A DNA stretch of 64,000 bases, from contig JAJUGR010000008.1 of the NCBI GenBank assembly GCA_029265905.1, positions 12,194-76,193 on the forward strand, in the 5' to 3' direction. The stretch is from Sporomusaceae bacterium (GTDB lineage: Bacteria > Bacillota > Negativicutes > Acidaminococcales > JAJUGR01). The translations under genes were made by a program, and so were the position numbers. The notes under the pieces are model-generated. The model was not told where the DNA came from and did not search any database. It saw only the letters and a program-made list of their open reading frames with translations. The stretch's first letter is position 1. Each line of letters starts with the position of its first letter. Positions 1-64,000 of this stretch are shown here, in pieces.

Positions 1-1
1 A

Positions 2-133
2 GTATATCCGTCTAAGTACGATATCCGCGTACTTGCAGCAGCCTTGAGGACCTTATACTCAGGGCGGCCTATACCTGCGGAAGCAATTATTCGCTGGCTG
101 CTGAAGGACACAACGCTTGAGAACTTGATTTGA
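2..133 (+). CDS. 3' end of an unidentified CDS entering from upstream of the window (partial)
   Basis: Frame 2 is open from the window edge to TGA at 131-133 (...AEAIIRWLLKDTTLENLI*). 43 aa is too little to assign a family. Confidence 0.3.
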   Translation, partial: VYPSKYDIRVLAAALRTLYSGRPIPAEAIIRWLLKDTTLENLI

Positions 134-290
134 AGGCCATAGGTCTTTTCATCGCCCATTATTTAAATCAGCAAGCAAAAATCGGCGGCAAGACAGGAAT
201 TTGGCAGATTCGCAAGAACAGTTCCAATAGCAGCAGTTTTTTGACAAGAGAGCAAGTCGATTGAAAAGGCTCCGTTGAAGGAGGGCTACT

Positions 291-1367
291 ATGGCAAAGG
301 TTTATCGGGTATTGGCGATTAATCCCGGGTCGACTTCGACAAAAATTGGCGTCTATGAAAACGAGCGGTTGCTGTTCGAGCAGGTGGACCGGTATACGAG
401 CGAAGAGCTGTCTGCCTATAAGGGCGTCATTGATCAATATGAGTTTAGGAAAAGTGGGATTGTCGAGCTGCTGGACAAGCAGGGACTAGACATAAAAAGC
501 CTTGACGCGGTTGTCGGACGGGGCGGCTTGCTAAAACCGCTGCCCAGCGGCACTTTTTCCGTGAACGAACTGATGCTGGCGGATTTGAAGGGCGAAACGC
601 GGGGCAGCCATGCCTCGAACCTGGGCGGCTTATTGGCCAGCGAGCTGGCCGGAGAAGCCGGGATTCCCGCCTTTATCGTGGATCCGGTGGTGGTGGATGA
701 ATTGGAACCGGTGGCCCGGATTACCGGCCGGCCGGAAATCCTGCGCCGCTGCATTTTCCACGCCTTGAATCATAAGGCGGCCGCCAAGCGGTTGGCGAAA
801 GAACTGAACCGCTCATATGAAGAAATGAATTTGGTGGTGGCGCATTTGGGCGGCGGCATTTCGATCGGCTGCCACAAGCAAGGGCGCATCGTCGAAGTGA
901 ACAATTGCCTCGACGGCGACGGACCCTTTGCGCCGGAGCGCGCCGGGACTGTGCAGGCTAAGCAGTTTGCCGAACTTATCTTCAAAGAGGGCTGGAGTTT
1001 AGGACGGGTGTCCGCGGCCTTAGCCGGACAGGCCGGGCTCGTGGCTCATTTGGGAACGAACGACGCCCGGAAAGTGGAGGAGATGATCGCGGCGGGCGAC
1101 GAGAAAGCCAAGCTTGTCTACGACGCCATGATTTATCAGGTGTCGCGTTATATTGCGGCTGCGGCGGTTGCCGTGCAGGGGAAGGTGGACTACATCATCC
1201 TTACCGGCGGCATCGCTTATTCCAAGTATTTGACGGATAAGATCAAGGCCGACGTGCAGTTTATTGCGCCGGTGGTTGTCATGCCGGGCGAAGACGAGCT
1301 GCGGGCGCTGGCGGAAGGGGCGATCCGCGTCCTGTCCGGGCAGGAGCAAGCCAAGGTGTATGAGTAA
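291..1367 (+). CDS. buk: butyrate kinase
   Basis: 358-aa ORF. The N-terminus YRVLAINPGSTSTKIGVYE is the ASKHA phosphate-binding motif of acetate/butyrate kinases, and length and overall sequence fit clostridial Buk. AAGGAGGG RBS lies just upstream. Confidence 0.93.
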   Translation: MAKVYRVLAINPGSTSTKIGVYENERLLFEQVDRYTSEELSAYKGVIDQYEFRKSGIVELLDKQGLDIKSLDAVVGRGGLLKPLPSGTFSVNELMLADLKGETRGSHASNLGGLLASELAGEAGIPAFIVDPVVVDELEPVARITGRPEILRRCIFHALNHKAAAKRLAKELNRSYEEMNLVVAHLGGGISIGCHKQGRIVEVNNCLDGDGPFAPERAGTVQAKQFAELIFKEGWSLGRVSAALAGQAGLVAHLGTNDARKVEEMIAAGDEKAKLVYDAMIYQVSRYIAAAAVAVQGKVDYIILTGGIAYSKYLTDKIKADVQFIAPVVVMPGEDELRALAEGAIRVLSGQEQAKVYE

Positions 1368-1381
1368 AGAGAGGCAAACCG

Positions 1382-1421
1382 AAAACGGTCCGTACCACCG
1401 GCGGGTGATACGGACCGTTTT
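1382..1421. terminator. bidirectional rho-independent terminator between buk and the convergent TerC gene
   Basis: Stem AAAACGGTCCGTA (1382-1394) pairs with TACGGACCGTTTT (1409-1421). A/T runs on both sides. Confidence 0.7.
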
Positions 1422-1475
1422 TGCATATTTGCAAATTTCATTCGGAAAGGCTAGCGAGCCATTGCCAATTTCGGA

Positions 1476-2201
1476 CTACAGGTTTTCATCGGCAGGCTGC
1501 AGCGATTCCTCTTCGAGCTCTTCTGAGAGCGCATCTTTTGCGCGCATGTTTTGCCAATAGCCGAGCGAGAGAACGCTCAGGGTCAGCAGGGCGACAAACA
1601 GTGAGTGGTGCACTGCAATCCAGGTTCCGGCCAAAAACGCTTCGCTTACGATCAGTTCGCCGGCGGCATAAAGCAAGATGCCTGAGCCGGCGTAAACAAA
1701 AATCGGAAAACGCTCCAGCAGGCGCGACACCAAGGTGGCGCCGAACATGACGACCGGCAAGCTGAGCACCAGGCCGCCAATCAAAAACAGGTACTCATTG
1801 CTTGAGTTGCGCGCGACAGCGGCCAAGGCCAGGACATTGTCCACGCTCATAACCGTATCGGCAATTAGAATTGTCTTAACGGCTTCCATCATGCAGGAAG
1901 CCTGCTTGCAGTCGCTTGCATCATCGGAGCTAACCATCAGTTTGTAGGAGATCCAAACCAGCACAAGGCCGCCCAATAATTGCAGGTAAGGCATTTCCAG
2001 CAGCGTCACCGCTATGGCTGTGAAAGCAACCCGCATCACGACAGCCGCGACGCTGCCCCAAAGCATAACCTTCTTTTTCATGTGGGCCGGAAGCCTTTGG
2101 CTCGCTAAGGCAATAATTACTGCATTGTCTCCGCTCATCACCAGGTTAACGCCAATGATCCCGCATAGAACGGCAAGATCGTTCCAGTCAAACATTCTCA
2201 T
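1476..2201 (-). CDS. TerC-family integral membrane protein
   Basis: Multi-pass hydrophobic protein carrying two GDNAV / VDNVLA-type repeats (SGDNAVIIALA, MSVDNVLALAAV) typical of the TerC/Alx family. Start moved to ATG at 2201 (MRMFDWND...), preceded by AGGAGG. Confidence 0.85.
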   Translation of the reverse strand: MRMFDWNDLAVLCGIIGVNLVMSGDNAVIIALASQRLPAHMKKKVMLWGSVAAVVMRVAFTAIAVTLLEMPYLQLLGGLVLVWISYKLMVSSDDASDCKQASCMMEAVKTILIADTVMSVDNVLALAAVARNSSNEYLFLIGGLVLSLPVVMFGATLVSRLLERFPIFVYAGSGILLYAAGELIVSEAFLAGTWIAVHHSLFVALLTLSVLSLGYWQNMRAKDALSEELEEESLQPADENL

Positions 2202-2400
2202 ACCTCCTGTTTTTTCTGCAGTTGATAGGCTCATTATGTTCACCAGCGCCGCGCGCCGCCGCATGCCCGATGTTGATATCGGCAGCTATTAGCTGCTGGT
2301 CATAACGAACAATGCACTTGTCTATTATGCCACATAATAAAATTAAAATACAACTTAAATAATTAAAAATATTTTCGCGTGATAGCTGCGCTCCGTCAAA

Positions 2401-2460
2401 ACAGAGCAGAAAGGCCCCTGCAATAGCGCGTCTGCTATTGCAGGGGCCTTTCTGCTCTGT
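2401..2460 (-). terminator. terminator hairpin with a 27-bp perfect stem, 2 nt downstream of the LysR-family gene stop
   Basis: 2401-2427 is the exact reverse complement of 2434-2460, with a 6-nt loop GCGTCT. On the minus strand it is followed by TTTG. Confidence 0.7.
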
Positions 2461-2462
2461 TA

Positions 2463-3350
2463 TTACTCGGCGGGCGCATTGCTGTCTTTTTGAAACAGGT
2501 CGATAAAATGGGCGGCGGCGGTGGAGAGGGAATGCCTTTTCAGCCAGATGATGGCGCTGGTGATCTCAAGTGACGGGTTGGCGATTTTCCGCACCACCAG
2601 GGGTGAGCCCTGCAGCATATGAAGCGAGGTTTTCGGCAGCACTGCGATGCCCAGACCCATTCGCATCCAAATCAGCAACGCGGTAACGTCATCGCTCTGA
2701 CACAGAATTGTCGGCTCAAAGCCGGCTTTTTTGCAATAGTCGGTAAACTGGGGCACATATCGCCGGTTGATCAAAATCGATTTGTTCTTTAGATCCGCGA
2801 GCTGTATTTCCTCACCGTCCGGAAAGTCGTTCATTTCCGGCGTCATTACCACCATCATGTTTTCCTTCGGCAAGATAATCGATTCGTACTGCGTGGTGTT
2901 TACCGGCAGCCGTACGATGCCGATTTCAATAATGCCGGCGTCCAACAGTTCTAGAATCCGGCTGGTTTCCCCTTGGCGCAGCGTGAAGGTGACGCGCGGA
3001 TATTGCTGGTGATACTGGCGGATGTATTCAGGGATGTACGAGCGCCCAAAAGACGTGATTGTGCCGATCGTCAGCTGGCCGCTGATGCCGCTGTCCGCCT
3101 CCCGCACTTCGTCAACGGTGGTGTTAATGAGTTCGATAATCTGCTCGGCGCGCTTGTGGAGGATATGGCCGGCCTCGGTCAAACGGATGCGCTTTTTGTC
3201 GCGCTGTATCAGCTGGACGCCCAGCTCTTTTTCCAGCAGGATTAACTGCTGGCTGAGCGGAGGCTGCGTCATGTTCAGCCGTTCAGCCGCCTTCGTGATC
3301 TGCCGCTCTTCCGCAACCGCCAAAAAGTATTTTAGTTGGCGCAGTTCCAT
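2463..3350 (-). CDS. LysR-family transcriptional regulator
   Basis: MELRQLKYFLAVAEERQITKAAERLNMTQPPLSQQL is the canonical LysR N-terminal HTH, followed by a ~200-aa substrate-binding domain. Start set to ATG 3350 (GGAAGTG RBS) rather than the ORF-track 3386. Confidence 0.9.
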   Translation of the reverse strand: MELRQLKYFLAVAEERQITKAAERLNMTQPPLSQQLILLEKELGVQLIQRDKKRIRLTEAGHILHKRAEQIIELINTTVDEVREADSGISGQLTIGTITSFGRSYIPEYIRQYHQQYPRVTFTLRQGETSRILELLDAGIIEIGIVRLPVNTTQYESIILPKENMMVVMTPEMNDFPDGEEIQLADLKNKSILINRRYVPQFTDYCKKAGFEPTILCQSDDVTALLIWMRMGLGIAVLPKTSLHMLQGSPLVVRKIANPSLEITSAIIWLKRHSLSTAAAHFIDLFQKDSNAPAE

Positions 3351-3434
3351 TTCATCACTTCCATTGCATTGAGTGTCATTCGCCAATCGACTGGAAATCA
3401 GTTTAAATGAATATTTTTAATATGTTCATCTAAT

Positions 3435-3443
3435 TGTTATAAT
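3435..3443 (+). promoter_or_regulatory. extended -10 promoter element (TGtTATAAT) upstream of the small ORF
   Basis: TGTTATAAT at 3435-3443 in an AT-rich intergenic region. The -35 is weak (TTTTAA at 3415-3420). Confidence 0.4.
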
Positions 3444-3492
3444 AATAAAAAAACAAGCCTGTGTCAAAGAATAACGAAAGAGGATGATAAAT

Positions 3493-3642
3493 ATGACTAA
3501 CGTATATGGCCACAAGGGCTATTCCATTCCGGTGGCGGTAGCGGGCAAAAAGAGCAGCGCGGCTTCCCTTGGTGAGCAAGTGTTCTTTTTCCGCGGCGTT
3601 ATTTTCTCTGCGACCGTTTTGCTTGCTTTTATTTGCCAATAA
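3493..3642 (+). CDS. unannotated small protein (49 aa) with a hydrophobic C-terminus
   Basis: ATG at 3493 lies 8 nt after AGAGGA. It translates to MTNVYGHKGYSIPVAVAGKKSSAASLGEQVFFFRGVIFSATVLLAFICQ*. It is flanked by its own promoter-like element and a terminator. It falls below the 60-aa ORF-track cutoff. Confidence 0.4.
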   Translation: MTNVYGHKGYSIPVAVAGKKSSAASLGEQVFFFRGVIFSATVLLAFICQ

Positions 3643-3659
3643 GCCTTGGCAGCGCAAAG

Positions 3660-3699
3660 CACCTTGTCCGAACTTATTTCGGGCAGGGTGTTTCTTTTT
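3660..3699 (+). terminator. rho-independent terminator after the small ORF
   Basis: CACCTTGTCCGAA (3660-3672) pairs with TTCGGGCAGGGTG (3678-3690), including two G-U pairs, followed by TTTCTTTTT. Confidence 0.6.
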
Positions 3700-3755
3700 A
3701 GGCGGGGGGTACGCCTCCGGCATGCCTGCGGGCAACGGCGCGCCGAGTTAAATGA

Positions 3756-3784
3756 TTGAAGATTCAGACCTGGAAATGTATAAT
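3756..3784 (+). promoter_or_regulatory. sigma-A-type promoter for the peroxiredoxin gene
   Basis: TTGAAG (3756-3761), 17-nt spacer ending in TG, then TATAAT (3779-3784). It lies 45 nt upstream of the ATG at 3830. Confidence 0.5.
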
Positions 3785-3829
3785 AGGATTGGGTGTTGCT
3801 TGAAAGAGAATTCAATATTGAAAGGGGAA

Positions 3830-4330
3830 ATGGCCGTGAAACCGATCGAGGTAGGAAGTGTCGCGCCTGATTTTTCTTTGAAGGACAACCGGGAGCAGAC
3901 TGTCACCCTGTCTTCCTTGCGGGGAAAGAAAGTGTTGTTGTCATGGCATCCTTTGGCCTGGACTAGTGTTTGTACCGACCAGATGCGCTCCCTGGAGGCG
4001 AATTTTGAGATTTTCCAGCAACTGAACACGGTGCCGCTGGGCATCAGTGTCGACCCGGTTCCGTCGAAAAAGGTTTGGTCGGCTGTCCTTTCCCTTCAAA
4101 ATGTCAGCCTGCCGTCTGATTTTTGGCCGCACGGGAAGGTCGCACAGGAATACGGCATTTTTATTGAAAAAATTGGCGCGTCAGAGCGGGCCAACATTAT
4201 TGTCGATGAAGAGGGGATTGTTCAGTGGATCAAGGTATATCCGATCAAGCAGTTGCCGGATATCAACGAAGTGCTGGATGTGCTGCGGCAGATGAGCGGC
4301 GATCAGCCGAGCGAAGAGACCCCGATTTGA
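3830..4330 (+). CDS. peroxiredoxin (AhpC/TSA-redoxin family)
   Basis: VGSVAPDFSLKD...GKKVLLSWHPLAWTSVCTDQM contains the peroxidatic Cys context of 1-Cys/AhpE- or Bcp-like peroxiredoxins. Start set to ATG 3830 after AAAGGGGA. Confidence 0.88.
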   Translation: MAVKPIEVGSVAPDFSLKDNREQTVTLSSLRGKKVLLSWHPLAWTSVCTDQMRSLEANFEIFQQLNTVPLGISVDPVPSKKVWSAVLSLQNVSLPSDFWPHGKVAQEYGIFIEKIGASERANIIVDEEGIVQWIKVYPIKQLPDINEVLDVLRQMSGDQPSEETPI

Positions 4331-4346
4331 TTCAGTAAACGCAATC

Positions 4347-4380
4347 AAGCCGGTCCGAGGCATCCCTCGGCCGGCTTTAG
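4347..4380 (+). terminator. putative terminator after the peroxiredoxin gene
   Basis: AAGCCGGTCCGAGG pairs with CCTCGGCCGGCTT (one bulge), followed by a short T-containing tail. Confidence 0.5.
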
Positions 4381-4462
4381 TCATATTTATTACGTACCGG
4401 CGTTACCTTTTGCTGCCTTCAGCGTTTGTAAAAATGAAAAGAAAAACATAAGGGAGTGTCGA

Positions 4463-4720
4463 ATGATGAAAAGACGTAATTTGATCGGGACAATTGCCGT
4501 TAGCGGGCTGCTGGTTTTATCCTCCGTGGCCATTGCCAATCCGACGGGGCATCCTGTCTTGCACGCGCTTCAACATCAAGTGGCGGAAGCGGCTGCGGCA
4601 GGTTCGTGGGTTTGTGCAAAATGCGGCTTCCACATTGTAACCAAAAGCGGCAATCCGCCGGCCGGCGGCAGCTGCTTTAAAAACAACAACGGTTCGCATA
4701 CTTGGGAGAGGGGCGATTAA
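4463..4720 (+). CDS. small secreted Cys/His-containing hypothetical protein
   Basis: AAGGGAG RBS. N-terminal signal peptide (MMKRRNLIGTIAVSGLLVLSSVAIA). The mature ~60 aa contain C-x2-C...C...H (WVCAKCGFH...GGSCFKNNNGSH). No family recognised. Confidence 0.6.
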   Translation: MMKRRNLIGTIAVSGLLVLSSVAIANPTGHPVLHALQHQVAEAAAAGSWVCAKCGFHIVTKSGNPPAGGSCFKNNNGSHTWERGD

Positions 4721-4783
4721 ATGGCGCTTGAAGTTATGTGGTTATGTGGGGCCTGACCCCCACAAGCGGAAAGCGGGGGAAGC

Positions 4784-5290
4784 ATGAAACAGCGTTATCG
4801 GTTTTGTCCTTACTGCGGGGGAAAATTGCGCTACGAAATGAAGCCGGATCGTCCGCGTCTGACTTGCCAAAGCTGCCAACGGGTTTTGTATGAAAACCCG
4901 ATTGTCGGTGTGGCGGCCATTGTCCAAAATGAACAAGGGGAAATCCTGCTGGGGAAACGCAGCCCTGAAAGCTCTTATGCCGGGCTTTGGTGCATACCCT
5001 GCGGCTATGTCGAGTATGATGAAGAAGTCAGGCTGGCGATTGGCCGGGAGTTTTTTGAAGAAACCGGATTGCAGATCGAGACCGGCCGCGTCTTTACAGT
5101 CCTCTCGAATTTTCACAACCCGTCTGTTCACACGGTGGGCATTTGGTTTGAGGCCAAAGTGATCGGCGGAGCGTTGCGGCCGGGCGATGATTTGAGCGAA
5201 GTCGCCTATTTCCCGCTGGACGCGATTCCGCCGCTGGCGTTCCCGACTGATAAAATCGTTGTGGAGATGCTCAAAAACCAGCGCGTTTAG
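4784..5290 (+). CDS. Nudix hydrolase with N-terminal zinc ribbon
   Basis: CPYCG...CQSC zinc ribbon followed by the Nudix box GYVEYDEEVRLAIGREFFEETGL (GX5EX7REUXEEXGU). Confidence 0.88.
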   Translation: MKQRYRFCPYCGGKLRYEMKPDRPRLTCQSCQRVLYENPIVGVAAIVQNEQGEILLGKRSPESSYAGLWCIPCGYVEYDEEVRLAIGREFFEETGLQIETGRVFTVLSNFHNPSVHTVGIWFEAKVIGGALRPGDDLSEVAYFPLDAIPPLAFPTDKIVVEMLKNQRV

Positions 5291-5456
5291 TGTGCGTCAG
5301 CGGCTGGCGCGCGTTTCCGATCCCGTCATGTTGTTTGCACAATATGCACAAAACTTGTAAGTTATAGCGCCAAATGATAACATGAAGGCGTGGGATTGTT
5401 TTCAATAATGCGAAAATTGTCGTTTTACAAGTTTGAAAAGGGGGGCTGGGAACAGC

Positions 5457-6668
5457 ATGAAGAAAATCGGCATGACCACACCTTTAGTAGAGCTCGACGG
5501 GGATGAAATGACAAGGATCATTTGGCAGCAGATAAAGGACCATTTGCTGGCGCCGTTTCTCGAACTGAAGACGGAATACTATGACCTTGGCTTGCAGCAT
5601 CGGGATGAAACAAACGACCAGGTTACGGTCGATGCGGCGGAAGCGATCAAAAAATATGGCGTAGGGGTCAAGTGCGCGACCATAACGGCTAACGCCGACC
5701 GCATGGTGGAATACAAGCTGAAGGAATTGTGGAAGAGTCCCAATGCCACGATCCGCGCCATTTTGGACGGCACTGTGTTTAGAGCGCCAATCATTGTCAA
5801 AGGGATTGAGCCGTATGTGCCGCGCTGGCGCAAGCCGATCACGGTTGCCCGGCATGCGTACGGCGATATCTACAAGAGCGCCGAGTTGCGCGTCGATGGC
5901 CCGGCGAAAGCGGAACTGGTCGTCACGTACAAGGACGGCAAGGTCGACAAAAAGACGGTTTATGATTTTGAGTGTCCCGGCATTGTCATGGGGATGCATA
6001 ACAAGGACAATTCGATTACGAGCTTCGCCCATGCCTGCTTTCAGTATGCCCTGAGTGTAAAACAGGATTTATGGTTTGCCACAAAAGACACCATTTCCAA
6101 AACGTATGACCAACGCTTCAAGGAAATTTTTGAAGAAATTTTCGCGCAAGAGTATGCGGCGAAGTTCCAGGAAGCCGGGATCGAATACATGTACACGCTG
6201 ATTGACGATGCGGTCGCGCGCGTGATCCGCTCGGACGGCGGCATGGTCTGGGCCTGCAAAAACTATGACGGCGATGTGATGAGCGACTTAGTCTCCACCG
6301 CTTTCGGCAGCCTGGCGATGATGACAAGCGTGCTGGTTTCGCCGGACGGCCACTATGAGTATGAAGCCGCCCACGGCACGGTGCAGCGGCACTACTACCA
6401 GCACCTGAAAGGGCAGGAGACCTCCACCAACTCGGTTGCCACTATTTTTGCCTGGTCGGGCGCCCTGCGCAAACGCGGCGAACTGGATGGCAACCAGGAC
6501 TTGATCGCCTTTGCCGACAACCTTGAGAAAGCGTCTTTGGCAACGATTGAAGAGGGCGAGATGACAAAAGACCTGTATGCGCTCTCTACTGTTTCGCCGA
6601 AGAAAACCTTGAATACGTTGGATTTTATTCTGGCGATCAAGACGCGGCTGGAAAAAATGTATCAATAA
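5457..6668 (+). CDS. icd: NADP-dependent isocitrate dehydrogenase (subfamily II, eukaryote-like homodimeric type)
   Basis: ~403 aa. The N-terminus [15 protein letters not shown] and the motifs NYDGDVMSD and HGTVQRHY are characteristic of type II IDH. Start set to ATG 5457 after AAAAGGGGGG. Confidence 0.93.
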
Positions 6669-6674
6669 CGGATT

Positions 6675-6716
6675 GCACCAGGAAACCGGCTGAGCCGCTT
6701 TTCTGGTGTTTTTCTT
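6675..6716 (+). terminator. terminator after icd
   Basis: GCACCAGGAAA pairs with TTTTCTGGTG (one mismatch), followed by TTTTTCTTTC. Confidence 0.55.
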
Positions 6717-6874
6717 TCTGCCGGTCGCCGCTGGTGCAAGGCTTTGGCATGTATACAAGATAAAAGGGATAAAATGTCGCCCTGGAAGCGAATGTGTGTT
6801 ACAATAACGAGTAAACCTGAACTTATTTTTTGGGTTTTAGTTATATTTGCAAAGTGAAAGTGGAGGGAAAAAGC

Positions 6875-7222
6875 GTGATTAAGCGTTCAGCTGATTTACA
6901 GCCGGTTACGCACCACAACCGATTCGGCGGCGAGGGCGAGGTTTCGCTCAAGGCGCTGTTGGTGGGGGATGAATTTGCTGGGAAAGGCCGCGTGTTTTCT
7001 CATATTGTCATTTTCCCCGAGTCGTCCATCGGCTTGCATCAGCATCAGGGCGATTTTGAGACCTTCTATATTTTAAAAGGGGAGGGGCAGGTCAATGACA
7101 ACGGGATCAAGACCGTCGTCAAGGCTGGTGATGTGATTTACACCCGGGACGGCGAGCACCACAGCCTGGCGAATACCGGCAGCGGCAATATGGAATTGAT
7201 TGCGCTCGTGCTCTACTCTTAA
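6875..7222 (+). CDS. cupin-domain protein
   Basis: The G-x5-H-x-H...G-x5-P-x-G...H pattern (IGLHQHQGDFETFYILKGEG...GDVIYTRDGEHHSLANTG) is a cupin metal site. GTG start at 6875 lies 6 nt after GGAGGG. Confidence 0.75.
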   Translation: MIKRSADLQPVTHHNRFGGEGEVSLKALLVGDEFAGKGRVFSHIVIFPESSIGLHQHQGDFETFYILKGEGQVNDNGIKTVVKAGDVIYTRDGEHHSLANTGSGNMELIALVLYS

Positions 7223-7254
7223 TTATTCGTGCTTACAGCAATTATTGGTCCAAA

Positions 7255-7303
7255 AAGCTTGGCAGAACGTGTTGCGACATGTTTGCCAAGCTTCTTTCTT
7301 TTG
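7255..7303 (+). terminator. terminator after the cupin gene
   Basis: Perfect 10-bp inverted repeat AAGCTTGGCA (7255-7264) / TGCCAAGCTT (7284-7293), followed by CTTTCTTTTG. Confidence 0.6.
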
Positions 7304-7388
7304 CAGGATCAGCGGCGATGTGGTATCGTATAGATGGACAAAACCACGAAATGTAGTAGCCTAATGTGACATCGAAGGAGAGTCGTGC

Positions 7389-8486
7389 GTGATGAAAATT
7401 CAAGAGATTCAAATCGGCAAGGTCAGCATTCCTTTGAAAAAGCCATTTAAAACTGCGTTGCGTCAGGTGAATTCGGCGGAAGACATTATTGTGAAGGTGA
7501 TAGCGGACAGCGGCGAAGTCGGGTTTGGCAACGCGCCCCCGACGGCCGTGATCACCGGCGACAGCCAGGAGGCGATTGTTGGCGCGATTCGCGGCACCAT
7601 TGGCCCGAAGCTGATCGGGATGGAAATCGACAACCTGGAAGGGATCATGAGCGCGATCGATACGTCGATGCTGCATAACAGTTCCGCCAAAGCGGCGCTG
7701 GACATTGCGGTTTACGACTTGTTCGGCAAGCTGCACGGCATTCCGGTGTATAAGCTGTTCGGCGGCTATTCACAGACGATAACGACGGATTTAACGATCA
7801 GTGTCAATTCGCCCGAGGAGATGGTACGCGATTCCCTCGAGGCGCTCGCCGAAGGCTACACGACCTTGAAAATCAAAGTCGGCACCGATGCCGAGCTGGA
7901 TATCCAGCGAGTGCGGGCGATCCGCGACGCGGTCGGCGATGACGTCGAGATTCGCCTTGACGCCAATCAAGGCTGGCTGCCCAAAGAGGCGGTGCGGACG
8001 ATCCGGAAGTTTGAAGACATGGGTCTGCGCATTGAATTGATCGAGCAGCCGGTCAAGGCGCACGACTTTGAAGGGCTCAAATTCGTTACGGACAACGTTG
8101 ACACGGACATTATGGCTGACGAAGCGGCGTTCGGCCCGTATGAAGTGTTCAAGCTGCTCTCGATGTCGGCGTGCGACTTGATCAACATAAAACTGATGAA
8201 AGCCGGCGGGCTGCACAATGCGCTCAAAATCGCCAGCCTGGCGGAAACAGTGGGCGTTCAGTGCATGATGGGCTGCATGCTGGAGAGCAAAATCGGCATC
8301 ACGGCCGCGGCCAGCCTTGCTGCCGGCAAAAAAATCGTGACCAAGACGGACCTGGATGCGGCGGTGTTGCTGGCGGAAGATCCAATTGTCGGCGGCGTTG
8401 CTTTCCACAAAAACCAGCTGCTTGTCCCGGACGCGCCTGGTTTTGGCATCACGGACGTGCTTGGCTGGCAGGAAATCCGCGCCTGA
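7389..8486 (+). CDS. dipeptide epimerase (L-Ala-D/L-Glu epimerase-like, enolase superfamily)
   Basis: 365 aa. The MR/MLE-type barrel shows LKIKVG, EIRLDANQGW, LIEQPV and DEAA motifs in the order expected for YkfB/YcjG-type epimerases. GAAGGAG RBS. Confidence 0.85.
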   Translation: MMKIQEIQIGKVSIPLKKPFKTALRQVNSAEDIIVKVIADSGEVGFGNAPPTAVITGDSQEAIVGAIRGTIGPKLIGMEIDNLEGIMSAIDTSMLHNSSAKAALDIAVYDLFGKLHGIPVYKLFGGYSQTITTDLTISVNSPEEMVRDSLEALAEGYTTLKIKVGTDAELDIQRVRAIRDAVGDDVEIRLDANQGWLPKEAVRTIRKFEDMGLRIELIEQPVKAHDFEGLKFVTDNVDTDIMADEAAFGPYEVFKLLSMSACDLINIKLMKAGGLHNALKIASLAETVGVQCMMGCMLESKIGITAAASLAAGKKIVTKTDLDAAVLLAEDPIVGGVAFHKNQLLVPDAPGFGITDVLGWQEIRA

Positions 8487-8516
8487 TCCGGCAGCGATTA
8501 TACAAGCTTTATCAAG

Positions 8517-8554
8517 CAGGTGCGAGCGTCTACATGACGGCGCACCTGTTTTTA
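8517..8554 (+). terminator. terminator after the dipeptide epimerase gene
   Basis: CAGGTGCG (8517-8524) pairs with CGCACCTG (8541-8548), followed by TTTTTA. Confidence 0.6.
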
Positions 8555-8679
8555 TGGGTTCGCTCAGCATGAGGCTTGGTCAACTGGAAGGAATAGGGCA
8601 AAGGAATTCGTTTGGCAAGCGCGAATAGTGTAGGGAGCCTATGCGGCAAGACGGGCCGATTGGTGCTCGGGAGGGAAAG

Positions 8680-10638
8680 ATGACAGGGAAAATATTCAAA
8701 ATCTTCATTGTATTGTTTTTTATGCTGCCCGCTTCCGTCTTCGCTGAAAATGGCGGGAGCGCCAAGCACCGCTTCGTCTTCGCGGGCGACGAAAAGTTTC
8801 CGCCCTACGAATATGTGGAGGAGGTTGGCGCGGAACGCATTTTCCGCGGCTTCAACGTCGACATCATGCGGGCGATCGCGCTGGAAATGAAGGTGGAGAT
8901 CGATTTGCTGCCCATGCCGTGGGCGGAAGCGCGCGACATGCTTGAGCAGGGGCGCGTGGACGCCATCCAAGGCATGAAGTATGATGAAGCGCGTGCGGCT
9001 AAGTACGATTATTCCGAACCTTATTTGACGACCGCGCACGCCCTGTTTGTGCGCCGCGATTCGCCGGCCAAGGACATGCAGGATTTGAAGGGCAAGCGGG
9101 TGGCGACGCAAAGCGGCGACATTGCCAGCCGCTATATTGCCGAGACCTACAACATTGAGCAAGTATCAGTGGGCAGCCAGGAAGAGGCCATTGCGCTCCT
9201 GGTGGCAGGAAAGGTCGAAGGGGCGGTTGTCAACAAGCTGGCCGGCCAGTATGTGCTGTATATAAAGGGCGAGCTGGAGCAGGCGAAATTGATCGGCGCG
9301 GATATCAATCCGGCCCAGTATGCTGTGGCGGTGCGCAAAGGCGATGTTGAAACGCTGGCGGTCGTCAACCGTGGGCTGCAGGAGATTAAGAAAAATGGAA
9401 CCTACCAAAAGATTTATGAAAAATGGTTCGGCAAGCCGATCGAGTATCCGCAGGTGTATTACATGGCCCGGCTCAAGCAGGCGCTTGTGGGCCTGGTCGG
9501 CCTGCTGGCGCTAGCGGTCGGACTCGGTTACATCAACTACCTCTTGCGCCGGGAGGTGCGCCGGCGCACCTGCAAAATTGAAATGATGAATCAGGAATTA
9601 ATGAAAGCCAATAAGTATGTTGAGAACGAAAACCGCTTAAAGACGCGGCTGTTAAACAGCGGCTACAGCGGCATCGTTGAGATTGATGCTTCCGGCCACG
9701 TCCTGTACATCAATAAATACGTCGAGGAGCAGCTGGGCGTAACCTTGCGGGTCGGCGAAGACTACCGCGCCAACCCGCTCTTGCAGCAGCTGCTGACGGC
9801 GGAAAATGGCGGGTTGAAGCTGGAGGATCGCGGCGAAACGCGCTTCCAGGAGATGGTGTTATCCTATTGCATTATCAACCTGGCGGATGACGATGTGGGG
9901 CGGGGCGTTGTCCTTCACATCCGCGATATTACGGAAGATCACAAACTGAGGCAGCAAATTGTGCAGATGGACCGCATGGAAGTGCTGGGCGCTTTGACGG
10001 CCGGCATTGCGCACGAAATCAGGACGCCGCTGACGTCAATCAAGAATTTTGCCACCTTGCTGCCGGCAAAATACGACAATCCGGTTTTCCGGGACAAAGC
10101 GCAATGCCATGTGCCTGAGGAAGTGAACCGGATTTGCCAGCTGGTGAACCAGCTGCTTGATTATTCCCAGCCCCGCAGCCCCGTGCCCCGCCTGATTTCG
10201 GGGGAAGAGATCTGGGCGACGCTCATGTTCACGGTTGAAAATTATGCCTATGACAAGCAGATTCAATTCGTCAAGACTGAGGACAAGCCTTGGGTCGTCT
10301 ACGCCGACAAGCAACAATTGCAGCAGGTTTTGCTGAACATTATGATTAACGCCATCGATGCGGTGGCTGATGTGGCGAAACCGGTGATTCAGTTCAGCAG
10401 CCACGTTTGCGAAGCGGATATCGTACTTGTCATTGCCGACAATGGCAGCGGCATGGAAGAGGAAACAAAGGCGCGCGCTTTTAATCCGTTCTTTACGACG
10501 AAAGGGAAAGGGACCGGTCTGGGATTGGCAGTCAGCCAGCAGCTGGTCCGCGAGAACCGCGGCGAAATCTGGCTGGAAAGTGAAAAAGGCAAAGGGACGA
10601 AGTTTATGATTCGCCTGCCGATGGAAGGTGCACGATGA
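8680..10638 (+). CDS. sensor histidine kinase with extracytoplasmic solute-binding (amino-acid-binding type) domain
   Basis: Signal/TM segment, then a ~230-aa region resembling family-3 solute-binding proteins (FAGDEKFPPYEY...DAIQGM...RVATQSGD). This is followed by a second TM, a PAS-like region, the HisKA H-box (AHEIRTPLTSI) and HATPase N/G boxes (NAIDA, DNGSGM, GTGLGLA). Start set to ATG 8680 after GGGAGGGA. Confidence 0.88.
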   Translation: MTGKIFKIFIVLFFMLPASVFAENGGSAKHRFVFAGDEKFPPYEYVEEVGAERIFRGFNVDIMRAIALEMKVEIDLLPMPWAEARDMLEQGRVDAIQGMKYDEARAAKYDYSEPYLTTAHALFVRRDSPAKDMQDLKGKRVATQSGDIASRYIAETYNIEQVSVGSQEEAIALLVAGKVEGAVVNKLAGQYVLYIKGELEQAKLIGADINPAQYAVAVRKGDVETLAVVNRGLQEIKKNGTYQKIYEKWFGKPIEYPQVYYMARLKQALVGLVGLLALAVGLGYINYLLRREVRRRTCKIEMMNQELMKANKYVENENRLKTRLLNSGYSGIVEIDASGHVLYINKYVEEQLGVTLRVGEDYRANPLLQQLLTAENGGLKLEDRGETRFQEMVLSYCIINLADDDVGRGVVLHIRDITEDHKLRQQIVQMDRMEVLGALTAGIAHEIRTPLTSIKNFATLLPAKYDNPVFRDKAQCHVPEEVNRICQLVNQLLDYSQPRSPVPRLISGEEIWATLMFTVENYAYDKQIQFVKTEDKPWVVYADKQQLQQVLLNIMINAIDAVADVAKPVIQFSSHVCEADIVLVIADNGSGMEEETKARAFNPFFTTKGKGTGLGLAVSQQLVRENRGEIWLESEKGKGTKFMIRLPMEGAR

Positions 10639-11996
10639 ATAAGATTTTGATTGCCGATGACGATCAAGCGATTAATGTGTCGCTGGCGTTCGCCTTGGAA
10701 GACGAATATGACGTCAGAACGGCGCTTGATGAACAGGCGGTGAAGGCTGCGCTGGAAAAAGAAACGATTGATGTTGTGCTGCTCGACCAGCGCTTCGGCG
10801 AATGCGACGGCATTGAGCTGCTGAAATGGATAAAACAGACTTACCCTGACACTTGCGTCATCATGATGACGGCTTACGGCAGCATTCACACGTCTGTGGA
10901 AGCGATGGCCAGAGGGGCGTACTACTACCTCACCAAGCCGGTCGCCGTGGACGACCTGCTGCTTTTATTGAAGCGGGCGACTGAGCTGCTCAGTTTGCAG
11001 CAGCGGGTGGAAAGCTTGCAAGAACAGCTGGCCGGGCAAACAGGCGGCATTGTCGGCAAGAGCCAGGCCATAAAAGAAGTACTCGGCTTCATTGATAAAG
11101 TCAAAGACGCCGATGCCAATGTCTTTGTTGCGGGAGAAAGCGGCACCGGCAAGGAACTCATTGCCAGGGCGATCCACTACACCGGCAAGCGCCAGGCGCA
11201 GCCTTTTATCGTGCTCAATTGCGCGGCCGTACCGGAGCAGTTGATGGAAAGCGAGCTGTTCGGCTATGTCCGGGGGGCCTTCACAGGCGCTGGGCAGAAG
11301 CGGCGCGGCGCTTTTGAGCTGGCCGACAAGGGCACGCTGTTTTTGGATGAAATCTGCGAAATGGCCTACCCGCTTCAAGCCAAGCTGCTGCGCGTCGTGC
11401 AGGAAAAGCAGCTTACGCCGCTAGGGGCGGAAGCGCCGCGCAACATTGATGTGCGGATTATTTGCGCGACTAATCGCGAGATTGAAACCGAGGTCAGGGA
11501 GGGGCGCTTCCGGGCCGATTTGTACTACCGGCTCAATGTGCTGCGCATTCAGGCGCCGCCGTTGCGGCAAAGACGCGAAGACATCCCGATGCTTGCGCAA
11601 TACTTTTTGGATAAATACAACCGCCTGTGCGGGAAAAAGGTTCCCGGCTTTACTGAAGCGGCGCTGAAGGCGCTTCTGGAGTACGGTTTTCCCGGCAACG
11701 TGCGGGAGTTGGAAAATGTCGTAGAACGCGGCGTTATCTTGTCTGCCGGCGAACATATTGATTTCAATAAAATCGTCGGTGTGGAAGCTTGTAAAGAAGC
11801 CGCTGATTGCTTGTTTGGCGTCGAAGTTGGCGAACCGCTCAGCAAGGTTGAGAAGGCGTTTATTTTGCTGACTCTGCAGAAAATGGAAGGGAACAAGCGG
11901 AAAACCGCCGAGGTATTGGGGCTTAGTGAACGGGCTTTGCGCTATAAGCTCCAGGAGTATAAGGCGGAGTCGGAAAAAAGTGCCGGCAGGCAGTAA
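10635..11996 (+). CDS. sigma-54-dependent response regulator (NtrC/AtoC-type enhancer-binding protein)
   Basis: REC domain (ILIADDD...DVVLLDQ), AAA+ domain with Walker A GESGTGKE and the sigma-54 contact loop GAFTGA (YVRGAFTGA), and a C-terminal Fis-type HTH. The ATGA overlap with the kinase stop suggests translational coupling. Confidence 0.93.
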   Translation: MNKILIADDDQAINVSLAFALEDEYDVRTALDEQAVKAALEKETIDVVLLDQRFGECDGIELLKWIKQTYPDTCVIMMTAYGSIHTSVEAMARGAYYYLTKPVAVDDLLLLLKRATELLSLQQRVESLQEQLAGQTGGIVGKSQAIKEVLGFIDKVKDADANVFVAGESGTGKELIARAIHYTGKRQAQPFIVLNCAAVPEQLMESELFGYVRGAFTGAGQKRRGAFELADKGTLFLDEICEMAYPLQAKLLRVVQEKQLTPLGAEAPRNIDVRIICATNREIETEVREGRFRADLYYRLNVLRIQAPPLRQRREDIPMLAQYFLDKYNRLCGKKVPGFTEAALKALLEYGFPGNVRELENVVERGVILSAGEHIDFNKIVGVEACKEAADCLFGVEVGEPLSKVEKAFILLTLQKMEGNKRKTAEVLGLSERALRYKLQEYKAESEKSAGRQ

Positions 11997-12049
11997 GAAT
12001 TGCCGCCGGGATTACGCTCGCATGGGGAAAACAAATGAAGGAAGGGCGG

Positions 12050-12062
12050 CGGCAGATTGCCG
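12050..12062. promoter_or_regulatory. candidate upstream activator site (palindrome CGGCA-N3-TGCCG)
   Basis: CGGCAGATTGCCG lies ~55 nt upstream of the -24 element at 12115. A related half-site AATTGCCG is at 11998-12005. Confidence 0.3.
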
Positions 12063-12114
12063 AAGACCCTTGTGTTAAGCGTGTTGACGCTCTCTTGTCA
12101 GGCGAAGAGGGTGT

Positions 12115-12130
12115 TGGCACGCTTTTTGCA
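12115..12130 (+). promoter_or_regulatory. sigma-54 (-24/-12) promoter P1
   Basis: Exact consensus TGGCAC-gcttt-TTGCA in intergenic DNA, ~77 nt upstream of the MFS start codon and directly downstream of a sigma-54 EBP gene. Confidence 0.8.
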
Positions 12131-12207
12131 TTAATGAACTTGGCAAGCGAGACCGCACTGCTGCCTGTTGAATTTTTTGGCAAGCTTTGAGACAAGGGGA
12201 TGGGGAA

Positions 12208-13545
12208 ATGGCGACGATGAACGGCGGGAAGCGATGGCTCATTGCGGCAATGGGGACGCTGCTGCAGATGGCGCTCGGCACCGTGTATGCCTGGAGCTTC
12301 TTCCAGCAACCGGTCATGGCACTGGGCAACTGGTCAAATGCGCAGGTGTCTTGGGCGTTTAGCCTGGCAATCTTTTTTCTCGGCATTGCGGCCGCTTGGG
12401 GCGGGATCAAGCTTCCCGCCATAGGGCCGCGCAAACTGGCGATGTCAGGCGGCTTTCTGTTTGCCTGCGGCTATTTTATCACGGCGTATGCGCTGACGGC
12501 CAAAAGCCTGCCGTTGCTTTATGCCGGCTACGGCGTCGTCGGCGGCATCGGGCTGGGGCTGGGCTATGTGACGCCGGTATCGACGGTTGCCAAATGGTTT
12601 CCGGATAAAAAAGGCTTGGTTACCGGCCTGGTCGTCATGGGGTTTGGCTTTGGCGCTCTGGTCATGGCCAAGGTGCTTGCCCCCTTCTTGCTGTCGCTAT
12701 GCGGCGGCAACCTCGGTTTGGTCTTTGCGTCGGTTGGTGCTGTCATGCTGCTTGTTACCTTGCCGTCCGGCTTTTGCTTGGTCAATCCGCCGTCAGGCTT
12801 TGCGCCGGTTGGCGACCGGGCGCAGCGGGCGGCGAAACCGCAAGCTCTGCCGGCGCCGGCGACCGCCGCGCAATGCCTTGCTTCCGGCCGCTTTGCCATG
12901 ATGTGGAGCGTTTTCTTTTTCAACATTACGGCCGGAATCATGTTCATAGGCTTTCAATCGCCGCTGCTGCAGGATTTGATGAAAAAATCGCTTGACCCGT
13001 TGTCTTTGCGTGACCCGCAGGTGGTCGCCACGCTCGCTGGGTACGGGGCGACGCTGATCGCCGTCAGTTCAATCTTCAACGGCGTTGGACGGTTTTTTTG
13101 GGGCGGGCTGTCTGATCGGATTGGCCGGGTCCAGGCCTTTAGGCTGATTTTAGGCTCGCAGCTGGCTGTTTTTGCCGCCCTGCTGTTTGTGGACAGCCCT
13201 ATCGTCTTCGGGGGGCTGGTTTGCTACATCCTGCTTTGCTACGGCGGTGGTTTTGGCGCCATGCCGTCATTTATCCTGGACACGTTCGGCGAAAAGCTGA
13301 TGCCGGTTGCCTACGGGGCCGTGCTGACGGCTTGGGGCTGCGGCGGCATCGTCGGCCCGCAGCTGGTGGCCTACCTGAAAGACCATTATCCGCAAAACGC
13401 CGCCCACTATGCTTTCCTGTCGGCGGCGGGTTTTTTGCTGATCGGTTTGCTCATTTCCTTTGTGTTGGACAATAAGCAGTTCATTTCGGGCGGCAAATCC
13501 GCAACTGCTTCGGCGCGCTGGCAAACAGAGACGCTGAAGCGGTGA
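12208..13545 (+). CDS. MFS transporter, oxalate/formate antiporter (OFA)-like
   Basis: ~445 aa with about 12 predicted TM segments. The N-terminus [22 protein letters not shown] matches the OFA-family signature region as I remember it. Start set to ATG 12208 after AAGGGGA. Confidence 0.8.
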
Positions 13546-13582
13546 CTGTGGAATCAATAATATTGGAAAGGGAGTATTGCAG

Positions 13583-15250
13583 ATGAAAAGCGATGTTGAA
13601 ATTGCCCAAGCGGCGGAGATGAAGCCCGTTGCACAGGTTGCCGCAGAACTTGGCTTGCTGGAGGACGATATTGAGTTGTTCGGCAAATACAAAGCCAAGG
13701 TTTCGTTAGCTGCCTGGGAGCGGCTGAAAGACCGCGCGGACGGCAAGGTTGTCCTGGTTAGCGCTATTAATCCGACGCCGGCGGGCGAGGGGAAGACGAC
13801 CAATACGGTGGGGCTTGGCGATGCGTTGCGGCGATTAGGAAAGAAAGTTGTCATCGCGCTGCGCGAACCTTCGCTCGGACCGTGTTTTGGCGTGAAGGGG
13901 GGCGCCGCGGGCGGGGGCTATGCCCAGGTAGTGCCGATGGAAGACATCAACCTGCATTTCACCGGCGACATTCATGCCGTGACGACCGCCAACAACTTGT
14001 TGGCCGCGGTCATCGACAACCATATCCACCATGGAAATTTGTTGGGGATTGATCCGCGGCGGATAACCTGGCGCCGCGTTATGGATTTGAATGAACGGGC
14101 GCTGCGGCATATTGTCCTCGGCCTCGGTGGAAAGGCGAACGGCATTCCCCGGGAGGGTGGCTTTGACATTTCCGTCGCCTCTGAGCTGATGGCTATTCTC
14201 TGCCTGGCGAGCGACCTGGATGACATGAAGGCGCGGATTAGCCGCATCATCGTTGCCTACACGTACGGCAACGCGCCAGTTACGGTGGCCGACCTGAATG
14301 TGGCTGGGGCGATTACGCTCTTGTTCAAGGATGCGATCAAGCCCAATTTAGTTCAGACGCTGGAAAATACGCCAGCCTTTGTTCATGGCGGACCATTTGC
14401 CAACATCGCGCACGGCTGCAACAGCGTGATGGCCACGAAGTTTGCCCTGAAATTAGCGGATGTTGTTGTGACGGAAGCGGGTTTTGGCGCTGACCTGGGG
14501 GCGGAGAAATTTTTTGATATCAAGTGCCGGTTTTCCGGCCTGAAGCCGGAGGCTGTTGTGCTGGTTGCGACGATTCGCGCGCTCAAATCACACGGCGGCG
14601 TTGAAAAAGGCAATTTAGGGAAAGAAAATATGCCGGCATTGGAAAAAGGCATGGCCAACCTCGTCAAGCATATTGAGAATATCGGGAAATTTGGCCTGCC
14701 GGCCGTAGTCGCGATTAATGCCTTCCCTACCGATACAGAACAGGAATTGGCTTGGGTGGAAGCGGCCTGCGGGAAGCTGGGCGTCAGGGTGGCTTTGTCC
14801 AAGGTGTGGGAAAAAGGCGGCGAGGGCGGAAAAGCGTTGGCGCAGGCTGTGCTGGCCGCGCTCGATGAGCCGAAAGAATTTCGCTATTTGTATGACGAAA
14901 CGCTGCCGATCAAAGAAAAAATAGCCGCGATTGCCCAAGAAATATATGGCGCCGATGGCGTTCGCTATACCCCGGCAGCCGAAAAGACAATCAAAGAGCT
15001 GACTGCCCTGGGGTACGACAAGACGCCGATTTGCATGGCCAAAACCCAGTATTCGTTCAGCGATGATCCGGCTAAGATCGGCCGGCCGCAACATTTCGAC
15101 ATTACTGTACGGGAGTTGCGCGTTTCGGCCGGCGCCGGCTTTTTGGTCGCGGTAACCGGCGACATCATGACGATGCCAGGCCTGCCGAAAAAGCCGGCCG
15201 CCGAGGTCATGGACATCGACAATAACGGGAAAATATCCGGCCTCTTTTGA
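13583..15250 (+). CDS. fhs: formate-tetrahydrofolate ligase
   Basis: 555 aa. SDVEIAQ...[10 protein letters not shown] (P-loop)...[13 protein letters not shown] are hallmark Fhs motifs. ATG at 13583 follows AAAGGGAG. Confidence 0.95.
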
Positions 15251-15274
15251 AGCAAGCGATGCTTGGCTGAGTGG

Positions 15275-15289
15275 CGGCAAATTTTGCCG
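15275..15289. promoter_or_regulatory. candidate upstream activator site (palindrome CGGCA-N5-TGCCG)
   Basis: CGGCAAATTTTGCCG lies ~130 nt upstream of the -24 element at 15417. A further half-site ATTTGCCG ends at 15310. Confidence 0.3.
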
Positions 15290-15416
15290 TTGTGGGGGAA
15301 AAATTTGCCGCATGTATTTAACGGCGTGCGGAAAAATCTGACTAATTTACAATCCTGCGCGCAGAAGGCCCTTGCTGGCAAGGGGCTTGGCGAAGATTGT
15401 GCCTGGGTCAAGGGGT

Positions 15417-15432
15417 TGGCACGTTTTTTGCA
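15417..15432 (+). promoter_or_regulatory. sigma-54 (-24/-12) promoter P2
   Basis: Exact consensus TGGCAC-gtttt-TTGCA, ~48 nt upstream of the formimidoyltransferase start. Confidence 0.8.
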
Positions 15433-15480
15433 TAAGGGTTAGGCGAGATAATCATCAGCAATAGTGAAGGGGTGGGCAGT

Positions 15481-16377
15481 GTGGCAAAATTAGTGGAGTG
15501 TGTACCGAATTTCAGCGAGGGGCGCCGGCCGGAGGTCATCGAGGCGATTACGGCGGAAGTGAAGGCAGTACCGGGCGTAAAACTGTTGGATGTAAACCCG
15601 GACCCCAGCCATAACCGCGTGGTGGTAACGTTCGTTGGCGAGCCGGAAGCGGTCAAGCTAGCCGCCTTCCGGGCCTGCAGCAAGGCGACCGAGTTAATTG
15701 ATATGGAAAAACATGAAGGCGAGCACCCGCGCATTGGTGCGACCGACGTCATTCCGTTTATTCCTGTCAAGGATGTGACAATGGAGGAATGCGTGGCTTT
15801 GGCGCAGTCGCTGGGTGAGGAGATCGCCGACAAGCTGGGGATTCCGATTTATTTGTACGAGGATGCCGCCAAAATTCCGACGCGCCGGGCATTGCCGGAT
15901 ATCCGCAAAGGACAGTATGAGGGCCTGAAGCAGGAAATCAGCAAACCGGAACGGCATCCGGATTTCGGGGCGCCCAAAATGCATCCCACTGCTGGCGCCA
16001 CGGTTGTAGGGGCCCGCCAGTTCCTGGTTGCCTTCAACATCAATCTCAGCACGAGCGATGTGCAGATCGCCAAAAAAATCGCCAGCACGATTCGGGAAGC
16101 CAAAGGCGGCTACAAATATTGCCGGGCGATGGGCGTTATGATCGAAGAACGGAACCTGGCGCAAGTTACGATCAATATGATCAATTACACCGGTACGCCG
16201 TTGCACAGGGTCTTTGAAACGGTCAAATCGGAAGCGGCCCGCTATGGGGTCAACGTGGTTGGCAGTGAAATTATCGGTTTGACGCCGCTGCAAGCGCTGC
16301 TGGATGCGGCTGACTTCTACTTGCGGCTGGAAGGGTTTGACCGCAAGCAGGTTCTGGAAGAGAACATCTACGAGTAA
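15481..16377 (+). CDS. ftcD: glutamate formimidoyltransferase
   Basis: The N-terminus AKLVECVPNFSEGRRPEVI is the signature start of the FTCD formiminotransferase domain. ~298 aa covers both FT subdomains. GTG start at 15481 lies 8 nt after GAAGGGG (15472 is an alternative). Confidence 0.9.
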   Translation: MAKLVECVPNFSEGRRPEVIEAITAEVKAVPGVKLLDVNPDPSHNRVVVTFVGEPEAVKLAAFRACSKATELIDMEKHEGEHPRIGATDVIPFIPVKDVTMEECVALAQSLGEEIADKLGIPIYLYEDAAKIPTRRALPDIRKGQYEGLKQEISKPERHPDFGAPKMHPTAGATVVGARQFLVAFNINLSTSDVQIAKKIASTIREAKGGYKYCRAMGVMIEERNLAQVTINMINYTGTPLHRVFETVKSEAARYGVNVVGSEIIGLTPLQALLDAADFYLRLEGFDRKQVLEENIYE

Positions 16378-16390
16378 GGGGAGGCAGACT

Positions 16391-17020
16391 ATGCTGGTCG
16401 AGATGACAATCAAGGAATTTCTGTCGGCGTTAAAATCGGATGCGGCCGCTCCGGGCGGCGGCAGCGCTGCAGCCTTAGCCGGAGCGGTGGGGGCTGCGCT
16501 GGCGCTGATGGTCGGAAATCTGACCCTAGGCAATTCGAAGTACCCGGAAGCGCAAGATGAGGTTGCGGCCTTGCAGCCGCAGCTAGAAGCGTGTCTGGCA
16601 AAGCTGGAACGCTATATCGACGAAGACACCGAGGCGTTCAACCGGGTAATGGACGCTTACCGCCTGCCGAAGGCGACGGAGGAAGAAAAGCAAGCCCGCA
16701 GTCAAGCCATTCAAGAAGCCTTGCAGCAAGCGGCCGTACTGCCAATGACCGTGGCGGAGACGAGTCAGGAGGTGTTGGTAATGGCGCGGCGGATGCTGGC
16801 GATCGGCAACAGCAATGCCGCCAGCGATGCGGCTGTCGCCGGGCGGATGGCGCATACGGCCATGTGGGCGGCAATTTATAATGTGCGGATCAACTTAGGC
16901 TCAATCAAGGATCAGGCGTTTGTAGCCGCGATGAAAAAGCGGATTGACGATGTCAGTGCAAAAGCGGCGGATGTTTTGGCAGCTTTGCTGACTGAAGCGG
17001 ACGGCAAAATCGGCAGTTGA
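16391..17020 (+). CDS. cyclodeaminase/cyclohydrolase-family protein (formimidoyl-THF cyclodeaminase or FchA-type methenyl-THF cyclohydrolase)
   Basis: 209-aa all-helical protein. FLSALKSDAAAPGGGSAAALAGAVGAALALMV is the conserved N-terminal motif of the FTCD C-terminal domain family. AGGGGAGG RBS. Start at 16391, not the ORF-track 16304. Confidence 0.85.
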   Translation: MLVEMTIKEFLSALKSDAAAPGGGSAAALAGAVGAALALMVGNLTLGNSKYPEAQDEVAALQPQLEACLAKLERYIDEDTEAFNRVMDAYRLPKATEEEKQARSQAIQEALQQAAVLPMTVAETSQEVLVMARRMLAIGNSNAASDAAVAGRMAHTAMWAAIYNVRINLGSIKDQAFVAAMKKRIDDVSAKAADVLAALLTEADGKIGS

Positions 17021-17085
17021 GGCGTCCGCCGGCAGGGACAAAGCGCCGCAACAAGGCCGTCTAGGGCGGAAAGCGAGGGATAGGG

Positions 17086-17688
17086 ATGAAGATCACGGTG
17101 ATTAATGAAGCGGCCGCCAGCACGTCAGTATGGTCGGGCGGAACCAGCAGGCAATACTACATTTTCCCTCCATCAGCTTCGTATGGAGAACGGAATTTTG
17201 CTTTTCGGATGAGCCTGGCAACGTCCTCCTCTGAGGCTGAGGCGCCATACAGCAACCTCGAAAACATCACGCGCCACTTGGTTATGCTCGACGGCGCGGC
17301 GCACGTTGTTCACAAGGGCCATTATGAGCTGGATATGCATCCCTATGCGGAAATCGATGTCTTTGATGGCGGGTGGGAGTCATCAGGCACGGGCAAAGTC
17401 ACGGATTTTAACCTGATGGTTGCTAAAGGGGTTCACGGCCGCATGTCGGTCATTGCCGAAGACAAGACGGTTGACTTGGGCGGCGGCTGTGAGCAGTGCT
17501 CGAAGCGCTATAATAGAACGGCATTCTTCTGCGGTTCTGGCAGCGCTTCCCTCGTTTTTTCAACCGGAGAAACCTTTCGCCTGGACAAGGGGGCCTTGCT
17601 GCTTGTGGAGGAGATGCCAGACGCTTCGCGCGTTGCGGTTGGCCTTTCCGAGGCAAAACTGGTGCGGATGGATGTTTGCTGCCATTAA
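17086..17688 (+). CDS. hutD: HutD/Ves-family protein
   Basis: 200 aa. WSGGTSRQYYIFP near the N-terminus and the overall beta-rich cupin-like pattern resemble HutD. The context next to formiminoglutamate genes supports the call. Confidence 0.6.
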   Translation: MKITVINEAAASTSVWSGGTSRQYYIFPPSASYGERNFAFRMSLATSSSEAEAPYSNLENITRHLVMLDGAAHVVHKGHYELDMHPYAEIDVFDGGWESSGTGKVTDFNLMVAKGVHGRMSVIAEDKTVDLGGGCEQCSKRYNRTAFFCGSGSASLVFSTGETFRLDKGALLLVEEMPDASRVAVGLSEAKLVRMDVCCH

Positions 17689-17807
17689 GCCCGGTGCGAA
17701 CAAAAGGAGGGGGAGCGAGCAGGGGCGTGGACGGATAGCCTGCACAACTGACGACGGACAACGATTCGGTACGCTACAGCCCAATCTAGAAAAGGACGGT
17801 GAGAATA

Positions 17808-19043
17808 ATGAAGTTCGAAATGGCTGGTTCGGTGTTGACCCTCATCTTCGATAACATTGGCACGATGACCCTGGCATCAGTACTCTTGCTCATTGGTTTC
17901 TGGGTCAAAAAGCAGGTATACGTGCTTGAGAAATTCTGCATACCGGCTCCTGTTGTTGGCGGCTTTATCTTCGTATTCATTAATTTCTTGTTCCATTTGA
18001 GCGGAACGGTGGCCTTTAAGTTTGACTCAACGTTTATGGGCGCCTTTATGCTGGCCTTTTTCACATCCGTCGGGTTGGGCACGAGCCTTAAAATTTTGCT
18101 GACCGGCGGCAAACTGCTGGTGGTTTATTGGCTGGTCAACGTCGGCGTAACGATTCTGCAGACCGGCATCGGCATCGGCCTGAGCCCGATCGCCGGCATG
18201 CATCCGGTATACGGCATCGTATCAGGGCCGGTGGCTTTGGTCGGCGGTCATGGCGGTGCGGCTGCCTACGGGCAAACGCTTGAGGCAATGGGCTTTCCCG
18301 GCGCCAGCCTAGTCGGGTTGTCAGCGGCGACGTTCGGCCTTGTTGCCGCCAGCCTGATTGGCGGGCCGCTCGGCAGACGCCTGGTTGTCGCTTATGACTT
18401 GAAACCGAGTGCTGACGAAGCTTTTGCTATCGATACCAGCGGTTATGACGAAAAGACGGCGCCAAAAGTTGACATGAATTACGCCAATACCATGAAAAAC
18501 ATCACTGCCCTGCTTGTTTCCATGACGCTGGGGTCGATCATCGTCGGCATCATCGGCAAGCAGATCGGCATGTCCATCCCGACTTATGTCGGCGCGATGT
18601 TCTTCGCCGTGCTGGTAAGAAACCTCAACGAGAAGTTCCATTTCTACGAATTCAGCATGGAGTTCAACGACAAATTAGGCGACGTTTGCTTGGGAATCTA
18701 CCTCTCCATGGCGCTCGTCACGCTCAAACTGTGGGAATTGGCTGGTTTGGCATTACCGCTTTTGATCGTGCTGGTTGTGCAGACCGTGGTGTTATTAGCC
18801 CTCACGTACTTCTTGATCTTCCGGATTCTTGGCAAGAATTACGACGCTGCGGTCATGTGCTCAGGCCTGATCGGCCATGATATCGGTTCGACGCCTACAG
18901 CGGTGGCAAACATGACGACGATCATGGACAAATACGGCCCGTCGCGCAAAGCGCTGATCATCGTTCCGATCGTGGGCGCCTTCCTCATCGACGTTTTCTA
19001 CCAGCCGTTTGTCGTGTACTGCATCAACCTTTACGGGAAATAA
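17808..19043 (+). CDS. gltS: sodium/glutamate symporter
   Basis: ~411-aa polytopic protein. Length, N-terminal LTLIFDNIGTMTLASVLLLIGFWV and the repeated GxxxG-rich helices match GltS (ESS family) as I remember it. ATG at 17808 (GTG 17799 is an alternative). Confidence 0.85.
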   Translation: MKFEMAGSVLTLIFDNIGTMTLASVLLLIGFWVKKQVYVLEKFCIPAPVVGGFIFVFINFLFHLSGTVAFKFDSTFMGAFMLAFFTSVGLGTSLKILLTGGKLLVVYWLVNVGVTILQTGIGIGLSPIAGMHPVYGIVSGPVALVGGHGGAAAYGQTLEAMGFPGASLVGLSAATFGLVAASLIGGPLGRRLVVAYDLKPSADEAFAIDTSGYDEKTAPKVDMNYANTMKNITALLVSMTLGSIIVGIIGKQIGMSIPTYVGAMFFAVLVRNLNEKFHFYEFSMEFNDKLGDVCLGIYLSMALVTLKLWELAGLALPLLIVLVVQTVVLLALTYFLIFRILGKNYDAAVMCSGLIGHDIGSTPTAVANMTTIMDKYGPSRKALIIVPIVGAFLIDVFYQPFVVYCINLYGK

Positions 19044-19095
19044 CCGGCAAATAAAAAGAAGTCCGCGAATGTGCGGACTTCTTTTTATTTGCCGG
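19044..19095. terminator. bidirectional terminator with 23-bp perfect stem
   Basis: CCGGCAAATAAAAAGAAGTCCGC (19044-19066) pairs with GCGGACTTCTTTTTATTTGCCGG (19073-19095). A/T runs lie inside the stem on both strands. It separates gltS from the convergent regulator gene. Confidence 0.8.
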
Positions 19096-19102
19096 CTGGT
19101 GA

Positions 19103-20416
19103 TCACTTATCAATTTTTTCAAATTCGATGATGCGGCTGGGGCGGCCGGTTGCGCCCACCATGCGGCTGCCGATCACGCGGCAAAAGCCGCTGGTGTCCA
19201 GACGTTCCAAAATGCGGTTCATGCGGCGCTGGCTGAGGCCGAGTAGGGCGGACAGTTCCTTGGCGGTAAAAGTGGTTTTGCCCATCTCTTCAATGAGTTC
19301 GACAAGTTGGTAGATGATGTTGACGCTCAGGCCGGACTTGACGGCCAATTCCTCCACTCCCGATTCCAGTGTTTCCACCCGCTTGCTTTGCGTACCCAGA
19401 TAGGTGATGGGATAGATGAACAGGTCTTCGTTCGCGACAAAGGCGCGGTCTCCGCCGGATTTTATCGCCTGAAACAACGCTTTTCGGGCGCCGGCATGGG
19501 CCTGGCGGATCGTGTTTCCGTAGCCGATTCCCAGGCTTACGGTGTTGAAGGTGTCGTTGCGAATATTGCTCAACAGGTCGATGTTTTTCAAATCATTTGT
19601 TTTGGCGGAAAAGACGTCTTCGGCGACAAACAGAACATAGCTTTCGTCCTTGGTTTCCAAAATGGCGGCGTTGATCCGCTCGGCGAATTCGTGGATATAG
19701 GTAAGCGTTTTAGCCTTTTCCATGATGTTTTTATATTCGTTTTCGCGGACAACGGAGTATTCTTTCGGTTCGTCAATATGAACTTGCAGGACGACCAGGT
19801 TGTTGCGCTGCGTGAACTTGAAAATGTAGTTCAGCTCGAGCTTGTGCAGGGTTTCCGCGATAATTTCGTACGTAGAGGCGATGTAGACGCTAGGCACGTT
19901 TCGTTTTCTTAATTCGACCCAGACGGAATGCAGGGCCGTCAGGCAACAGGAGACCTTCTGCTTGAGATAATACTGCTCGTGCTGGCGGACGATGCGCTCG
20001 AACTCCTGGCCCATCACGTCCCGCTGGACGCAGAACACGTTCGTTTGCTCGCTGGGAATGCCGATTTCGTCATACACGGTGTACATATCTTTTTCCGTGT
20101 AGCTGTCGATGCTGATGTTGGTAATCGAGCAGTGGTTGTGTTCGGCGATCAGGCAGGCGTACAGCAGCGCATGGATGCTGCGGGGCAAATAGTCGCTGAT
20201 GATGTCCGGATCAATGAATTTTTTGGCGGCAAAGTAAGGGGAAGTGCCAGTCAGCAAGATTGCGTCGCAGTCGTTGCTGTTGGTTTTTACCATTTGCGGC
20301 GCTTCCGTGTAGTGGCTGTAGATGCAGTTGATCGGGGTGATGCTGGGGAACTGGCTTTTGATAACGCGATTCACTTTGGCGACGATCGCCTCGTTGCCGA
20401 TGACCTTCAGGCGCAT
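19103..20416 (-). CDS. transcriptional regulator of uncertain family (GGDEF-like/PucR-CdaR-like middle domain, C-terminal HTH)
   Basis: 437 aa. The C-terminus FTAKELSALLGLSQRRMNRILERLDTSGF is a clear HTH. The central SLGIGYGNTIRQAHAGARKAL resembles the degenerate GGDEF-like domain of PucR/CdaR regulators. ATG at 20416 follows GGAGGAAA. Confidence 0.65.
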   Translation of the reverse strand: MRLKVIGNEAIVAKVNRVIKSQFPSITPINCIYSHYTEAPQMVKTNSNDCDAILLTGTSPYFAAKKFIDPDIISDYLPRSIHALLYACLIAEHNHCSITNISIDSYTEKDMYTVYDEIGIPSEQTNVFCVQRDVMGQEFERIVRQHEQYYLKQKVSCCLTALHSVWVELRKRNVPSVYIASTYEIIAETLHKLELNYIFKFTQRNNLVVLQVHIDEPKEYSVVRENEYKNIMEKAKTLTYIHEFAERINAAILETKDESYVLFVAEDVFSAKTNDLKNIDLLSNIRNDTFNTVSLGIGYGNTIRQAHAGARKALFQAIKSGGDRAFVANEDLFIYPITYLGTQSKRVETLESGVEELAVKSGLSVNIIYQLVELIEEMGKTTFTAKELSALLGLSQRRMNRILERLDTSGFCRVIGSRMVGATGRPSRIIEFEKIDK

Positions 20417-20607
20417 AGCGGTTTCCTCCACTTTTGGACAACTTTTGGCTCCTTTTTAGCTCCATTTATACGAGATATAATGACGCTGTGAAGAGACATA
20501 CTGTTCACAACTCTATGCCTAGTATTGTATCAGAAGGGGGATTGTGACGCAAAGCAACTTGTTCTTTTCACGGCAAACCGGATCATTTACAGAGGAGGGT
20601 GGATTGC

Positions 20608-21306
20608 ATGGATTTAAAGACAGTTATCAACAGCCCCGGCATGTGGCTGGCCTGCAGCCTAATGGTAATGGTGGTGATGGGGCAGTCGATCGTATTTTTG
20701 CGCGCGGCGTTTAAAGCAGCGCCCGGCATCGGCGTCAGCCGCGAACAGTGCTACACGGCCATGCGGTCTGCTGCTTACACGGCGATCGGACCGGCCTTGG
20801 GTCCGGTCATAATTCTTCTGGTGCTGATCGACACGCTGGGGGCGCCGATTGCCTGGATGCGGCTGTTGGACATCGGCGCTGCGCATACGGAACTGGTCGC
20901 CTCGACGCTGGGCGCGCAGGTGGCCGGCGTGGATTTGCGCTCGGCGGCGTTTGACTTAAAGGCGTTCAGCTATGCGCTGTGGGCCCAGGCGTTGAACAAC
21001 GTCGGCTGGATGGCGGTCACGCTCTTGGTTACGCCGAAAATGGGCGGTGCGGTATCGGCGCTCACTAAGAAAACGAATCCGCGCATGGTGGCCCTCTTGA
21101 TCGCCGGCGCAAGCTTAGGCCTGTTTTCCTTCTTGCTGGGCAACCAGCTGGTGAGCGGCAAAGCCGGCAATATTACGGCCGCCGTCGCTTCCGCCGTGGC
21201 TTTCTTGGCCATGGGGCTGGCCAGCAAAAACTACCCGCGGCTCCGCGAGTTTTCTCTGGGCTTGGCTATGGTGGTCGGTATTTTCGCCGCCCAGGCGATG
21301 CTGTAA
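20608..21306 (+). CDS. polytopic membrane protein, family not recognised (putative transporter subunit A)
   Basis: 232 aa with 5-6 hydrophobic helices. AGAGGAGGG RBS 8 nt upstream of ATG 20608. First gene of the operon divergent from the regulator. Confidence 0.65.
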   Translation: MDLKTVINSPGMWLACSLMVMVVMGQSIVFLRAAFKAAPGIGVSREQCYTAMRSAAYTAIGPALGPVIILLVLIDTLGAPIAWMRLLDIGAAHTELVASTLGAQVAGVDLRSAAFDLKAFSYALWAQALNNVGWMAVTLLVTPKMGGAVSALTKKTNPRMVALLIAGASLGLFSFLLGNQLVSGKAGNITAAVASAVAFLAMGLASKNYPRLREFSLGLAMVVGIFAAQAML

Positions 21307-21331
21307 GAACAGATTGTGAGGAGTGATCAGT

Positions 21332-22033
21332 ATGACGCCAAATGAAGCGTTTATTAAACAGTGTGTAAGAATCGGTACGATTACGTTGCTGCTGGGCATC
21401 GCGGCGAACTTTATTCCGGCGCTCTACCTGTGGTTCGGTCTTGGCGTGCACCCCCCGGTTGACGATGTGTTTAAAATCCTTGCCATTATCGCCTCGACGT
21501 ATGTGACAAGCTGGATTACACAGCCGATCACCTTTTTCCCCTTGCTTGGCACGACCGGCTCGTATGTGACCTGGCTGTCCGGCAGCGGCGCGGAAATCCG
21601 GACGCCGGCGTCCAACATGGCGCAAAAAGCCGCCGGCGTGGAGCAAGGGACGCCGGAGGGAAATGTCGTTTCGACGATCGGCGTGGCCACGTCCGTTTTT
21701 GTCTCGTTCGCAGTTGTAACGACGTTTGTTGTGGCCGGGCAATACCTGATGCCGCTGTTGCCGGCGTTTGTGAAGCAATCATTCGCCTTCCTGCTGCCGG
21801 CCGTGTTCGCCGCCGTCGTCGTGAACTTGGCGAAGGGCAACCTTGATCTGTGCGCGACGATCGTTGTGTTTGCAACGGCGACCATGTATGTGTTGAAGCA
21901 TTACGTCAAGATGCCGTCGTGGTTCGCCACCTTGTTTATTGTGATCATGGGCATTGTGTTCGGTTATATCAAGTACCGTATGACGCAGACTCCGGAGGAA
22001 AAAGCGGACGGACTCGTCGCTGAGGCCGAGTAA
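21332..22033 (+). CDS. polytopic membrane protein, family not recognised (putative transporter subunit B)
   Basis: 233 aa with about 6 hydrophobic helices. GAGGAG RBS 8 nt upstream of ATG 21332. It follows the previous gene by 25 nt. Confidence 0.65.
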   Translation: MTPNEAFIKQCVRIGTITLLLGIAANFIPALYLWFGLGVHPPVDDVFKILAIIASTYVTSWITQPITFFPLLGTTGSYVTWLSGSGAEIRTPASNMAQKAAGVEQGTPEGNVVSTIGVATSVFVSFAVVTTFVVAGQYLMPLLPAFVKQSFAFLLPAVFAAVVVNLAKGNLDLCATIVVFATATMYVLKHYVKMPSWFATLFIVIMGIVFGYIKYRMTQTPEEKADGLVAEAE

Positions 22034-22057
22034 GACGGACGAATATGACAGCAATTT

Positions 22058-22087
22058 CTTAGAGGCAGCAATCTTGCTGTCTCTAAG
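22058..22087 (+). other. intercistronic hairpin between the membrane-protein genes and the D-aminoacylase gene
   Basis: CTTAGAGGCAGCA pairs with TGCTGTCTCTAAG (13 bp, one mismatch, 4-nt loop). There is no T-run, so it is probably not a full terminator. Confidence 0.4.
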
Positions 22088-22116
22088 TCATGCAATAAAC
22101 AGTTTTATCGAGAAAG

Positions 22117-23754
22117 GTGATGAGCGACGTGTTTGATGTGAAAATTATCAACGGCCGCATTGCGGACGGCACCGGCAAGGAACTGTTTTTGGCGGACGTA
22201 GGGATTATCGGCGAGAAGATCGCGGCGATCGGCGACTTAAAGGATGAGGCGAGCAAGCAGACGGTTGACGCTGCCGGCAAGATCGTTGCGCCGGGCTTTA
22301 TCGATATGCACACCCATTCCGACTTGAGCCTGGTTTACGATCGGCGTGCGGCTTGCAAGATCCACGACGGCGTGACGACGGAGATTGTCGGCAACTGCGG
22401 AATCGGCGTGGCGCCGGTGAAAGCGGACAAAAAGCAGCTCTTGATTGACTACTTGGGCACGCGGATGATCGGCACGATTCCCGTAAAGCTGGAATTGCCA
22501 TGGGAAACTTGCCGCGAGTATTTCGAATTCGTTGAGCAGCAGCCGCCGGCCGTGAATCTCGTGCCGCTTTTGGCGCATGGCGCGGTGCGGATTGCCGCCA
22601 TGGGGTTTGACAAGCGAAAACCGACTGAAGAAGAACTGGCCGCGATGAAGGCTTATGTGGAGCAGGGCCTGGACGACGGCGTTGTCGGCCTTAGCTCCGG
22701 CCTGATTTATTTGCCGGGCGAGTACGCGGAGATACCGGAGTTTGCCGCGCTGTGCAAACTTGTGGCGGCCAGGGGCGGGATTTACACGACGCATATCCGC
22801 AACGAGAACGAAGGGATGTTTGAATCGCTCGAAGAAGCGCTGACGGTCGGCAAGGAATCCGGCGTGCCGGTGCATATTTCCCACATCAAGCTGAATTTGC
22901 CGCAGGTCTGGGGCCGGGCCGACGAAGTGCTGGCGCGCATCCAGCAGGCCAATGACGAAGGGCACGACACGACGTTTGACGTATACCCGTATACGGCCGG
23001 CTTCACGTCGCTGTCTTCGGCGCTGCCGCCCTGGGTGTTTGAAGGCGGCGTGCACAACATGATGGCGCGGCTCAAGGACGGCGAAGTGCGGGGCAAAATC
23101 ATCGCGGACATGAAGGCCGGCAGCCCGGGGCGCAAACTGTATTCGCTGGAAAACAAAATCTGGGATAAAATCGTCGTGGCGACGGTGCTGCGCGACGACA
23201 GCCGCCACATCGAGGGGATGAGCATTCAGGCGATTGCCGACGCGCGCGGCTATGACGATCCGTATGCGCTGGTGATTGATCTGCTGGTGGAGCAGGACGG
23301 CCGCGTGCTGATCGTTCACCACACGATGGCGGAAGCTGACCTGCAGAAGTTCCTCTGCCACCCGGCGTCGATCGTCATCTCCGACGGCATGGGGCTGGCG
23401 ACGGACGGAATTTTGTCGGGCGGCAAGCCGCATCCGCGCACATTCGGTTCGCGGGCGCGCGTGTTCGCCCGCTACGTCAAAGAGCTTGGCCTGCTGAGCT
23501 ACGAAGAGGCGGTGAAGAAAATGACCTATCTGCCGGCCAAGCGCCTGGGGCTGCGCGAACGGGGGCAACTGGCGGAAGGGTTCTTTGCCGACGTCGTCGT
23601 CATCAATCCGGCAACGGTTAAGGATTGCGCCACGTACGATGAACCAAAGCAGTACTCGGCAGGGTTTGACCAGGTGTTTGTCAACGGGCAGCTGGTTTTG
23701 GACGAAGGCCGGCAATTGGATGTCTATCCGGGCAAGGTCGTGTTGAAAAAATGA
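22117..23754 (+). CDS. N-acyl-D-amino-acid deacylase (D-aminoacylase family amidohydrolase)
   Basis: 545 aa. FDVKIINGRIADGTG...VAPGFIDMHTHSD (HxH metal site) plus the later motifs GIYTTHIRNE, VHISHIK and the C-terminal beta-sandwich extension are typical of D-aminoacylases. Confidence 0.88.
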   Translation: MMSDVFDVKIINGRIADGTGKELFLADVGIIGEKIAAIGDLKDEASKQTVDAAGKIVAPGFIDMHTHSDLSLVYDRRAACKIHDGVTTEIVGNCGIGVAPVKADKKQLLIDYLGTRMIGTIPVKLELPWETCREYFEFVEQQPPAVNLVPLLAHGAVRIAAMGFDKRKPTEEELAAMKAYVEQGLDDGVVGLSSGLIYLPGEYAEIPEFAALCKLVAARGGIYTTHIRNENEGMFESLEEALTVGKESGVPVHISHIKLNLPQVWGRADEVLARIQQANDEGHDTTFDVYPYTAGFTSLSSALPPWVFEGGVHNMMARLKDGEVRGKIIADMKAGSPGRKLYSLENKIWDKIVVATVLRDDSRHIEGMSIQAIADARGYDDPYALVIDLLVEQDGRVLIVHHTMAEADLQKFLCHPASIVISDGMGLATDGILSGGKPHPRTFGSRARVFARYVKELGLLSYEEAVKKMTYLPAKRLGLRERGQLAEGFFADVVVINPATVKDCATYDEPKQYSAGFDQVFVNGQLVLDEGRQLDVYPGKVVLKK

Positions 23755-23805
23755 GCATGCTTCGCCCTGGCGCTGCTTGCAGGGCCTGAAGCGTGCGGAC
23801 AAAGG

Positions 23806-23839
23806 AAGGCGCGTTGAAACGTACGTTTCAACGCGCCTT
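23806..23839. terminator. bidirectional terminator between D-aminoacylase and the convergent serine hydrolase gene
   Basis: AAGGCGCGTTGAAACG (23806-23821) pairs with CGTTTCAACGCGCCTT (23824-23839), followed by TGGTTTTT. Confidence 0.75.
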
Positions 23840-23845
23840 TGGTTT

Positions 23846-24619
23846 TTACTGCCTGCGCAGCGCATTATACAATTTAGCGGAAACGGAAGCGATGAAATCG
23901 CTGGAATATTCATGGTCGTCCGTGCTTGTGTAGAAGCTGATCAAAATGGGGTCGCGCCCGTCCTGGATGACGCCGACGTCGCACAGCACCTCGTCGAGCT
24001 CGCCGACCTTGTGCAGCACCGGCGTTTGCATGTAGCGCGGTATTTCATCCTGGAAAATGGTGTTGGCCAGGTGGTCTTTCAGCTGGCGGGCCTGCTTTTT
24101 GCTGATGTATTTTTCATTGTAAATGGTTTCAAACACTTTGCCCATTTCATAAGGCGTGGTGACGCTGTGGTAGCTGTAGCGTTCGAACGCCTTTTCGTCG
24201 TGGATCCTCGTTTTGCTCAGACGCAGGTCTTTTTCGACGCGGAGAAAGGCGTCCTGCTTAACCTCGTCGGCTTCGTCGAGCAGTTCCTTGAAGGTCTCGT
24301 TGTCGCTGACCCTGATCATCGGCTCGATGGCTTCTTCATATTCGGCCTGCTTGGCCGGCGTGGCTTTCGGATACAGGTATTTGTAGGTGGCGAGCGCTAC
24401 GACCAGCTTGCTGGTCGAGGCGGCGGGGAAGACTTCATCCTGGTTGAACTTGTAGGTTTTCCCCGTTTTTAAGTTTTTGGCATAGACGCCTACGCGTCCG
24501 TTAAATTGCTGCAAGTCTTTGGTGATTTCTTTTTCCAAGGCCTTTGGCGCCGCCCAAACGGTCGCGCCGGAACTGAGGACGAAGAACATAGCAACAGCGG
24601 CGATGATTTTTTTGAACAT
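23846..24619 (-). CDS. secreted class-A beta-lactamase-like serine hydrolase
   Basis: Signal peptide MFKKIIAAVAMFFVLSSGATVWA. S-x-x-K nucleophile motif (AASTSK), SDN (RVSDNE) and a late KVG (HKVGE) triad in class-A order. ATG at 24619 follows GGGGGA. The ORF-track start at 24877 is not RBS-supported. Confidence 0.8.
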   Translation of the reverse strand: MFKKIIAAVAMFFVLSSGATVWAAPKALEKEITKDLQQFNGRVGVYAKNLKTGKTYKFNQDEVFPAASTSKLVVALATYKYLYPKATPAKQAEYEEAIEPMIRVSDNETFKELLDEADEVKQDAFLRVEKDLRLSKTRIHDEKAFERYSYHSVTTPYEMGKVFETIYNEKYISKKQARQLKDHLANTIFQDEIPRYMQTPVLHKVGELDEVLCDVGVIQDGRDPILISFYTSTDDHEYSSDFIASVSAKLYNALRRQ

Positions 24620-24806
24620 ACTATCCCCCGGTTTCTTTTGTGATGAGCCCATTTTATCACACCCGCATCCGTAAAAGCAGTGACAATTTCTGACCGGACA
24701 ATAACATTTTCTGCTGCGGCGGGCCGGTTGGCACAGGGAAGTGGCAGGTTTATGGAGAAAACTATACGTCACGGTGAACCGTATTTCATGCTGAGGAGGA
24801 AAGACC

Positions 24807-26228
24807 GTGAAACAACAAGGGCTTTTTATTGCTGGGAAATGGACGATGACGCCGGAAAAAATTTCCGTGCTGAACAAGGCGACCGGCGAGGTCGCGGCCT
24901 ATGTTTCCGTGGCCGGAGAAACTGAGGTGACAGCCGCGGTCGATGCGGCGGAAGCGGCGTATAAGACTAGAAAGCTTGAACCGTATCAGCGCTACGAAAT
25001 CTTGCTGACGGCAAGCCTGCTGCTTAGGGAAAAACGTGACGAAATGGCGAAATTGCTCTGCGCGGAGGTCGGCAAGCCGTATAAGGAAGCCTTTGCTGAA
25101 GTAGGGCGGGCGGCTCAGACGCTGATGTTGTCGGCGGAGGAAGCAAAACGGCTCCAGGGCGATATGGTGCCGCTGGCCGGCGCGCCCGGCTGCGGCAACC
25201 GCCTGGCGTTTACGCTGCGCGTGCCGGTGGGGATTGTCTGCGCCATCACGCCGTTTAATTTCCCGCTGAACCTGGCTTGCCACAAAATCGGACCGGCGCT
25301 GGCGGCCGGCAACGCGGTGGTCTACAAGCCGGCCACCGCCACACCGCTGACGGCGGTCAAGCTGTGCGAGGTTTTTGCGGAAGCGGGGCTGCCGGACGGC
25401 TATTTGAATTTGCTGACGGGACCCGGCGGGCGACTGGGGGAACTGCTGGTGCGGGAGGCGCGGATCGGCTGCTACAGTTTTACCGGCAGCCCGGCGGTGG
25501 GCAAGCAGCTGCTCAAGGATGTCGGCATGCGCAAAGTAGCGCTGGAATTGGGCTCTAATTCGGCCAATATCGTTCACCACGACGCCATCTTGCAAACGGC
25601 GGCGGAAACGTGCGTGCGGCAAGCGTTTGCCAATGCGGGTCAGGTGTGCATTTCCTGCCAGCGCGTCTATGTTCATCGTTCCGTTTATGAAGACTTTTGC
25701 GCCAAGGCAACGGCTTATGCCAAGACGCTCAAGCTGGGCGATCCGCTTGATCCGAACACGGACATCGGACCGATGATCAGCGAGGCCGAGGCGGCGCGCG
25801 CCCACGCTTGGGTGGAGGAAGCCGCTCAGCAAGGGGCGCGGGTTCTGGTTGGCGGAAAGAGAAACGGCGCCTGGTTTGAGCCGACGATCCTGACACAGGT
25901 CACGCCGGCGATGAAGGTCAGTTGCCAGGAAGTGTTTGCGCCGATTTTTTCGATTGTCCCCTATGACGAGATTGGCGAAGCGATTGCCTTGGTCAACAAC
26001 TCGATGTACGGCCTGCAGGCCGGCGTGTTCACCAATTCCGTCGATGTCGCCTACCGCTGCGCGCGGGAGATCGAAGTGGGCGGCGTGATCATCAATGACG
26101 GCGCGACCTTCCGCACCGACAACATGCCGTACGGCGGCATCAAGGACAGCGGCATTGGCAAGGAAGGGCCGGAATATGCGATCAAAGAGATGACGGAGGA
26201 AAAGCTGGTTGTCTTCAATCTTGCCTGA
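24807..26228 (+). CDS. NAD(P)-dependent aldehyde dehydrogenase
   Basis: 473 aa. ALDH motifs FTGSPAVG, ELGSNSA (Glu site) and GQVCISCQR (catalytic Cys). GTG start lies 6 nt after GAGGAGGA. Confidence 0.9.
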   Translation: MKQQGLFIAGKWTMTPEKISVLNKATGEVAAYVSVAGETEVTAAVDAAEAAYKTRKLEPYQRYEILLTASLLLREKRDEMAKLLCAEVGKPYKEAFAEVGRAAQTLMLSAEEAKRLQGDMVPLAGAPGCGNRLAFTLRVPVGIVCAITPFNFPLNLACHKIGPALAAGNAVVYKPATATPLTAVKLCEVFAEAGLPDGYLNLLTGPGGRLGELLVREARIGCYSFTGSPAVGKQLLKDVGMRKVALELGSNSANIVHHDAILQTAAETCVRQAFANAGQVCISCQRVYVHRSVYEDFCAKATAYAKTLKLGDPLDPNTDIGPMISEAEAARAHAWVEEAAQQGARVLVGGKRNGAWFEPTILTQVTPAMKVSCQEVFAPIFSIVPYDEIGEAIALVNNSMYGLQAGVFTNSVDVAYRCAREIEVGGVIINDGATFRTDNMPYGGIKDSGIGKEGPEYAIKEMTEEKLVVFNLA

Positions 26229-26325
26229 GGCGCCCTTATCAGGACGGCGCAAACGTGTTACAGTATAAGATGTAGCCGTTGCGCTGTCAGGGCGGCGGCA
26301 TTGGCATGATGAAAGAGGGATACGG

Positions 26326-26997
26326 ATGTACGAGTTTAAAGACGAAGGCGCATTGGTCGTGTTTAGCGGCGGTCAGGACAGCACGACCTGCTTGTTTTGG
26401 GCGCTGGAGACGTTCAAAACGGTAGAGGTTGTGACGTTTGACTACAACCAGCGCCATAAGGCGGAAATAGCCTGTGCGAAGAAAATCGCATCAGACCTGC
26501 AGGTGCCGCATGCGATTTTGGATATGTCGCTGTTGGGGCAATTGGCCCCGAATGCGCTCACCAGAAGCGACATCGAAGTGAAGGCCGGGGAGGACGGCGC
26601 CCTGCCGTCGACATTTGTTGATGGGCGCAACCTGCTCTTTTTGTCCTTTGCCGCCGTGCTGGCCAAACAAAAAGGGCTGCGCCACATTGTCACCGGCGTT
26701 TGCGAGACGGATTTTTCCGGTTATCCGGATTGCCGGGATGTTTTCATCAAGTCGCTGAATGTGACGCTGAATCTGGCGATGGACTACCAGTTCGTGCTGC
26801 ACACGCCGCTGATGTGGATCAACAAGGCCGAGACCTGGGGGCTGGCGGATCGCCTGGGCAAGCTGGAGTACGTGCGGCAAAACACGCTCACCTGCTACAA
26901 CGGCCTCATCGGGGACGGCTGCGGCACTTGCCCGGCCTGCCTGCTTAGAAAGCGCGGCCTGGAGCAGTATCTGGCTGGAAAGGGGATCGCGATATGA
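26326..26997 (+). CDS. queC: 7-cyano-7-deazaguanine synthase
   Basis: [13 protein letters not shown] (PP-loop) and the C-terminal Zn cluster CYNG...GCGTCPAC are QueC hallmarks. Confidence 0.93.
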
Positions 26998-27389
26998 AAC
27001 CGCTAACTATCAAAATCACGAAGGCGTTTACGTTTGACGCCGCGCATTTTTTGCCGGAGCACGATGGGAAATGTTCCGCGATGCACGGCCACACCTACCG
27101 GCTGGAGGTCAGCGTGGCGCGCACCGACGGACAGCTGATCGCTGCGGGGCCGAGCGCGGGCATGGTCATCGACTTTTTCCACTTGAACCAACTGGTCAAG
27201 GAGGAAATTATCGACAAGGTTGACCATGCCATTTTGAACGACGTTTTTTCCTTCCGGACAACGTCGGAGAACCTGGCCTGCCACTTTTACCAGGTGCTGT
27301 CGCAAAAGCTTGGCGCGCAGGGGGTCAGGGTCGCTAAAATCAAGCTGTGGGAGACGCCGACTTCCTACGTGGAGGTTGGCGATGAATAG
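26994..27389 (+). CDS. queD: 6-carboxy-5,6,7,8-tetrahydropterin synthase
   Basis: 131 aa. FDAAHFLP...C..MHGHTY (Zn His triad and catalytic Cys) typical of QueD/PTPS. 4-nt overlap with queC. Confidence 0.9.
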
Positions 27390-27972
27390 TAAATATCCGG
27401 TCCTCGAGGTGTTCGACAGCGTTCAGGGCGAAGGGCTTCATGCGGGCCTCGGCGCGACGTTTATCCGCCTGGCGGGCTGCAACCTGCGCTGCACCTGGTG
27501 CGATACGGCTTATTCGGTCGCGGGCGATGGCGGCGAATCGCTGTCGGTCGAGGAACTGCTGGCCCGGCAGGCCTTCGCCCAGCCGATGGTCATCATCACC
27601 GGCGGCGAACCGACGCTGCACGACCTGGGGCCGCTGGTGCAGGCGCTCCACGCCCGCGGCAAGTACGTGTGCCTGGAGACGAACGGCACGAATCCGGTGC
27701 CGGAGGAATGGGGCATCGACTGGATCACCGTTTCACCCAAGCCGCAGAGCGGGTACGCCGTGCGCTGCCGGGCGAACGAGCTGAAGTACGTTGTTGACGA
27801 GGGCTTTTCGCTGGCGGTGGTTGACTTTGACAAGGCGCCCGGCCACATCATCCTGCAGGTGGAAAGCTGCCGGCCGGCGTCCGTGGCCAAGGCCTACGCG
27901 CTGGTCATGGAAAATCCGCAGCACAAGCTGCGCCTGGGCGTGCAGCTGCACAAGCTGATCGGCGTTGAATAA
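27382..27972 (+). CDS. queE: 7-carboxy-7-deazaguanine synthase (radical SAM)
   Basis: EVFDSVQGEG...GCNLRCTWCDT (CX3CX2C variant cluster motif of QueE). ATG at 27382 follows GGAGG and overlaps the queD end by 8 nt. Confidence 0.9.
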   Translation: MNSKYPVLEVFDSVQGEGLHAGLGATFIRLAGCNLRCTWCDTAYSVAGDGGESLSVEELLARQAFAQPMVIITGGEPTLHDLGPLVQALHARGKYVCLETNGTNPVPEEWGIDWITVSPKPQSGYAVRCRANELKYVVDEGFSLAVVDFDKAPGHIILQVESCRPASVAKAYALVMENPQHKLRLGVQLHKLIGVE

Positions 27973-27982
27973 GGGGCGGACT

Positions 27983-28705
27983 ATGGCAAAGCGCAAGGCC
28001 GCGCCAGCCGTGGCAACCGTGCAGTTTGAGGGGCTCGAACTGGAAGTGGTGCGCCGGGCGGTGAAAAACCTGCGCATCAGCGTTTATCCGCCCGACGGGC
28101 GCGTGCGGGTCGTCGTTCCGCTGCGGGCCGGCGAAGCCTTTTGGCAGGCGGCCGTCCGTTCGAAGCTGGAATGGATCCGTCAAAAGCAGCAGTTATTGGC
28201 GCACGGGCAAAGCGACGCGCACACGCCGCTTTATTGCTCCGGCGAGACGCACTTTTTTCTCGGCCATCCCTACTGCCTGCAGGTTCAAAACCACGCGGGC
28301 CCGGCGAAGGTCTGCATTCGCAACGAGCGGGTGCTTGACTTTTTTGTCCGGGAAGGCTGGGCCGACGCGCAGCGGGAAAAGGCTTTTTTGGGCTGGTACC
28401 GGGAGCAGCTGCGCGTCCTGGTGCCGCTCCTGTTAGACAAGTGGCAGCCGGTGCTCGGCGTTGCGGCCCGCGAGTGGGGGATCAAGCGCATGAAAACGCG
28501 CTGGGGCACGTGCAATGTCACGGCCCGGCGCATCTGGCTCAACCTGGAACTGGCGAAAAAACCGTTCGCCTGTCTGGAATATGTCGTCGTCCACGAGCTC
28601 GTTCACTTATTGGAGCGCTCGCACAACGCCCGCTTTTGGGGGCTGATGGACCGGTTTTTGCCCGACTGGCGGGAAAGCAAAGCGCAATTGAATAAAAGAA
28701 GTTAA
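27983..28705 (+). CDS. YgjP/DUF45-type (M48-like, SprT-like) zinc metallohydrolase
   Basis: 240 aa. RWGTC...the Zn motif VVHELVHLLERSHNARFW (HExxH) in the typical C-terminal position of the YgjP family. ATG at 27983 follows AAGGGG. Confidence 0.85.
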   Translation: MAKRKAAPAVATVQFEGLELEVVRRAVKNLRISVYPPDGRVRVVVPLRAGEAFWQAAVRSKLEWIRQKQQLLAHGQSDAHTPLYCSGETHFFLGHPYCLQVQNHAGPAKVCIRNERVLDFFVREGWADAQREKAFLGWYREQLRVLVPLLLDKWQPVLGVAAREWGIKRMKTRWGTCNVTARRIWLNLELAKKPFACLEYVVVHELVHLLERSHNARFWGLMDRFLPDWRESKAQLNKRS

Positions 28706-28720
28706 TTTGGAGGTGATGCG

Positions 28721-29572
28721 GTGAAAAAAAATGTTCTGACTGTGCTTGAGCAGGAAATGCCTAATTTGACCGCAGCGCAGCGGCAAATAGCAGATTACAT
28801 TTTAAAAAATGCGGTAGAAGTTTCTTTTCTTACCCTTGATCAGTTGTCAGGTCTTGTCGGAACAAGCACGACTACTGTGATGCGCCTCACCTTTAACCTT
28901 GGCTATAGCGGGTATGCGGAATTTCAGAAAGATTTGCAGGAATTGCTGCGTAACCGAGTGGCCCCAGGGACACGGCTTGAAGCAAATTTGAAAGCGTTGG
29001 AGCGGAAGAGTTTGCTGGTGAAGTGCGCCGAAAAACAGATTGAAAATATTCAAGAAACGTTGGACTACCTTTCAGATGAATCGGTTGCCCGCTCCGTTGA
29101 AATGATCATGCAAGCAAGAAAAATTTATGTTGTAGGGGTGAGAACGTCCTTTACGGCTGCCTATTACTTATATCAAGGCTTGACTCGCATCCTGGATAAT
29201 TGCGAACTGCTTGAAATCGACACGGGCGCACAAATTGATCGCATCTTAAATATAACGCCGCAGGACTTGGTGATTGCTTTCAGTTTTCCAAGGTATGCAC
29301 GCAGCATAGTTGAGCAGGTCAAACGGATAACAGAACAACGTGGGGCGAAAGTAATGCTAATTACGGATAGCTATTCCTGTCCGTTGGTGAACGTTGCGGA
29401 CGTAACGTTGCCTTGCGGCTGTGGCAGTTTGGCTTACCACAATTCCATGTCGGGCGCGATATTGGTTTCCGATTTTCTGATTACATCTATTACTGTGCAG
29501 GATCCTGTGAATACTAAAAAAAGATTGGAAGAATCGGAAGTGCTTTTAAAAAGCATGAATTACCACGTTTAG
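28721..29572 (+). CDS. RpiR/MurR-family transcriptional regulator (HTH + SIS domain)
   Basis: N-terminal HTH_6 (LTAAQRQIADYILKN...LTLDQLSGLVGTSTTTVMRL) and a C-terminal SIS fold (IYVVGVRTSFTAAYYL...). GTG start follows GGAGGTGA. First gene of the AT-richer block. Confidence 0.88.
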   Translation: MKKNVLTVLEQEMPNLTAAQRQIADYILKNAVEVSFLTLDQLSGLVGTSTTTVMRLTFNLGYSGYAEFQKDLQELLRNRVAPGTRLEANLKALERKSLLVKCAEKQIENIQETLDYLSDESVARSVEMIMQARKIYVVGVRTSFTAAYYLYQGLTRILDNCELLEIDTGAQIDRILNITPQDLVIAFSFPRYARSIVEQVKRITEQRGAKVMLITDSYSCPLVNVADVTLPCGCGSLAYHNSMSGAILVSDFLITSITVQDPVNTKKRLEESEVLLKSMNYHV

Positions 29573-29601
29573 TTACTGAACAACAATAGCTGGATAGTGT
29601 T

Positions 29602-29643
29602 AAGACACTCCTTGTCATTTGGCGAGGAGTGTCTTTTTTTTTT
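29602..29643 (+). terminator. rho-independent terminator after the RpiR-family gene
   Basis: AAGACACTCCT (29602-29612) pairs with AGGAGTGTCTT (29625-29635), followed by T9. Confidence 0.8.
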
Positions 29644-29655
29644 GCGCGATCGGGA

Positions 29656-29684
29656 TTGACTATTTAAAATAGTCGATATATACT
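29656..29684 (+). promoter_or_regulatory. sigma-A promoter with embedded 17-nt perfect palindrome (candidate operator)
   Basis: TTGACT (29656-29661), 17-nt spacer, TATACT (29679-29684). The palindrome GACTATTTaAAATAGTC (29658-29674) spans the -35 and spacer. Confidence 0.55.
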
Positions 29685-29932
29685 GAAGGTAGTAAATAAT
29701 ACGACTAAAAATAAAAAAGTAAGAAATAAAACTAACAAAGAAAAAGGGGTGCCAGTACCGTTTAGGATTAAGCAAGAACATCTGCAGGGATAAGGACATA
29801 AAAGAGTGGGTTTTGCCAAGCTTTTAGCCGGCTCGTGCGTATATTCTGCGGGTGATGATCATAAATAGAAAATGGTGTGTTGGATTTTAAAAGTCAAATT
29901 TAGTTGCGTTATTAATGAGAGGGGATTGAAAC

Positions 29933-30490
29933 ATGCGGGAACAAATATTGGCCTTACTACCGGAGATTAACTGGGTGAAAGATGAAAAAATTCGGGAGGC
30001 GGTTATCGCAACCCACATTGATGCTTTAACAGAAGGCGGGTGGAAGCCGGAAGACATGGACCGAATCCCTTTTGCGCTGGCGTTTCCAAATTGTCCTGCT
30101 TCCTATTTGCGCCATATTAAGGCGGTTACACATATGTGCCGCAGCATACTGGAAGAATACAATTCGATTTATCAAGGGCAAGGCGATTTTACCTTAGACC
30201 ATGATCGACTGATAGCCGGCGCTTTGCTGCATGACATCGGTAAACTGGTGGAATGGAAGGAAGGCGCTGATGGCAAGTTCGGCAAATCAGAGACCGGCAA
30301 ATTAATGCGGCATCCTTTGTCGGGGACGGTCATCGCGATGCGTAACGGCATCAGCTATGAAATTGGACACATTATTGCCTATCATGCCCATGAAGGGGAT
30401 GATGCCAAACGAAGCCCAGAGGCGGTGATTGTCAACAAGGTGGATATGATGAACTTTGACAGCATCCGTTCAACGCTGGGTTATTTGTAA
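29933..30490 (+). CDS. HD-domain metal-dependent phosphohydrolase (small, stand-alone)
   Basis: 185 aa. H...HD...H...H...D ligand series (HIKAVTH, LLHDIGK, MRHPLSG, AYHAHEGD, VNKVD). GAGAGGGG RBS. Confidence 0.8.
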   Translation: MREQILALLPEINWVKDEKIREAVIATHIDALTEGGWKPEDMDRIPFALAFPNCPASYLRHIKAVTHMCRSILEEYNSIYQGQGDFTLDHDRLIAGALLHDIGKLVEWKEGADGKFGKSETGKLMRHPLSGTVIAMRNGISYEIGHIIAYHAHEGDDAKRSPEAVIVNKVDMMNFDSIRSTLGYL

Positions 30491-30535
30491 GCTGATGTTT
30501 TCTGTAAGAGATAAGCGCGTAGTGGAGGTTTAACA

Positions 30536-31939
30536 ATGGACAGCCGAATCAAAAAGTCGCTAATCTGCATTGCGGTCGCTCTTGTTATTCTTGTTATTCC
30601 CCCGCCGGCAGGATTATCAGCAACAGCATGGCAAATTTTTGCTGTATATGTAGCGGCCATCCTAGGAATGATTTTGCGGCCTTTCCCAGAACCCGTTGTA
30701 CTGCTGGCGGCGGTGAGCGCGCTTAGCATTGCTTTGCGCAATCCGTCTGGTTTTTTAGTGGGGTATTCGACGCCGATTACGTGGCTGATTTTGTCGGCCT
30801 TTATGATCGGCACGGCTTTTGCGGAAACCGGTTTGGGACGTCGGATTGCTTTCCTGCTGATCAAAAAATTCGGCCATACCACCATGCGGCTGGGATATGT
30901 GGCCGCTTTCACCGATCTTGCCTTGAGTCCGGTTACGCCGGCCAATACGGCCCGGACAGGGGCCATTATTTGGCCTATCTTCCGGAGCATTGCGTCAACC
31001 CTTGGTTCAGAGCCAGGGCCTACTGCACGCCGCGCAGGTAGTTATTTTGCGCTCATTTTGTATCAGATCAGCCTCACTACCGGTACGTTATTTGTGACTG
31101 CTACAGCTCCCAACCTGCTCATGCTGTCTTTTTCCAAAAAAATACTGAATGTAGATGTTTCATGGCTCGAATGGGTTCAAGCGGCTATCGTGCCCGGTAT
31201 GATCATTCTGCTGCTCATACCGTTTGTGGTATACAAATTATATCCGCCTGAGATGAAAGAAATTGACAATATTGTTCTTGCGGATACGGAACTGGCCAAG
31301 CTGGGGCCGATGACGAAAAAAGAAAAGATCTTGGCTGTGTTGTTCACTGTGGCGATCATCGGGTGGTTAACAGGAAGCATCACCAAAATCGATGCGTCAT
31401 CCATCGCGGTCGGGTTTGTTGCCTGCAGTTTGATTACGGGTATCCTTTCTTGGGATCACTGTTTGAACGCTAAAGGCGGCTGGAGTACTTTCATGTGGTA
31501 TGGGGGTATTATCGGCATTGCGGATGCCTTATCAAAGGCAAAATTCTTTGAATGGTTAGCCCAATTGTTTATGCAAAACCTCAATTTCCAAGGTTATAAC
31601 CAGGTTCTTGTTATGGCAGGTCTAGTTTTCTTCAGCATTATCATCCGCTATCTGTTTGCCTCGCAAGGCGCTTTTGTGGTGACAATGACACCTGTGTTGC
31701 TGACGCTGGCATCGGTGGCTAATGTGCCGGCATTGCCGATTACATTGCTGCTCTGCTATGCCGCGGCTTATGCTTCTATGTTGACTCACTATGGTGGTGC
31801 TTTGGGCCCGATACTGTTTGGGCCTGGCTATGTGTCACAAAAGCAATGGTGGACGATTGGTGCGGTGGTTGTAGCGCTGAGCTTTATTGTTGATTTCACA
31901 ATTGGCCTTTCGTATTGGAAATTGATTGGCCTGTGGTAA
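30536..31939 (+). CDS. DASS-family (divalent anion:Na+ symporter/anion permease) transporter, copy 1
   Basis: 467 aa with ~12-14 TM. Two hairpin-type motifs (SPVTPANTARTGAI and a C-terminal counterpart, THYGGALGPI) as in CitT/SdcS/TtdT-like permeases. Confidence 0.82.
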   Translation: MDSRIKKSLICIAVALVILVIPPPAGLSATAWQIFAVYVAAILGMILRPFPEPVVLLAAVSALSIALRNPSGFLVGYSTPITWLILSAFMIGTAFAETGLGRRIAFLLIKKFGHTTMRLGYVAAFTDLALSPVTPANTARTGAIIWPIFRSIASTLGSEPGPTARRAGSYFALILYQISLTTGTLFVTATAPNLLMLSFSKKILNVDVSWLEWVQAAIVPGMIILLLIPFVVYKLYPPEMKEIDNIVLADTELAKLGPMTKKEKILAVLFTVAIIGWLTGSITKIDASSIAVGFVACSLITGILSWDHCLNAKGGWSTFMWYGGIIGIADALSKAKFFEWLAQLFMQNLNFQGYNQVLVMAGLVFFSIIIRYLFASQGAFVVTMTPVLLTLASVANVPALPITLLLCYAAAYASMLTHYGGALGPILFGPGYVSQKQWWTIGAVVVALSFIVDFTIGLSYWKLIGLW

Positions 31940-31982
31940 GTAGAGAACTATAAAACTATAAAAAATCGATGGGGGGTAAAAC

Positions 31983-33440
31983 ATGTCATCTATTGTGCAA
32001 ACCCAAACTGGTCTTGATTACTGGCGCAGGCAAATCGGCTTCCCTTTGATGATTCTCCTCTTTTCAGCGGTTTTATTAATGCCTACTCCGGAAGGTTTGA
32101 CGCTGGAAGGACAGCGCGCATTAGCGATTTTGGCTGGATTGATGACCTTGTATTTAACCGAACCGGTTGAGTTGACCGTGGCTAGTCTGCTAGTTATCCC
32201 GGCGGCGGTATTTCTGAAGTTGGCAAATATCAATCAGGTGTTGCAAGATTTTGCCACCTCGCCAATTTTTCTATTGGTAGGTGCTACTATGATGGCAGCG
32301 GCCATGGAAAAAACTCGATTGGCTGAACGGTTCACCTATTGGCTGTTGTCGAAAATCGGTTGCTCGGCTCGCAACATTACTTTGGGCGTGACCTTGGCCA
32401 ATATCGCGCTGGCTTTTATGGTTCCATCCACTACGGCCCGAACGGCAATTTTACTGCCTATTTGCCTGGCGGTAATTGCGTTGTACAAGCAGGCTAATCA
32501 GGGTGATGAGGAAGGCGGACGTTCGAATTTTGCGATTGGTTTGCTGCTGACGTTGGCATTCACTAATTCTACAATTTGTGCAGGGATTCTTACTGCGACC
32601 GTGCCCAATCCGATCACTGTTGACTTTGTCTTAAAGGCTAGCGGCGTAACGATTACGTATATGGATTGGTTGATGTACGGTTTTCCTCCGGCGTTAGTAT
32701 GCACTTTCATCACGTGGTGGTATTTGCGAGTCGCATTTAAACCGGAGCATGAAACGATTCCCGGTGGTGAGGAGCATATTGTGGAAAAACTCCAGGCCAT
32801 GGGCAAAATGAGTTCTGCGGAGTGGCGCACTTTGGCGGTGTTTATTTTCGTCGTTGGTTTGTGGGCCACTGGTGGCATAACGAAGATTGACACGACAGTG
32901 GCTTGCTACATTGGTGTATGCCTGCTGTTCATGCCTAAATTCGGTGTAATTACCTGGAAAGACACGAATCGCGATTCAGCATATCATATCTTGATGATGA
33001 GCGGTGGGGCCTTAGCCATGGGGCACTTCTTGATGAAAACTGGCGCTGCAAAATGGCTAGCTTTCAGAGTTTTTAATGCGCTAGGTTTAGTCGGCGCATC
33101 GTCTTTGGTGGTTATCCTGGTTGTTATGTTTATTGTTCAGTTTGCCCGTTTCGGCTTTTTTGGCACCACGGGGCTTGCGGTCTTGTTCATGCCGATTATC
33201 GTTTCTCTGGCGGCTGAGGCAGGTCTACCGGCTGCGGCGCTGGCGATGCCGATGGGAATGCTGATCGGCGGGTTTCCTTTTCTCATGTTTTACAACACCT
33301 TGTCCAACATTCTGATTTTGGGTACGGGCATGGTGTCAGTAGGTGATTTCCCCAAAACAGGCTTTATCCTTTGTTTGATGGGAATAGGCGTTTATACAAC
33401 TTTCGCTGTCACTTATTGGCGCTGGCTGGGGTTGTTCTAA
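31983..33440 (+). CDS. DASS-family transporter, copy 2 (divergent paralogue)
   Basis: 485 aa with the same topology. The MVPSTTARTAILLPI hairpin motif is typical of DASS/SLC13-like carriers. Only distantly similar to copy 1. Confidence 0.82.
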   Translation: MSSIVQTQTGLDYWRRQIGFPLMILLFSAVLLMPTPEGLTLEGQRALAILAGLMTLYLTEPVELTVASLLVIPAAVFLKLANINQVLQDFATSPIFLLVGATMMAAAMEKTRLAERFTYWLLSKIGCSARNITLGVTLANIALAFMVPSTTARTAILLPICLAVIALYKQANQGDEEGGRSNFAIGLLLTLAFTNSTICAGILTATVPNPITVDFVLKASGVTITYMDWLMYGFPPALVCTFITWWYLRVAFKPEHETIPGGEEHIVEKLQAMGKMSSAEWRTLAVFIFVVGLWATGGITKIDTTVACYIGVCLLFMPKFGVITWKDTNRDSAYHILMMSGGALAMGHFLMKTGAAKWLAFRVFNALGLVGASSLVVILVVMFIVQFARFGFFGTTGLAVLFMPIIVSLAAEAGLPAAALAMPMGMLIGGFPFLMFYNTLSNILILGTGMVSVGDFPKTGFILCLMGIGVYTTFAVTYWRWLGLF

Positions 33441-33485
33441 TTAGTGGTAAATCAAAAAATTGATTTCAAGAAAGAGGGGTAATGC

Positions 33486-34466
33486 ATGGAGGTAATCGCA
33501 TTAACAGGAACTTATGATCCGGAGATTAAAGCAATGATCGCCGAGATGGTGCCGGAAGGATTCAAACTAAAAATTGTTTCCAGTTTTGAGGAATATGACC
33601 AATTGCAAGAGGCGAACTACATCATATTGCGCATTTTAGGTTTGAATGAACAGCACATCAACTCATTGCCCAATTTGAAGTTAATCCAACGTTGGGGCGT
33701 TGGCTATGAAAAGGTGGACGTAAAGGCGGCAACTAAAAATAATGTGGCCGTGGCCGTCACCTCCGGCATGAACGCTACGTCTGTGTCGGAAATGGCGACA
33801 CTGTTGATGTTATCTGTGTATCGTCATGTACTCAAGTTGCATGACAATGTAGTGAACGGTAAATGGCAAGAGGGTGGTTTCGGCAGCTTTTCTTATACGC
33901 TTGATAACAAGAAGGTTGGTTTGGTTGGGTTAGGTGCCATTGGTAAATTAGTGGCAAAAAAGGTGCAGGCTTTTGGAGCAGAGGTTCAATACTATGATTT
34001 GTTCCGATTATCTGAAGCAGATGAAGCAAAGTTAGGGTTGAAATACGTAGAACTGAATGAATTGTTTAAAACCTCTGATGTCATCAGCTTGCACGTACCT
34101 GCAAACGACAGTACCAAACATTTGGTTCGAAAAGAGACAATCGAGTTGATGAAGCCAACTGCCATTATTATTAATACTGCAAGAGGACAAGTGATCAAAG
34201 AGGATGATTTAGTAGAAGCCCTGAAGACTAAACGGATTTTGGGCGCTGGATTGGATTGTTTGGAGATAGAACCACCAGCCAAGGATAATCCGATCTTGAC
34301 TTTGGAAAATGTTGTACTTACGCCCCATATGGGTGGCAGCACATCGGACATCAATTTAGCTATGGCCAAACGGTGTATAGAAAACATTGTTAAAATCAGC
34401 AAAGGACAGGATTTGTTAAAGACAGACCTGGTTAATCCAGAGTGTTTTCCGATAAGAAAAGCATAA
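33486..34466 (+). CDS. D-isomer-specific 2-hydroxyacid dehydrogenase
   Basis: 326 aa. Rossmann motif GLVGLGAIGKLVAKK, followed by the catalytic R...E...H series (INTARGQ, LDCLE, TPHMGG), as in the PGDH/GyaR family. Confidence 0.9.
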   Translation: MEVIALTGTYDPEIKAMIAEMVPEGFKLKIVSSFEEYDQLQEANYIILRILGLNEQHINSLPNLKLIQRWGVGYEKVDVKAATKNNVAVAVTSGMNATSVSEMATLLMLSVYRHVLKLHDNVVNGKWQEGGFGSFSYTLDNKKVGLVGLGAIGKLVAKKVQAFGAEVQYYDLFRLSEADEAKLGLKYVELNELFKTSDVISLHVPANDSTKHLVRKETIELMKPTAIIINTARGQVIKEDDLVEALKTKRILGAGLDCLEIEPPAKDNPILTLENVVLTPHMGGSTSDINLAMAKRCIENIVKISKGQDLLKTDLVNPECFPIRKA

Positions 34467-34515
34467 TGGGTACTCGGTTTGCTTTTACAATAAAAAATTG
34501 AAAAGAGGGATTTAG

Positions 34516-35211
34516 ATGTCAAATGTAGGTTGTCGAGTGTTTTTGAAGGTGAACCGTCCTAGCAAAGAATTAGTTGAGGGCTTTAAAGGGCTGCCTGTGG
34601 CCAATATTGCAGATGAAATGAACCGTTTTTATTGCGTAGATGCAAGAATTAAACCCTATAACGACAAACCGTTGTTGGGCACGGCGTTTACTGTAAAAGT
34701 ACGGGTTGCAGACAATTTATTTCTTCATAAAGCGTTGGAATTGGCGCAACCAGGAGATGTGCTTATCGTTGATGCACAAGGGGATGTAGCAAATGCCATC
34801 ACTGGGGAGATTATGATGACCCAGGCGGCGGTCAATGGTTTGGCTGGCGTGGTAATCGACGGCGCAATCCGAGACGCTGAAGCAATGAAGGACCTTGATA
34901 TGTCAATTTACGCTGCAGGGGTTCAGCCGAAGGGACCTTATAAAGACGGTCCGGGTGAGATCAATGTCCCTGTCTGCTGCGGGGGTGTAGTCGTAAATCC
35001 AGGCGACATTGTGGTTGGGGACAAAGATGGAATTGTCATTATTAACCCTAAGGACGCGCCAATTGTTTTGGAGAAAGCTAAAGTAAAACTTGCCACAGAA
35101 ACAAAAGCCCTTGAAGTTATCAGATCAGGCGAAAAGCGGGAGAAGCCGTGGCTTGAAAAAGGACTGAAAGCAGTCAACTGTGAAATCATTGACGGATTCT
35201 ACAACGAATAG
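34516..35211 (+). CDS. RraA-like protein (class II 4-hydroxy-2-oxoacid aldolase / oxaloacetate decarboxylase family)
   Basis: 231 aa. GDVLIVDAQGD...AITGEIMMTQAAVNGLAGVVIDGAIRD is the conserved RraA/HMG-CHA aldolase core. Confidence 0.85.
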   Translation: MSNVGCRVFLKVNRPSKELVEGFKGLPVANIADEMNRFYCVDARIKPYNDKPLLGTAFTVKVRVADNLFLHKALELAQPGDVLIVDAQGDVANAITGEIMMTQAAVNGLAGVVIDGAIRDAEAMKDLDMSIYAAGVQPKGPYKDGPGEINVPVCCGGVVVNPGDIVVGDKDGIVIINPKDAPIVLEKAKVKLATETKALEVIRSGEKREKPWLEKGLKAVNCEIIDGFYNE

Positions 35212-35220
35212 TCACTTGGG

Positions 35221-35276
35221 CAACAAAAACGACTGTGTGCGCCGCCTAACGGCAGCGTACACAGTCGTTTTTGTTG
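35221..35276. terminator. bidirectional terminator with 18-bp outer stem closing the AT-rich block
   Basis: CAACAAAAACGACTGTGT (35221-35238) pairs with ACACAGTCGTTTTTGTTG (35259-35276), with an inner GCCG/CGGC helix. It lies between the RraA-like gene and the convergent cyclophilin gene. Confidence 0.8.
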
Positions 35277-35283
35277 TTGCAGT

Positions 35284-35901
35284 CTATTTTTCCTGCTCGG
35301 TGATGGTAACCTTGTTGATGACGACGGCCTGGACCGGCTTGTCGTTGGCGCCGGTTTTCACCTTGCCGATCGCCCGGACGACGTCCATCCCCTTCACGAC
35401 CTTGCCGAAGACGGCGTGCTTGCCGTCGAGCCAGGGGGTTTTATCCAGGGTGATGAAGAACTGCGAGCCGCCGGTGTTGGGGCCGCGGTTGGCCATCGAG
35501 AGAACGCCTTCATTGTCGTGCTTCAAACCGGGATGGAATTCGTCGGGAATGGCGTAGCCGGGCCCGCCGGTGCCGTTCCCGTTCGGATCGCCGGACTGGA
35601 TCATGAATTTATCGATGACCCGGTGAAAGATCAGGTTGTTGTAGAAGCCCTTGTTGGCGAGCGCAATGAAGTTGCCCGTCGTGATGGGCGCCTTGTCTTC
35701 GAACAGCTCAATTGCGAACACGCCTTGGTTGGTTTCGAACACGGCCAGACGGTTTTTTCCGTCCTTGGCCGGCGCAGGCTGGGTTTGGACAGGCGGCTGC
35801 GGCGCCGGCGCGGGTGGCGTCTGCTTTGGTTCGCTGGCGCAGCCGACGGCGGTAAGGAGCAGGAGGCAGAGGGCAAACAGCAGGCTGATTTTTGTTTTCA
35901 T
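35284..35901 (-). CDS. cyclophilin-type peptidyl-prolyl cis-trans isomerase, lipoprotein
   Basis: Lipobox LLTAVGC after the signal peptide. The cyclophilin core is [15 protein letters not shown]...GGPGY...[18 protein letters not shown] at 35901 follows AAAGGAG. Confidence 0.9.
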
Positions 35902-35922
35902 GCAAAACACTCCTTTAAGTTC

Positions 35923-35960
35923 ATGAACAAACGGCCTGCGAATATCTTGCTCGCAGGCCG
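35923..35960 (-). terminator. terminator after the carboxynorspermidine synthase gene
   Basis: CGGCCTGCGA pairs with TCGCAGGCCG (35932-35941 / 35951-35960), followed on the minus strand by TTTGTT. Confidence 0.55.
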
Positions 35961-35968
35961 TCACTCTG

Positions 35969-37231
35969 TTAGTCAATCGATTCGAGGGATTTGATTTCCG
36001 GGGCGACAAACGGAGCCGGGTTTTCCACATACTCGGTGGGCAGGCCCATTGTGTCGAGCAGGTCGATAAACGGCCGCGGGTCGAGCTCTTCGACGTTGAC
36101 CATTTTCTTCACATCCCAGACGCCCTGCGCGACCAGGATGGCGGCCGCCACGGGCGGAACGCCGGCGGTGTAGCTGATCGCCTGCGATTCGACTTCCTTG
36201 TAGCATTCGGCATGGTCGCAGGTGTTGTAGATGAACAGGGTCTTTTCCTTGCCGTCCTTCGTGCCGCGGAAGAAGTTGCCGATGCAGGTCTTGCCGGTGT
36301 AGTTGGGGGCCAGGGAGGACGGATCCGGCAGCAGCGCCTTCAACACTTTCAGCGGCGCGACTTCCACGCCTTCGGCCACTTTCACCGGTTTTTCGGAGAT
36401 CAGGCCGATGTTGCTCAGGACGGAGAAGACGTTGAGGTAATGGTCGCCAAAGCCCATCCAGAAGCGGATCGAGTTGGCGTCGATATTTTTGGACAGCGAA
36501 TGCAGCTCGTCATGGCCGGTCAGGTAAACCGGCTGGCTGCCGCAGACCGGGAAGTCGTAGTCGACGCGGATCGAGTGCACTTTTTGCAGCACCCATTTGC
36601 GGTCGATCCAGGTCCAGACCTTCTTGAATTCGCGGAAATTGATTTCCGGGTCGAAGTTGGTGGCGAAATACTTGCCGTGGCTGCCGGCGTTGACGTCGAG
36701 AATATCGATCGTATCGATTTTGTCGAAGTGCTCTTTTTGCGCCAGGGCGCACCAGGCGTTGACGACGCCCGGATCAAAGCCGACGCCGAGGATGGCGGTG
36801 ACGCCGTGTTCCGCGCAGCGCTCCTTGCGTTTCCACTCATAGTTGGCGTACCAGGGCGGGTTTTCGCAAACTTTGTCCGGCTCCTCGTGGATCGCCGTGT
36901 CCATGTAGACGGCGCCGGTGCGGATGCAGGCTTCCAAAACGGACATGTTGATGTAGGACTGGCCGACATTGATGACGATTTCCGACTCCGTGTCTTCGAT
37001 CAGGTCGACGAGCGCTTCAATATCCAGCGCATCGACGTGGCGCGAATACAGGTCCTTGGACGGATCCTTCAGACTGCCCTTGCGCTTGATACTCTCTATA
37101 ATTTCCTCGCATTTTTTTCGCGTTCGCGATGCCAGGCAAATGTGACCCAGGATATCATTGTGCATTGCGCACTTGTGGGCCACGACGTGTCCAACACCGC
37201 CAGCGCCAACAATTAAAACATTTTTTTTCAA
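35969..37231 (-). CDS. carboxynorspermidine synthase/dehydrogenase (saccharopine dehydrogenase family)
   Basis: 420 aa. N-terminal Rossmann motif [16 protein letters not shown], with length and C-terminal domain as in CANSDH. Adjacent to nspC. Apparent TTG start 10 nt after AAGGGGG. Confidence 0.82.
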
Positions 37232-37270
37232 TCTTTTTATACCCCCTTGGATTTTTATTTATCCTAGAAA

Positions 37271-38374
37271 CTAGGATAGATTGTGCAGGAAGTCGGCGTA
37301 ATCGAATTCGCGGACGAGTTCGATCGTGCCATCAAGGCGACGGACGGCAATGCTGGGCATTTGCAGGCCGTTGAACCAGTTTTTCTTCACCATCGTGTAG
37401 CCGGCGGCGTCGGCGATGCGCACTTCGCTGCCGATTTCGAGCTTGTCTTGGAAGGAGAAGGTGCCGAACACATCGCCGGCCAGGCAGGAGCGTCCCGCCA
37501 CCATATATTCATGTTCGCCGGGCGTGCCGGTTTCGATTTTGGCGTTGAGGCGGTAAATCAGCAGATCCAGCATATGCCCCTCGATGCAGGCGTCGACGAT
37601 GGCGATCTCTTTTTCGTTGTGCACGATGTCGACGACGCTGGTCACAAGCTCGGTGCTGTTCGTGATGGCGCTTTCGCCCGGTTCGAGGTAGATTTGCACG
37701 CCGTAGGCGGCGGAGAAATCAGCCAATTTTTGCGCGAAGCGCTCGACGGGGTAACCTTCCTTCGTGAAGGCCAGGCCACCGCCCAAGCTGATCCACTGCA
37801 GTTTTTTCAGCATATCGCCGTAGGTTTCGCCGAGCCAGTCGAGCTGCTGGGCGAATGTTTCGAACTCGTCGTTTTCGCAATTGTAATGGAACATGAAGCC
37901 GCTGAGGCGCGGCAGCTGTTTTTCCAGGGCTTCGCGGTCGATGACGCCCAAGCGGGAGTACTGGCGGGCCGGATCGGCCAGGTCGAAGTGCGAATAGCTG
38001 ACGCCTGGGTTGACGCGCAGGCCGAGCTTTTTCCCCTTGGCCTGCTCATAATAACGGTCCAGTTGGGAAACCGAGTTGAAGATGACCTTGTCGGCGTACT
38101 GGAGGATTTCCCGCATGTCGTCGTCAGAATAACCAACGCAAAAGGCATGGGTTTCCTTGCCGAATTTTTCGGCGCCAAGCCGCGCTTCGTAGAGCGAACT
38201 CGAGGTCGTCCCGTCCATATATTGTTTCATCAAGTCAAAAACGCACCAGGTGGAGAAGCATTTAAGGGCCAAAACCGATTTGGCGCCGGACAGCTCGCGC
38301 ACCTGCCGGATGATTTTCAAATTGCGGAGAAGCTTGTTCTCGTCAATTAAGTAGTAAGGTGTTTTTATTTTCAT
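37271..38374 (-). CDS. nspC: carboxynorspermidine/carboxyspermidine decarboxylase
   Basis: ~367 aa. Alanine-racemase-fold PLP decarboxylase. TPYYLIDE...LALKC (PLP Lys region)...SLGGG...the CLAGD motif matches NspC. ATG at 38374 lies 9 nt after AGGAG. Confidence 0.88.
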   Translation of the reverse strand: MKIKTPYYLIDENKLLRNLKIIRQVRELSGAKSVLALKCFSTWCVFDLMKQYMDGTTSSSLYEARLGAEKFGKETHAFCVGYSDDDMREILQYADKVIFNSVSQLDRYYEQAKGKKLGLRVNPGVSYSHFDLADPARQYSRLGVIDREALEKQLPRLSGFMFHYNCENDEFETFAQQLDWLGETYGDMLKKLQWISLGGGLAFTKEGYPVERFAQKLADFSAAYGVQIYLEPGESAITNSTELVTSVVDIVHNEKEIAIVDACIEGHMLDLLIYRLNAKIETGTPGEHEYMVAGRSCLAGDVFGTFSFQDKLEIGSEVRIADAAGYTMVKKNWFNGLQMPSIAVRRLDGTIELVREFDYADFLHNLS

Positions 38375-38595
38375 TGGCAAAGGCTCCTAGTTTTTTTCAT
38401 TAAGGATAATGATAGCAAAAATAAAGAGGTTTGTCGAGATTTCCTGAACAAATAGAGGGTTTTTAGATGAAAATCGAAGAAATTTTGCGAAAACAAGCAT
38501 TTGCCGGGAAAGAGAAATTTCTTCGCCAAACGGCGCTTGCCTGACGCGCGAATATGATATGATGAGGGCAACGGATTATCACGAGGAGGACTGGC

Positions 38596-39915
38596 ATGTT
38601 TACTACGGCAACAATCATTCTGCTTGGCTTGAATGCAATTATCTTGTTCCTGGTGGCGGCGCTGTTTTTACGCAGCGGCGGCAAAAAAGAAGCGGAGCTC
38701 GACGTGCGCCTCGCAACGCTGGAAGCGGCGCTCGAGCGCATCGACCGCAACGTGCGCGAGGAGAATACGCGCGCCCGCAGCGAAACGGGCCAAAGCGCGA
38801 AGGCGTTGCGCGACGAGGTCGGCCAGTCGCTTAGCCGCTTCAATGAGTCGGTCTTAAACCGCCTGAACGAAGGGATGAAGCTGCAGCAGGCGCAGGCGGA
38901 TGCCTCGCTTCAGCAGTTGCAGCGCCTGACGCAATCAAACGAGCAGCGCATGGACAAATTGCGTGAGACGATCGACGCAAAGCTGAAGGCGATTCAAGAT
39001 GACAATGGCCTGCGCCTGGAGGAAATGCGAAAAACGGTTGATGAGAAGCTGCACGCCACGCTTGAAAAGCGCTTGGGGGAGAGTTTTAAGCTGGTTGGAG
39101 AGCGGCTGGAACTCGTACATAAAGGCCTGGGCGAGATGCAGCAGCTCGCGTCCGGCGTGGGCGACTTGAAGCGGGTGCTGTCGAACGTCAAGACGCGCGG
39201 CATTTTGGGCGAAATTCAGTTGGGCAATATACTGGAACAGATGCTGACGCCTGAACAATATGAGAAAAATGTTGCGACAAAACCGAACAGCAACGAGCGC
39301 GTCGAGTTTGCGATCAAACTGCCGGGGCGCGACAAAGAAGGGACGACTGTCTGGCTGCCTATCGATGCGAAGTTCCCGCAGGAGGATTACCAGCGCTTGC
39401 TGGATGCGCAGGAACAGGCCAATGCGGTTTTGGCGGAAGAGGCGGCCAAAGCTTTGGAAAACCGGATCAAGGGAGAGGCAAAAGAGGTCGCCGGCAAATA
39501 CCTGAGCGTGCCGCATACGACGGAGTTTGCCATCTTGTTTTTGCCGACGGAGGGCCTGTATGCCGAAGTGCTGCGCCGGCCGGGGCTGGTCGATGTGCTG
39601 ATGCGCGAACACCGGGTGGTGATAACCGGTCCGACCACGCTGGCGGCCCTGCTCAACAGCTTGCAAATGGGCTTCCGTACGCTGGCGATCGAGCGCCGCA
39701 GTTCGGAGGTCTGGGCGCTTTTAGGAACGGTCAAGACGGAGTTCGGCAAGTTCGGCGACCTGCTGGACAAGACGAGCAAAAAGCTGCATGAGGCGAGCAG
39801 CTCGATTGAAACCGCCGCCCGGAAGTCGCGCACGATCGAGCGAAAATTGAAAAATGTCCAGGCCCTGCCGGCCCCGGAGGAGGAAGCGTTGCCCCTCCCG
39901 GCTGACATGGAATAA
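38596..39915 (+). CDS. rmuC: DNA recombination protein RmuC
   Basis: 439 aa. N-terminal TM anchor, a long coiled-coil (Q/E/L/R-rich), and a C-terminal nuclease-like domain with VEFAIKLPG...LPIDAKFP...FLPTEG, as in RmuC. Confidence 0.9.
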   Translation: MFTTATIILLGLNAIILFLVAALFLRSGGKKEAELDVRLATLEAALERIDRNVREENTRARSETGQSAKALRDEVGQSLSRFNESVLNRLNEGMKLQQAQADASLQQLQRLTQSNEQRMDKLRETIDAKLKAIQDDNGLRLEEMRKTVDEKLHATLEKRLGESFKLVGERLELVHKGLGEMQQLASGVGDLKRVLSNVKTRGILGEIQLGNILEQMLTPEQYEKNVATKPNSNERVEFAIKLPGRDKEGTTVWLPIDAKFPQEDYQRLLDAQEQANAVLAEEAAKALENRIKGEAKEVAGKYLSVPHTTEFAILFLPTEGLYAEVLRRPGLVDVLMREHRVVITGPTTLAALLNSLQMGFRTLAIERRSSEVWALLGTVKTEFGKFGDLLDKTSKKLHEASSSIETAARKSRTIERKLKNVQALPAPEEEALPLPADME

Positions 39916-39982
39916 AAATTTTCAGTTTAAATGACTCTGTGCTACAATAATATTATTGGAAGATATAGGGTTGCTTGCTGGT

Positions 39983-40005
39983 CGACAAACCGCTGTGGTT
40001 TGTCG
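39983..40005 (+). other. 5'-UTR hairpin upstream of the HD-GYP gene
   Basis: CGACAAACC pairs with GGTTTGTCG (9 bp, 5-nt loop), ~30 nt upstream of the start. No T-run. A TGcTACAAT extended -10 lies at 39940-39948. Confidence 0.4.
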
Positions 40006-40033
40006 CGCATAGTGCTTGTCGGGAGGAGTTCGG

Positions 40034-41086
40034 GTGAAAGCTTGTTGCGGCATAAGCGTAATGGAACTGAAACCTGGCCAGATTCTTGCCGCCGACGTGG
40101 TGGCGGGCAATCAGGTGTTGCTGAATGAAGGTGCTGTTTTGACGGAGGACAAAATCAAGCAATTGCAGGAATGGAAGGACGTGGAGCGCGTGAGCGTGTT
40201 CGTGGGCGAAAACGGCGATTCTGTCAAACTGCCGGAAGTGAGCCGGGAAATGCTGGAGCAGTACAACGAGACGGTCACCTCTGTTCGGCATGCCTTTGAA
40301 TCGGCGCGAGCGTTTAAAACCGTACCGGTTGACGATTTAATCAGTGTCGCGCGCACCATGATGGGGAGCCTGATCAGCCACTATGCCGTCCTGCAGGCGA
40401 TGAAGCTGCAAGAGCGTGTCGGCGAGTATACCTTCCAGCATTCTGTAAACGTCGGCATCTTGGCGGGTATTATCGGCAAGTGGCTGAAGTATGACGAAGC
40501 CAGCCTGGGGCAGGTTGTGTTGTCGGGCGTGCTGCACGATATCGGCAAGGCGCAGATCCCGCCGGAGATTTTAAACAAACCGGGCAAATTGACGCGGGAC
40601 GAGTTCCTGGTCATGAAAAAGCACACCGTCTACGGCTATGACATGCTCAAAGGTGCGGACTCGATTTCGGAAGAGATCCGGCTGGCGGTTTTGCAGCATC
40701 ATGAACGCCTGGACGGCAGCGGCTATCCCTTCAGCTTGCGGCAGGATAAAATTAATAAGTTGTCGAAAATCATTTCGGTGGCGGATACGTATGACGCGAT
40801 GACTTCGAACCGGGTTTATCAGGCGAAACGCACGCCGTTTGCGGCGGTTGAAGTATTAGAGCAGGAAATGTTTATCCGCATGGATGCGAATGTCTGTCTA
40901 ACGTTGCTGCATCACTTGAAGGAATCCTTGGTCGGCAACCACGTTGTGCTTTGCGACGGGCGCAGCGCCAAGATCATACATATAGGCCGGCAGGGGGCTG
41001 ATGACCTGATTGTGCAGACGAATGACGGCGAGTTTATCAACATCGGCTTGCGCCAGCACGGCCTTATCGAGGCGTGTGAGGGATAA
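40034..41086 (+). CDS. HD-GYP domain protein (putative c-di-GMP phosphodiesterase)
   Basis: HSVNV...LHDIGK...HHERLDGSGYP is the canonical HD-GYP signature. The N-terminal ~110 aa and C-terminal ~60 aa are unassigned. GTG at 40034 lies 5 nt after GGAGGAG (ATG 40061 is an alternative). Confidence 0.85.
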   Translation: MKACCGISVMELKPGQILAADVVAGNQVLLNEGAVLTEDKIKQLQEWKDVERVSVFVGENGDSVKLPEVSREMLEQYNETVTSVRHAFESARAFKTVPVDDLISVARTMMGSLISHYAVLQAMKLQERVGEYTFQHSVNVGILAGIIGKWLKYDEASLGQVVLSGVLHDIGKAQIPPEILNKPGKLTRDEFLVMKKHTVYGYDMLKGADSISEEIRLAVLQHHERLDGSGYPFSLRQDKINKLSKIISVADTYDAMTSNRVYQAKRTPFAAVEVLEQEMFIRMDANVCLTLLHHLKESLVGNHVVLCDGRSAKIIHIGRQGADDLIVQTNDGEFINIGLRQHGLIEACEG

Positions 41087-41087
41087 C

Positions 41088-41118
41088 AAAAACGGGTCCG
41101 CGGCGCGGACCCGTTTTT
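41088..41118. terminator. bidirectional terminator between HD-GYP and the DUF4870-like gene
   Basis: AAAAACGGGTCCGCG pairs with CGCGGACCCGTTTTT. Confidence 0.75.
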
Positions 41119-41132
41119 GTGCCATCGCATGA

Positions 41133-41477
41133 TCAGAGGCGGTCGACAAAGGGCTGGATGAATGGGTAATAGAACAACCGGCTGTCTGCGGCGCGGACAA
41201 CGGCCATCACTGCCGCAACAAAGAAGCCGATCCAAAGCAGCGCCAGAGCCGGCAATAACAAAAAGCCGATCAGGATCATCATCAAGAGGGAGACCAGGCT
41301 TGACATAACAAACATCGTCAACTGCGCGACCAAGGCCTGCTTGGCGTGATGGGCCACAAACGGGTCGTTTTTTCGCACTACGTAAACAATAAGCGGAACT
41401 ACGATTAGTCCAATGCCGCCTACCACCCAGGCGATATGCGCGGCAATCGCCAGCAGTTTTTGTTCAGTTGTTACCAT
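41133..41477 (-). CDS. small membrane protein (DUF4870-like)
   Basis: 114 aa with 3 TM. LLAIAAHIAWVVGGIGLIVVPLIVYVV...HHAKQAL resembles the DUF4870 family. A TGcTATAAT extended -10 lies at 41519-41511 (minus strand). Confidence 0.7.
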   Translation of the reverse strand: MVTTEQKLLAIAAHIAWVVGGIGLIVVPLIVYVVRKNDPFVAHHAKQALVAQLTMFVMSSLVSLLMMILIGFLLLPALALLWIGFFVAAVMAVVRAADSRLFYYPFIQPFVDRL

Positions 41478-41611
41478 GGCAGATCACTCCTCGGCAAGCT
41501 TCTTATTTCCATTATAGCACAGTTGTTTCCAGTTTGGTCAGTTGTTCCGGGCGTGTTGAGAGGCGGAACAGGTGTTTGTGCAACAAAGACTTTTGGAACG
41601 AAAGATGCCTG

Positions 41612-41640
41612 TTGACAAGCACGAGTCTTGATAGTACAAT
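41612..41640 (+). promoter_or_regulatory. sigma-A promoter of the serA leader
   Basis: TTGACA (41612-41617), 17-nt spacer, TACAAT (41635-41640). Confidence 0.7.
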
Positions 41641-41649
41641 CAAAAATGT

Positions 41650-41895
41650 ACAGCATCATAACTGAAAGACGAAGAACAAGAGCAGTAGCGCTAGTAGCTG
41701 CCAAGAGAGCCGGTGGGTGGTGCGAACCGGTGCAGCGACAGGGTGAATCCGCTTGGGAGTCGGCCGGGAAGAACCGGTTCCGGGAACAGCCCGTTATGCT
41801 GTTAGAGGCTGCAGTGCAGCGAACCAAGGTGGCACCACGTGAGAAACTCTCGTCCTTGTCCGTACGAACGGATCGAGGCGGGGGTTATTTTTTTG
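41650..41895 (+). promoter_or_regulatory. T-box riboswitch leader (probable Ser specifier)
   Basis: AGAGAG box (41704-41709). Distal-loop GGTGCGAACC. Candidate specifier GAA-TCC-G (TCC at 41748-41750). T-box sequence AACCAAGGTGGCACCACGTG (41822-41840). Terminator helix CTCGTCC...GGATCGAG followed by TTATTTTTTT ending near 41895. Confidence 0.8.
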
Positions 41896-41933
41896 ACCCA
41901 ATACTGCTTGGCTAAAATAAGGAGGGGTTACAA

Positions 41934-43523
41934 ATGATGAAAATCATCATTACCGAGAAAATTTCCGACAATGGCATTCAACTGCTCCAATCGGCAAAAG
42001 ATGTCCAGCTTGACCTGCGTGACGGCATCGACCGGGCGGAACTGCTGAAAATCATCCCGAACTACGACGGCATCATTGTCCGCAGCATTACGAAAATCGA
42101 CGAGGAATTTTACCAGCACGCCTCCCCGCGCCTAAAAGTCGTCGGCCGCGCCGGCGTCGGCGTCGACAACATCGACACGGAGGGAGCCACAAAACGCGGC
42201 ATTATCGTCGTCAATACGCCGGAATCGAATATCGTTTCGGCGGCGGAGCTGACGATCGGCTTGCTCCTTGCTTCCGCCCGCAACATTCCCCGCGCGCACA
42301 ACCGCCTGCTGAACAAGGTGTGGGACCGCAAAGGGCTGCAGGGGTCTGAGCTGTTCGGCAAGACTGTGGGCGTCATCGGCCTGGGCCGGATCGGCAGCCT
42401 GGTCGCGACGCGGCTGCAGGCCTTCGGCATGCGCGTGATCGCGTATGACCCGTACATTGCCGATGCCCGCTTCGAAAAATTCAACGCGGAGAAAAAAGGG
42501 ACGCTGGCCGAACTGCTGCAGGAAGCTGACTTCATTACGGTGCACACGCCGAAAACGGAAGAGACCTTCGGCATGATCGGTGAAGAGGAACTGAAGCTGG
42601 TGAAAAAAGGCGTGCGCGTCGTCAATTGCGCCCGCGGCGGCATCATCAATGAAGAGGCGCTGCTCAAAGCCCTGAAGGCCGGCATCGTGGCCAGCGCCGG
42701 CATCGATGTTCTGATGGACGAGCCGCATCCGACCTCCCCGCTGATCGACGTGGAGACCTGCGTGGTAACGCCGCATATTGGCGCCGATACGGCTGAAGCC
42801 CAGTACAAGGTCGGTCTGACCATCGCCCAGGAAGTGCTTGCCGCGCTGCGCGGCGAAATGGTGCCGAATGCCGTCAACCTGCCGACCCTCCATCCGCAGG
42901 AATTCGAGGCGATGAAGCACTTCCTGTCGCTCGGCGAGATGCTGGGCAAGCTGTACTATCAGCTCGAAAAAGAGGCCGTAGAGCGGGTTACGATCACCTA
43001 CAAGGGCGAAGTCGCGGCGCTTGAGACGACGATGCTCACGCGGGCGGTCTTAAAAGGGCTGTTTGAGCCGATCTTAAAAGACCAGGTGAACTTCGTCAAC
43101 GCCCGTTTGGTGGCGGAAAACCGCGGGGTGGCGGTGACCGAAGCCAAAGAAACGGCGGCGGGCAACTACTTGAACCTGATCAAAGTGGAGATCGCCAGCA
43201 AGCAGGACGTATTCACGATCAGCGGCACGGTGTTCGGCCGCCACGAACTGCGCATCGTCGATGTGTGCGGCTATGAACTCGACGTGACGCCGAGCCCATA
43301 CATGCTGGTTGCGCAAAACACCGACAAGCCGGGCATGATCGGCCAAATCGGCACGCTCCTTGGCGTATCGAAGGTCAACATCGCCACGATGCAGGTTAGC
43401 CGCCACCACAAGGAAAACAAGGCGCTGATGTTCTTGACCGTTGATTCGGTCGTGGATAAAGACACGCTGAAGATGATCGGCGGCGTTGAAGGGATCATCA
43501 AGGTAAACTTCATCAAGCTATAA
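41934..43523 (+). CDS. serA: D-3-phosphoglycerate dehydrogenase (long form with ASB and ACT domains)
   Basis: 529 aa. GVIGLGRIGSLVA Rossmann motif, catalytic R/E/H (NCARGG, IDVL, TPHIGA), and a C-terminal ACT (NTDKPGMIGQIGTLLG). Confidence 0.93.
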   Translation: MMKIIITEKISDNGIQLLQSAKDVQLDLRDGIDRAELLKIIPNYDGIIVRSITKIDEEFYQHASPRLKVVGRAGVGVDNIDTEGATKRGIIVVNTPESNIVSAAELTIGLLLASARNIPRAHNRLLNKVWDRKGLQGSELFGKTVGVIGLGRIGSLVATRLQAFGMRVIAYDPYIADARFEKFNAEKKGTLAELLQEADFITVHTPKTEETFGMIGEEELKLVKKGVRVVNCARGGIINEEALLKALKAGIVASAGIDVLMDEPHPTSPLIDVETCVVTPHIGADTAEAQYKVGLTIAQEVLAALRGEMVPNAVNLPTLHPQEFEAMKHFLSLGEMLGKLYYQLEKEAVERVTITYKGEVAALETTMLTRAVLKGLFEPILKDQVNFVNARLVAENRGVAVTEAKETAAGNYLNLIKVEIASKQDVFTISGTVFGRHELRIVDVCGYELDVTPSPYMLVAQNTDKPGMIGQIGTLLGVSKVNIATMQVSRHHKENKALMFLTVDSVVDKDTLKMIGGVEGIIKVNFIKL

Positions 43524-43534
43524 CAAAAAAACAT

Positions 43535-43568
43535 AAAAATAGAACCGCCGGCGGGCGGTTCTATTTTT
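43535..43568. terminator. bidirectional terminator between serA and xpt
   Basis: AAAAATAGAACCGCC pairs with GGCGGTTCTATTTTT (loop GGCG). Confidence 0.8.
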
Positions 43569-44136
43569 ATGCAAAGACGACTTCGCCGTTTTGGAAGGAC
43601 TGAATTTTGGCCAGGGATTCAAGCCTGATGCCGGCCTCGGCGATTTTTTGCCCGCCGGGCTGAAACGCCTTTTCGATGACGATGCCAATGCCGACTACGG
43701 TCGCGCCGGCTTGCTTGACGATGTCGGCCAAGCCAAGCGCTGCTTCGCCGTTGGCCAGAAAATCGTCAATGATCAGGACGCGTTCGCCGGGGCCGATGAA
43801 GCGGCGCAGCACGGACACTTCGCTGGTTTCTTTCTTGGTAAATGAATAAATATGTGTAATGAAGACCTCTTCCTTCATTAACTCGGAACGCTTTTTTCGT
43901 GCGAAAACGAGGGGCACGTGCAGATGCAGCGCCGTAGTCAGCGCGATGGCGATACCGGAGGATTCAATCGTCAGCACCTTGGTTACCTGAGCTGTGGCGA
44001 AACGTTCGGCGAATTCACGCCCCATGTCCATCATCAGAACGGGATCAATCTGGTGGTTCAAGAAAGAATCAACTTTTAAAATGTTGCCCTCCTGCACAAT
44101 GCCTTCCCGGCGGATTTTTTCCTTGAGGCGGTTCAT
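43567..44136 (-). CDS. xpt: xanthine phosphoribosyltransferase
   Basis: 189 aa. LKVDSFLNHQIDP...VLIIDDFLANGEA (PRPP motif) matches Gram-positive Xpt. Confidence 0.9.
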   Translation of the reverse strand: MNRLKEKIRREGIVQEGNILKVDSFLNHQIDPVLMMDMGREFAERFATAQVTKVLTIESSGIAIALTTALHLHVPLVFARKKRSELMKEEVFITHIYSFTKKETSEVSVLRRFIGPGERVLIIDDFLANGEAALGLADIVKQAGATVVGIGIVIEKAFQPGGQKIAEAGIRLESLAKIQSFQNGEVVFA

Positions 44137-44293
44137 GGCAATCGACTCCTTGTCAGACAGTGATACAGTAATAGTACCATGCTTTGAATAAAAATATAAC
44201 TATACTCTATCGGAAAATACGGTCCGCGTCTAGTTTTTTCCTCTGGGTGGGTGGCTGGTCAGAAAAAAGATAAAAAAGATATACAAAACCATG

Positions 44294-44322
44294 TTGACAA
44301 TGCGCGGCATTCCTGTCATAAT
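44294..44322 (+). promoter_or_regulatory. sigma-A promoter of the ilv-leu leader
   Basis: TTGACA (44294-44299), 17-nt spacer, CATAAT (44317-44322). Confidence 0.65.
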
Positions 44323-44329
44323 GTAAAAC

Positions 44330-44614
44330 AATCGCACCGCATGTTGGTGTGAGCGACATATAAATACAAACAAAACGCGATGAGCGGGAAAAAAGTGGCG
44401 GAATATCCTTTTTGAAGAGACCTGGCGGGTGGTGCAAGCCAGGGGGGGGCTGCCATGAGTCTCACCCGGGAGTTGCGCAACTGAGCGGAGGCTAGGTTGC
44501 GTCGTCTGACGGTCGTTACCCGTCGCTGGAGTGTTGGCTCCAGGTGAGAGATAAGCTAGGGTGGTACCGCGCACAAGCGCCCCTGTCTGGGAAACCGGAC
44601 AGGGGTATTTTTTA
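44330..44614 (+). promoter_or_regulatory. T-box riboswitch leader (probable Leu specifier)
   Basis: GAAGAGA box and distal-loop GGTGCAAGCC (~44415-44440). Candidate specifier CTC-A at 44461-44464. Canonical T-box AAGCTAGGGTGGTACCGCG (44553-44571). Terminator CCCCTGTC (44580-44587) / GACAGGGG (44598-44605) followed by TATTTTTT. Confidence 0.85.
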
Positions 44615-44636
44615 TGGCAAAAGGGGGGGATTGATC

Positions 44637-45188
44637 ATGAAACAGGTGTTATCCATTCTGGTTCGCAATCAGCCGGGGGTATTGATGCGTGTCGCTGGAC
44701 TTTTTTCCCGCCGGGGCTTCAATATTGACAGCTTGGCGGTTGGCATTACGGAAAAGCCGGCTTTTTCCCGCATGACAGTAGGTCTTTACGGCAATGAAGC
44801 GACGGTCGAACAGGTGAAAAAGCAGCTGGAGAAATTGGTCGAAGTCGAGGAAGTGCGGCTGCTTCCCTCTGATGCGATGGTGGCGCGGGGGATGGCGCTA
44901 GTCAAAGTGGAAGCCGGCGAAAAGCGCATGGAGGCGCTGAAGCTGGCGGAAATTTTCCGGGCCAGCGTCCTGGATGTCGGTGCGCAGACGCTAGTGTTTG
45001 AAATCACCGGCGGCGACGATAAAATCAAGGCTTTTATTGATCTGATGGCGCCGTTCGGCATTCTTGAGGTGGTGCAAACCGGCGTGGTCGCGCTGGAACG
45101 GGGCGAGTCGGCAATGCAGGCGGTCGAATCAAAATATGATTGGCCGGAACGCTGCAACGAGGGTAAGGATGTTTGCCAGGTCATCTGA
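44637..45188 (+). CDS. ilvN: acetolactate synthase small (regulatory) subunit
   Basis: 183 aa. The N-terminal ACT domain LSILVRNQPGVLMRVAGLFSRRGFNIDSLAVG is diagnostic. ATG at 44637 follows AAGGGGGGGA. Confidence 0.9.
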   Translation: MKQVLSILVRNQPGVLMRVAGLFSRRGFNIDSLAVGITEKPAFSRMTVGLYGNEATVEQVKKQLEKLVEVEEVRLLPSDAMVARGMALVKVEAGEKRMEALKLAEIFRASVLDVGAQTLVFEITGGDDKIKAFIDLMAPFGILEVVQTGVVALERGESAMQAVESKYDWPERCNEGKDVCQVI

Positions 45189-45234
45189 CCTAGGATCATC
45201 AATATAGTGGAAAGAAAAAAGGAGTGTATTGTAA

Positions 45235-46227
<993 letters not shown>

Positions 46228-46286
46228 AATAAACGCTGCGCCTGTCAGGCGTGATCGGGCGGGCTCATATTAAGGAGGGGCAGAAA

Positions 46287-47840
46287 GTGGAAAATAGGAG
46301 AATCTTTCTTTTTGATACAACCCTGCGTGACGGGGAACAGACGCCTGGCGTCAGCCTTGAGGCGTCTGAGAAACTAGAGATTGCGCAGGCGCTGGCCCGA
46401 CTTAAAGTTGACGCAATCGAGGCAGGCTTCCCCGCAGCATCGCCGGGCGATTTTGCCGCTGTCAAGGAAATCGCGACAAAGGTTAAGGGGCCGGTAATCT
46501 GCGCGCTTGCCCGCGCCAACAAGAAAGATATTGAGGCCGCCCGTGACGCGCTGGCGCCGGCGGAACGTTCGCGCATCCATACCTTTATTGCGACGAGCGA
46601 CATCCATCTGGAGTACAAGTTGAAAATGACGCGGGAGGAAGTCTTGGCGGCGGCTGAAGAAGCGGTCCGCTATGCCAAGGGCTTTGCCGCGGAAGTGGAG
46701 TTCTCCGCGGAGGACGCTTCCCGTTCTGACTGGGATTACCTGTGCCGCGTTTACGAGCGGGTGATTGCGGCCGGCGCCACGATCATCAACGTTCCCGACA
46801 CGGTCGGCTTTACGACGCCGGACGAGTACGGCCGGTTAATCCGCTATATAAAGGAAAACGTGCCCAATATTGACCAGGCGATCATCAGTGTCCACTGCCA
46901 CAATGACCTGGGCATGGCGGTGGCCAACTCGCTGGCGGCGATGCAAAACGGCGCCCAGCAGATTGAGTGCACGGTTAACGGCATTGGCGAGCGCGCCGGC
47001 AATGCGGCCATCGAAGAGCTGGTGATGGCGATGGAGACGCGCAAAGGGTATTACCATTGCGAAACGGGCGTTGATACGCGCCAGCTTTACCGCACTTCGC
47101 GCTTGGTCAGCACCCTGACTGGGGTAGTCATCCAGCCGAACAAGGCGGTTGTGGGCGATAATGCCTTTGCCCATGAATCGGGCATCCATCAGCACGGCGT
47201 GCTGAGCAATGCCCTGACCTATGAAATCATGAGCCCCGAGATGATCGGCATCAGCCGCAATGCAATTGTGCTGGGCAAGCATTCGGGCAAGCATGCGTTT
47301 GAAGAGCGGCTTCGCACGTTGGGCTATGAGCTGGATGCCGAAGCGATTGCGCAGTTGTTTGTGCGGTTCAAAGACTTGGCGGACCGCAAAAAGGTCATTT
47401 TCGACCGCGACATTGAAGCGCTGATTGCTGAAAAAGCCTCGCTGCGTCCGGAGTGGTTCCGGTTGGCGTACCACCAGGTGACGAGCGGCAATCAAACCAA
47501 GGCGACGGCGACCGTGGGCTTGGAAACCAGCTCCGGTTTGACGGAAGAGGCCAGCACCGGCGACGGGCCGGTGGATGCAGTCTTTAAGGCGGTGGAAAAG
47601 GCGGTCGGGTTTGAGGTCAGCCTTCGCGACTACCAAATCAAGGCTGTCACCAGCGGCGAGGATGCGCTAGGGGAAGCTACCGTTTGGATTGAACAAAACG
47701 ACAGGGTTTTCTGCGGACGCGGATTGAGCACAGACGTGATTGAAGCAAGCGTGCGTGCGTTCGTGAATGCGATCAATAAAATGCTGGCTAGTTGCGGGTA
47801 TCCTCAGGAAGATAAAGCAGCAAGGAGTGAACAAGAATAA
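46287..47840 (+). CDS. leuA: 2-isopropylmalate synthase
   Basis: ~517 aa. [10 protein letters not shown]...[16 protein letters not shown]...the HESGIHQ motifs and a C-terminal LeuA dimerisation/regulatory domain. GTG at 46287 lies 6 nt after AAGGAGGGG. A citramalate synthase activity cannot be excluded from sequence alone. Confidence 0.9.
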
Positions 47841-49096
47841 TGGGCATGACAATGACAGAAAAGATTTTAGCTCGCCATGCAGGCGTTGCCAGTGTCTCAG
47901 CCGGCGATCTGATTGTGAGCCAGGTTGACCTGATTCTCGGCAACGACATTACGACTCCGCCAGCGATTGTGGAATTCAATAAGATTGGCCGACCGGTTTT
48001 CAATCCTGAAAAAATCGCGCTTGTGCCAGATCATTTCACCCCGAATAAGGACATTCGCTCGGCGCAAATGGCCAAAACCGTAAAGGAATTTGCCCGCAAG
48101 CATAAGATAAAGCACTATTTTGAAGTTGGCCGGATGGGCATCGAGCACGTGCTCCTGCCGGAAGTCGGGTTGGTGGCGCCAGGCGAGGTCATTATCGGCG
48201 CCGACTCCCACACCTGCACGTACGGCGCTTTGAATGCCTTTGCCACCGGTATCGGTTCTACCGATATGGGGGCGGCTATGGTGACCGGCAAGACCTGGTT
48301 CAAGGTTCCCTCGGCCATCCGCGTGGAGCTGACCGGCAAGCTGCCGAAATATGTCACCGGCAAAGACGTGATTTTGACGCTCATCGGCATGATCGGCGTC
48401 GAAGGCGCCCGCTATCAGTCGATTGAATTTGCCGGGCCGGGCGTGGCGGCGCTGTCGATGACCGACCGCCTCACGATTTGCAACATGGCGATTGAAGCCG
48501 GCGGCAAAAACGGCATTTTCCCGATGGACGAGATTACGGCCGCCTACCTGAAGGGGCGCGTCGAACGGCCGTTTGCAGCGGTCGAAGCGGACGGCGATGC
48601 CGTCTACGAACGCACAGTCAAGATTGATTTGTCGGCGCTCGAGCCGGTGGTTGCTTTCCCGCATCTGCCGGAAAACGTGCGCAAGGTCAAGGAGGCCGGT
48701 GACGTGGCGATCGATCAGGTTGTGATCGGTTCCTGCACGAATGGCCGCCTCGAAGACTTGGCGCAGGCAGCGGAAATTTTCGCCGGCCGCCAGGTTCATG
48801 AGCGGGTCCGGGCGATTATTATCCCCGGCAGCCAGACGGTCTACATGGAAGCGATGGAGAAGGGGTATATCAAAACCTTCATCGAAGCGGGCTGCGTTGT
48901 GAGCACGCCGACCTGCGGACCTTGCCTGGGCGGCTACATGGGGATTTTGGCGGAAGGGGAGCGGGCGGTCTCGACGACCAACCGCAATTTCCGCGGCCGC
49001 ATGGGCCATATCGACAGCGAAGTCTATTTGAGCGGACCGTATGTAGCGGCGGCAAGCGCTGTCTGCGGGCGTATTGCCGGTCCGGAGGAGGTATAA
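47840..49096 (+). CDS. leuC: 3-isopropylmalate dehydratase large subunit
   Basis: 418 aa. Aconitase-family Fe-S ligand regions (GADSHT, GSCTNGR, CGPCLG). The start overlaps the leuA stop. Confidence 0.93.
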
Positions 49097-49098
49097 GG

Positions 49099-49593
49099 AT
49101 GAAGGTGTCAGGAAAAGTGTGGCGCTACGGCGACCATGTGGATACAGACGTGATTATTCCCGCCCGCTATTTGAACATCCAGGATCCGGTGGAGTTGGCT
49201 GAACACGCGATGGAGGACATTGACACGACGTTTGCCGCCAATGTGCAGCCGGGCGATATCGTCGTTGCCGGGAAGAATTTTGGCTGCGGCTCCAGCCGCG
49301 AACACGCGCCGCTTGTCATCAAGCAAAAAGGCGTGGCCTGCGTGGTGGCGGAGAGCTTTGCCCGCATTTTTTACCGCAATGCCATCAACATCGGCCTGCC
49401 GGTCGTTGAACTCGGCGAAGCGGTCGCCGGGATTGAAGCGAATCACCGCCTCACGGTCGACCTGGGCCAAGGCATCGTTACAAACGAGACGACGGGCCAA
49501 GCCTGGACGATCAAGCCTTTGCCTGCCTTTGTGCAGGAACTGACGAGCGCCGGCGGCCTGATCGCCTATGTAAAGGAAGGCGGGATGGCATGA
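49099..49593 (+). CDS. leuD: 3-isopropylmalate dehydratase small subunit
   Basis: 164 aa. GDHVDTDVIIPARYL...GKNFGCGSSREHAP swivel-domain motifs. ATG at 49099 follows GGAGGAGG. Confidence 0.93.
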   Translation: MKVSGKVWRYGDHVDTDVIIPARYLNIQDPVELAEHAMEDIDTTFAANVQPGDIVVAGKNFGCGSSREHAPLVIKQKGVACVVAESFARIFYRNAINIGLPVVELGEAVAGIEANHRLTVDLGQGIVTNETTGQAWTIKPLPAFVQELTSAGGLIAYVKEGGMA

Positions 49594-50666
49594 AGGCAAC
49601 AATAGCCGTCATCGGCGGCGATGGCATCGGTCCGGAGATTGTCGGAGCAGCGCAAAAAGTAATGGAAGCTGTGGCGGCAAAAAAGGGCTTTTCACTTGAA
49701 TTTAAACCCTGCTTGGCGGGCGGCGCGGCGCTCGATGCGTTCGGCGTGCCCTTGCCGCAGGAGACGATTGATATTTGCCGGTCGGCGGACGCCGTTTTGC
49801 TGGGCGCGGTCGGCGACCCCAAATGGGATACGGTCGAACCGTCCCGCCGTCCGGAAAAGGCGATCCTGGGCTTGCGCAAGGAATTGGGCTTATTTGCCAA
49901 CTTGCGCCCGATCAAAGTGTTCGCACCGCTGATCGGCCGCTCGCCGCTCAAAGAAAGCGTCGTGGGCGGCACTGATTTGCTGATTGTGCGCGAACTAACC
50001 GGCGGCATTTATTTTGGCGAGCGCCAGGAAGCTGATCCGGCTGATCCGGCGGCGTCCGCATACGACGTCGAGGCTTACAGCGCGCCGGAAATCAAGCGGA
50101 TTTTGGAGGTCGCCTTCAAAGCGGCCCAAGGCCGCCGCGGCAAGCTGACTTCGATTGACAAGGCGAACGTGCTGGCTTCGTCCCGCTTGTGGCGGGGCAT
50201 CGTTGACAACATGGCGGCGGACTATGCTGGCGTGCAGGTTGAACACCTGTATGTCGATAATGGCTCCATGCAGCTGATCCTGCGCCCGTCGCAGTTTGAT
50301 GTCATGGTGACGAATAATATTTTCGGCGATATTTTGAGCGACGAGGCGGCGGTGACTACCGGCTCCATCGGCCTGCTGCCCTCGGCCAGCCTGGGGAGCG
50401 GTACCGGCCTGTATGAACCGATTCACGGTTCGGCGCCGGATATTGCCGGCCAAGGCAAGGCAAACCCCATCGGCACAATTTTGTCGGCGGCGATGCTGTT
50501 CCGCTATTCGCTGCAGCAAGAGGAAGCGGCGCAGCTGATTGAAGCGGCTGTCGAACGCGTCTTGACCGCGGGACATCGCACGGCTGACATTGCCGCAGCC
50601 GGTGACACGCCTGTCTCCACCGAGCAGATGGGCGATTTGATTGTAGCGGCAATAAAAGAGGCTTGA
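49590..50666 (+). CDS. leuB: 3-isopropylmalate dehydrogenase
   Basis: 358 aa. IAVIGGDGIGPEI...NLRP...DKANVL...NIFGDILSDEAA...HGSAPDIAG motifs. 4-nt overlap with leuD. Confidence 0.95.
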   Translation: MKATIAVIGGDGIGPEIVGAAQKVMEAVAAKKGFSLEFKPCLAGGAALDAFGVPLPQETIDICRSADAVLLGAVGDPKWDTVEPSRRPEKAILGLRKELGLFANLRPIKVFAPLIGRSPLKESVVGGTDLLIVRELTGGIYFGERQEADPADPAASAYDVEAYSAPEIKRILEVAFKAAQGRRGKLTSIDKANVLASSRLWRGIVDNMAADYAGVQVEHLYVDNGSMQLILRPSQFDVMVTNNIFGDILSDEAAVTTGSIGLLPSASLGSGTGLYEPIHGSAPDIAGQGKANPIGTILSAAMLFRYSLQQEEAAQLIEAAVERVLTAGHRTADIAAAGDTPVSTEQMGDLIVAAIKEA

Positions 50667-50681
50667 GACGGAGGAATTGAC

Positions 50682-52343
50682 ATGGAACGCACCGGGGCGG
50701 AAGTAATCATTGCCTGTCTAAAGGAACAAGGCGTTAATACGGTGTTTGGCTATCCTGGAGGGGCGATCCTGCCCTTCTACGATGCGCTGCGCGACTCGGA
50801 TATCCGCCATGTATTGACGGTCCATGAGCAGGGGGCGGCGCATGCTGCTGATGGTTATGCCCGCGCGTCCGGTGAAGTGGGGGTCTGCGTGGCCACTTCC
50901 GGTCCGGGGGCGACAAACCTTGTGACCGGCTTGGCGGGGGCCTTTCTCGATTCCGTGCCGGTGGTGGCGATTACAGGCCAGGTGGCGCGCGCCATGATCG
51001 GCCGCGATGCGTTTCAGGAAGTGGATATTACGGGCGTAACGATGCCTGTGACGAAGCACAACTTCCTGGTGAAGCATCCGGCGCAGCTGGCGGACACGAT
51101 TCGCCTGGCGTTCACTATCGCCCGCTCCGGACGGCCGGGCCCCGTTCTCATTGACATTCCGCGCGATATTCAAACCGGGCTGGCCCCTTATGCTCCTTGC
51201 GAATACAAAAAGAATTACGCCAAGGAAAAGCCAATTGACAATAAGGGGCAACTGCTGCAGGCCGTACAGGTCATTAATGCCGCCAAGCGGCCCGTGATGC
51301 TGGTCGGAGGCGGTGCGATTTCGGCGGATGCAAGCGAGGCCCTGACGCTGTTGGCCGAAAAAGCTTCGATCCCGGTTGTGTCAACGCTGATGGGCTTGGG
51401 CGCGATGCGCGGCGATCATCCCTTGTTTGTCGGCATGACGGGCTTGCACGGCCTGGAGAGAGCAAACCGTGCCGTGCAGAATGCCGATTGCCTGATCGCG
51501 GTCGGCAGCCGCTTCAATGACCGGGTTACCGGTGACCGTTCGCTTTATTCACAGGGGAAAACGGTCATTCATATGGATGTTGATCCGGCTGAAATTGACA
51601 AGAATGTTGCCTCGGGCATCGGCGTCGCTGGCTGCCTGAAGGACAATCTGTCGCTGATGACTGAGCAGGTTGAATCAGCCAAGCATGAGGACTGGTGGCG
51701 GGAGCTGGGCGGCTGGCCCCTCAGCACTGGTGAAGGAAAGTCGGTCGGCGTCATGAAACAGATCGACGCTGTGTTGCGCGAGCGCGATGTGATTGTGGCA
51801 ACCGATGTCGGGCAGCATCAGATGTGGACCGCACAGCATGTTAAGATTAACGGGCCGCGCCGGTGGATTACCTCCGGCGGCCTCGGCGCAATGGGCTTCG
51901 GGCTTCCGGCAGCCATGGGCGCGCAGTTTGCCTGCCCGGACAAAGAAGTTGTTTTGATCGCCGGCGACGGTGGGTTCAAGATGACCGGGCAGGAGCTGTT
52001 TACAATCGCGGCGTTCAACCTGCCAATTACGGTGATTGTGTTGAACAACAGCGGCTTGGGCATGATCCGGCAATTGCAGGAAGCGTTGTTCGACAGCCGC
52101 TACATGTCATGCGAGTTGCCCTTTGCGTTTGACTTTGTGCTGTATGCAGCCGCTTTTGGCTTGAAAGGGCGCCGGCTGCAGGCGGACGATGACGTAAAGG
52201 CAGCTTTGACGGAAGCCATGGCCCTAAAGCAGCCGAACCTGCTCGTCATCGACGTGCCGCCGGAAGAAAGAGTCATGCCGATGGTGCGTCCGAATGCAAC
52301 CTTAAATGAATTCATTTCTTTTCCCGCCGGAGAAAAGAAGTGA
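50682..52343 (+). CDS. ilvB: acetolactate synthase large (catalytic) subunit
   Basis: 553 aa. ThDP enzyme with GAEVIIACLKEQGVNTVFGYPGG and the ThDP motif GLGAMGFGLPAAMG...GDGGF...NN. Confidence 0.93.
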   Translation: MERTGAEVIIACLKEQGVNTVFGYPGGAILPFYDALRDSDIRHVLTVHEQGAAHAADGYARASGEVGVCVATSGPGATNLVTGLAGAFLDSVPVVAITGQVARAMIGRDAFQEVDITGVTMPVTKHNFLVKHPAQLADTIRLAFTIARSGRPGPVLIDIPRDIQTGLAPYAPCEYKKNYAKEKPIDNKGQLLQAVQVINAAKRPVMLVGGGAISADASEALTLLAEKASIPVVSTLMGLGAMRGDHPLFVGMTGLHGLERANRAVQNADCLIAVGSRFNDRVTGDRSLYSQGKTVIHMDVDPAEIDKNVASGIGVAGCLKDNLSLMTEQVESAKHEDWWRELGGWPLSTGEGKSVGVMKQIDAVLRERDVIVATDVGQHQMWTAQHVKINGPRRWITSGGLGAMGFGLPAAMGAQFACPDKEVVLIAGDGGFKMTGQELFTIAAFNLPITVIVLNNSGLGMIRQLQEALFDSRYMSCELPFAFDFVLYAAAFGLKGRRLQADDDVKAALTEAMALKQPNLLVIDVPPEERVMPMVRPNATLNEFISFPAGEKK

Positions 52344-52358
52344 CTGTGAGACGCGATG

Positions 52359-52393
52359 AGCCGCAGCCGCTAGCTGCGGCTTCTTCTTTTTTT
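52359..52393 (+). terminator. terminator of the ilv-leu operon
   Basis: AGCCGCAGC (52359-52367) pairs with GCTGCGGCT (52373-52381), followed by TCTTCTTTTTTT. Confidence 0.75.
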
Positions 52394-52465
52394 GCTCTGC
52401 CGGGGGGAGAAAGTCGAATTGCGGCGAATCTAATACTTGTTGCAGGACAACAGGAGGTTGCTGGG

Positions 52466-53905
52466 ATGAGCATTAGTATTCCCGCCTATGTGCGGAGTGT
52501 ATTGGAAGCCCTGACGAAACAGGGGTTTCAGGCTGTGCTGGTTGGCGGCTGCGTACGGGATCATTTGCGCGGCGTTGAACCGCAGGACTATGATATTGCC
52601 ACCGACGCGTTGCCGGATGACGTGGCGGCGCTTGCCAAACGGCAGGGGTGGGGGCTTGTTGAACAACTGGGCCATTTGTTTGGCGTGGTGGTTATTGTCA
52701 TCGACGGCCAAGCGGTAGAGGTGGCCACCTTTCGGCAGGAGGTTTACGGCGAGGACGCGCATCGTCCGGAAAAGGTTTGGTATACGAAGGACCTGGCGCT
52801 CGACTTGGCCCGCCGGGATTTCACAGTTAACGCGATGGCCTTGACCATGACAGGAGAAGTGTTCGACCCTTTTGACGGACAGCGCGACTTGGCGGCCGGC
52901 GTAATCAGGACGGTGGGCAGGGCCGGACAGCGCTTTGCCGAAGATGCGCTGCGTTTGTTCCGGGCCTGCCGGTTTGCGGCGCAGCTGGATTTTTCGCTTG
53001 ACGAGGCGACTGAGGCCGCTATGCGCCCGGCAACGCCGCGCGTGCGGGGGATTTCGCTCGAGCGAGTACGGACGGAGCTGAACAAGCTGCTCTTGGGGGC
53101 GAATCCGGCGCTGGGCGTCAGACTGCTTGTGCGGACCGGCTTGGCAGAAGCAGTCTGCCGTAAAAAGCAGCCGGACGCCTATAAAGAGGTGCCGGTTTTG
53201 CCGGAACTGGCGGCGCTGGACGGCGTTGAACAAAACAAGCAGTTTCATGCGTTTGATGTGCTCGGCCATACGCTGCAGGCGTTGAACCAGGCGCCCGCGG
53301 AGCTGGCTGTGCGGTGGGGCGTGCTTTTGCATGATATCGCCAAGGGGACGCCGGGCGTGCGCGGCGTGCGCGAGGACGGCAACCCGACTGACTACGGACA
53401 TGCGGGCGTTGGCGCAAACATGGCCGCGGCCATCCTGCAGCGGCTGGAAATGCCGCCGGGGTTTGTCAAGCGGGTCGCTTGGCTGGTCGATCAGCACATG
53501 AATTTAGGGATTTCCTTTTGCGCTGAACCGGACGTGCGCGTGCGGTGGCTGCGCAAAGCCGCCCGCAGCAAGCTGTTTCGCACGCAAGACGACCTGAAAG
53601 AGGGCGTAAGGCAGCTGGTTGCCGTTTGCGTGGCGGACCGGCGCGGAATGGGGACGGATCTTCTGCCCTGCTATGAGGCGGGGGCAAAGCATGTTCTTGA
53701 GGCGGTTGAAACGATGCCGGTCCACACCAGCGATTTGGCTGTGGGCGGCGCGGATGTGCTGCCGCTTGTCGGGCCGCGCCAGGTGCGCCACGTCTTGGTG
53801 CGGCTCCTGGTCCGCGTGCAGGACGGGGCGTTGCCAAACCGGCACAAGGAACTGATGGCAGCGGCCTTGGCGTGGGCGCGTAGGCATCGGGAGAATGGGG
53901 GATAA
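52466..53905 (+). CDS. cca: CCA tRNA nucleotidyltransferase / poly(A) polymerase-family protein with C-terminal HD region
   Basis: GGCVRDHLRG...DYDIAT (class II nucleotidyltransferase head), RDFTVNAM, and later LLHDIAK (HD). ATG at 52466 lies 8 nt after AGGAGG. The ORF-track start at 52340 lies inside the upstream terminator. Confidence 0.85.
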   Translation: MSISIPAYVRSVLEALTKQGFQAVLVGGCVRDHLRGVEPQDYDIATDALPDDVAALAKRQGWGLVEQLGHLFGVVVIVIDGQAVEVATFRQEVYGEDAHRPEKVWYTKDLALDLARRDFTVNAMALTMTGEVFDPFDGQRDLAAGVIRTVGRAGQRFAEDALRLFRACRFAAQLDFSLDEATEAAMRPATPRVRGISLERVRTELNKLLLGANPALGVRLLVRTGLAEAVCRKKQPDAYKEVPVLPELAALDGVEQNKQFHAFDVLGHTLQALNQAPAELAVRWGVLLHDIAKGTPGVRGVREDGNPTDYGHAGVGANMAAAILQRLEMPPGFVKRVAWLVDQHMNLGISFCAEPDVRVRWLRKAARSKLFRTQDDLKEGVRQLVAVCVADRRGMGTDLLPCYEAGAKHVLEAVETMPVHTSDLAVGGADVLPLVGPRQVRHVLVRLLVRVQDGALPNRHKELMAAALAWARRHRENGG

Positions 53906-53910
53906 ACGGA

Positions 53911-55128
53911 ATGAAGCGATTGTTGCAAGGCTTGTTTTGCGGTGTGTTATTGTTGTGGACCGGCGCGGTCCAGGCGGCGCTGGCGCCGCTGGCGCCGGTC
54001 CAACTAGGCATTGACCGCATCGACGAGTATCAGGCGTATTTTGCCGGCAAGCGTGTGGCCCTGATTACGAATGCCACCGGGGTTGACAGCCATTATCGGT
54101 CGAGCGTCGCCGTTCTGGCGGACAAGGTGCAGCTGGCTGCCATCCTGGCCCCGGAGCACGGTTTTCGCGGCCAGGTGGCAGCCGGCGTCAAGACGGACAA
54201 TGTCGTTGATCCGGCCACCGGCTTGCCGGTCTACAGCCTGTATGGCGACACGCGCAAGCCGACGCCCGCCATGTTGGCGGGCGTCGATATCGTAGTCTTT
54301 GATATTCAGGATATCGGCACGCGCCATTATACGTATGTTTCGACGATGGTGTACGCCATGCAGGCCTGTGCCGAACAAGGCAAGCAATTTGTCGTGCTCG
54401 ACCGCCCCAACCCGATTGGCGGCCGCGTTGAGGGGCCGGTGTTGCGTGGCGGGCTGGAATCCTTTATTGGCCTCTACCCGATTCCGTTGCGCCATGGCAT
54501 GACGGTGGGGGAATTGGCCCGCTACTATAACGCCGTCTACAGCTTGGGCGTCGACTTAGCGGTCATACCGCTGAAGGGCTGGAAGCGGTCCCTGTACATC
54601 GAGGAAACAACCGCACCGTGGGTTATGACGTCGCCGAACATTCCGACTCCGATGAGCGCCTTGGCTTACGCCGTGACGGGCATCTTCGGCGGCACGAACC
54701 TGTCTGACGGCGTTGGCACCACCCTGCCGTTTGAGTTGGCCGGCGCGCCGTGGATCGACGGGGATGAGCTGGCGGCTGTGATGAATGAAAAGCAGTTGCC
54801 CGGCGTCGTTTTCCGGCCGGTTTGGTTTACGCCCAAGTTCGGCCGTCATAAAGACGCGGCGTGCGGCGGCGTGCAGCTTCACATTTTGGACAAGCACCGT
54901 TTTGAAGCGATACGAACCGGCACGGAACTGTTTGCGGCCCTGCGGCGTCTAAGCGGCGACAAATTGGCGTATGTTCCGTCCGGGGAGCTATTTTTGCTGG
55001 ACAAGCTGCAGGGGGATCCGGCGCTGCGTGAAGGCGAGGAGCCCGTAGAGGCCCTGCTGGCAAAGTGGCAGCAAGAAAGCCTGGCATTCCGCCAGGCTGT
55101 AAAACCTTATTTGCTCTATGAAAATTAA
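53911..55128 (+). CDS. DUF1343-family protein (NamZ-like exo-beta-N-acetylmuramidase), secreted
   Basis: Signal peptide, then GIDRI...GKRVALITNATGV...ILAPEHGFRG...DIQDIGTRHYTY, which matches the DUF1343/YbbC-NamZ family as I remember it. Confidence 0.78.
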   Translation: MKRLLQGLFCGVLLLWTGAVQAALAPLAPVQLGIDRIDEYQAYFAGKRVALITNATGVDSHYRSSVAVLADKVQLAAILAPEHGFRGQVAAGVKTDNVVDPATGLPVYSLYGDTRKPTPAMLAGVDIVVFDIQDIGTRHYTYVSTMVYAMQACAEQGKQFVVLDRPNPIGGRVEGPVLRGGLESFIGLYPIPLRHGMTVGELARYYNAVYSLGVDLAVIPLKGWKRSLYIEETTAPWVMTSPNIPTPMSALAYAVTGIFGGTNLSDGVGTTLPFELAGAPWIDGDELAAVMNEKQLPGVVFRPVWFTPKFGRHKDAACGGVQLHILDKHRFEAIRTGTELFAALRRLSGDKLAYVPSGELFLLDKLQGDPALREGEEPVEALLAKWQQESLAFRQAVKPYLLYEN

Positions 55129-56402
55129 CTTTCGGGCAGCCACTGTCTGACGCTGGTCAGGCTGTCCAGGTAGGTTGAACCGTCGCTGCGGAGCAGCGAG
55201 AGCGGCGAAATCGCCACCCGCATGGCCGGGCGATAGTGAAGCGCCCCGTCGGCGGTGCGCTCCATGTGGCCGGTGTAGGCATGGACGACCCAATAATCGC
55301 CATCGCTTTTGCCCAAATAGAGCATGACGTGGCCATCCATATGCAGGAGGCTGGCCGGCGGCAGGGCGTCGAGGATTTGCCTGCGTTCGGCGGTTGTGCG
55401 CCCCGCCAGGCTGATTTTCCAGCCCGGCGCCGCCTCCTGCTCGTCGGCGTTGCGGGGGAGCGACAGCCCGACGCTGCGGAAAACCCGCACGATGAGGCCG
55501 GAGCAATCGATCCCGTCGCCGCTGTCCCCCCAGCCGTAAGGCGTGCCATAGTAGCGCAGGGCCTGCTGGATCACATTCTGGCGCGTGTAGGGCAAGGGCG
55601 AGGCTGCCAGCGTGTCGGTTGCTCGCACCGGGAGAGGCATGGTCGTCAGTTCGCCGCGGTTGTTTTGCTGCGGAATGAAGACGACGGCCGGATCACCTTC
55701 GCTGAGCGGCAGCGAGGCGCCCATCCGCATAAGCGGCGCTTGCACCGCCAAGCGCGTGCGCGGCTGGAAAAAATGCAGGCTGTGGCTTGGCTTTGCCCAA
55801 GTGAGCCAGGCTTTGCGGGTCGGAATGCGGGCGACGGAGCGGGCGTCAACCCAGCCGCGGTAGTGGTAAGTCTGGACGTAAAGCCAGGGACGTGCCGGAT
55901 GCTCAAACAGAATCGCCACCGGTTCCCCCGCGTCCAGCGAGGTTTCCTGCAAGCGGTCGAAGCTGTCGGCGCGCACGGAATAAAGGTCGGCGCTGGGGAA
56001 GGTGCGCAAGTCCGCATTGGCCGTCACGACGCCGTATTGGAGGAAAATGCGCCGCTCCTGCTGCCAGGCTGAAGCGGGCGGCAGCAAGCGTGTTTTTTCA
56101 TCGGATGCCGGAAATGGACTGCCGTTGCGGAAGACGACTTCGTCCGGCCAGTCCGGCGAAGTGATCCAGCGCTGCAGCGTGGCGGAGGAATACGACCAAG
56201 GCAAGGCCGACAGGTCGACAAGCGTGTGGGGTTCCCCGGCATACAACGCCCGCTGATAGGCGAGCAGAGCCTGTTCGTCAAGCAGGGGAGCGCTGGAAGC
56301 GGCGCTTTGCGTCAGCCAATAGGCCGGCGTTTCTTGTTCCTTGGCCTGGACTGGTGTCAGCAACAGCAAGCTGATGAGAAGGAAAGTCAATGTTTTGTAC
56401 AT
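55125..56402 (-). CDS. secreted NlpC/P60-family peptidoglycan endopeptidase with SH3-like N-terminal domains
   Basis: Signal peptide (LLISLLLLTPVQA). C-terminal catalytic core YGWGDSGDGIDCSGLIVRVF...GHVMLYLG (Cys-His). ATG at 56402 lies 8 nt after GAAGAGG. Its stop overlaps the convergent DUF1343 stop by 4 nt. Confidence 0.85.
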   Translation of the reverse strand: MYKTLTFLLISLLLLTPVQAKEQETPAYWLTQSAASSAPLLDEQALLAYQRALYAGEPHTLVDLSALPWSYSSATLQRWITSPDWPDEVVFRNGSPFPASDEKTRLLPPASAWQQERRIFLQYGVVTANADLRTFPSADLYSVRADSFDRLQETSLDAGEPVAILFEHPARPWLYVQTYHYRGWVDARSVARIPTRKAWLTWAKPSHSLHFFQPRTRLAVQAPLMRMGASLPLSEGDPAVVFIPQQNNRGELTTMPLPVRATDTLAASPLPYTRQNVIQQALRYYGTPYGWGDSGDGIDCSGLIVRVFRSVGLSLPRNADEQEAAPGWKISLAGRTTAERRQILDALPPASLLHMDGHVMLYLGKSDGDYWVVHAYTGHMERTADGALHYRPAMRVAISPLSLLRSDGSTYLDSLTSVRQWLPES

Positions 56403-56440
56403 ATACGTCACCTCTTCGGACTAGTTTTCGCCCTGCATGA

Positions 56441-56471
56441 AGAAAAACCCTCCCGCTATGCGGGAGGGTTT
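56441..56471 (-). terminator. terminator after pckA
   Basis: AAACCCTCCCGC (56445-56456) pairs with GCGGGAGGGTTT (56460-56471). A T-run follows on the minus strand. Confidence 0.7.
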
Positions 56472-56488
56472 GCCAAAGACAAGCTGCC

Positions 56489-58051
56489 TTAACCAACCAT
56501 TTCTTCCAGGATGACTGGTTGCGGGCCGACTTCACGAATTTTTGCCGGTACGTCAGGGAAGTTGGCGAAGTTTTTTTGGAAGCGTTCAGCCAGGTCGTTG
56601 GCCGCTTGCCAATAAGCCTCTTGATCCGCCCAGTTTTTCTCCGGCTGCAGCACTTCGGCCGGGATATCCGGGCAGGTGCACGGCACTTCCACTTGGAAGA
56701 CCGGGTGGTTCATGTAGTCGACCTTGTCCAGTTCGCCGGACAAGGCGGCCGCCACCATTTTACGCGTGTAGCGAAGGCTGATCCGTTTGCCGACGCCGTA
56801 CTGGCCGCCTTGCCAGCCGGTGTTGATCAGGAAGACGCGTGTCTTGTGCTCTTCGATTTTTTTGCAGAGCATGTTGGCATAAACAAACGGCGAGAGGGGC
56901 AGGAACGGTGAGCCGAAGCAGGAAGAGAAGGTGGCTTGCGGTTCCGTGATGCCGCGTTCGGTGCCGGCCAATTTGCTGGTGTAGCCGGAGAGGAAATAGT
57001 ACATGGCTTGCTCCGGCGTCAGGCGGCTGATCGGCGGCAGGACGCCGAACGCGTCTGCGGTCAGGAAGATGATCGTCGAGGGATGCGCGCCTGTGCCCGG
57101 GTAGATGCTATTGGGTATGGCGTGCACGGGATAGGCCGCCCGCGTATTTTCCGTCAGGGCCTCGGAGTCGAAGTTGGCGGTATTAGTCCCTGGGAACAAA
57201 TCAACATTTTCGAGGACCGTGCCGAACTGAATGGCGTTCCAGATTTCCGGCTCGGTTTCGGGCGACAGGTTGATGCATTTGGCGTAGCAGCCGCCTTCGA
57301 TGTTGAAAATGCCTTCGCTCGTCCAGCCGTGCTCGTCGTCGCCGATCAGGCGGCGGTCAGGATCGGCGGACAGGGTTGTCTTTCCGGTGCCGGACAAGCC
57401 GAAGAAGAGGGCGGTATCGCCGTTTTCCCCTTCGTTGGCCGAGCAGTGCATCGACAGGATGCCTTGTTCCGGCAAGAAGTAATTCATCGCCGAGAAAACG
57501 GATTTCTTCATTTCGCCGGCGTAATGCGTGCCGCCGATCAGGATCATTTTCTTCTCTAAATGCAGAACAATAAAGGCTTCCGAGCGGGTGCCGTCAGTCG
57601 CCGGGTCGGCGGCGCAGCCGGGCGCGGCGAGAATGGTGATCACGTCGTCCGGATTAAACGACCAGGCCGTGTCCGCTTGACGCAAGAACAGGTTTTGAAC
57701 AAACAAGTTCTGCCAGGCGAATTCATTGACCACCCGGACCGATTGCGTATAGTTTTTGTCAGCGCCGGCAAAGCCTTCGAAGGTGAAGGTTTCACGCTCG
57801 GCAAGGTAGGCGGTTACTTTTTCATAGAGCTTGTTAAAAGCGTCTTCCGACATGGGGGCGTTGTTACCCCACCAGATGCGGTCTTTGACGCCGGCGGTGC
57901 GGACTACGTATTTATCGTTAGGGGAGCGGCCAGTGTAGTGCCCTGTGGTGACGCGGAGGGCACCGGTATCAGTCAAGATGCCTTCATTTCTCTCTAATGC
58001 AATTTCCACGAGGCGTTCGGCAGGCAGGTTGACATTGGTAACTTTACTCAA
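56489..58051 (-). CDS. pckA: phosphoenolpyruvate carboxykinase (ATP)
   Basis: [28 protein letters not shown]...the kinase-1a motif GLSGTGKTT...the ATP-type PckA motifs throughout. The best RBS (AAGGAG, 8-nt spacing) supports a TTG start at 58051. The ORF-track TTG at 58096 is an unsupported alternative. Confidence 0.92.
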
Positions 58052-58089
58052 TGTGGTCACTCCTTCAAATTGATTAGTGTATAATGAAT

Positions 58090-58125
58090 TCAACAAATAT
58101 GAAATTAGTATAACATATTTGTTGA
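58090..58125. promoter_or_regulatory. 11-bp perfect inverted repeat in the pckA upstream region (candidate operator)
   Basis: TCAACAAATAT (58090-58100) and ATATTTGTTGA (58115-58125) are separated by 14 nt. On the minus strand the loop carries TGtTATACT (an extended -10-like element). Confidence 0.45.
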
Positions 58126-58177
58126 AATAGTCTATAGGGCAGTCAATAAATTTTTGCTAAAACAGGAGGCGTTTTGC

Positions 58178-59380
58178 ATGATTACTACGGAACTGATTGA
58201 ACAGCTGTTTGAGGCGGCGCATATTCAGCGCTGGAACGACCATATCCGGCCGCAAGGGTTCACGGAGCTGGACAAGCAGGCCCATAAAATGCTGATTGCC
58301 TACGTCTTGGCGCGCTACGAAGAAGATGACCGCGGGGCAGTGGTCGACTGGCGGCGCCTCATCGAGGGCGGCATCTTTGAATACCTTCATCGCATTGTCC
58401 TGACGGACATCAAGCCGCCGGTTTTTCACGAACTAATGCGTTCGCACGGCGATGAATTGAACCGCTGGGTATTCAACAAAGTGAAGCCGGTGACAGCTTG
58501 TTTGGGGGATGACTTCAGTCAGCGCTTTACGGCTTATTTTGCGAGCAATGGGCAAGGCGGCTTGGAAAAACGGATTCTGCGCGCGGCGCATTACCTGGCG
58601 ACAGACTGGGAGTTTCGCATCGTGTATCGGCTGAATCAGGGGCTATTTGGCTTGGAGGAGACGAAAGGGAAAATAGCCAACGAGCTGGAGGAACATTATC
58701 ACTTGGCGGGCGTGCAAAAGATCGGGCTGGGCAAAAAAACCTACCAGTTTGTCGATTTGGCCGGCCAGTTGCGGTTTCAAAAGCGCTGGTCGCATTCGCC
58801 GCGCGTTCCGGAAACATCCGTCATGGGACATATGCTGATTGTGGCCATGCTGGGCTATTTTTGCTCCTTGTCGATTGGCGCTTGCGACGCGCGCATTGTG
58901 AACAACTATTTTTGCGGCCTGTTCCATGATCTGCCCGAAGTGCTGACGCGGGATATTATTTCGCCGGTCAAGCGCTCTGTGGAAGGCCTTGATGAACTGA
59001 TCAAGCACATCGAGCGACAGCAGATGGAACAGCGCTTGCTGCCGCTGCTGCCGCACGCCTGGCGCAAGGATTTGCTCTATTTCACGGAAAATGAATTTGC
59101 CAACCGTATCGTCAATGAAGCGGGGATCTGCGAAAATGTGACGGAAGAGGCGCTGCGCACGCATTATAATGAAGCGAAATGGCAGCCGGTTGACGGAGAG
59201 CTGCTGCGCTGCTGCGACCACCTGGCGGCGATGGTGGAGGCGTATTTGTCGCTTCGCCATGGCCTTCGCTCGCATCAGTTGGAAGAAGCCCTGCGGACGA
59301 TGCAGCGCCAATACGCCGGTTTTAGCTGCCGGGGAATACCGTTTGGCGATTTGTTTGACGCTTTTGCCCGCAGCTGCTAA
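58178..59380 (+). CDS. tandem YfbR-like HD-domain protein (N-terminal copy degenerate)
   Basis: 400 aa. The C-terminal half has RWSHSPRVPETSVMGHMLIVAML...LFHDLPEVLTRDIISPVK, resembling E. coli YfbR 5'-deoxynucleotidase. The N-terminal half repeats the pattern (QRWNDHIRPQGFTELDKQAHKMLIAYVLA...YLHRIVLTDIKPPV) but has HR in place of HD. ATG at 58178 follows AGGAGG. Confidence 0.7.
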   Translation: MITTELIEQLFEAAHIQRWNDHIRPQGFTELDKQAHKMLIAYVLARYEEDDRGAVVDWRRLIEGGIFEYLHRIVLTDIKPPVFHELMRSHGDELNRWVFNKVKPVTACLGDDFSQRFTAYFASNGQGGLEKRILRAAHYLATDWEFRIVYRLNQGLFGLEETKGKIANELEEHYHLAGVQKIGLGKKTYQFVDLAGQLRFQKRWSHSPRVPETSVMGHMLIVAMLGYFCSLSIGACDARIVNNYFCGLFHDLPEVLTRDIISPVKRSVEGLDELIKHIERQQMEQRLLPLLPHAWRKDLLYFTENEFANRIVNEAGICENVTEEALRTHYNEAKWQPVDGELLRCCDHLAAMVEAYLSLRHGLRSHQLEEALRTMQRQYAGFSCRGIPFGDLFDAFARSC

Positions 59381-59449
59381 GGCGTTGCGTGTATGTTTAC
59401 GCTTTGTGCGATAATGAATCGGTTTTTCGCAATGCAGTGTTAAGAAAAC

Positions 59450-59478
59450 TTGACACAATCCTCCTCTGGTGCTAAAAT
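59450..59478 (+). promoter_or_regulatory. sigma-A promoter upstream of the M20 amidohydrolase-aminotransferase pair
   Basis: TTGACA (59450-59455), 17-nt spacer, TAAAAT (59473-59478). Confidence 0.55.
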
Positions 59479-59497
59479 TCATTTTATACGCTGTATT

Positions 59498-59540
59498 TGC
59501 CTCTTGCGCATGTTTCGTTTGGCAAGAGGCATTGTTGTTT
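59498..59540 (+). other. terminator-like hairpin in the leader of the M20 gene
   Basis: TGCCTCTTGC (59498-59507) pairs with GCAAGAGGCA (59522-59531), followed by TTGTTGTTT. It lies only ~15 nt downstream of the predicted TSS and 25 nt upstream of the ATG. Confidence 0.4.
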
Positions 59541-59564
59541 AAACTCAGTGCAAGAGGTGACAGG

Positions 59565-60722
59565 ATGCTTGATGAAGCGCGAAAGCTGCAATCGTACGTT
59601 GCCGGGTTGCGTCGCCAGTTTCATGCGCACCCGGAATTGAGTTGGCAGGAGCTTGAAACATCCCGTCTGATCCAGGCTGAATTGTCCGCCCTGAATATCC
59701 CTTTTCAAGTCGTGTGCGGAACCGGGGTGGTGGGGGAAATCAAGGGCGCTTTGCCGGGCCCTGTTTTCCTGCTGCGGGCCGATATGGATGCCTTGTCCGT
59801 CACGGAAGAGACAGGCCTGCCGTTTGCTTCGGAGCATAAGGGGAAGATGCACGCCTGCGGCCACGACGCGCATTGCGCGATGCTGCTGCTGGCGGCCCGG
59901 CTGCTGCAGGCGCGGGCCGCCCAACTGCCGGGGACGGTCAGACTGTTGTTCCAGCCGGCTGAGGAGCTCGGGCAGGGTGCGCGCAAGATGGTGGAAGCAG
60001 GCGTGCTTGACGGGGTTTGCGGCGCCTTTTCCCTGCACGTGTGGAGCGGCTTGCCGAGCGGAAAAGTTTTCATCCCTGACGGACCGGCGTTTGCCTCGGC
60101 CGATTTATTTACGATCCGGGTGCGTGGCAAAGGCGGCCATGGCGCGCTGCCCCACGAAGGGGTGGACGCGGTCGTCGCCGGGGCGGCTATTGTGATGCAG
60201 CTGCAAACGTTGGTCAGCCGTGAACTGAACGCCTTCAATCCGACGGTCGTGACGGTCGGATCGTTTAAAGGCGGTACGCAATACAACGTGCTGGCGGATA
60301 CGGCTGTGCTCGAAGGTACGACACGGTGTTTTGACCGGGAGCTGCGTTTGCAATTGCCCGAACTGCTGGAGCGCATCGCCAAGCACACGGCTGAGAGCTT
60401 GCGCGCCAGTGCTGCGCTGGACTATCGGCTTGGCACGCCGGCGACGATCAATGACCCGGCCGCCGCCGCCCGGGCGAGGCAACTGGCAGTCGCTTTGGCT
60501 GGCCCGGAGGTGTTGGCGGCTTACCGGCCGCTGATGGTCGGCGAGGACATGGCCTATTACCTGGAGCAGGTTCCCGGCGCCATGGGCTTGCTGGGCGTGT
60601 CTGGCGGAAAGCGGACGGCTTATCCGCATCATCACGGAAAGTTCGATCTGGATGAATCTGCCTTGCCATTCGGCGCCGTTTTGCTGGCGCAAAATGCCAT
60701 GGCGGGGTTGCAAGAAAAATAA
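59565..60722 (+). CDS. M20-family amidohydrolase (N-acyl-L-amino acid amidohydrolase / hippuricase-like)
   Basis: ~385 aa. FHAHPELSWQE...LRADMDAL...MHACGHDAH...GGHGALPH motifs typical of the M20D/ILR1-like subfamily. ATG at 59565 follows AGAGGTGA. Confidence 0.88.
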   Translation: MLDEARKLQSYVAGLRRQFHAHPELSWQELETSRLIQAELSALNIPFQVVCGTGVVGEIKGALPGPVFLLRADMDALSVTEETGLPFASEHKGKMHACGHDAHCAMLLLAARLLQARAAQLPGTVRLLFQPAEELGQGARKMVEAGVLDGVCGAFSLHVWSGLPSGKVFIPDGPAFASADLFTIRVRGKGGHGALPHEGVDAVVAGAAIVMQLQTLVSRELNAFNPTVVTVGSFKGGTQYNVLADTAVLEGTTRCFDRELRLQLPELLERIAKHTAESLRASAALDYRLGTPATINDPAAAARARQLAVALAGPEVLAAYRPLMVGEDMAYYLEQVPGAMGLLGVSGGKRTAYPHHHGKFDLDESALPFGAVLLAQNAMAGLQEK

Positions 60723-60749
60723 GAGAGAAGTAGAGAGGGCTGGTTGAAC

Positions 60750-61952
60750 ATGGCTATGCAATTTGCCGAACGCATGGAGAATCTGAAGGCGTCGGAGATT
60801 CGCGAAATTCTAAAATTGACGCAGGATCCGGAGATTATTTCGTTTGCCGGCGGCTTGCCGGCGCCGGAGCTGTTTCCGGTGCGGGAGATCGAGAAGGTTG
60901 CCGCGGAACTGATTGCCCAGGATGGGCGTAAGATCCTGCAGTACGCGACGACAGAAGGCCACGTGCCGCTCCGGCAAAAAATTGCCGCGCGGATGAACGA
61001 CAAGTTCCAGACCAGCGTCGGCGCTGACGATATTTTGATTATCAGCGGTTCGCAACAGGGACTCGATTTTGCCGGAAAAATTTTCTTGAACGAAGGCGAT
61101 GTCGTGCTATGCGAAAGCCCTTCTTACATGGGCGCGATCAATGCGTTCAACGCCTATTCGCCCCGCTATATTGAGGTGCCGACTGATGAATTCGGCATTG
61201 TGCCTGAAGCGCTCGAACAAATCCTGGCAGCGACGCCGAAGGTGAAAATGATCTACGCCATTCCTGACTTCCAAAACCCGACGGGGCGGACCTGGCCGAT
61301 GGAGCGGCGCGTACATTTCATGGAAATCGTCTCAAAATATGAAATTCCGGTTATTGAAGATAATCCTTATGGCGAACTGCGCTATGAAGGCGAAATTTTG
61401 CCGTCGCTCTTGTCGATGGACAAAAAAGGCCTTGTTGCCTTCATGGGCACCTTTTCCAAGACCTTCTGCCCTGGTTTGCGCGTGGGCTGGATAGCTGCTG
61501 CGCCGCAACTGCTGAACGCCTTTATTACGGTCAAGCAGAGCGCGGACCTGCACACCTCGCCGCTGAACCAGCAAATCATCGACCGGTTCATGGAGCAATA
61601 CGATCTGGATGAGCACGTAAAGGCGATTAACGCTTTGTATGGCAAGCGCCGCAACTTGATCATCAAAACGATGGAAGAAAATTTCCCGGATTGCGTCACG
61701 TTTACACGCCCGGAAGGCGGTTTGTTCCTTTGGGTTACGCTGCCGAAACACGTCAATGCCCGCGATATATTCATGAAATCGATAGCCAAAAAAGTGGCGT
61801 TCGTTCCCGGCGGCTCGTTCTTCCCGAACGGCGGCAACGAAAACACGCTTCGCATCAATTATTCCAACATGCCGGAAGAAAAGATTGTCGAAGGCATCAA
61901 ACGTTTGGCCGCCGTCTTGCAGGAAGAACTGGTCGGCTGCGCCTCTGTTTAA
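60750..61952 (+). CDS. PLP-dependent aminotransferase (class I, LysN/2-aminoadipate-type, stand-alone MocR-like catalytic domain)
   Basis: ~400 aa. LKASEIREILKL...ISFAGGLPAPELFP...DNPYGELRY...FSKTFCPGLRVGW (PLP Lys)...the RINYS tail. Confidence 0.88.
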   Translation: MAMQFAERMENLKASEIREILKLTQDPEIISFAGGLPAPELFPVREIEKVAAELIAQDGRKILQYATTEGHVPLRQKIAARMNDKFQTSVGADDILIISGSQQGLDFAGKIFLNEGDVVLCESPSYMGAINAFNAYSPRYIEVPTDEFGIVPEALEQILAATPKVKMIYAIPDFQNPTGRTWPMERRVHFMEIVSKYEIPVIEDNPYGELRYEGEILPSLLSMDKKGLVAFMGTFSKTFCPGLRVGWIAAAPQLLNAFITVKQSADLHTSPLNQQIIDRFMEQYDLDEHVKAINALYGKRRNLIIKTMEENFPDCVTFTRPEGGLFLWVTLPKHVNARDIFMKSIAKKVAFVPGGSFFPNGGNENTLRINYSNMPEEKIVEGIKRLAAVLQEELVGCASV

Positions 61953-61960
61953 CGGAGCCT

Positions 61961-62007
61961 AAAAGGTGGGGATATGCGTACAAAACGCATATCCCCCACC
62001 TTTTTTT
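61961..62007 (+). terminator. terminator with 18-bp perfect stem after the aminotransferase gene
   Basis: AAAAGGTGGGGATATGCG (61961-61978) pairs with CGCATATCCCCCACCTTTT (61986-62004), followed by TTT. Confidence 0.8.
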
Positions 62008-62034
62008 GCCTCGCTTGCTGGAATTCGCTATAAT
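62006..62034 (+). promoter_or_regulatory. sigma-A promoter upstream of polA
   Basis: TTGCCT (62006-62011), 17-nt spacer, TATAAT (62029-62034). Confidence 0.5.
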
Positions 62035-62067
62035 AAAAAGATGGACTGAATACAAGGCGGTGGAAAC

Positions 62068-64000
62068 ATGGCACAAGATTTAGTGATGATTATCGATGGC
62101 AGCAGCTTGCTCTACAGGGCGTTTTTTGCTCTGCCGCCCTTGTCGACAAAAAGCGGAATTGAAACAGGCGCTGTTCATGGATTTATGAATATGCTGTTGC
62201 GCCTGCTTGACGAAAAGCAGCCGGCTGCGGTTGCGGTGGCTTTTGACAAATCACGCATCACCTTCCGCAATGGCGTCTACGACGCTTACAAGGCGCACCG
62301 CAAACCGACTCCGCCCGAATTGTCAAGCCAATTCCCCCTGGTGATGGAGTTGCTGGCGGCGATGGGAATTCCGGCGATTGAGCTGGAAGGCTACGAAGCG
62401 GACGACATTATTGGCACGCTGGCGGCGCGGTATGCCGCCCAGCAGAAAAAGGTGCTGGTGGTAACCGGCGATAAGGATGCGCTGCAGTTGATCCGCAACG
62501 GCGTCGACGTGCTGCTGACGAAAAAAGGCATCAGCGAACTGGAACTCTATGATGAAGAGCAGTTTTTTGCCCGCTACCACCTTAAGCCCGCACAGATGAT
62601 CGATTTAAAAGGCTTGATGGGCGATACGTCAGACAATATTCCTGGCGTTCCCGGCGTGGGGGAAAAAACAGCGCTGAAGCTCCTGCATCAGTACGGCAGC
62701 GTAGAGGCGCTATTAGAAGCCGCGCATGAGGTCAACGGCAAGCTGGGCGAAAAACTGCGTGAGCACGCGGAACAAGCCAGGTTGTCTAAAAAGCTGGCGA
62801 CCATAGAGCTGGCGGTTCCGCTGGAAAGCCAGCAGGCGGCGGCACCCCCTAATTTGCAACGCGAAGCGCTGCGGCAGCTTTGCCAAAGCCTGGAGCTGCG
62901 TTCGATTTGGGCGCGGTTGGAGAAGAAACTGCCGGATGCGCCGCCAGTTGAAGCGGCCACGTGCGCAAGCGAGATCGAGAATGTTGATACGGAGGCGGAC
63001 TTTGCCGCGCTCGCGCTGGACTGGTCGGCGGATGCGCCGCTCATTTGTCTGCCGGAAGCGGAAGGCGCTTGTCCGCAGGTGACGTTTCTGGCCTTAGTGT
63101 TTTTAGCGGGCAAGCGGGCTGTGCGGGTAACGGTCGGGACCCCGGCCTGGCCGTCGGTCGCGCGTTTGCTGGCGTCGCCGCATACGCCGAAATGGACGCA
63201 CGATGCCAAAGAGCTGCTGCATGCGTGTGAATCAGTCGGCATTGAGTGCGCTAATATTGCGTTTGATACGGCGGTGGCCGCCTACCTGCTGGATGCGGGG
63301 ACGGACTTGTCCTTGCCGAACCTGGCGGAACAGTATGCGCCGCAATGGGTAAGCCAGCAGCCAGTGTGCCAGCTGGCCGCTTTGCAACCCGTTCTGTGGC
63401 AGGCGCTTTCCGAGCGCGAGCAGCTTGATCTGTTCGGGCAGATCGAATTGCCCCTGGTTCCTGTGCTGGCGGCGATGGAGCGGGCTGGCATAGCACTGGA
63501 TATGGGGAAAGTGGCGGCTTTGCGCCAGGAAATTGGCGGCCGCATTGAAGTGCTGGCGGGTCAGATTACGGAATTGGCCGGCGAAGCGTTCAATATCAAT
63601 TCCACAAAGCAGCTCGGACAGATTTTGTTTGAGAAGCTCGGACTTCCGGTTGTGAAAAAAACAAAAACCGGCTATTCCACTGACGCTGAAGTGCTGGAGA
63701 ATTTAAAGGAAGCGCATCCGATTGTTGAGAAGCTGCTCGAATACCGGATGCTTGCGAAGCTGGATAGCACGTATTTGCAGGGCATGGTTGGCCTCGTGCG
63801 CCCGGAGACGGGCCGGGTCCATACGCACTATCAGCAATTGGTGACGACGACGGGCCGCCTGTCAAGCACAGACCCGAACCTGCAGAACATACCGGTGCGG
63901 ACGCCGATTGGAAAGCGCATCCGCAGCTTGTTTGTACCGGGGTCGGCGTACGACGAACTCCTTTCCTTTGACTATTCGCAGGTCGAGTTGCGCATTTTGG
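62068..64000 (+). CDS. polA: DNA polymerase I (5' part; runs off the window end)
   Basis: Absent from the ORF track because there is no stop in the window. ATG at 62068 gives MAQDLVMIIDGSSLLYRAFFALP...YEADDIIGTLA...GDKDALQL (5' nuclease). It continues in frame to ...RLSSTDPNLQNIP...DYSQVELRIL (polymerase motif A) at the last bases. Confidence 0.93.
   Translation, partial: MAQDLVMIIDGSSLLYRAFFALPPLSTKSGIETGAVHGFMNMLLRLLDEKQPAAVAVAFDKSRITFRNGVYDAYKAHRKPTPPELSSQFPLVMELLAAMGIPAIELEGYEADDIIGTLAARYAAQQKKVLVVTGDKDALQLIRNGVDVLLTKKGISELELYDEEQFFARYHLKPAQMIDLKGLMGDTSDNIPGVPGVGEKTALKLLHQYGSVEALLEAAHEVNGKLGEKLREHAEQARLSKKLATIELAVPLESQQAAAPPNLQREALRQLCQSLELRSIWARLEKKLPDAPPVEAATCASEIENVDTEADFAALALDWSADAPLICLPEAEGACPQVTFLALVFLAGKRAVRVTVGTPAWPSVARLLASPHTPKWTHDAKELLHACESVGIECANIAFDTAVAAYLLDAGTDLSLPNLAEQYAPQWVSQQPVCQLAALQPVLWQALSEREQLDLFGQIELPLVPVLAAMERAGIALDMGKVAALRQEIGGRIEVLAGQITELAGEAFNINSTKQLGQILFEKLGLPVVKKTKTGYSTDAEVLENLKEAHPIVEKLLEYRMLAKLDSTYLQGMVGLVRPETGRVHTHYQQLVTTTGRLSSTDPNLQNIPVRTPIGKRIRSLFVPGSAYDELLSFDYSQVELRIL

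Follow-up and report, generated by a model that had tools for sequence, protein, structure and literature searches.

A proposed two-component, sigma-54-dependent switch for formiminoglutamate catabolism in a Sporomusaceae bacterium

Which regulator, and which signal, governs two gene blocks for the folate-linked breakdown of N-formimino-L-glutamate (FIGLU) in a Sporomusaceae bacterium? In the window, the whole 64-kb stretch of DNA analyzed here, a sensor histidine kinase and a sigma-54 enhancer-binding protein (EBP) are encoded directly upstream of both blocks. The data are compatible with a model in which this pair and two sigma-54 promoters form a dedicated two-component, sigma-54-dependent catabolic switch, a reading to which we assign a probability of about 0.75. 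The three sequence observations of an initial annotation of this DNA (the kinase, the activator, and the promoters with their gene blocks) were all reproduced by recomputation. The regulatory genes are as follows:

8680-10638, + strand: sensor histidine kinase (Pfam, NCBIfam, hydropathy, closest solved structure)
10635-11996, + strand: NtrC-family sigma-54 enhancer-binding response regulator (Pfam, motif positions)

The kinase comprises 652 residues in the order TM-SBP_bac_3-TM-PAS-like-HisKA-HATPase, and its start at 8680 and its sequence agree with the deposited NCBI protein (P0001). Specifically, Pfam recovers the family-3 solute-binding domain that had been proposed to lie outside the membrane (SBP_bac_3, residues 34-252, E 4.9e-34, 117 bits against a cutoff of 26), together with HisKA (437-499, with His445) and HATPase_c (543-649). 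Because hydrophobic segments at residues ~3-23 (TM1) and ~265-288 (TM2) flank this domain, it is read as outward-facing, and the closest solved structure, PDB 3h7m, is likewise a kinase sensor domain (E 6.5e-39), which further supports an extracytoplasmic sensor of the amino-acid-binding type. A sensor-domain tree places the window kinase within an FtcD-linked clade, in which alone residues R56, K100 and D102 are fixed, while Asn185 replaces the usual alpha-ammonium-holding Asp throughout the kinase family. The two closest kinases by sequence (46-47% identity) have an agmatinase plus TAXI-TRAP set as their targets instead, a point against the preferred reading, since kinases of this clade can evidently change the genes they control.

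The kinase and EBP genes share 4 nt, and the product of the EBP gene bears out the architecture expected of a sigma-54 activator: a REC domain (Response_reg, 4-110, with Asp51), an AAA+ domain (Sigma54_activat, 139-306, E 2.9e-69, 232 bits) with Walker A at 167 and GAFTGA at 214, AAA_lid_14, and HTH_8 (402-442). The best-scoring curated models, AtoS/AtoC, NtrC and ZraR, share the domain architecture of the regulator and the cytoplasmic part of the kinase, but scores are far below all named equivalog cutoffs (AtoC 444 against 714, NtrC 402 against 559, ZraR 376 against 760, and AtoS, aligned over kinase residues 301-649, 229 against 646), and their sensor domains bear no relation to that of the window kinase. 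A periplasmic-binding-protein fold serves as histidine-kinase sensor also in HK29S, the Geobacter kinase of 3h7m, and in the Venus-flytrap (VFT) domains of BvgS. To our knowledge, neither a physiological ligand nor a regulon has been established for HK29S; BvgS, a hybrid kinase with several VFT domains and control over virulence, works without a sigma-54 EBP, whereas the window kinase is paired with one.

Downstream of the pair, two promoters and their gene blocks follow:

12115-12130, + strand: sigma-54 promoter P1 (TGGCACGCTTTTTGCA), exact consensus, 77 nt 5' of the MFS start codon
12208-13545, + strand: SLC16/SfMCT-like MFS monocarboxylate transporter (NF049980)
13583-15250, + strand: formate--tetrahydrofolate ligase, Fhs (PF01268, NF010030)
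15417-15432, + strand: sigma-54 promoter P2 (TGGCACGTTTTTTGCA), exact consensus, ~40-48 nt 5' of the ftcD start
15472-16377, + strand: glutamate formimidoyltransferase, FtcD (TIGR02024 443.5 against a cutoff of 221; FTCD_N, FTCD)
16388-17020, + strand: FTCD_C-family protein (PF04961, 219 bits)
17086-17688, + strand: HutD-family protein (PF05962, 68 bits against a cutoff of 25)
17799-19043, + strand: GltS-family Na+/glutamate-type symporter (TIGR00210 315.3 against a cutoff of 310.75; PF03616, 348 bits)
19044-19095: bidirectional intrinsic terminator between gltS and a convergent gene at 19103-20431 (terminator scan)

The motif TGGCAC-N5-TTGCA occurs exactly twice in the 64 kb, at P1 and P2, against 0.01 matches expected, and none of 100 shuffles reached two, in line with the uniqueness first noted by eye. 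Both matches are intergenic and co-directional; their cores differ by one spacer base and are near-identical over ~22 nt. One-mismatch sites elsewhere in the window do not stand out from chance (6 against an expected 3.4), and the one examined, at 63356, lies antisense within polA. Neither rpoN nor a second EBP was seen within the window, and no riboswitch able to compete for control of the P1 and P2 leaders was found.

Apart from the OFA label of the MFS, profile scores uphold the identities given to both gene blocks, and all structural genes of the two operons are required for, or compatible with, FIGLU catabolism. FtcD, which likely starts at GTG 15481, is 76-81% identical to FtcD in loci L002, L003 and L083-L086. 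The FTCD_C-family protein is, judging from its profile matches, most likely a formimidoyl-THF cyclodeaminase: its gene follows ftcD in every GltS-type locus, and it scores 188 with the FchA cyclohydrolase model, whose cutoff is 275, as do its orthologues (186-200). The listed start of this reading frame at 16304, which overlaps ftcD, is probably too early. Passing the curated Na+/glutamate symporter threshold, as the GltS proteins of all loci do, fits the earlier view of GltS as the glutamate handler. The block closes, as had been described, with a perfect 23-bp stem and a 6-nt loop (dG -40.7 kcal/mol, z -9.7), a hairpin whose symmetry allows it to be read as a terminator on both strands.

In the P1 block, Fhs is identified by its profile scores (PF01268 915 bits; NF010030 938 against a cutoff of 652), with a start at 13583 that agrees with the deposited protein. 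The transporter had been annotated as an OFA-like formate exporter. Its OFA/OxlT membership did not hold (OFA 167 against 375, OxlT 141 against 335), and it instead passes the SfMCT "L-lactate MFS" model (NF049980, 321.2 against a cutoff of 320); it is ~70% identical to other Sporomusaceae transporters. The formate substrate, by contrast, is favored: because relatives of this MFS adjoin Fhs in Sporomusa termitida and FolD in locus L170, formate transport is plausible, and this linkage makes it a probable formate carrier. Its direction is not fixed as export, since bacteria related to the host are acetogens that take up formate.

Comparison with other genomes ties the regulatory pair to these targets. 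Orthologous kinase/EBP pairs (37-44% identity) occur in Sporolituus thermophilus, Veillonellaceae MAGs and other Bacillota MAGs, and in seven other loci a -24/-12 promoter beside such a pair drives FtcD plus an uptake system, five of them with a tandem palindrome upstream, as at P2. The targets are GltS-FtcD-FTCD_C in L002, L003 (plus Fhs), L083, L084 (Sporolituus thermophilus), L085 and L086, and FtcD-TAXI-TRAP in L004; in L017, whose GltS is 78% identical to that of the window, GltS alone is the visible target. A HutD gene adjoins the kinase gene in L002, and hutU-ftcD lies directly beside the pair in L094. No hutH or hutI was found in the ~20-kb neighborhoods of the loci examined, so that the claimed separation of the FIGLU branch from hutHUI stands for these two genes, but not for hutU in L094. 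Gene identities, promoter matches, and the conservation of synteny, promoter and upstream palindromes are established directly. The palindromes, 13-bp tandem copies of [T/G]GCA-N5-TGC[A/C], lie about 75-130 bp upstream of the orthologous promoters (L002, L003, L004, L017, L085, L086, L094), a range that widens to about 75-140 bp when P2 is included. The window sites are:

15276-15309: candidate activator sites for P2, GGCAAATTTTGCC (15276-15288, -141) and GGAAAAATTTGCC (15297-15309, -120), 21 bp apart
11972-12004: tentative sites for P1, GGAAAAAAGTGCC (11972-11984, -143) and AGTAAGAATTGCC (11992-12004, two mismatches), overlapping the EBP stop codon
12048-12062: GGCGGCAGATTGCCG, which matches the extended half-site of P2, GGCGGCAAAT, with an N3 rather than N5 spacer

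A point against the model is that no co-variation of EBP HTH sequences with the outer palindrome base was found in this comparison. The conserved loci and palindromes argue that P2 very probably has this pair as its dedicated activator, whereas for P1, the other half of the original claim, activation through this EBP is only moderately supported. The tentative P1 sites resemble those of P2 in position and in their 20-bp spacing, but they are weak evidence because palindromes with up to one mismatch occur 2.5 times per kb across the window.

The proposed mechanism, in which we infer phosphotransfer, EBP binding to the palindromes, P1 control and substrate flow, would run as follows. An outside solute would bind the Venus-flytrap (SBP_bac_3) domain, upon which the kinase would autophosphorylate at His445 and pass the phosphate to Asp51 of the EBP. 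The EBP would assemble on the tandem GGCA-N5-TGCC-type palindromes that precede P2 by ~120-140 bp, and probably also on the degenerate copies upstream of P1. With ATP and its GAFTGA loop, it would convert closed complexes of sigma-54 RNA polymerase at both promoters to open ones. P2 would then yield FtcD and cyclodeaminase, converting FIGLU and THF to glutamate, 5,10-methenyl-THF and NH3, together with HutD and the GltS-type Na+ symporter. P1, in turn, would provide Fhs, interconverting 10-formyl-THF and formate with ATP, and the monocarboxylate MFS, with formate as its most likely cargo; FolD, required between the two blocks, would be encoded elsewhere in the genome. The inducer is most likely a glutamate-skeleton compound imported by the co-regulated carrier: tentatively FIGLU itself, with lower odds for L-glutamate and similarly low odds for histidine, urocanate or something else.

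What does the kinase sense? A narrower version of the preferred model, which fixes inducer and carrier substrate, is that the sensor binds outside FIGLU shed by other histidine degraders, that the compound imported by GltS (TAXI-TRAP in L004) is FIGLU and not glutamate, and that its conversion by FtcD, cyclodeaminase, FolD and Fhs gives glutamate, NH3, formate and ATP, with formate leaving through the MFS. It gives each regulated gene a role, and it accords with the retention of FtcD plus an uptake system across two carriers that are not homologous to each other (GltS in six loci, TAXI-TRAP in L004), with the finding of no hutH or hutI in the ~20-kb neighborhoods, with the clade-specific R56, K100 and D102, and with Asn in place of Asp, a replacement not at odds with an N-substituted amino acid as ligand. 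It remains conjectural, since every GltS passes the glutamate threshold, L017 has no other visible target, N185 is invariant also in distant family members controlling TRAP systems without FtcD, hutU beside ftcD in L094 suggests that FIGLU is made inside the cell, and a literature search yielded nothing on FIGLU uptake or on FIGLU as a substrate in the environment. Does the kinase instead sense outside L-glutamate, as AauS does, mainly to drive glutamate uptake through GltS or TAXI-TRAP, with FtcD, cyclodeaminase and Fhs included as well, since the FIGLU that forms when the cell breaks down its histidine ends up in that glutamate pool too? The glutamate-type carrier (a GltS equivalog or TAXI-TRAP) in each target set of the wider family, the GltS-only locus L017, the basic residues R56 and K100, which suit an acidic ligand, and the AauSR/RpoN precedent, including a suggested recapture of glutamate lost in histidine catabolism (PMC7962211), speak for this. 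The sensor, however, lacks the canonical alpha-ammonium-binding Asp, and five of the six structural genes (FtcD, cyclodeaminase, HutD, Fhs, MFS) would have no reason to be induced by the product of their own pathway, which leaves this reading doubtful.

Two further alternatives concern the targets. P1 might be served by another EBP encoded elsewhere, for instance one responsive to formate or C1 status, its adjacency to the pair being coincidental. Upstream of P1 no canonical N5 palindrome was found and the degenerate sites are near background frequency, no sigma-54 promoter was found at the free-standing MFS-Fhs cassette of S. termitida, and Sporomusaceae genomes hold many sigma-54 response regulators (PMC6315149). 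Against this stand the near-identical cores of P1 and P2, the distance of 119 nt between the EBP stop codon and P1, Fhs within the orthologous operon of L003, and two matches (up to one mismatch) to the extended P2 half-site in the 215 bp upstream of P1 (11998 inverted, 12048 direct), where the window-wide rate predicts about 0.09; a separate activator is judged improbable. FtcD and the FTCD_C protein might also serve folate housekeeping, such as disposal of 5-formyl-THF by a "moonlighting" formyltransferase activity of FtcD, instead of histidine/FIGLU catabolism. In 2010, Jeanguenin and colleagues reportedly described glutamate formiminotransferases that moonlight in place of 5-formyl-THF cycloligase, and hutH and hutI are not nearby. 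It would be unusual, however, for housekeeping functions to be placed under an extracytoplasmic sensor and a sigma-54 promoter and to share a transcript with an uptake carrier. HutD within the operon and hutU beside ftcD in L094 also count against this reading, which is very improbable.

How does the preferred switch compare with known systems? AauS/AauR of Pseudomonas likewise joins a membrane kinase for an outside amino acid to an NtrC-type EBP that acts with RpoN at a -24/-12 promoter, binds paired inverted repeats (TTCGG-N4-CCGAA) upstream, and has an uptake system for a glutamate-type solute among its targets (PMC7962211). AauS, however, is described as a DctB-type kinase rather than as a fusion with an SBP_bac_3 domain, the system targets the AatJQMP ABC transporter instead of GltS with FtcD, cyclodeaminase and Fhs, the AauR motif is unrelated to the window palindromes, and the host is a proteobacterium, not a Negativicute. 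The initial annotation had named HutP antitermination and HutC repression as the textbook forms of hut control. This leaves out that NtrC and CbrB directly activate the sigma-54 promoter PhutU in Pseudomonas (PMC8034625), and that a sigma-54 HiaR-hutH regulon has been predicted in Clostridium (PMC6615313). In Pseudomonas fluorescens, where hutD is part of the locus and CbrA is a proposed histidine sensor (PMC8034625), NtrBC and CbrAB are global nitrogen and carbon regulators atop the local repressor HutC, and the pathway uses HutF and HutG, whereas the window system looks local and dedicated and employs the folate-dependent FtcD branch. HiaR, a comparative-genomics prediction, offers a precedent for sigma-54 control of a histidine-catabolic step in Firmicutes, but as a one-component EBP for hiaL-hyp-hutH, in histidine transport and the upper pathway; among clostridial EBPs only ~10% are of the response-regulator type, and no FtcD target is mentioned (PMC6615313).

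The enzymes themselves match the clostridial histidine/purine fermentation branch (FtcD, cyclodeaminase, FolD, Fhs), with the same expected chemistry and ATP gain at Fhs, but in the window the genes are divided between two sigma-54 operons with carriers, and FolD and hutHUI are not at the locus. The host is a Sporomusaceae-like Negativicute, possibly an acetogen, where Fhs could run either way. Sigma-54 control of hut genes as such is already on record in Pseudomonas. Taken together, since the kinase/EBP-FtcD unit recurs in related anaerobes of the Negativicutes, the genomic comparison points to a real regulatory circuit for FIGLU genes, one that is conventional in build and apparently undescribed to date.

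The analysis indicates that the sensor kinase and the neighbouring sigma-54 enhancer-binding protein (EBP) very probably control P2, the promoter in front of the formiminoglutamate genes (probability about 0.85), and that their control of a second promoter, P1, is plausible and somewhat favoured. The initial annotation had let the pair activate both promoters; for P2 this is supported by conserved synteny and by upstream palindromes, and for P1 it stays plausible, with no canonical palindrome copy upstream. Its description of the parts, namely a kinase with a family-3, amino-acid-type solute-binding domain, a REC, AAA+ (GAFTGA) and HTH sigma-54 EBP, two exact -24/-12 sites and a terminator with a 23-bp stem, is borne out by the profile scores, site counts and folding energy. 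The features concerned are as follows.

8680-10638: sensor kinase gene
10635-11996: EBP gene, overlapping the kinase gene by 4 nt
12115-12130, + strand: promoter P1
12208-13545, + strand: MFS transporter gene
13583-15250, + strand: Fhs gene
15417-15432, + strand: promoter P2, followed by genes for FtcD, an FTCD_C protein, HutD and GltS
19044-19095: terminator hairpin

The kinase carries HisKA and HATPase_c domains (Pfam) and, as anticipated for its periplasmic region, an SBP_bac_3 domain (PF00497) at residues 34-252 (E 4.9e-34; 117 bits against a gathering score of 26.4). Because hydrophobic or transmembrane segments at residues 3-23 and 265-288 bracket this domain, it is placed outside the cytoplasm. 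The kinase scores below the cutoffs of the named NCBIfam equivalogs (AtoS 229 versus 646; ZraS 155 versus 479), and the closest structural relative of the sensor domain is that of Geobacter HK29S (PDB 3h7m), for which we know of no ligand. HisJ, LAO and GlnBP combine a conserved Arg that clamps the alpha-carboxylate, the Ser/Thr of a G-x-T/S motif and an Asp that binds the alpha-ammonium. Aligned to AncQR and GlnPQ, the sensor keeps the Arg (R105) and has Lys100 in place of Thr and Asn185 in place of Asp; we take R105 to be the carboxylate clamp, and Lys100 and Asn185 to occupy the positions that hold the alpha-amino group in GlnH/HisJ-type proteins. Across 103 family members neither R105 nor N185 varies, which rules out N185 as a marker of the FtcD-linked clade, and R56, K100 and D102 are fixed in that clade only. 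Upstream of the kinase, a cupin gene and an enolase-superfamily (MR_MLE) gene directly adjoin (6830-8486), the best models for the latter, L-Ala-D/L-Glu epimerase and N-acetyl-D-Glu racemase, both scoring below cutoff; a terminator-like hairpin (8526-8543) ends this stretch before the kinase.

The EBP comprises REC (PF00072), Sigma54_activat (PF00158, 232 bits), AAA_lid_14 (PF25601) and HTH_8 (PF02954) domains. Its phospho-acceptor Asp51, Walker A motif GESGTGKE at 167, GAFTGA at 214 and C-terminal Fis-type HTH mark it as a response-regulator-class EBP of the NtrC family, with scores below the cutoffs of the named equivalogs AtoC (444 versus 714), NtrC (402 versus 559), ZraR (376 versus 760), GlrR (330 versus 763) and PrdR (343 versus 795). 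The 64-kb window contains no rpoN, hutH, hutU, hutI or folD. That the host genome encodes sigma-54 is supported indirectly, by the conservation of GAFTGA EBPs in related genomes and by the 12 sigma-54 response regulators reported for a Sporomusaceae genome (PMC6315149).

A sigma-54 promoter was defined by GG and GC 10 bp apart in TGGCAC-N5-TTGCW, intergenic, on the gene-sense strand and upstream of a gene, and both P1 and P2 classify as such. They are the only two exact matches to TGGCAC-N5-TTGCA in the window (0.01 expected; two were reached in 0/100 shuffles), and both lie between genes and read in the same direction as the genes downstream, 77 nt (P1) and about 40-48 nt (P2) from the start codon. 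Equivalent -24/-12 elements occur in 10 related loci. Sites with one mismatch are at chance level in the window (6 found, 3.4 expected), and a third sigma-54 site at 63356-63371(-) was read as chance because it lies antisense within the polA reading frame. The P1 and P2 cores differ in a single spacer base; when the regions were checked for P1 being a recent duplicate of P2, the alignment covered only the core of about 22 nt and a few short patches. Neither leader contains a riboswitch (THF, ZTP or other) or any Rfam element, even at E up to 1.

The orthologous promoters are preceded by 13-bp palindromes in tandem, each A/T-rich at its centre, and P2 has such a pair.

Palindromes upstream of the promoters in related loci (positions relative to the -24 element) and of P2 in the window
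L086 (JGI metagenome): TGCAAAAATTGCA at -108 and TGCAATTTTTGCA at -90
L085 and L003 (both Veillonellaceae MAGs): pattern as in L086, at -108 and -90
L017 (Clostridiaceae MAG): pattern as in L086, at about -113 and -97
L002 (metagenome): TGCAAAAAATGCC at -122 and TGCAATTTTTGCC at -78
L004: GGCACAAAATGCC at -97 and GGCACAATATGCC at -74
L094 (metagenome): GGTA...TACC variant
P2, palindrome 1: GGCAAATTTTGCC, 15276-15288, -141
P2, palindrome 2: GGAAAAATTTGCC, 15297-15309, -120, 21 bp from palindrome 1

The geometry of the P2 pair is that expected for an NtrC-type activator, and we infer that these palindromes are the predicted binding sites of the EBP. The recognition helix of the EBP, checked for co-variation with the outer base of the palindrome, is near-identical between L017 (TGCA type) and the window (GGCA type). 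Upstream of P1 there are GGAAAAAAGTGCC at -143, a site with two mismatches 20 bp beyond it, and the extended half-site GGCGGCAAAT twice with one mismatch each, where about 0.09 are expected; because loose palindrome matches occur at 2.5 per kb in the window, these P1 candidates are suggestive only. Both promoter regions contain further repeats. An imperfect inverted repeat at 12077-12124 (20 nt, 75% complementary, then TTTTGCATT), whose 3' arm overlaps the P1 -24 element, could be a terminator of the EBP transcript, an occluding structure or an operator. An 11-bp inverted repeat, AAGGCCCTTGC/GCAAGGGGCTT, lies at 15365-15388, downstream of the P2 palindromes and before the -24 element, and may be where a second factor binds; the related GAAGACCCTTG lies upstream of P1 (12062-12074). 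Elsewhere, a single palindrome resembling the upstream sites, TGCACAATATGCA, is found in the intergenic stretch (5336-5348) before an Iso_dh-family gene (5433-6668); it is probably due to chance, since no -24/-12 element was found nearby.

The P2 operon is predicted to encode the folate-dependent handling of N-formimino-L-glutamate (FIGLU). FtcD is identified by TIGR02024 (443.5 against a cutoff of 221) together with FTCD_N (PF07837) and FTCD (PF02971). The next protein, whose gene probably starts at 16388, matches FTCD_C (PF04961) and scores below the FchA cyclohydrolase model NF045657 (188 versus 275), as do its orthologues in every locus (186-200). Because of this score and its position directly after ftcD, we read it as a predicted formimidoyl-tetrahydrofolate (THF) cyclodeaminase. 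The window GltS passes the glutamate-symporter model TIGR00210 marginally (315.3 versus 310.75), and the GltS proteins in orthologous contexts all pass it (339-353); the earlier proposal that GltS handles glutamate thus stands as a predicted substrate. The hairpin that closes the operon folds into a 23-bp stem without mismatches (dG -40.7 kcal/mol, z -9.7) and, being symmetric, can also terminate the convergent gene at 19103-20431, for which the sole match is a sub-threshold, GdpP-like GGDEF one. No HutC (GntR-family) or HutP domain of classical hut regulation was found among the window ORFs scanned.

Downstream of P1, Fhs is assigned at 938 bits (cutoff 652). For the MFS transporter, the predicted membership in the OFA family failed the profile check (TIGR00890/TIGR04259; OFA 167 versus 375, OxlT 141 versus 335), and the SfMCT L-lactate/monocarboxylate model NF049980 is passed marginally (321.2 versus 320). 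The protein shares about 70% identity with transporters from Sporomusa, Anaeroselena and Methylomusa; some database sources label such homologues 'OFA family', and NCBI names those of Sporomusa 'L-lactate MFS transporter'. Taken with the relatives of the kinase described below, this makes a Sporomusaceae-like Negativicute the most likely host. In Sporomusa termitida (L169, 10001-13155) an SfMCT-like MFS gene is directly followed by Fhs, and on a JGI metagenome contig (L170, 9124-11353) FolD directly precedes one. Formate is supported as the MFS substrate by this conserved adjacency to Fhs and FolD, and the recurrent link to folate-C1 enzymes in Sporomusaceae suggests an uncharacterised formate carrier. 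Of the initial proposal of an OFA-like formate exporter, formate is therefore retained, the OFA label is not, and export versus import is unsettled. As the S. termitida MFS-Fhs cassette has no sigma-54 promoter, P1 looks like a lineage-specific recruitment of this cassette into the regulon.

Strong support for P2 comes from related loci in Sporolituus, Veillonellaceae MAGs and some Clostridia, in which the kinase homologues share no more than 37-47% identity with the window kinase, yet the gene contexts are strikingly consistent. A scan of genome contigs with the full-kinase alignment was swamped by the generic IAHEIRTPL motif and was useful for L003, L004, L005 and L017 only; a metagenome scan with the sensor-only alignment added few close relatives, found L094, and returned distant members that mostly control TRAP systems. 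The kinase and EBP genes are followed by GltS, FtcD and FTCD_C in L002, L083 (GCA_029975165), L084 (Sporolituus thermophilus), L085, L086 and L003, with Fhs added at the operon end in L003 and HutD adjoining the kinase in L002. A -24/-12 element precedes the target genes in L002, L003 and L084-L086. In L083 and L001 it precedes a small PAS gene in front of the kinase, and the whole PAS-kinase-EBP unit would thus be autoregulated. This stand-alone PAS protein (111-118 aa; L001 9627-9962, L083 9639-9974, L085 13606-13959, L086 13632-13988, L003 about 13500-13860) is encoded first in the unit in L001 and L083, and between the sigma-54 promoter and gltS in L085, L086 and probably L003, there without a confirmed ORF. 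A role as accessory partner in signalling by the kinase/EBP family is possible; tblastn finds no copy in the window.

Other loci vary the carrier. In L004 (3736-7857, minus strand) the operon behind the sigma-54 promoter and its GGCA-N5-TGCC palindromes encodes FtcD, a TAXI binding protein and a fused TRAP permease, so FtcD is paired there with a carrier non-homologous to GltS; this operon has no cyclodeaminase. In L017 the visible target is GltS alone (78% identical to the window GltS). In L094 the pair controls a TAXI-TRAP system, and directly before it lies a terminated two-gene unit (6560-9760) with hutU (696-aa urocanase) 19 nt upstream of ftcD; upstream of this hutU there are AGTCACTAA/TTAGTGAC repeats but no -24/-12 element, which makes control by a different regulator probable. 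In a neighbour-joining tree of sensor domains, the window kinase is a deep branch in a clade whose examined members flank FtcD. Within it, a small nested subclade holds P0002 and P0003, the kinases closest in sequence (46-47% identity). The loci of these closest kinases, L087 (4859-8982) and L088 (5749-12531), combine a sigma-54 promoter with TAXI-TRAP and mark a change of targets nested within the FtcD-linked clade. L087 also encodes an agmatinase-type ureohydrolase, which passes the agmatinase model (215 versus 174) and fails hutG (132 versus 229), so that formimidoylglutamase HutG was rejected. In the more distant L005, L089, L093, L097 and L138, a sigma-54 promoter drives TAXI- or DctP-type TRAP systems. 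The ancestral logic of the family therefore appears to be that an outside solute is sensed and its carrier induced; in the Negativicutes clade, the FIGLU enzymes would have joined the carrier.

In the most likely mode of action, a ligand on the Venus-flytrap domain would alter kinase activity, as is usual for the family. His445 would then phosphorylate Asp51, and the EBP would oligomerise on the palindromes and, through ATP hydrolysis and its GAFTGA loops, open the sigma-54 holoenzyme complex. By established chemistry, FtcD would transfer the formimino group of FIGLU to THF, releasing glutamate, and the FTCD_C protein would deaminate 5-formimino-THF to 5,10-methenyl-THF. FolD, encoded elsewhere, would give 10-formyl-THF, from which Fhs would produce formate and ATP; in an acetogen, Fhs could instead work in the opposite direction.

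The identity of the inducer is assigned tentatively. FIGLU itself, at a little under even odds, would make the regulon coherent, since every gene is then needed. Glutamate is a somewhat unlikely inducer, favoured nonetheless by the AauSR precedent, by the curated scores of GltS and by L017, where GltS is the sole visible target. Histidine, urocanate or another compound is similarly improbable; the glutamate type of the co-regulated carriers speaks against histidine being the solute that is transported. If FIGLU is the signal, a more speculative and rather doubtful extension is that it serves as an extracellular, cross-fed energy substrate, with the kinase clade as its receptor and the GltS-type and TAXI-TRAP systems as its importers. 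Negativicutes with hutHUI elsewhere, or without it, would then harvest glutamate, ammonia and 1 ATP per FIGLU, the ATP arising via Fhs and the formate leaving through the MFS.

Further along the window, a T-box leader (41663-41860; 96.8 bits, gathering score 93) precedes a serA-like D-3-phosphoglycerate dehydrogenase gene (41934-43523), and 20599-21306 codes for a DUF5058 protein. The ORFs 21323-22033 (236 aa), 22237-23913 (minus strand, 558 aa) and 24786-26252 (minus strand, 488 aa) have no Pfam match.

The circuit follows a conventional logic, in which an external solute acts through a kinase and an NtrC-type EBP on a sigma-54 operon that comprises carrier and enzymes. It works like DctBD, and it resembles AauSR-RpoN of Pseudomonas in the external acidic amino acid, the NtrC-type EBP, the paired repeats and the uptake operon (PMC7962211). 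The initial view that the arrangement is undescribed holds in part. Sigma-54 control of histidine genes is already known: in P. fluorescens, NtrC and CbrB bind and activate PhutU, where hutD resides too (PMC8034625), and in Clostridium a sigma-54 HiaR regulon, hiaL-hyp-hutH, has been predicted (PMC6615313). What stands is the FtcD regulon: in mainly open-access papers and preprints, we found no description of a sigma-54 system tied to FtcD, cyclodeaminase or Fhs, nor of FIGLU uptake, by a symporter or otherwise, or of a TAXI-TRAP version with a sigma-54 two-component system. As such, the locus represents a conserved but uncharacterised set of orthologues within a well-known type of regulator, and its regulon has no earlier description in the literature covered.

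These findings bear on the folate-dependent FIGLU branch of histidine catabolism in anaerobes, the regulation of which appears to be undescribed in the mainly open-access papers and preprints covered. The locus and its orthologues provide a concrete, testable regulator for which kinase, EBP and promoters are defined and a DNA site is proposed; among the hosts, Sporolituus thermophilus is a named species whose genome has been assembled (GCA_900102435.1). The locus also gives an approach to the role of HutD and, in Sporomusaceae, a candidate carrier for formate with a genetic link to Fhs and FolD. The choice between FIGLU and glutamate as the compound sensed and imported matters, furthermore, for amino-acid cross-feeding in anaerobic communities.

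Follow-up and report, generated by a model that had tools for sequence, protein, structure and literature searches.

In the AbgT-AbgAB system of E. coli, which takes up and hydrolyzes p-aminobenzoyl-glutamate, the gene for the carrier of an N-acylated amino acid lies together with that for a cytoplasmic M20 amidohydrolase. A different type of carrier is LrgAB/PftAB, a two-subunit pyruvate carrier under LytST control. N-blocked amino acids are also handled in Geobacillus kaustophilus, where an NSAR/OSBS enzyme and an M20 L-desuccinylase convert D- to L-amino acids, and in the racemization of N-acetyl-D-Glu by the DgcN/DgcA pathway; to our knowledge, a dedicated carrier has never been assigned to either of these pathways. 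With respect to the hydrolases, the D-aminoacylase of Alcaligenes faecalis DA1 (1M7J) and the N-acyl-D-glutamate deacylase Bb3285 of Bordetella (3GIP/3GIQ) belong to the same amidohydrolase subgroup as the enzyme discussed here.

The locus that we compare with these systems lies at positions 19103-24619 of the window, by which we mean the whole stretch of 64,000 nucleotides from a Sporomusaceae bacterium that was analyzed. It contains a regulator gene, a divergent operon for two membrane proteins (A and B) and a D-aminoacylase-like enzyme, and a convergent gene for a secreted serine hydrolase. A first-pass annotation had listed these genes together with an intercistronic hairpin and a bidirectional terminator, and all of them were found where it had placed them. 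Its overall interpretation, an importer formed by A and B that supplies the aminoacylase and feeds the neighbouring glutamate metabolism, is partly supported. We lean towards reading the locus as a self-contained cassette consisting of a dedicated regulator, a heteromeric secondary importer (A plus B) and a cytoplasmic D-aminoacylase for an anionic N-blocked D-amino acid.

Membrane subunit A (20608-21306, plus strand) has 232 aa, is polytopic according to hydropathy, and carries a GAGGAGG ribosome-binding site 9 nt 5′ of its start. Both membrane proteins had been considered unplaceable, but A is not, because it matches Pfam DUF5058 (PF16481; 176.6 bits, E 7e-52). For B (21332-22033, plus strand; 233 aa, polytopic by hydropathy) the claim stands, in that no Pfam or NCBIfam model matched and the protein is truly unclassified. 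The function of DUF5058 is not known, a literature search gave no paper on the family, and the HMM/Pfam check thus linked neither A nor B to a characterised family. Invariant positions in the alignment of A are N8, W13, G61-P62, G78, P80, W83, G90 and E95. The B family comprises 862 cluster representatives at E<=0.001. Conservation is strong in a Gly/Pro-rich segment and a charged motif of B, which lie where hydrophobicity drops between transmembrane helices, as carriers typically show at their substrate or ion sites; residues 92-110 read P-A-x-x-M-A-Q-K-A-A-G-V-E-x-G-T-P-E-G. Profile searches gave no solved relative for either protein, and a Foldseek comparison of the AF2 monomer model of B (pLDDT 92.3) with the PDB gave no match, neither to a solved transporter nor to any other structure (best E 2.2, TM 0.17). 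The two subunits showed no homology to each other by BLASTP, and hhalign gave a probability of 2.4%. B nevertheless lies directly downstream of DUF5058 in 38/38 dereplicated loci that were evaluable (ORF calling gave 34 of these, and tblastn recovered the other 4), such that the pairing is strict.

The first-pass annotation proposed that this pair should co-occur with amidohydrolases, and the corresponding test, which was set beforehand, gave a clear result: of the 133 genes no more than two positions from the pair, 32 encode hydrolases, versus 0/123 at four or more positions (Fisher p 1e-10), though the labels were assigned by BLAST against references that themselves came from the neighbours and are biased toward finding hydrolases nearby. 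Five unrelated hydrolase families are found beside the pair, namely Amidohydro_3 (D-aminoacylase-like), M20, Amidase, CocE/NonD S15 and ATC_hydrolase. In one subclade the hydrolase is replaced by a family-III CoA-transferase, which lies directly 3′ of the pair in L076/79/80/94/99. Since the partners include at least five hydrolase families as well as CoA-transferase III, the pair is a general module of variable specificity and is not specific to D-aminoacylases. Because it adjoins amide-cleaving or CoA-transferring enzymes across many Firmicutes genomes, it is most likely a novel importer of two subunits, with N-blocked (D-)amino acids and similar organic acids as its cargo. Several cassettes, L012, L026, L053 and L062 among them, are reduced to A, B and Amidohydro_3, to which the regulator may be added; they encode no further membrane protein, and their enzyme has no signal peptide. 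As such minimal cassettes have no gene for an ATPase or a binding protein, a secondary carrier is suggested, in which the non-homologous polytopic subunits A and B would form an obligate heteromer.

Likeness to AbgT-AbgAB is found in this logic and also in the genomic arrangement. At the locus L111, A and B are replaced by an AbgT-family transporter, whose neighbours are an M20 hydrolase, a member of the same regulator family and a CoA-transferase III that is 50-57% identical to those accompanying the pair in L076/79/80/94/99. AbgT, however, is one polypeptide of ~510-530 aa, whereas the pair consists of two unrelated subunits of ~230 aa, and A and B have no Pfam similarity to AbgT/DcuC. LrgAB/PftAB likewise is a heteromeric organic-anion carrier made of two small polytopic proteins, and its control by LytST may be compared with the LytS-type kinase and LytTR regulator that flank the CoA-transferase subclade of the pair. 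Its subunits differ in size (~130+230 aa versus ~230+230 aa for A+B), the partner enzymes are different as well, and no Pfam match or sequence relationship of A or B to LrgA or LrgB was found. LysR regulators are also among the neighbours of the pair. In addition, some loci hold MFS or Gate-domain membrane proteins, which might be the real importer there and would then speak against a carrier role of the pair.

The last gene of the operon (22117-23754, plus strand) encodes 545 aa with homology to 1M7J (E 3.5e-86) and 3GIP (E 8e-85), and a comparison with relatives places its true start probably at 22120 or 22129. Its annotation as a D-aminoacylase agrees with the retention of every hallmark motif, making it a predicted Zn-dependent N-acyl-D-amino-acid deacylase-like amidohydrolase: all D-acylase metal ligands (HxH, the Cys of GNCG, His, His and Asp) are kept. 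The same holds for the YPY and HPR motifs, which are likewise common to the 1M7J and 3GIP enzymes and whose Tyr and Arg bind the alpha-carboxylate and define D-amino-acid recognition (PMC12149444). No signal peptide was found in the enzyme, which is predicted to be cytoplasmic. Unlike in the window, the two described enzymes have not been reported together with a DUF5058+B pair, and the counterpart of their specificity residue, Leu298 (Alcaligenes) or Arg295 (Bordetella), could not be aligned.

It is possible, though rather unlikely, that a D-aminoacylase is just the nearest characterised relative, and that the cassette handles other compounds, such as di- or tripeptides with D-amino acids from the cell wall, N-acetylated amino sugars or sugar acids, or other amides. 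The enzyme stays below the cut-off of the NCBIfam subfamily PRK09061 (222 vs 340), and the carbohydrate de-N-acetylase 9KB1/9KB3 is also among its solved relatives (E 2e-62). D-acylases of its clade reportedly also cleave L-Xaa-D-Xaa dipeptides, the MR_MLE enzyme of the window is closest to L-Ala-D/L-Glu epimerases, and in the nearest relatives the operon faces a convergent gene for a secreted DD-peptidase-like hydrolase. Furthermore, the alpha/beta insertion domain, which sets specificity in D-acylases (PMC12149444), is ~60 residues longer in the window protein than in the known enzyme of 484 aa, and the substrates of PF07969 are diverse, with metallo bile-salt hydrolases among its members (PMC13081902). 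Against such a cargo stand the conserved carboxylate-binding Tyr and Arg (PMC12149444) and the fact that two unrelated types of D-Ser/D-Thr-degrading enzymes follow orthologous or homologous deacylases. For these two reasons, a free D-amino acid is very probably a product, whatever the N-substituent.

The proposal of a D-amino-acid theme is strengthened by the related loci, which add a D-serine ammonia-lyase, a D-Ser-dehydratase-like enzyme (Ala_racemase_N+D-ser_dehydrat), alanine racemase, M20 deacylases and MR_MLE enzymes, both NSAR/OSBS-type (TIGR01928; 348 bits vs a cut-off of 200.65) and dipeptide-epimerase-like. In L105/L106, orthologues of the deacylase (77% identical) are followed by the D-serine ammonia-lyase, a bona fide member of its family (708 bits vs a cut-off of 246), which is absent from the window itself. 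As in the NSAR pathway, an NSAR/OSBS-type MR_MLE occurs together with M20 deacylases in Megasphaera-type loci, where the pair is also surrounded by a D-aminoacylase and an alanine racemase. No gene for a succinyl- or acetyltransferase was seen in the cassette, in contrast to the NSAR and DgcN/DgcA pathways, and this fits the salvage of external N-acyl amino acids and not an internal stereo-inversion. The importer would bring in an anionic N-blocked D-amino acid, which may be an N-acyl-D-amino acid or, less certainly, a dipeptide of the Xaa-D-Xaa type. The enzyme would then strip off the acyl group to give the free D-amino acid; for close relatives, D-serine or a different beta-hydroxy D-amino acid is the most probable product.

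Genomic association is silent on the direction of transport, and the pair might instead work outward by exporting the enzyme product (a D-amino acid, an organic acid or the product of the CoA-transferase) or by exchanging substrate for product. Both D-amino acids and short organic acids may harm the cell or arise as end products of fermentation, and LytS/LytTR systems of the kind that neighbour the CoA-transferase subclade control carboxylate carriers such as LrgAB/PftAB, which run in both directions. We consider export improbable, however, in view of the cytoplasmic partner enzymes, whose substrates are charged amides and must have a way into the cell, of the minimal cassettes, which contain no other carrier, and of the downstream catabolic enzymes (D-serine ammonia-lyase, aminotransferases), which, where present, consume the D-amino acid inside the cell. 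Import is also favoured because AbgT, a member of an importer family, swaps with A+B. That the pair is no carrier at all and acts as a membrane sensor or anchor signalling to the regulator, an enzyme scaffold or a membrane enzyme on the same compounds would agree with the lack of resemblance of A and B to known transporters and with the regulators (GGDEF-like/HTH, LysR, LytS/LytTR) that often adjoin them, yet it is very unlikely, since the regulator family is found without the pair and the pair with unrelated regulator types, which argues against a fixed sensing partner, and because the pair is co-transcribed with the enzymes and not with the regulator, and two polytopic subunits with Gly/Pro-rich intramembrane motifs and no soluble domain better fit a carrier.

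For the importer cassette, control probably would lie with the divergent regulator, which may act on the A-B-deacylase operon in response to the substrate or product. This regulator (19103-20416, minus strand) has 437 aa from its ATG, and the ORF extends upstream to a GTG at 20431. A Pfam search gave no family match for the N-terminal ~200 aa, a putative sensor domain; the middle part matches the GdpP-type GGDEF domain weakly (25.4 bits, cut-off 30) and is degenerate, with GIGYG where GGDEF is expected; and the C-terminus is a winged HTH. Among 21 homologues, 9 match GGDEF_GdpP (best 2.4e-10) and 13 match HTH_11 in Pfam. The earlier view of the regulator as part of the locus holds, in that homologues with 23-38% identity adjoin the DUF5058/B pair in 14/27 well-covered dereplicated loci. 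The divergent promoter region (20417-20607, assigned to no strand) harbors, besides the ribosome-binding site of A, a -10-like box, GATATAAT, and an imperfect palindrome, TGTGAAGAG-N5-CTGTTCACA, at 20487-20509 between the regulator and A. It is kept in L107 and to a large extent also in L105, and may act as an operator.

Other parts of the locus are less widely kept. The intercistronic RNA hairpin at 22058-22087 (plus strand, 13-bp stem) lies in a region that folds at -25.5 kcal/mol versus -15.9 +/- 3.2 for shuffles (z = -3.0), and is not followed by a U-tract. It is present in the window and L107 only and absent from L105, L106, L001, L011 and L018, which does not support it as a feature of the system; this lineage-specific element probably stabilises the mRNA, marks a processing site or acts as a weak attenuator. 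A terminator at 23805-23840 (no strand) serves both the operon and the convergent gene. It is a GC-rich 16-bp hairpin followed by GGTTTTT, whose T-tract is good on the plus strand and weak on the minus strand. The convergent gene (23846-24619, minus strand) encodes a secreted class-A-like serine hydrolase with a signal peptide and STSK, SDN and KVG motifs. It matches Pfam Beta-lactamase2 with 98.6 bits and the NCBIfam class A model with 71 bits, below the cut-off of 200, and among solved structures the best relative is 3CJM, described as a 'putative beta-lactamase'. Its inclusion in the system is doubtful: the gene is kept only in the sister contigs L107/L108, and its position is occupied by the D-serine ammonia-lyase in the next-closest relatives.

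The suggested feeding into glutamate metabolism is likewise not supported. The FTHFS/FTCD/HutD/GltS block is a 10.6-kb indel (window 8485-19104), which a sister contig with 86% identity over the cassette lacks and which was not found at any other pair locus examined. On the far side of this block lies the gene for an MR_MLE enolase-superfamily racemase/epimerase (7389-8486, plus strand; Pfam MR_MLE_N/C), which is reminiscent of the NSAR and DgcN/DgcA pathways. Its best NCBIfam matches, both under cut-off, are L-Ala-D/L-Glu epimerase (264 bits) and the N-acetyl-D-Glu racemase DgcA (169 bits). As this gene directly adjoins the regulator in L107/L108, the MR_MLE enzyme of the window, 10.6 kb away, probably belongs to the cluster and has been displaced from it.

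The locus consists of a regulator gene on the minus strand (19103-20416) and an operon that diverges from it on the plus strand, in which genes for two polytopic membrane proteins, A (20608-21306) and B (21332-22033), are followed by a 545-aa D-aminoacylase-like amidohydrolase ORF (22117-23754). A 13-bp hairpin lies between B and the amidohydrolase (22058-22087), and a 16-bp hairpin terminator (23805-23840) is common to the operon and to a convergent minus-strand gene for a secreted serine hydrolase (23846-24619). All of these features were located in the window as the first-pass annotation had described them. Its view that neither membrane protein can be placed in a family holds for B, which has no match in Pfam or NCBIfam, the same being true of 66 diverse members of its family. 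It does not hold for A, which matches Pfam DUF5058 (PF16481) over the entire profile (positions 1-222 of 222; 176.6 bits, gathering score 28.2). DUF5058 is a family without assigned function, and a literature search for DUF5058 and PF16481 returned nothing.

The B family is a large one. A word-indexed search gave 53 relatives, mostly from Negativicutes, and an exhaustive profile search of 1.84 billion representatives returned 862 cluster representatives at E<=0.001 (564 at E<=1e-10); among the best 150 of these 862, lengths span 89-279 aa and none is fusion-like. In B, a Gly/Pro-rich stretch is strongly conserved, as is the motif P-A-x-x-MAQKAAGVE-x-GTPEG; the invariant residues of A are N8, W13, GP61-62, G78, P80, W83, G90 and E95. 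Conserved positions also include R53 and E214 of A and R90, Q98 and E104 of B. An AF2 model of B built from 66 sequences reached a pLDDT of 92.3; a model from 20 sequences (pLDDT 64.5) was discarded. Comparison of A and B with the transporter families described in Pfam, NCBIfam and solved structures (e.g., AbgT/DcuC, LrgA/LrgB, MFS) revealed no similarity of sequence or fold. The idea that A and B are diverged paralogues, or products of internal duplication, was dismissed after negative results with BLASTP and with hhalign of family profiles and half-profiles.

For comparison, exact look-up and scans of genomes and metagenomes gave 112 loci; the metagenome scan was seeded with the DUF5058 alignment because the narrower alignment A1 had yielded only 16 loci from genomes. 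Neighbourhood statistics were calculated for the 97 loci among L001-L104 in which DUF5058 was called, dereplicated at 85% identity to 43 clusters. In each of the 38 clusters that had sufficient sequence, the gene directly after DUF5058 is B (34 detected by crude ORF calling, 4 by tblastn). Loci that seemingly lacked B turned out to be ORF-calling artefacts that were rescued by tblastn, with the exception of L083, whose cluster mates carry B. Two DUF5058 copies precede one B in 6 of the 27 well-covered clusters. In many loci (L016, L019, L020, L033-L050, L057 and L063; e.g., L019:8514-10660), such tandem copies are diverged paralogues of about 40-50% identity. This may point to a three-subunit variant or to A subunits that substitute for one another.

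The enzymes encoded beside the pair are of several unrelated kinds. A D-aminoacylase-like Amidohydro_3 protein adjoins it in 9/27 well-covered clusters and M20 deacylases or peptidases in 11/27, and an amidase, a CocE/NonD S15 hydrolase and an ATC hydrolase are also found there. In the 43 clusters, hydrolases account for 32 of the 133 genes that lie at most two positions from the pair, but for none of 123 at four or more positions (p 1e-10), with the caveat that the labels were assigned by BLAST against previously annotated neighbours. This co-occurrence backs the core of the earlier interpretation, a two-subunit importer that serves an adjacent amidohydrolase. Several loci are minimal cassettes of A, B, a hydrolase and sometimes the regulator, with nothing more.

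In a distinct subclade, whose flanking genes encode a LytS-type kinase and a LytTR regulator, a family-III CoA-transferase takes the hydrolase's place, which suggests that these systems take up a carboxylate that is activated through CoA transfer. The subclade is seen in L079, L080, L094, L099 and L103 (e.g., L079:6071-10627), in which the kinase is of the 5TMR-LYT/LytS type and LytTR is the response regulator; neighbours in L079 include OAD_beta, biotin ligase and malonate-decarboxylase alpha genes. A longer operon is found in Enterocloster and [Clostridium] asparagiforme (L004 and L021-L024; e.g., L004:5347-10145), where the order is cNMP-binding/Crp regulators, a 219-aa protein without Pfam hit, a Gate-domain membrane protein, an ATC hydrolase, A, B and an M20 amidohydrolase (476 aa, TIGR01891). 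This arrangement resembles pathways for thiazoline-carboxylate or N-carbamoyl-amino-acid conversion. Cultivable strains with the pair include Megasphaera cerevisiae DSM 20462, Enterocloster lavalensis KCTC 15153 and [Clostridium] asparagiforme DSM 15981.

Two lines of reasoning point to the pair as a carrier. The partner enzymes have no signal peptides, and their substrates, charged amides or carboxylates, cannot pass the membrane without help; the pair, in turn, is the sole membrane component of the minimal cassettes. A further argument comes from L111, a locus found by searching with the regulator family, in which an M20 hydrolase, an AbgT-family transporter, the regulator and a CoA-transferase stand in one row. 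This CoA-transferase is 50-57% identical to those that immediately follow DUF5058-B in five further loci, and the occurrence of the same enzyme beside either AbgT or the pair is the classic signature of non-orthologous transporter displacement. We infer from the gene order that AbgT may replace the pair, which would then be a carrier and, by prediction, an inward one. In its broadest form, our proposal is that DUF5058 and its B-type partner constitute a new family of heteromeric secondary carriers with a fold unlike that of any solved transporter. In Negativicutes, Oscillospiraceae, Lachnospiraceae and further Firmicutes of gut and soil, such carriers would be devoted to the import of N-blocked amino acids and of organic anions related to these, and the enzyme encoded beside them (D-acylase, M20, amidase, CocE/NonD, ATC hydrolase or CoA-transferase) would reveal their specificity. 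This generalization is tentative, and we rate its chances at a little below even. A literature search combining D-aminoacylase and transporter found no description of such a system.

With respect to the enzyme in the window, its closest solved relatives are the D-aminoacylase of A. faecalis (1M7J, 3.5e-86) and the N-acyl-D-Glu deacylase of Bordetella (3GIP, 8e-85). The metal ligands are present, namely HxH, the bridging Cys in GNCG, two further His and an Asp, and they are conserved in eight cassette enzymes; the motif pairs in the alignment with 1M7J are HTHSD/HTHDD, GNCGI/GNCGI, THIRNE/THMRDE, ISHIK/ISHHK and ISDG/GSDG. A Tyr in a YPY motif and a conserved Arg in HPR have been described as the features by which D-acylases bind the alpha-carboxylate of the substrate (c-site; PMC12149444), and both are found here, in DVYPYTAG and KPHPRTFG. 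Based on the metal-ligand and c-site motifs, the enzyme is D-aminoacylase-like (EC 3.5.1.81 group) and is predicted to hydrolyze N-acyl-D-amino acids stereospecifically, though it scores below the curated cut-off of NCBIfam PRK09061 (222 bits vs 340) and passes that of Pfam Amidohydro_3 (92 bits vs 29.7), which is a broad family. Its alpha/beta domain, which determines specificity, is longer than that of known D-acylases by about 60 residues. An identity as a metallo bile-salt hydrolase (PMC13081902) was rejected, since those enzymes are YtcJ-like members of the carboxylated-Lys PF07969 subgroup, are secreted and carry an extra C-terminal domain.

Related loci add enzymes of D-amino-acid metabolism to the cassette. 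In the next-closest relatives of the window (L105 and L106), whose deacylase is 77% and whose B is 75-79% identical to its counterpart in the window, a D-serine ammonia-lyase gene lies downstream of the deacylase in the same orientation and passes both equivalog models (708 bits vs 246; 700 vs 368). In four other loci (L025, L026, L031 and L052), the deacylase is followed by an enzyme with Ala_racemase_N and D-ser_dehydrat domains. The occurrence of two unrelated types of D-Ser/D-Thr-degrading enzyme after the deacylase makes a free beta-hydroxy-D-amino acid the most likely predicted product in these genomes; the window itself holds no D-Ser/D-Thr-degrading gene of either type. Megasphaera-type loci carry an NSAR/OSBS-type MR_MLE enzyme (TIGR01928, 348 bits vs 200.65), two M20 deacylases and an alanine racemase.

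The 437-aa regulator has an N-terminal half without family match, a GdpP-type GGDEF-like middle part that scores under threshold (25.4 bits vs 30) and has GIGYG in place of GGDEF, and a C-terminal winged HTH; its other hits are to generic HTH families, and none of 21 family members matches the PucR-family domain. Members of the family (alignment A4) accompany the pair in 14/27 well-covered clusters, but the family is broader than the cassette. Distant members (L109, L110, L112, L111) adjoin other catabolic operons for amino or organic acids. One kind encodes a tryptophanase-like lyase together with an SNF carrier and RidA; in another, an alpha/beta hydrolase is accompanied by PTA, POR and acetate kinase; L111 has the AbgT/M20/CoA-transferase set. 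This variety of neighbours argues that these catabolic regulators of Clostridia and Negativicutes, with their degenerate GGDEF-like core, form an undescribed family, which we predict to act in amino-acid fermentation. An imperfect palindrome in the divergent promoter region (20487-20509) is a candidate operator.

Taken as a mechanism, the regulator would induce the operon, a heteromeric A-B carrier would import an N-blocked D-amino acid, and the deacylase would hydrolyze it in the cytoplasm. We consider this sequence of events somewhat more probable than not. As catabolism it is ordinary. What is new is the proposed carrier, in which a DUF is strictly paired with an unmodelled family and for which no solved relative is detectable. 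D-aminoacylases have been studied mainly as industrial catalysts (PMC12149444). Their natural purpose, as well as the bacterial uptake of N-acyl-D-amino acids, is little understood, and the locus offers a testable answer in the form of a conserved regulator/carrier/deacylase cassette to which relatives add D-serine ammonia-lyase or racemases. It also provides a concrete, falsifiable role for one Pfam DUF and for another family that has no model and spans at least 862 sequence clusters; the two are frequent among human-gut Clostridia. If true, this would be a new type of two-subunit carrier whose substrates are predictable by gene neighbourhood.

Other parts of the region fall outside the conserved system. 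The sister contig L107 is 86% identical to the window in DNA across the cassette (deacylase protein, 92.6%) and otherwise collinear at 76-90% DNA identity, but whereas 94 nt separate the MR_MLE gene from the regulator in L107, 10.6 kb (8485-19104) intervene in the window. This block encodes an SBP-fused histidine kinase, a sigma-54 response regulator, an MFS carrier, formate-THF ligase (FTHFS), glutamate formiminotransferase, cyclodeaminase, HutD and GltS, and was found in no other collected locus. The "neighbouring glutamate metabolism" that the first-pass annotation had the locus feed is thus a recent indel, and the proposed link is not supported; the block resembles a formiminoglutamate/glutamate module, mobile or acquired not long ago, that was placed between MR_MLE and the regulator.

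Nor do two further elements belong to the conserved system. The beta-lactamase-like serine hydrolase gene is kept only in the sister contigs L107 and L108. Its product has STSK and SDN, with KVG instead of KTG, scores below the curated cut-off for class A beta-lactamases (NCBIfam bla_class_A, 71 bits vs 200) and passes only the broad Pfam Beta-lactamase2; its best solved relative, 3CJM, is an uncharacterised "putative beta-lactamase". The hairpin region between B and the deacylase is more stable than shuffled sequences (-25.5 vs -15.9 +/- 3.2 kcal/mol), and its stem is identical in L107 but missing in the other loci, where the B-deacylase spacers are unstructured and 9-117 nt long. A conserved attenuator or riboswitch was rejected, as the hairpin has no U-tract and is conserved no further than L107.

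Two more stretches of the window are missing from L107. One, 5272-6748, holds an isocitrate/isopropylmalate dehydrogenase-like gene. Over the other and larger one, 28682-35217, the G+C content drops to 0.47-0.49 (about 0.56 elsewhere), which suggests an island gained by horizontal transfer. Where the 10.6-kb block ends, between the convergent GltS and regulator genes, A- and T-runs flank a perfect hairpin of 20 bp (19046-19093), in form a textbook bidirectional terminator.

Follow-up and report, generated by a model that had tools for sequence, protein, structure and literature searches.

An AT-rich, apparently exchanged gene block with a probable hydroxy-acid catabolic operon in a Sporomusaceae (Negativicutes) chromosome

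Characterised RpiR regulators respond to phosphorylated sugars or sugar acids. Among described enzymes, the nearest PDB entry to the lyase discussed here is the P. putida HMG/CHA aldolase 3NOJ (E 4.7e-32), whose conserved residues have roles in enolate stabilisation, metal binding and recognition of the CHA C5-carboxylate (PMC5065237). HMG/CHA aldolases carry a bifunctional annotation that includes oxaloacetate decarboxylation (in the descriptions of NCBIfam NF006731 and TIGR02798 and in the name of PDB 3NOJ). For one of the carriers, the nearest solved DASS structures are those of DiT1 from the chloroplast (E 2.5e-77) and of LaINDY (E 3e-73). A literature search found no paper describing the present combination of genes, in agreement with a preliminary description of this DNA, which had not recognised it as a known pathway.

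The stretch analysed (the window) is 64,000 nt of a Sporomusaceae contig, and its AT-rich block is a real, uncharacterised catabolic island. We think it somewhat more likely than not that this island is a catabolic operon that was exchanged horizontally together with its regulator, and that it probably serves to ferment an external hydroxy-di- or tricarboxylic acid. The gene coordinates and all six family assignments of the preliminary description are correct (Table 1). Its interpretation stands in part: acquisition, oxidation followed by cleavage, and exchange through one carrier are supported along with the families, and a dephosphorylation step and a single promoter are not.

Table 1. Features of the block and its borders (window coordinates)
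Feature	Coordinates	Strand	Basis
YgjP-like metallopeptidase, host flank	27965..28705	+	Pfam YgjP-like 191.8 bits
RpiR/MurR-family transcription regulator	28721..29572	+	Pfam HTH_6 46.8 bits, SIS 58.6 bits
Intrinsic-terminator-like hairpin and T-run ending rpiR	29602..29645	+	15-pair stem 29602-29635, then T9
Best promoter-like site, TTGACT-17-TATACT	29656..29684	+	10/12 consensus match
Stand-alone HD-domain metalloprotein, 185 aa	29933..30490	+	Pfam HD 43 bits; first operon gene
DASS carrier 1 (DASS1), exchanger-type clade	30536..31939	+	TIGR00785 394.7 bits (cut-off 198.6)
DASS carrier 2 (DASS2), divergent family member	31983..33440	+	TIGR00785 255.2 bits (cut-off 198.6)
D-isomer-specific 2-hydroxyacid dehydrogenase (2-HADH)	33486..34466	+	Pfam 2-Hacid_dh_C 204.6, 2-Hacid_dh 67.1 bits
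RraA-like protein, subfamily PRK06201	34516..35211	+	Pfam RraA-like 163 bits
Long hairpin between convergent RraA-like and cyclophilin genes	35221..35276		arms 35221-35246, 35251-35276
Cyclophilin-type peptidyl-prolyl isomerase, host flank	35284..36030	-	Pfam Pro_isomerase 188.8 bits

Composition, borders and exchange of the block

The block (28721-35276) has a GC content of 45.8%, with 55.5% in the upstream and 57.1% in the downstream sequence, and this is the minimum among all 6.5-kb windows of the 64 kb (non-overlapping 6.5-kb windows: mean 0.563, sd 0.022, min 0.518). The 200-nt GC profile falls from 0.57-0.64 to 0.43 over about 28600-28800 and climbs from 0.465 to 0.63 over about 35200-35400. 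All six genes are outliers in GC3 (0.44-0.54, z -3.4 to -5.3; the 40 other ORFs of the window have 0.706 +/- 0.049, min 0.615) and in codon adaptation (CAI trained on the window, z -2.6 to -5.1). The AT-richer block with abrupt edges and the third-position shift toward A/T, both previously noted by eye, are thus confirmed, and the four earlier 60-nt hand counts are reproduced (38.3%, 41.7%, 61.7% and 66.7%). The left border is marked by the YgjP-like gene, which closes a queC-queD-queE-ygjP run and has GC3 of 0.77; rpiR begins with GTG 15 nt downstream of its stop codon and has GC3 of 0.48 (z -4.6). The cyclophilin gene marks the right border. The hairpin between it and the RraA-like gene had been described as a terminator with an 18-bp stem; the hairpin is there, but it is longer, with 26-nt arms that are 92% complementary and a 4-nt loop. 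It is probably a bidirectional terminator, because it has an A-run on one side and a T-run on the other, and probably also the right border of the block.

The block occupies the identical site in the sister contig L038, which is collinear over 16.7 kb. Nucleotide identity between the two is 95.9% in the block and 83.3% and 86.6% in the flanks (84.5% for the YgjP-like gene and 84.7% for the cyclophilin gene), with steps at about 28700 and about 35210 that match the composition borders; across the right-hand hairpin it falls from 0.99 to 0.79. Third-codon-position identity is 0.84-0.97 in the block genes and 0.64-0.75 in most flank genes, the exceptions being nspC (0.79) and a carboxynorspermidine dehydrogenase-like (saccharopine dehydrogenase family, CANSDH) gene (0.85). 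This contrast of 96% with 83-87% argues for a recent acquisition or exchange of the block, later than the divergence of the two hosts, and it is a stronger argument for the acquisition previously proposed from composition alone. A native block, with low GC from local mutational or expression-related bias and conservation from stronger purifying selection, would agree with its presence at this site in the single close relative identified and with the absence of mobility genes and att repeats. Third positions are largely synonymous, however, so their far greater conservation inside the block counts against purifying selection; in addition, the GC and identity steps coincide at both borders, the block is absent beside the conserved nspC-CANSDH pair in family-level relatives, and its component genes have separate orthology partners. 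This explanation is already disfavoured and seems to us extremely improbable.

A search of the block for mobility genes, att repeats and viral copies found none, and the earlier report of no integrase, transposase or flanking direct repeat holds (no direct repeat exceeds chance). The sole close relative has the block at the same site, and no relative with an empty site was found; together with the missing mobility genes and att repeats, this counts against acquisition. Related clusters lie on contigs of 46-48% GC, one of them adjoining phage-integrase fragments. The host belongs to the Sporomusaceae: the CANSDH gene itself is 83-86% identical to those of Dendrosporobacter, Anaerospora and Sporomusa, and a T-box leader is also present in the host sequence.

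Regulator and operon layout

The RpiR protein meets no NCBIfam equivalog threshold; its orthologues (49-53% identity) adjoin related clusters in contigs L132, L041 and L005. The terminator-like hairpin that ends rpiR is kept in L038 and in a further sister contig, L039, and the promoter-like site is also conserved in sister contigs. The palindrome TTGACTATTT-A-AAATAGTCGA (29656-29676) contains the -35 hexamer of this site and is a perfect 10+10 repeat in L038 and L039, and it is a candidate RpiR operator. The five downstream genes are co-directional with regular spacers of 45, 43, 45 and 49 nt, as first described, and each has its own GGAGG-like ribosome-binding site; the evidence for a single promoter ahead of them is a consensus match, and we do not retain that claim. 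RpiR would repress the operon at the palindrome, and binding of a pathway intermediate to its SIS domain would lift the repression. Phosphorylated effectors are a poor fit for a pathway without phosphate chemistry, and this counts against our preferred reading.

Lyase, dehydrogenase and the order of reactions

The RraA-like protein scores 268.6 bits with NF004850 (cut-off 231) and is predicted to act both as a Mg2+-dependent pyruvate aldolase of class II and as an oxaloacetate decarboxylase, although neither it nor the dehydrogenase reaches an NCBIfam equivalog model. It retains the complete HMG/CHA-aldolase active site, with R40, N71, H75, G101, R123, D124, G144, K147 and E199 of 3NOJ all present. 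The RraA fold also supports non-aldolase chemistry, as in the dehydratase/decarboxylase FlDet, and this too counts against our reading; the protein scores 96 bits against 3NOJ and 51 bits against FlDet, however, and FlDet lacks N71, H75 and K147. The best NCBIfam models for the dehydrogenase are phosphoglycerate dehydrogenase (PGDH, 224 bits) and glyoxylate reductase (216 bits), all far under their cut-offs, and in the PDB it is closest to PGDH and glyoxylate reductases.

The HD, dehydrogenase, RraA-like and RpiR genes recur with other transporters in other anaerobes, in the orders HD-DASS2-2HADH-RraA (L132), DUF1932 dehydrogenase-HD-2HADH-RraA-TctBA (L041) and HD-TctC-amidohydrolase-DUF1932 dehydrogenase-RraA-TctBAC-RpiR (L005); in the first two, the RraA-like gene follows an orthologue of the dehydrogenase (64-67% identity). 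RraA-like proteins of subfamily PRK06201 are repeatedly encoded beside dehydrogenases of four unrelated folds; on proteobacterial and Bacillaceae plasmids they adjoin 2-HADH, Ldh_2, DUF1932 or Gfo/Idh dehydrogenases and TTT, TRAP, DASS or ABC transporters. This recurrent linkage, which includes non-homologous dehydrogenases, speaks for a route in which a 2-hydroxy acid is first oxidised and then split by aldol cleavage to give pyruvate; such a route had been proposed before, and R123, D124, E199, N71, H75 and K147 support it as well. The NAD-dependent dehydrogenase would convert the 2-hydroxyl to a 2-oxo group, and the RraA-like enzyme would split the 4-hydroxy-2-oxo acid into pyruvate and a second oxo-acid. 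For a substrate similar to 4-carboxy-4-hydroxy-2-oxoadipate, this second fragment would be oxaloacetate. Members of this enzyme family are also able to form pyruvate from oxaloacetate by decarboxylation.

That last activity is the basis of an alternative that we regard as rather unlikely, a split oxidative beta-decarboxylation with no aldol cleavage: the dehydrogenase would turn a 2-hydroxy-3-carboxy acid (of D-malate, tartrate isomer or isocitrate type) into an oxaloacetate-type beta-keto acid, which the RraA-like protein, the HD protein or both would decarboxylate to pyruvate or 2-oxoglutarate and CO2. Other HD contexts have beta-decarboxylating dehydrogenases of isocitrate/isopropylmalate type in the dehydrogenase slot, relatives of DASS1, to judge by its nearest structures, carry malate, 2-oxoglutarate or citrate-type anions, and DASS1 orthologues occur in citrate-lyase clusters. 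But the retained N71 and K147, proposed binders of the distal carboxylate of CHA, exceed the needs of a plain oxaloacetate decarboxylase, and the plasmid clusters with the same RraA-like subfamily have downstream aldehyde/alcohol dehydrogenases and glycerate kinase, which imply an aldehyde fragment and therefore real aldol cleavage.

Since 2-HADH enzymes are often reductive, with glyoxylate and hydroxypyruvate reductases close by, the dehydrogenase could also act after the lyase. The RraA-like protein would then cleave an imported 4-hydroxy-2-oxo acid, and the dehydrogenase would reduce the second product (glyoxylate, hydroxypyruvate or oxaloacetate), re-oxidising NADH, with the reduced acid leaving through DASS1. 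Glyoxylate reductases are among its nearest relatives, the host belongs to a strict-anaerobe lineage needing electron sinks, and DASS1 is of the exchanger type. Free 4-hydroxy-2-oxo acids are nevertheless unlikely as abundant external substrates, and Ldh_2, DUF1932 or Gfo/Idh enzymes repeatedly take the place of the dehydrogenase beside lactonases or deacylases, which resembles upstream substrate activation. We regard this order as very unlikely.

HD protein and carriers

The HD protein is more widely conserved than any other member of the linkage group. Its family is small and uncharacterised, with 320 representative clusters at E<=1e-10, and turns up repeatedly in pathways that form oxaloacetate. 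H61, H100-D101, H127, H151, E154 and D171 are invariant in the family. The protein has no sequence relative in the PDB, and the best fold match of its AlphaFold model (pLDDT 94) is no closer than the HD domain of YhaM (20% identity, E 4.6e-5). The gene-neighbourhood comparison suggested in the preliminary description shows HD, dehydrogenase and RraA-like genes recurring together; the commonest neighbours in the family are citrate lyase, aconitase-like hydro-lyases and isocitrate-type dehydrogenases, and the more distant homologues lie mostly within citrate-lyase and aconitase-like operons. This context is a hint that the HD protein works with intermediates of oxaloacetate type.

The preliminary description had instead made the HD protein a phosphohydrolase that removes phosphate from a substrate or intermediate, with RpiR sensing the phospho-acid through its SIS domain. 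The HD superfamily consists mostly of phosphohydrolases, the H..HD..H..H..D pattern suits a dinuclear hydrolase site, the dehydrogenase has PGDH as its top match, and the known RpiR effectors are phosphorylated. Yet that PGDH score is less than half of the cut-off, the citrate lyase and aconitase-like enzymes that dominate the HD neighbourhood use non-phosphorylated substrates, neither the block nor any related cluster with both HD and RraA-like genes contains a kinase, and we know of no organophosphate importer among DASS, TTT or MFS carriers of these clades. The sole kinase gene seen near an HD homologue is a gluconokinase in S. meliloti (homologue 31% identical). With no sign of a phosphorylated substrate, the dephosphorylation step is quite improbable. 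In our preferred reading the HD protein would be a conserved accessory metalloenzyme, probably acting on an oxaloacetate-type intermediate rather than a phosphate ester.

The DASS carriers would import the substrate. They were considered as a duplicated pair, and this was rejected (25% identical, different evolutionary partners). Substrate/product exchange, earlier suggested for the two carriers, is plausible for DASS1, which falls with DiT1 and LaINDY in the exchanger-type clade and may trade substrate for product; Pelosinus propionicus (57% identity) and citrate-lyase clusters from the gut (52%) have orthologues of it next to HD homologues. DASS2 matches all solved DASS structures weakly. 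It travels with the dehydrogenase-aldolase pair, and its orthologue in L132 (78%) is located between the HD and dehydrogenase genes.

Composition and recent history of the block

The block has a GC content of 45.8%, against 55.5% upstream and 57.1% downstream, and no other 6.5-kb window of the 64 kb is as low in GC (the non-overlapping ones average 0.563, with an sd of 0.022 and a minimum of 0.518). In a 200-nt profile both borders are steps ~200 nt wide (~28600–28800 and ~35200–35400). The six block ORFs have GC3 values of 0.44–0.54 (z −3.4 to −5.3 relative to the 40 other ORFs of the window, which average 0.706 ± 0.049 with none below 0.615), and the block genes have z-scores of −2.6 to −5.1 in a codon-adaptation index for which the remainder of the window served as training set. 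The abrupt drop and recovery of GC described in the preliminary description is borne out by these measures, and its hand counts on four 60-nt lines are exact (38.3, 41.7, 61.7 and 66.7%). Composition and codon usage thus deviate with sharp borders, as in a genomic island, when the 64-kb window is taken as the host background. The mobility genes, tRNA target and direct repeats of an island are lacking at the block: its surroundings hold neither an integrase nor a transposase ORF, and direct repeats in the flanks do not exceed chance, as had been noted from the sequence, and no tRNA gene lies in the 64-kb window. A scan of viral contigs for copies of the block returned none, only a single irrelevant partial match.

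The five co-directional genes are separated by 45, 43, 45 and 49 nt, in agreement with the regular 43–49 nt spacing reported earlier, and a strong Shine-Dalgarno sequence lies in front of each. The terminal hairpin is also present, but its stem, initially put at 18 bp, is longer, with 26-nt arms that are 92% complementary and a 4-nt loop.

The metagenomic sister contig L038 is collinear with the window on both sides of the block (see table) and carries it at the same queC-queD-queE-ygjP/cyclophilin site. Identity between the two sequences is 83.3% to the left of the block and 86.6% to its right, but 95.9% inside it (94–99% for its single genes), and the jump in identity (at ~28700 and ~35210) coincides with the GC borders. 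Third codon positions behave in the same way: most flank genes have identities of 0.64–0.75 there (the exceptions are nspC with 0.79 and the highly conserved carboxynorspermidine dehydrogenase-like gene, CANSDH, with 0.85), and the block genes have 0.84–0.97. Since these largely synonymous positions show the same excess, purifying selection is ruled out as the cause of the block's conservation. By this comparison the block has a history different from that of its flanking genes, and the proposal that it was acquired is supported; the contrast, synonymous positions included, indicates that it entered, or was exchanged between, the window and L038 lineages well after their split. A rough Jukes-Cantor estimate from the third-codon identities puts neutral divergence about four-fold lower in the block than in the flanks. 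L038 and the partial sister contig L039, the only close relatives found, both hold the block at the same site, but a native block that was never acquired is disfavored, as the third-codon-position data count against it. The locus would represent a clean, datable operon exchange between anaerobic Firmicutes, without visible mobile-element machinery.

A T-box leader in the window assigns the host to the Firmicutes. The CANSDH gene, a member of the saccharopine dehydrogenase family, is 83–86% identical to genes of Dendrosporobacter, Anaerospora hongkongensis and Sporomusa, which assigns it to the Sporomusaceae. In the search for a relative with an empty site, two family-level relatives located through CANSDH (L124 and L125) showed no synteny beyond the nspC-CANSDH pair. 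The YgjP-like gene of the left flank has a host-like GC3 of 0.77 and also lies beside queE in the sister contig, and a search for YgjP in 185,579 species-representative genomes gave no close homologue (best match 52% identical, in Hymenobacter and other unrelated phyla).

Within the block the third-codon identity to L038 is graded (HD 0.84, DASS1 0.89, RpiR 0.91, DASS2 0.94, dehydrogenase 0.95, RraA 0.97), and the intergenic region is merely 87.6% identical. Orthology is split as well. The contig L132 (46% GC), whose cluster abuts phage-integrase fragments, holds together orthologues of HD (76%), DASS2 (78%), the dehydrogenase (64%), the RraA-like protein (79%) and RpiR (49%), and orthologues of DASS1 adjoin HD homologues elsewhere, with 57% identity for the one in Pelosinus propionicus (L133) and 52% for those of gut citrate-lyase clusters. 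The graded divergence and the split between HD-DASS1 and DASS2-dehydrogenase-RraA suggest that the block is a mosaic built by more than one recombination event, in which HD-DASS1 looks to have come from one cluster lineage and DASS2-dehydrogenase-aldolase from another.

Features of the window and of related loci (window coordinates for the window, contig coordinates for the L-numbered loci)
Sequence	Feature	Coordinates	Remarks
Window	Region collinear with L038	23809-40498	
Window	YgjP-like gene	27965-28705	
Window	Block	28721-35276	
Window / L038	Block interval compared	28721-35211 / 4912-11394	
Window	Candidate rpiR terminator	29602-29635	Stem, then T-run (T9)
Window	Promoter-like site, best of the region	29656-29684	TTGACT-17-TATACT, 3′ of rpiR terminator
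Window	Palindrome	29656-29676	TTGACTATTT-A-AAATAGTCGA, overlaps −35 hexamer of promoter-like site
Window	Leader, ~245 nt	29685-29932	
Window	HD gene	29933-30490	185 aa
Window	D-2-hydroxyacid dehydrogenase (2-HADH) gene	33486-34466	
Window	RraA-like gene	34516-35211	
Window	Terminal hairpin	35221-35276	
Window	T-box leader (+)	41663-41860	Rfam RF00230, 96.8 bits
Window	ORF downstream of T-box leader	41934-43523	529 aa
L132	Operon, closest full relative	2640-11645	RpiR / lactonase, Ldh_2, HD, DASS2, 2-HADH, RraA, MFS
L132	Phage-integrase and RhuM gene fragments	169-2427	
L041	HD/RraA cluster		RpiR / LigI-like lactonase, MFS, cog3964 amidohydrolase, LigI-like lactonase, MFS, DUF1932 dehydrogenase, HD, 2-HADH, RraA, TctB/A
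L041	cog3964-like amidohydrolase	5378-6529	
L005	HD/RraA cluster		HD, TctC, cog3964 amidohydrolase, DUF1932 dehydrogenase, RraA, TctBAC, RpiR
L005	cog3964-like amidohydrolase	11566-12720	
L083	HD/RraA cluster		LysR / HD ... RraA, Ldh_2
L098	HD citrate-lyase cluster		LysR, CitD, CitE, CitF, HD, DASS1-like
L098	cog3964-like amidohydrolase	2900-4033	
L131	cog3964-like amidohydrolase	225-1370	
L133	cog3964-like amidohydrolase	7814-8962	
L085	Operon with distant HD homologue	7294-12299	
L098	Operon with distant HD homologue	7223-11966	
L127	Operon headed by distant HD homologue	7983-15901	Sinorhizobium meliloti plasmid CP050513
L131	Mutase/lyase genes of HD cluster	2814-7102	
Allorhizobium ampelinum pAtS4e	RraA neighborhood		2-hydroxyacid dehydrogenase, TTT transporter
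Azospirillum	RraA neighborhood		Ldh_2, then Fe-alcohol dehydrogenase and aldehyde dehydrogenase; glycerate kinase
Mesobacillus	RraA neighborhood		Ldh_2, then Fe-alcohol dehydrogenase and aldehyde dehydrogenase; D-glycerate dehydrogenase
Rhizobium	RraA neighborhood		DUF1932 dehydrogenase, DASS permease
Aminobacter	RraA neighborhood		Gfo/Idh/MocA oxidoreductase

The L132 operon lies directly beside the integrase and RhuM gene fragments; the window has no such mobility context.

Regulator, carriers and dehydrogenase

The six protein family assignments made from the sequence all hold in Pfam and NCBIfam profile matches. The regulator has the N-terminal HTH_6 and C-terminal SIS domains of the RpiR/MurR family and reaches none of the NCBIfam equivalogs (best score 77.5 against a cut-off of 355). 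In both L038 and L039 the palindrome at the promoter-like site is a perfect 10+10 repeat, which makes it a candidate operator for RpiR. An operator common to the distant clusters L132, L041 and L005 was sought and rejected, as only AT-rich chance matches were found. A riboswitch or other leader RNA upstream of the HD gene was likewise rejected; the leader matches no Rfam family at the gathering threshold, has only chance-level matches at E ≤ 1, and its folding z-score of −0.82 is not unusual. A T-box leader does lie further downstream in the window, upstream of a 529-aa gene; in related contigs the corresponding place is taken by a gene of the phosphoglycerate-dehydrogenase type (2-Hacid_dh plus PGDH_inter).

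Both DASS proteins are full-length matches to TIGR00785 (394.7 and 255.2 bits for DASS1 and DASS2, respectively, against a cut-off of 198.6), but they are merely 25% identical to each other. The closest solved structures to DASS1 are DiT1 (E 2.5e-77) and LaINDY (E 3e-73), both of exchanger type, and no symporter was matched, so by similarity DASS1 should belong to the exchanger clade (CitT/TtdT/DiT/LaINDY type). DASS2 is remote from every solved DASS structure, with weak and mixed matches (DiT1 1e-27, VcINDY 1e-22). The dehydrogenase has both the catalytic and the NAD-binding domain of its family (PF00389, 67.1 bits; PF02826, 204.6 bits) and is a bona fide D-2-hydroxyacid dehydrogenase; among solved structures it comes closest to phosphoglycerate dehydrogenases and glyoxylate reductases. 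It falls into no substrate-defined subfamily (PGDH, GhrB, glyoxylate reductase, PdxB, LdhA): all 29 of its NCBIfam matches are below cut-off, the best being PGDH (224 against 454) and glyoxylate reductase (215.8 against 455).

The RraA-like protein and a proposed pathway

The RraA-like protein has the fold of its family (PF03737, 163.1 bits against a cut-off of 24.5) and passes only the unnamed NCBIfam subfamily PRK06201 (NF004850, 268.6 against 231); it misses both LigK/PcmE equivalogs (NF006731, 146.9 against 179; TIGR02798, 124.3 against 304.5). In the Pseudomonas putida HMG/CHA aldolase (3NOJ), R123 stabilizes the enolate, D124 and E199 are metal ligands, and N71 and K147 are proposed to bind the C5-carboxylate of CHA (PMC5065237). 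The window protein is ~29% identical to 3NOJ over the BLAST-aligned region, but it keeps every functionally important residue listed in that study (R123, D124, E199, N71, K147, H75, R40, G101 and G144; the first five are R119, D120, E195, N67 and K143 in the window protein), and these five are also present in nine relatives. It is thus like LigK, GalC and PcmE in both fold and active site, and it is most likely a class II pyruvate aldolase of the HMG/CHA-aldolase type.

The RraA fold extends beyond aldolases, as FlDet of Flavobacterium sp. UMI-01 shows; it is an RraA-family 2-keto-3-deoxy-glucarate dehydratase/decarboxylase (PMC8563752) that acts after a dehydrogenase in an acid-sugar pathway and is activated by Mg2+, Co2+ or Ni2+. 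A function of this type is disfavored for the window protein by score (51 bits to FlDet against 96 bits to 3NOJ) and by residues, since N71, H75 and K147, all kept by the window protein, are replaced by P, F and N in FlDet. The window also differs from the FlDet pathway in that it holds no α-ketoglutarate semialdehyde dehydrogenase.

In the protocatechuate 4,5-cleavage and gallate pathways, HMG/CHA aldolase is the final enzyme. The L041 orthologue of the RraA-like gene does sit with two LigI-like lactonases, whose nearest PDB entry is the 2-pyrone-4,6-dicarboxylate hydrolase 4D8L (E ∼4e-37). However, the lower pathway of protocatechuate 4,5-cleavage (LigI-LigU-LigJ-LigK) is rejected for the window, since LigI and LigJ are missing from it and the LigK-like gene is its single component of that pathway. 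The window differs further in that it encodes no ring-cleavage dioxygenase, its host is an anaerobe, and the LigK-like gene is paired with a 2-hydroxyacid dehydrogenase, for which the Lig pathway has no use. None of the related clusters showed a LigJ or PrpF-type gene.

Citrate-fermentation clusters are the other system to which the block can be compared. Their standard parts are a transporter, the lyase, oxaloacetate decarboxylase and a regulator (PMC6193673). Like these clusters (citT/citS, citDEF, oxaloacetate decarboxylase and regulator), the window has a probable carboxylate exchanger of the DASS family beside a lyase predicted to form oxaloacetate and a dedicated regulator, and parts are shared, with orthologues of DASS1 and homologues of HD situated right within citDEF clusters (as in L098). 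Unlike them, the window has no citrate lyase; its lyase is RraA-like and a dehydrogenase is present. Citrate, a tertiary alcohol, is excluded as the substrate of that dehydrogenase. The LigK step of the aromatic meta-cleavage pathways and the citrate-fermentation clusters are thus the nearest characterized systems, and by gene content and profile scores the window is a member of neither, since it has no LigI, LigJ or citDEF and stays below the equivalog cut-offs. The statement that this gene combination is not a described pathway stands, as full-text literature searches gave no description of the gene set.

Neighborhoods elsewhere bear on how the dehydrogenase and the aldolase work together. 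Plasmid-borne RraA proteins of the PRK06201 type (44–55% identical, all with the aldolase residues) adjoin four unrelated kinds of dehydrogenase (see table). That the RraA-like gene stays while its dehydrogenase partner is swapped for a non-homologous one is good evidence for coupling of the two steps. Some of the RraA clusters contain genes for aldehyde processing, which imply real aldol cleavage in these pathways and count against a rival that we considered, a split oxidative β-decarboxylation route with no aldol cleavage.

In the pathway that we propose, the RpiR-controlled operon would ferment an external hydroxy-di- or tricarboxylate. The substrate would be taken up by the DASS carriers, with DASS1 possibly exchanging it for a product; an NAD-dependent dehydrogenase step would oxidize its 2-hydroxyl group; and the RraA-like enzyme would carry out an Mg2+-dependent retro-aldol cleavage of the resulting 4-hydroxy-2-oxo acid to pyruvate and a second oxo-acid. 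The conservation of N71 and K147 favors a CHA-like substrate with a distal carboxylate, in which case the second product would be oxaloacetate, which enzymes of the RraA-like family can decarboxylate as well. We also considered the opposite order, in which the lyase acts first and the dehydrogenase is reductive. The window version probably takes up the free acid, as it has none of the lactonases and deacylases of its fuller relatives.

These fuller relatives carry a cog3964 amidohydrolase (EF_0837/Atu3266 type) or LigI-type lactonases (L005, L041, L131, L133 and L098), and the window block appears to be a trimmed version of them. The amidohydrolase accompanies HD in all five of these otherwise different clusters, and the two copies scanned (L005 and L041) score ~426–435 bits with NCBIfam PRK12394, just under its cut-off of 442. 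Enzymes of the cog3964 type deacylate α-acyloxy carboxylates, which fits the 2-hydroxy-acid theme, and the recurring amidohydrolase may unmask an acylated 2-hydroxy acid. An RraA aldolase of the PRK06201 type, a 2-hydroxyacid dehydrogenase that varies, a carrier for carboxylates and, optionally, a lactonase or deacylase form a recurrent but unassigned catabolic toolkit that is found in Negativicutes, Synergistota, and alpha-proteobacterial and Bacillaceae plasmids; because it is so widely spread, a single substrate assignment would annotate many genomes. Judged from its genes, the block itself fits best among catabolic islands that combine a transporter, a dehydrogenase and a class II aldolase, here with an uncharacterized HD partner. 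Such an island is ordinary biology, and it is the evidence for recent exchange and the lead offered by the HD family that make experiments worthwhile.

The HD protein and its neighborhoods

The HD protein has the HD fold and the H..HD..D motif (PF01966, 43 bits), and its predicted model (pLDDT 94) matches HD-domain structures. The family invariants are H61, H100-D101 and D171, with H127, H151 and E154 in addition. Its only meaningful structural neighbor is the HD domain of the exoribonuclease YhaM (TM 0.71, 20% identity), and no sequence relative in the PDB is better than E 0.22. The family is small: of 1.84 billion representative clusters, 734 match at E ≤ 1e-3, 320 at E ≤ 1e-10 and 31 at E ≤ 1e-30. 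Fold and metal motif are those of small HD phosphohydrolases (YhaM-type, YfbR, the PgpH HD domain, PF0395-like), but the window protein lacks the OB-fold nuclease domain of YhaM and, unlike these enzymes, the HD-family genes always lie inside carboxylate-catabolic operons.

Close HD homologues (75–79% identical) are found in clusters with the same core and a swapped periphery (L132, L041, L005 and L083; see table). Among 84 loci with more distant homologues (43–62% identical, among them L001, from Aminomonas paucivorans, and L045–L123), the next gene encodes an aconitase/isopropylmalate-isomerase-type large subunit in 39, followed in 25 by the small subunit. CitF is directly upstream of HD in 27 of the 84 (a representative passes the citF equivalog cut-off), with a CitD/CitE gene before it in 21; six gut contigs have the order LysR, CitD, CitE, CitF, HD and DASS1-like gene. 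A GntR regulator is present in 21 of the 84 loci and an isocitrate/homoisocitrate-type dehydrogenase in 12, and one locus has citryl-CoA-lyase-like genes instead. In these operons the start and stop codons of the HD gene and its neighbors often overlap.

On plasmids of Sinorhizobium and Bosea, HD homologues of 31% identity are the first genes of operons under LysR control that also encode ABC transporters and a 2-hydroxyacid dehydrogenase. In one of these, L127, the transporter is of the amino-acid type, and the operon also contains an L-idonate 5-dehydrogenase, an SDR and a gluconokinase gene. Some rhizobial copies at this level of identity are named "YhaM family" by PGAP; the gene context, as in L127, makes the exoribonuclease label doubtful.

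The preliminary description saw in HD a possible dephosphorylation step, which would make the substrate a phosphorylated compound and HD a phosphohydrolase. The fold would allow for such an activity, but the idea is not borne out and is unlikely, since no kinase is present in the clusters that have both HD and an RraA-like gene, and the tricarboxylates on which the main partners of the family act carry no phosphate. What appears common to all of the HD contexts is an oxaloacetate-type 2-oxo-acid intermediate, which citrate lyase, RraA-like cleavage or the oxidation of a malate-type acid would supply. No conventional oxaloacetate decarboxylase was seen in the HD citrate-lyase clusters of L001–L004 (Pfam-annotated) or in the annotated parts of L098 and L085/L094; an HMGL-like gene in L098 is an ambiguous exception. 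We therefore raise, as a speculation with a rather low probability of being right, that HD is a non-phosphohydrolase that completes oxaloacetate-forming lyase pathways, either as a soluble metal-dependent oxaloacetate (β-keto-acid) decarboxylase or as an allylic isomerase like those of the PrpF family. The decarboxylase idea follows from the decarboxylase slot, which looks empty where checked in the citDEF/aconitase-like operons and the RraA-like clusters, and the isomerase idea from parallel chemistry, in that oxalomesaconate is to aconitate as CHA is to citrate (the PrpF family includes aconitate isomerase and LigU). If either were true, the window operon would be one of several modular pathways built around the HD enzyme. 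Literature searches found no description of a link between this HD family and citrate lyase, and its tight embedding in citrate-lyase, aconitase-like and RraA-like operons makes it a well-posed target for enzyme discovery.

The HD cluster of L131 contains in addition genes for a fused glutamate-mutase-E/B12-binding protein, a PEP-mutase/isocitrate-lyase-family enzyme and a MutL-type reactivase, a combination reminiscent of two steps in the fermentation of nicotinate, those of 2-methyleneglutarate mutase and dimethylmalate lyase.
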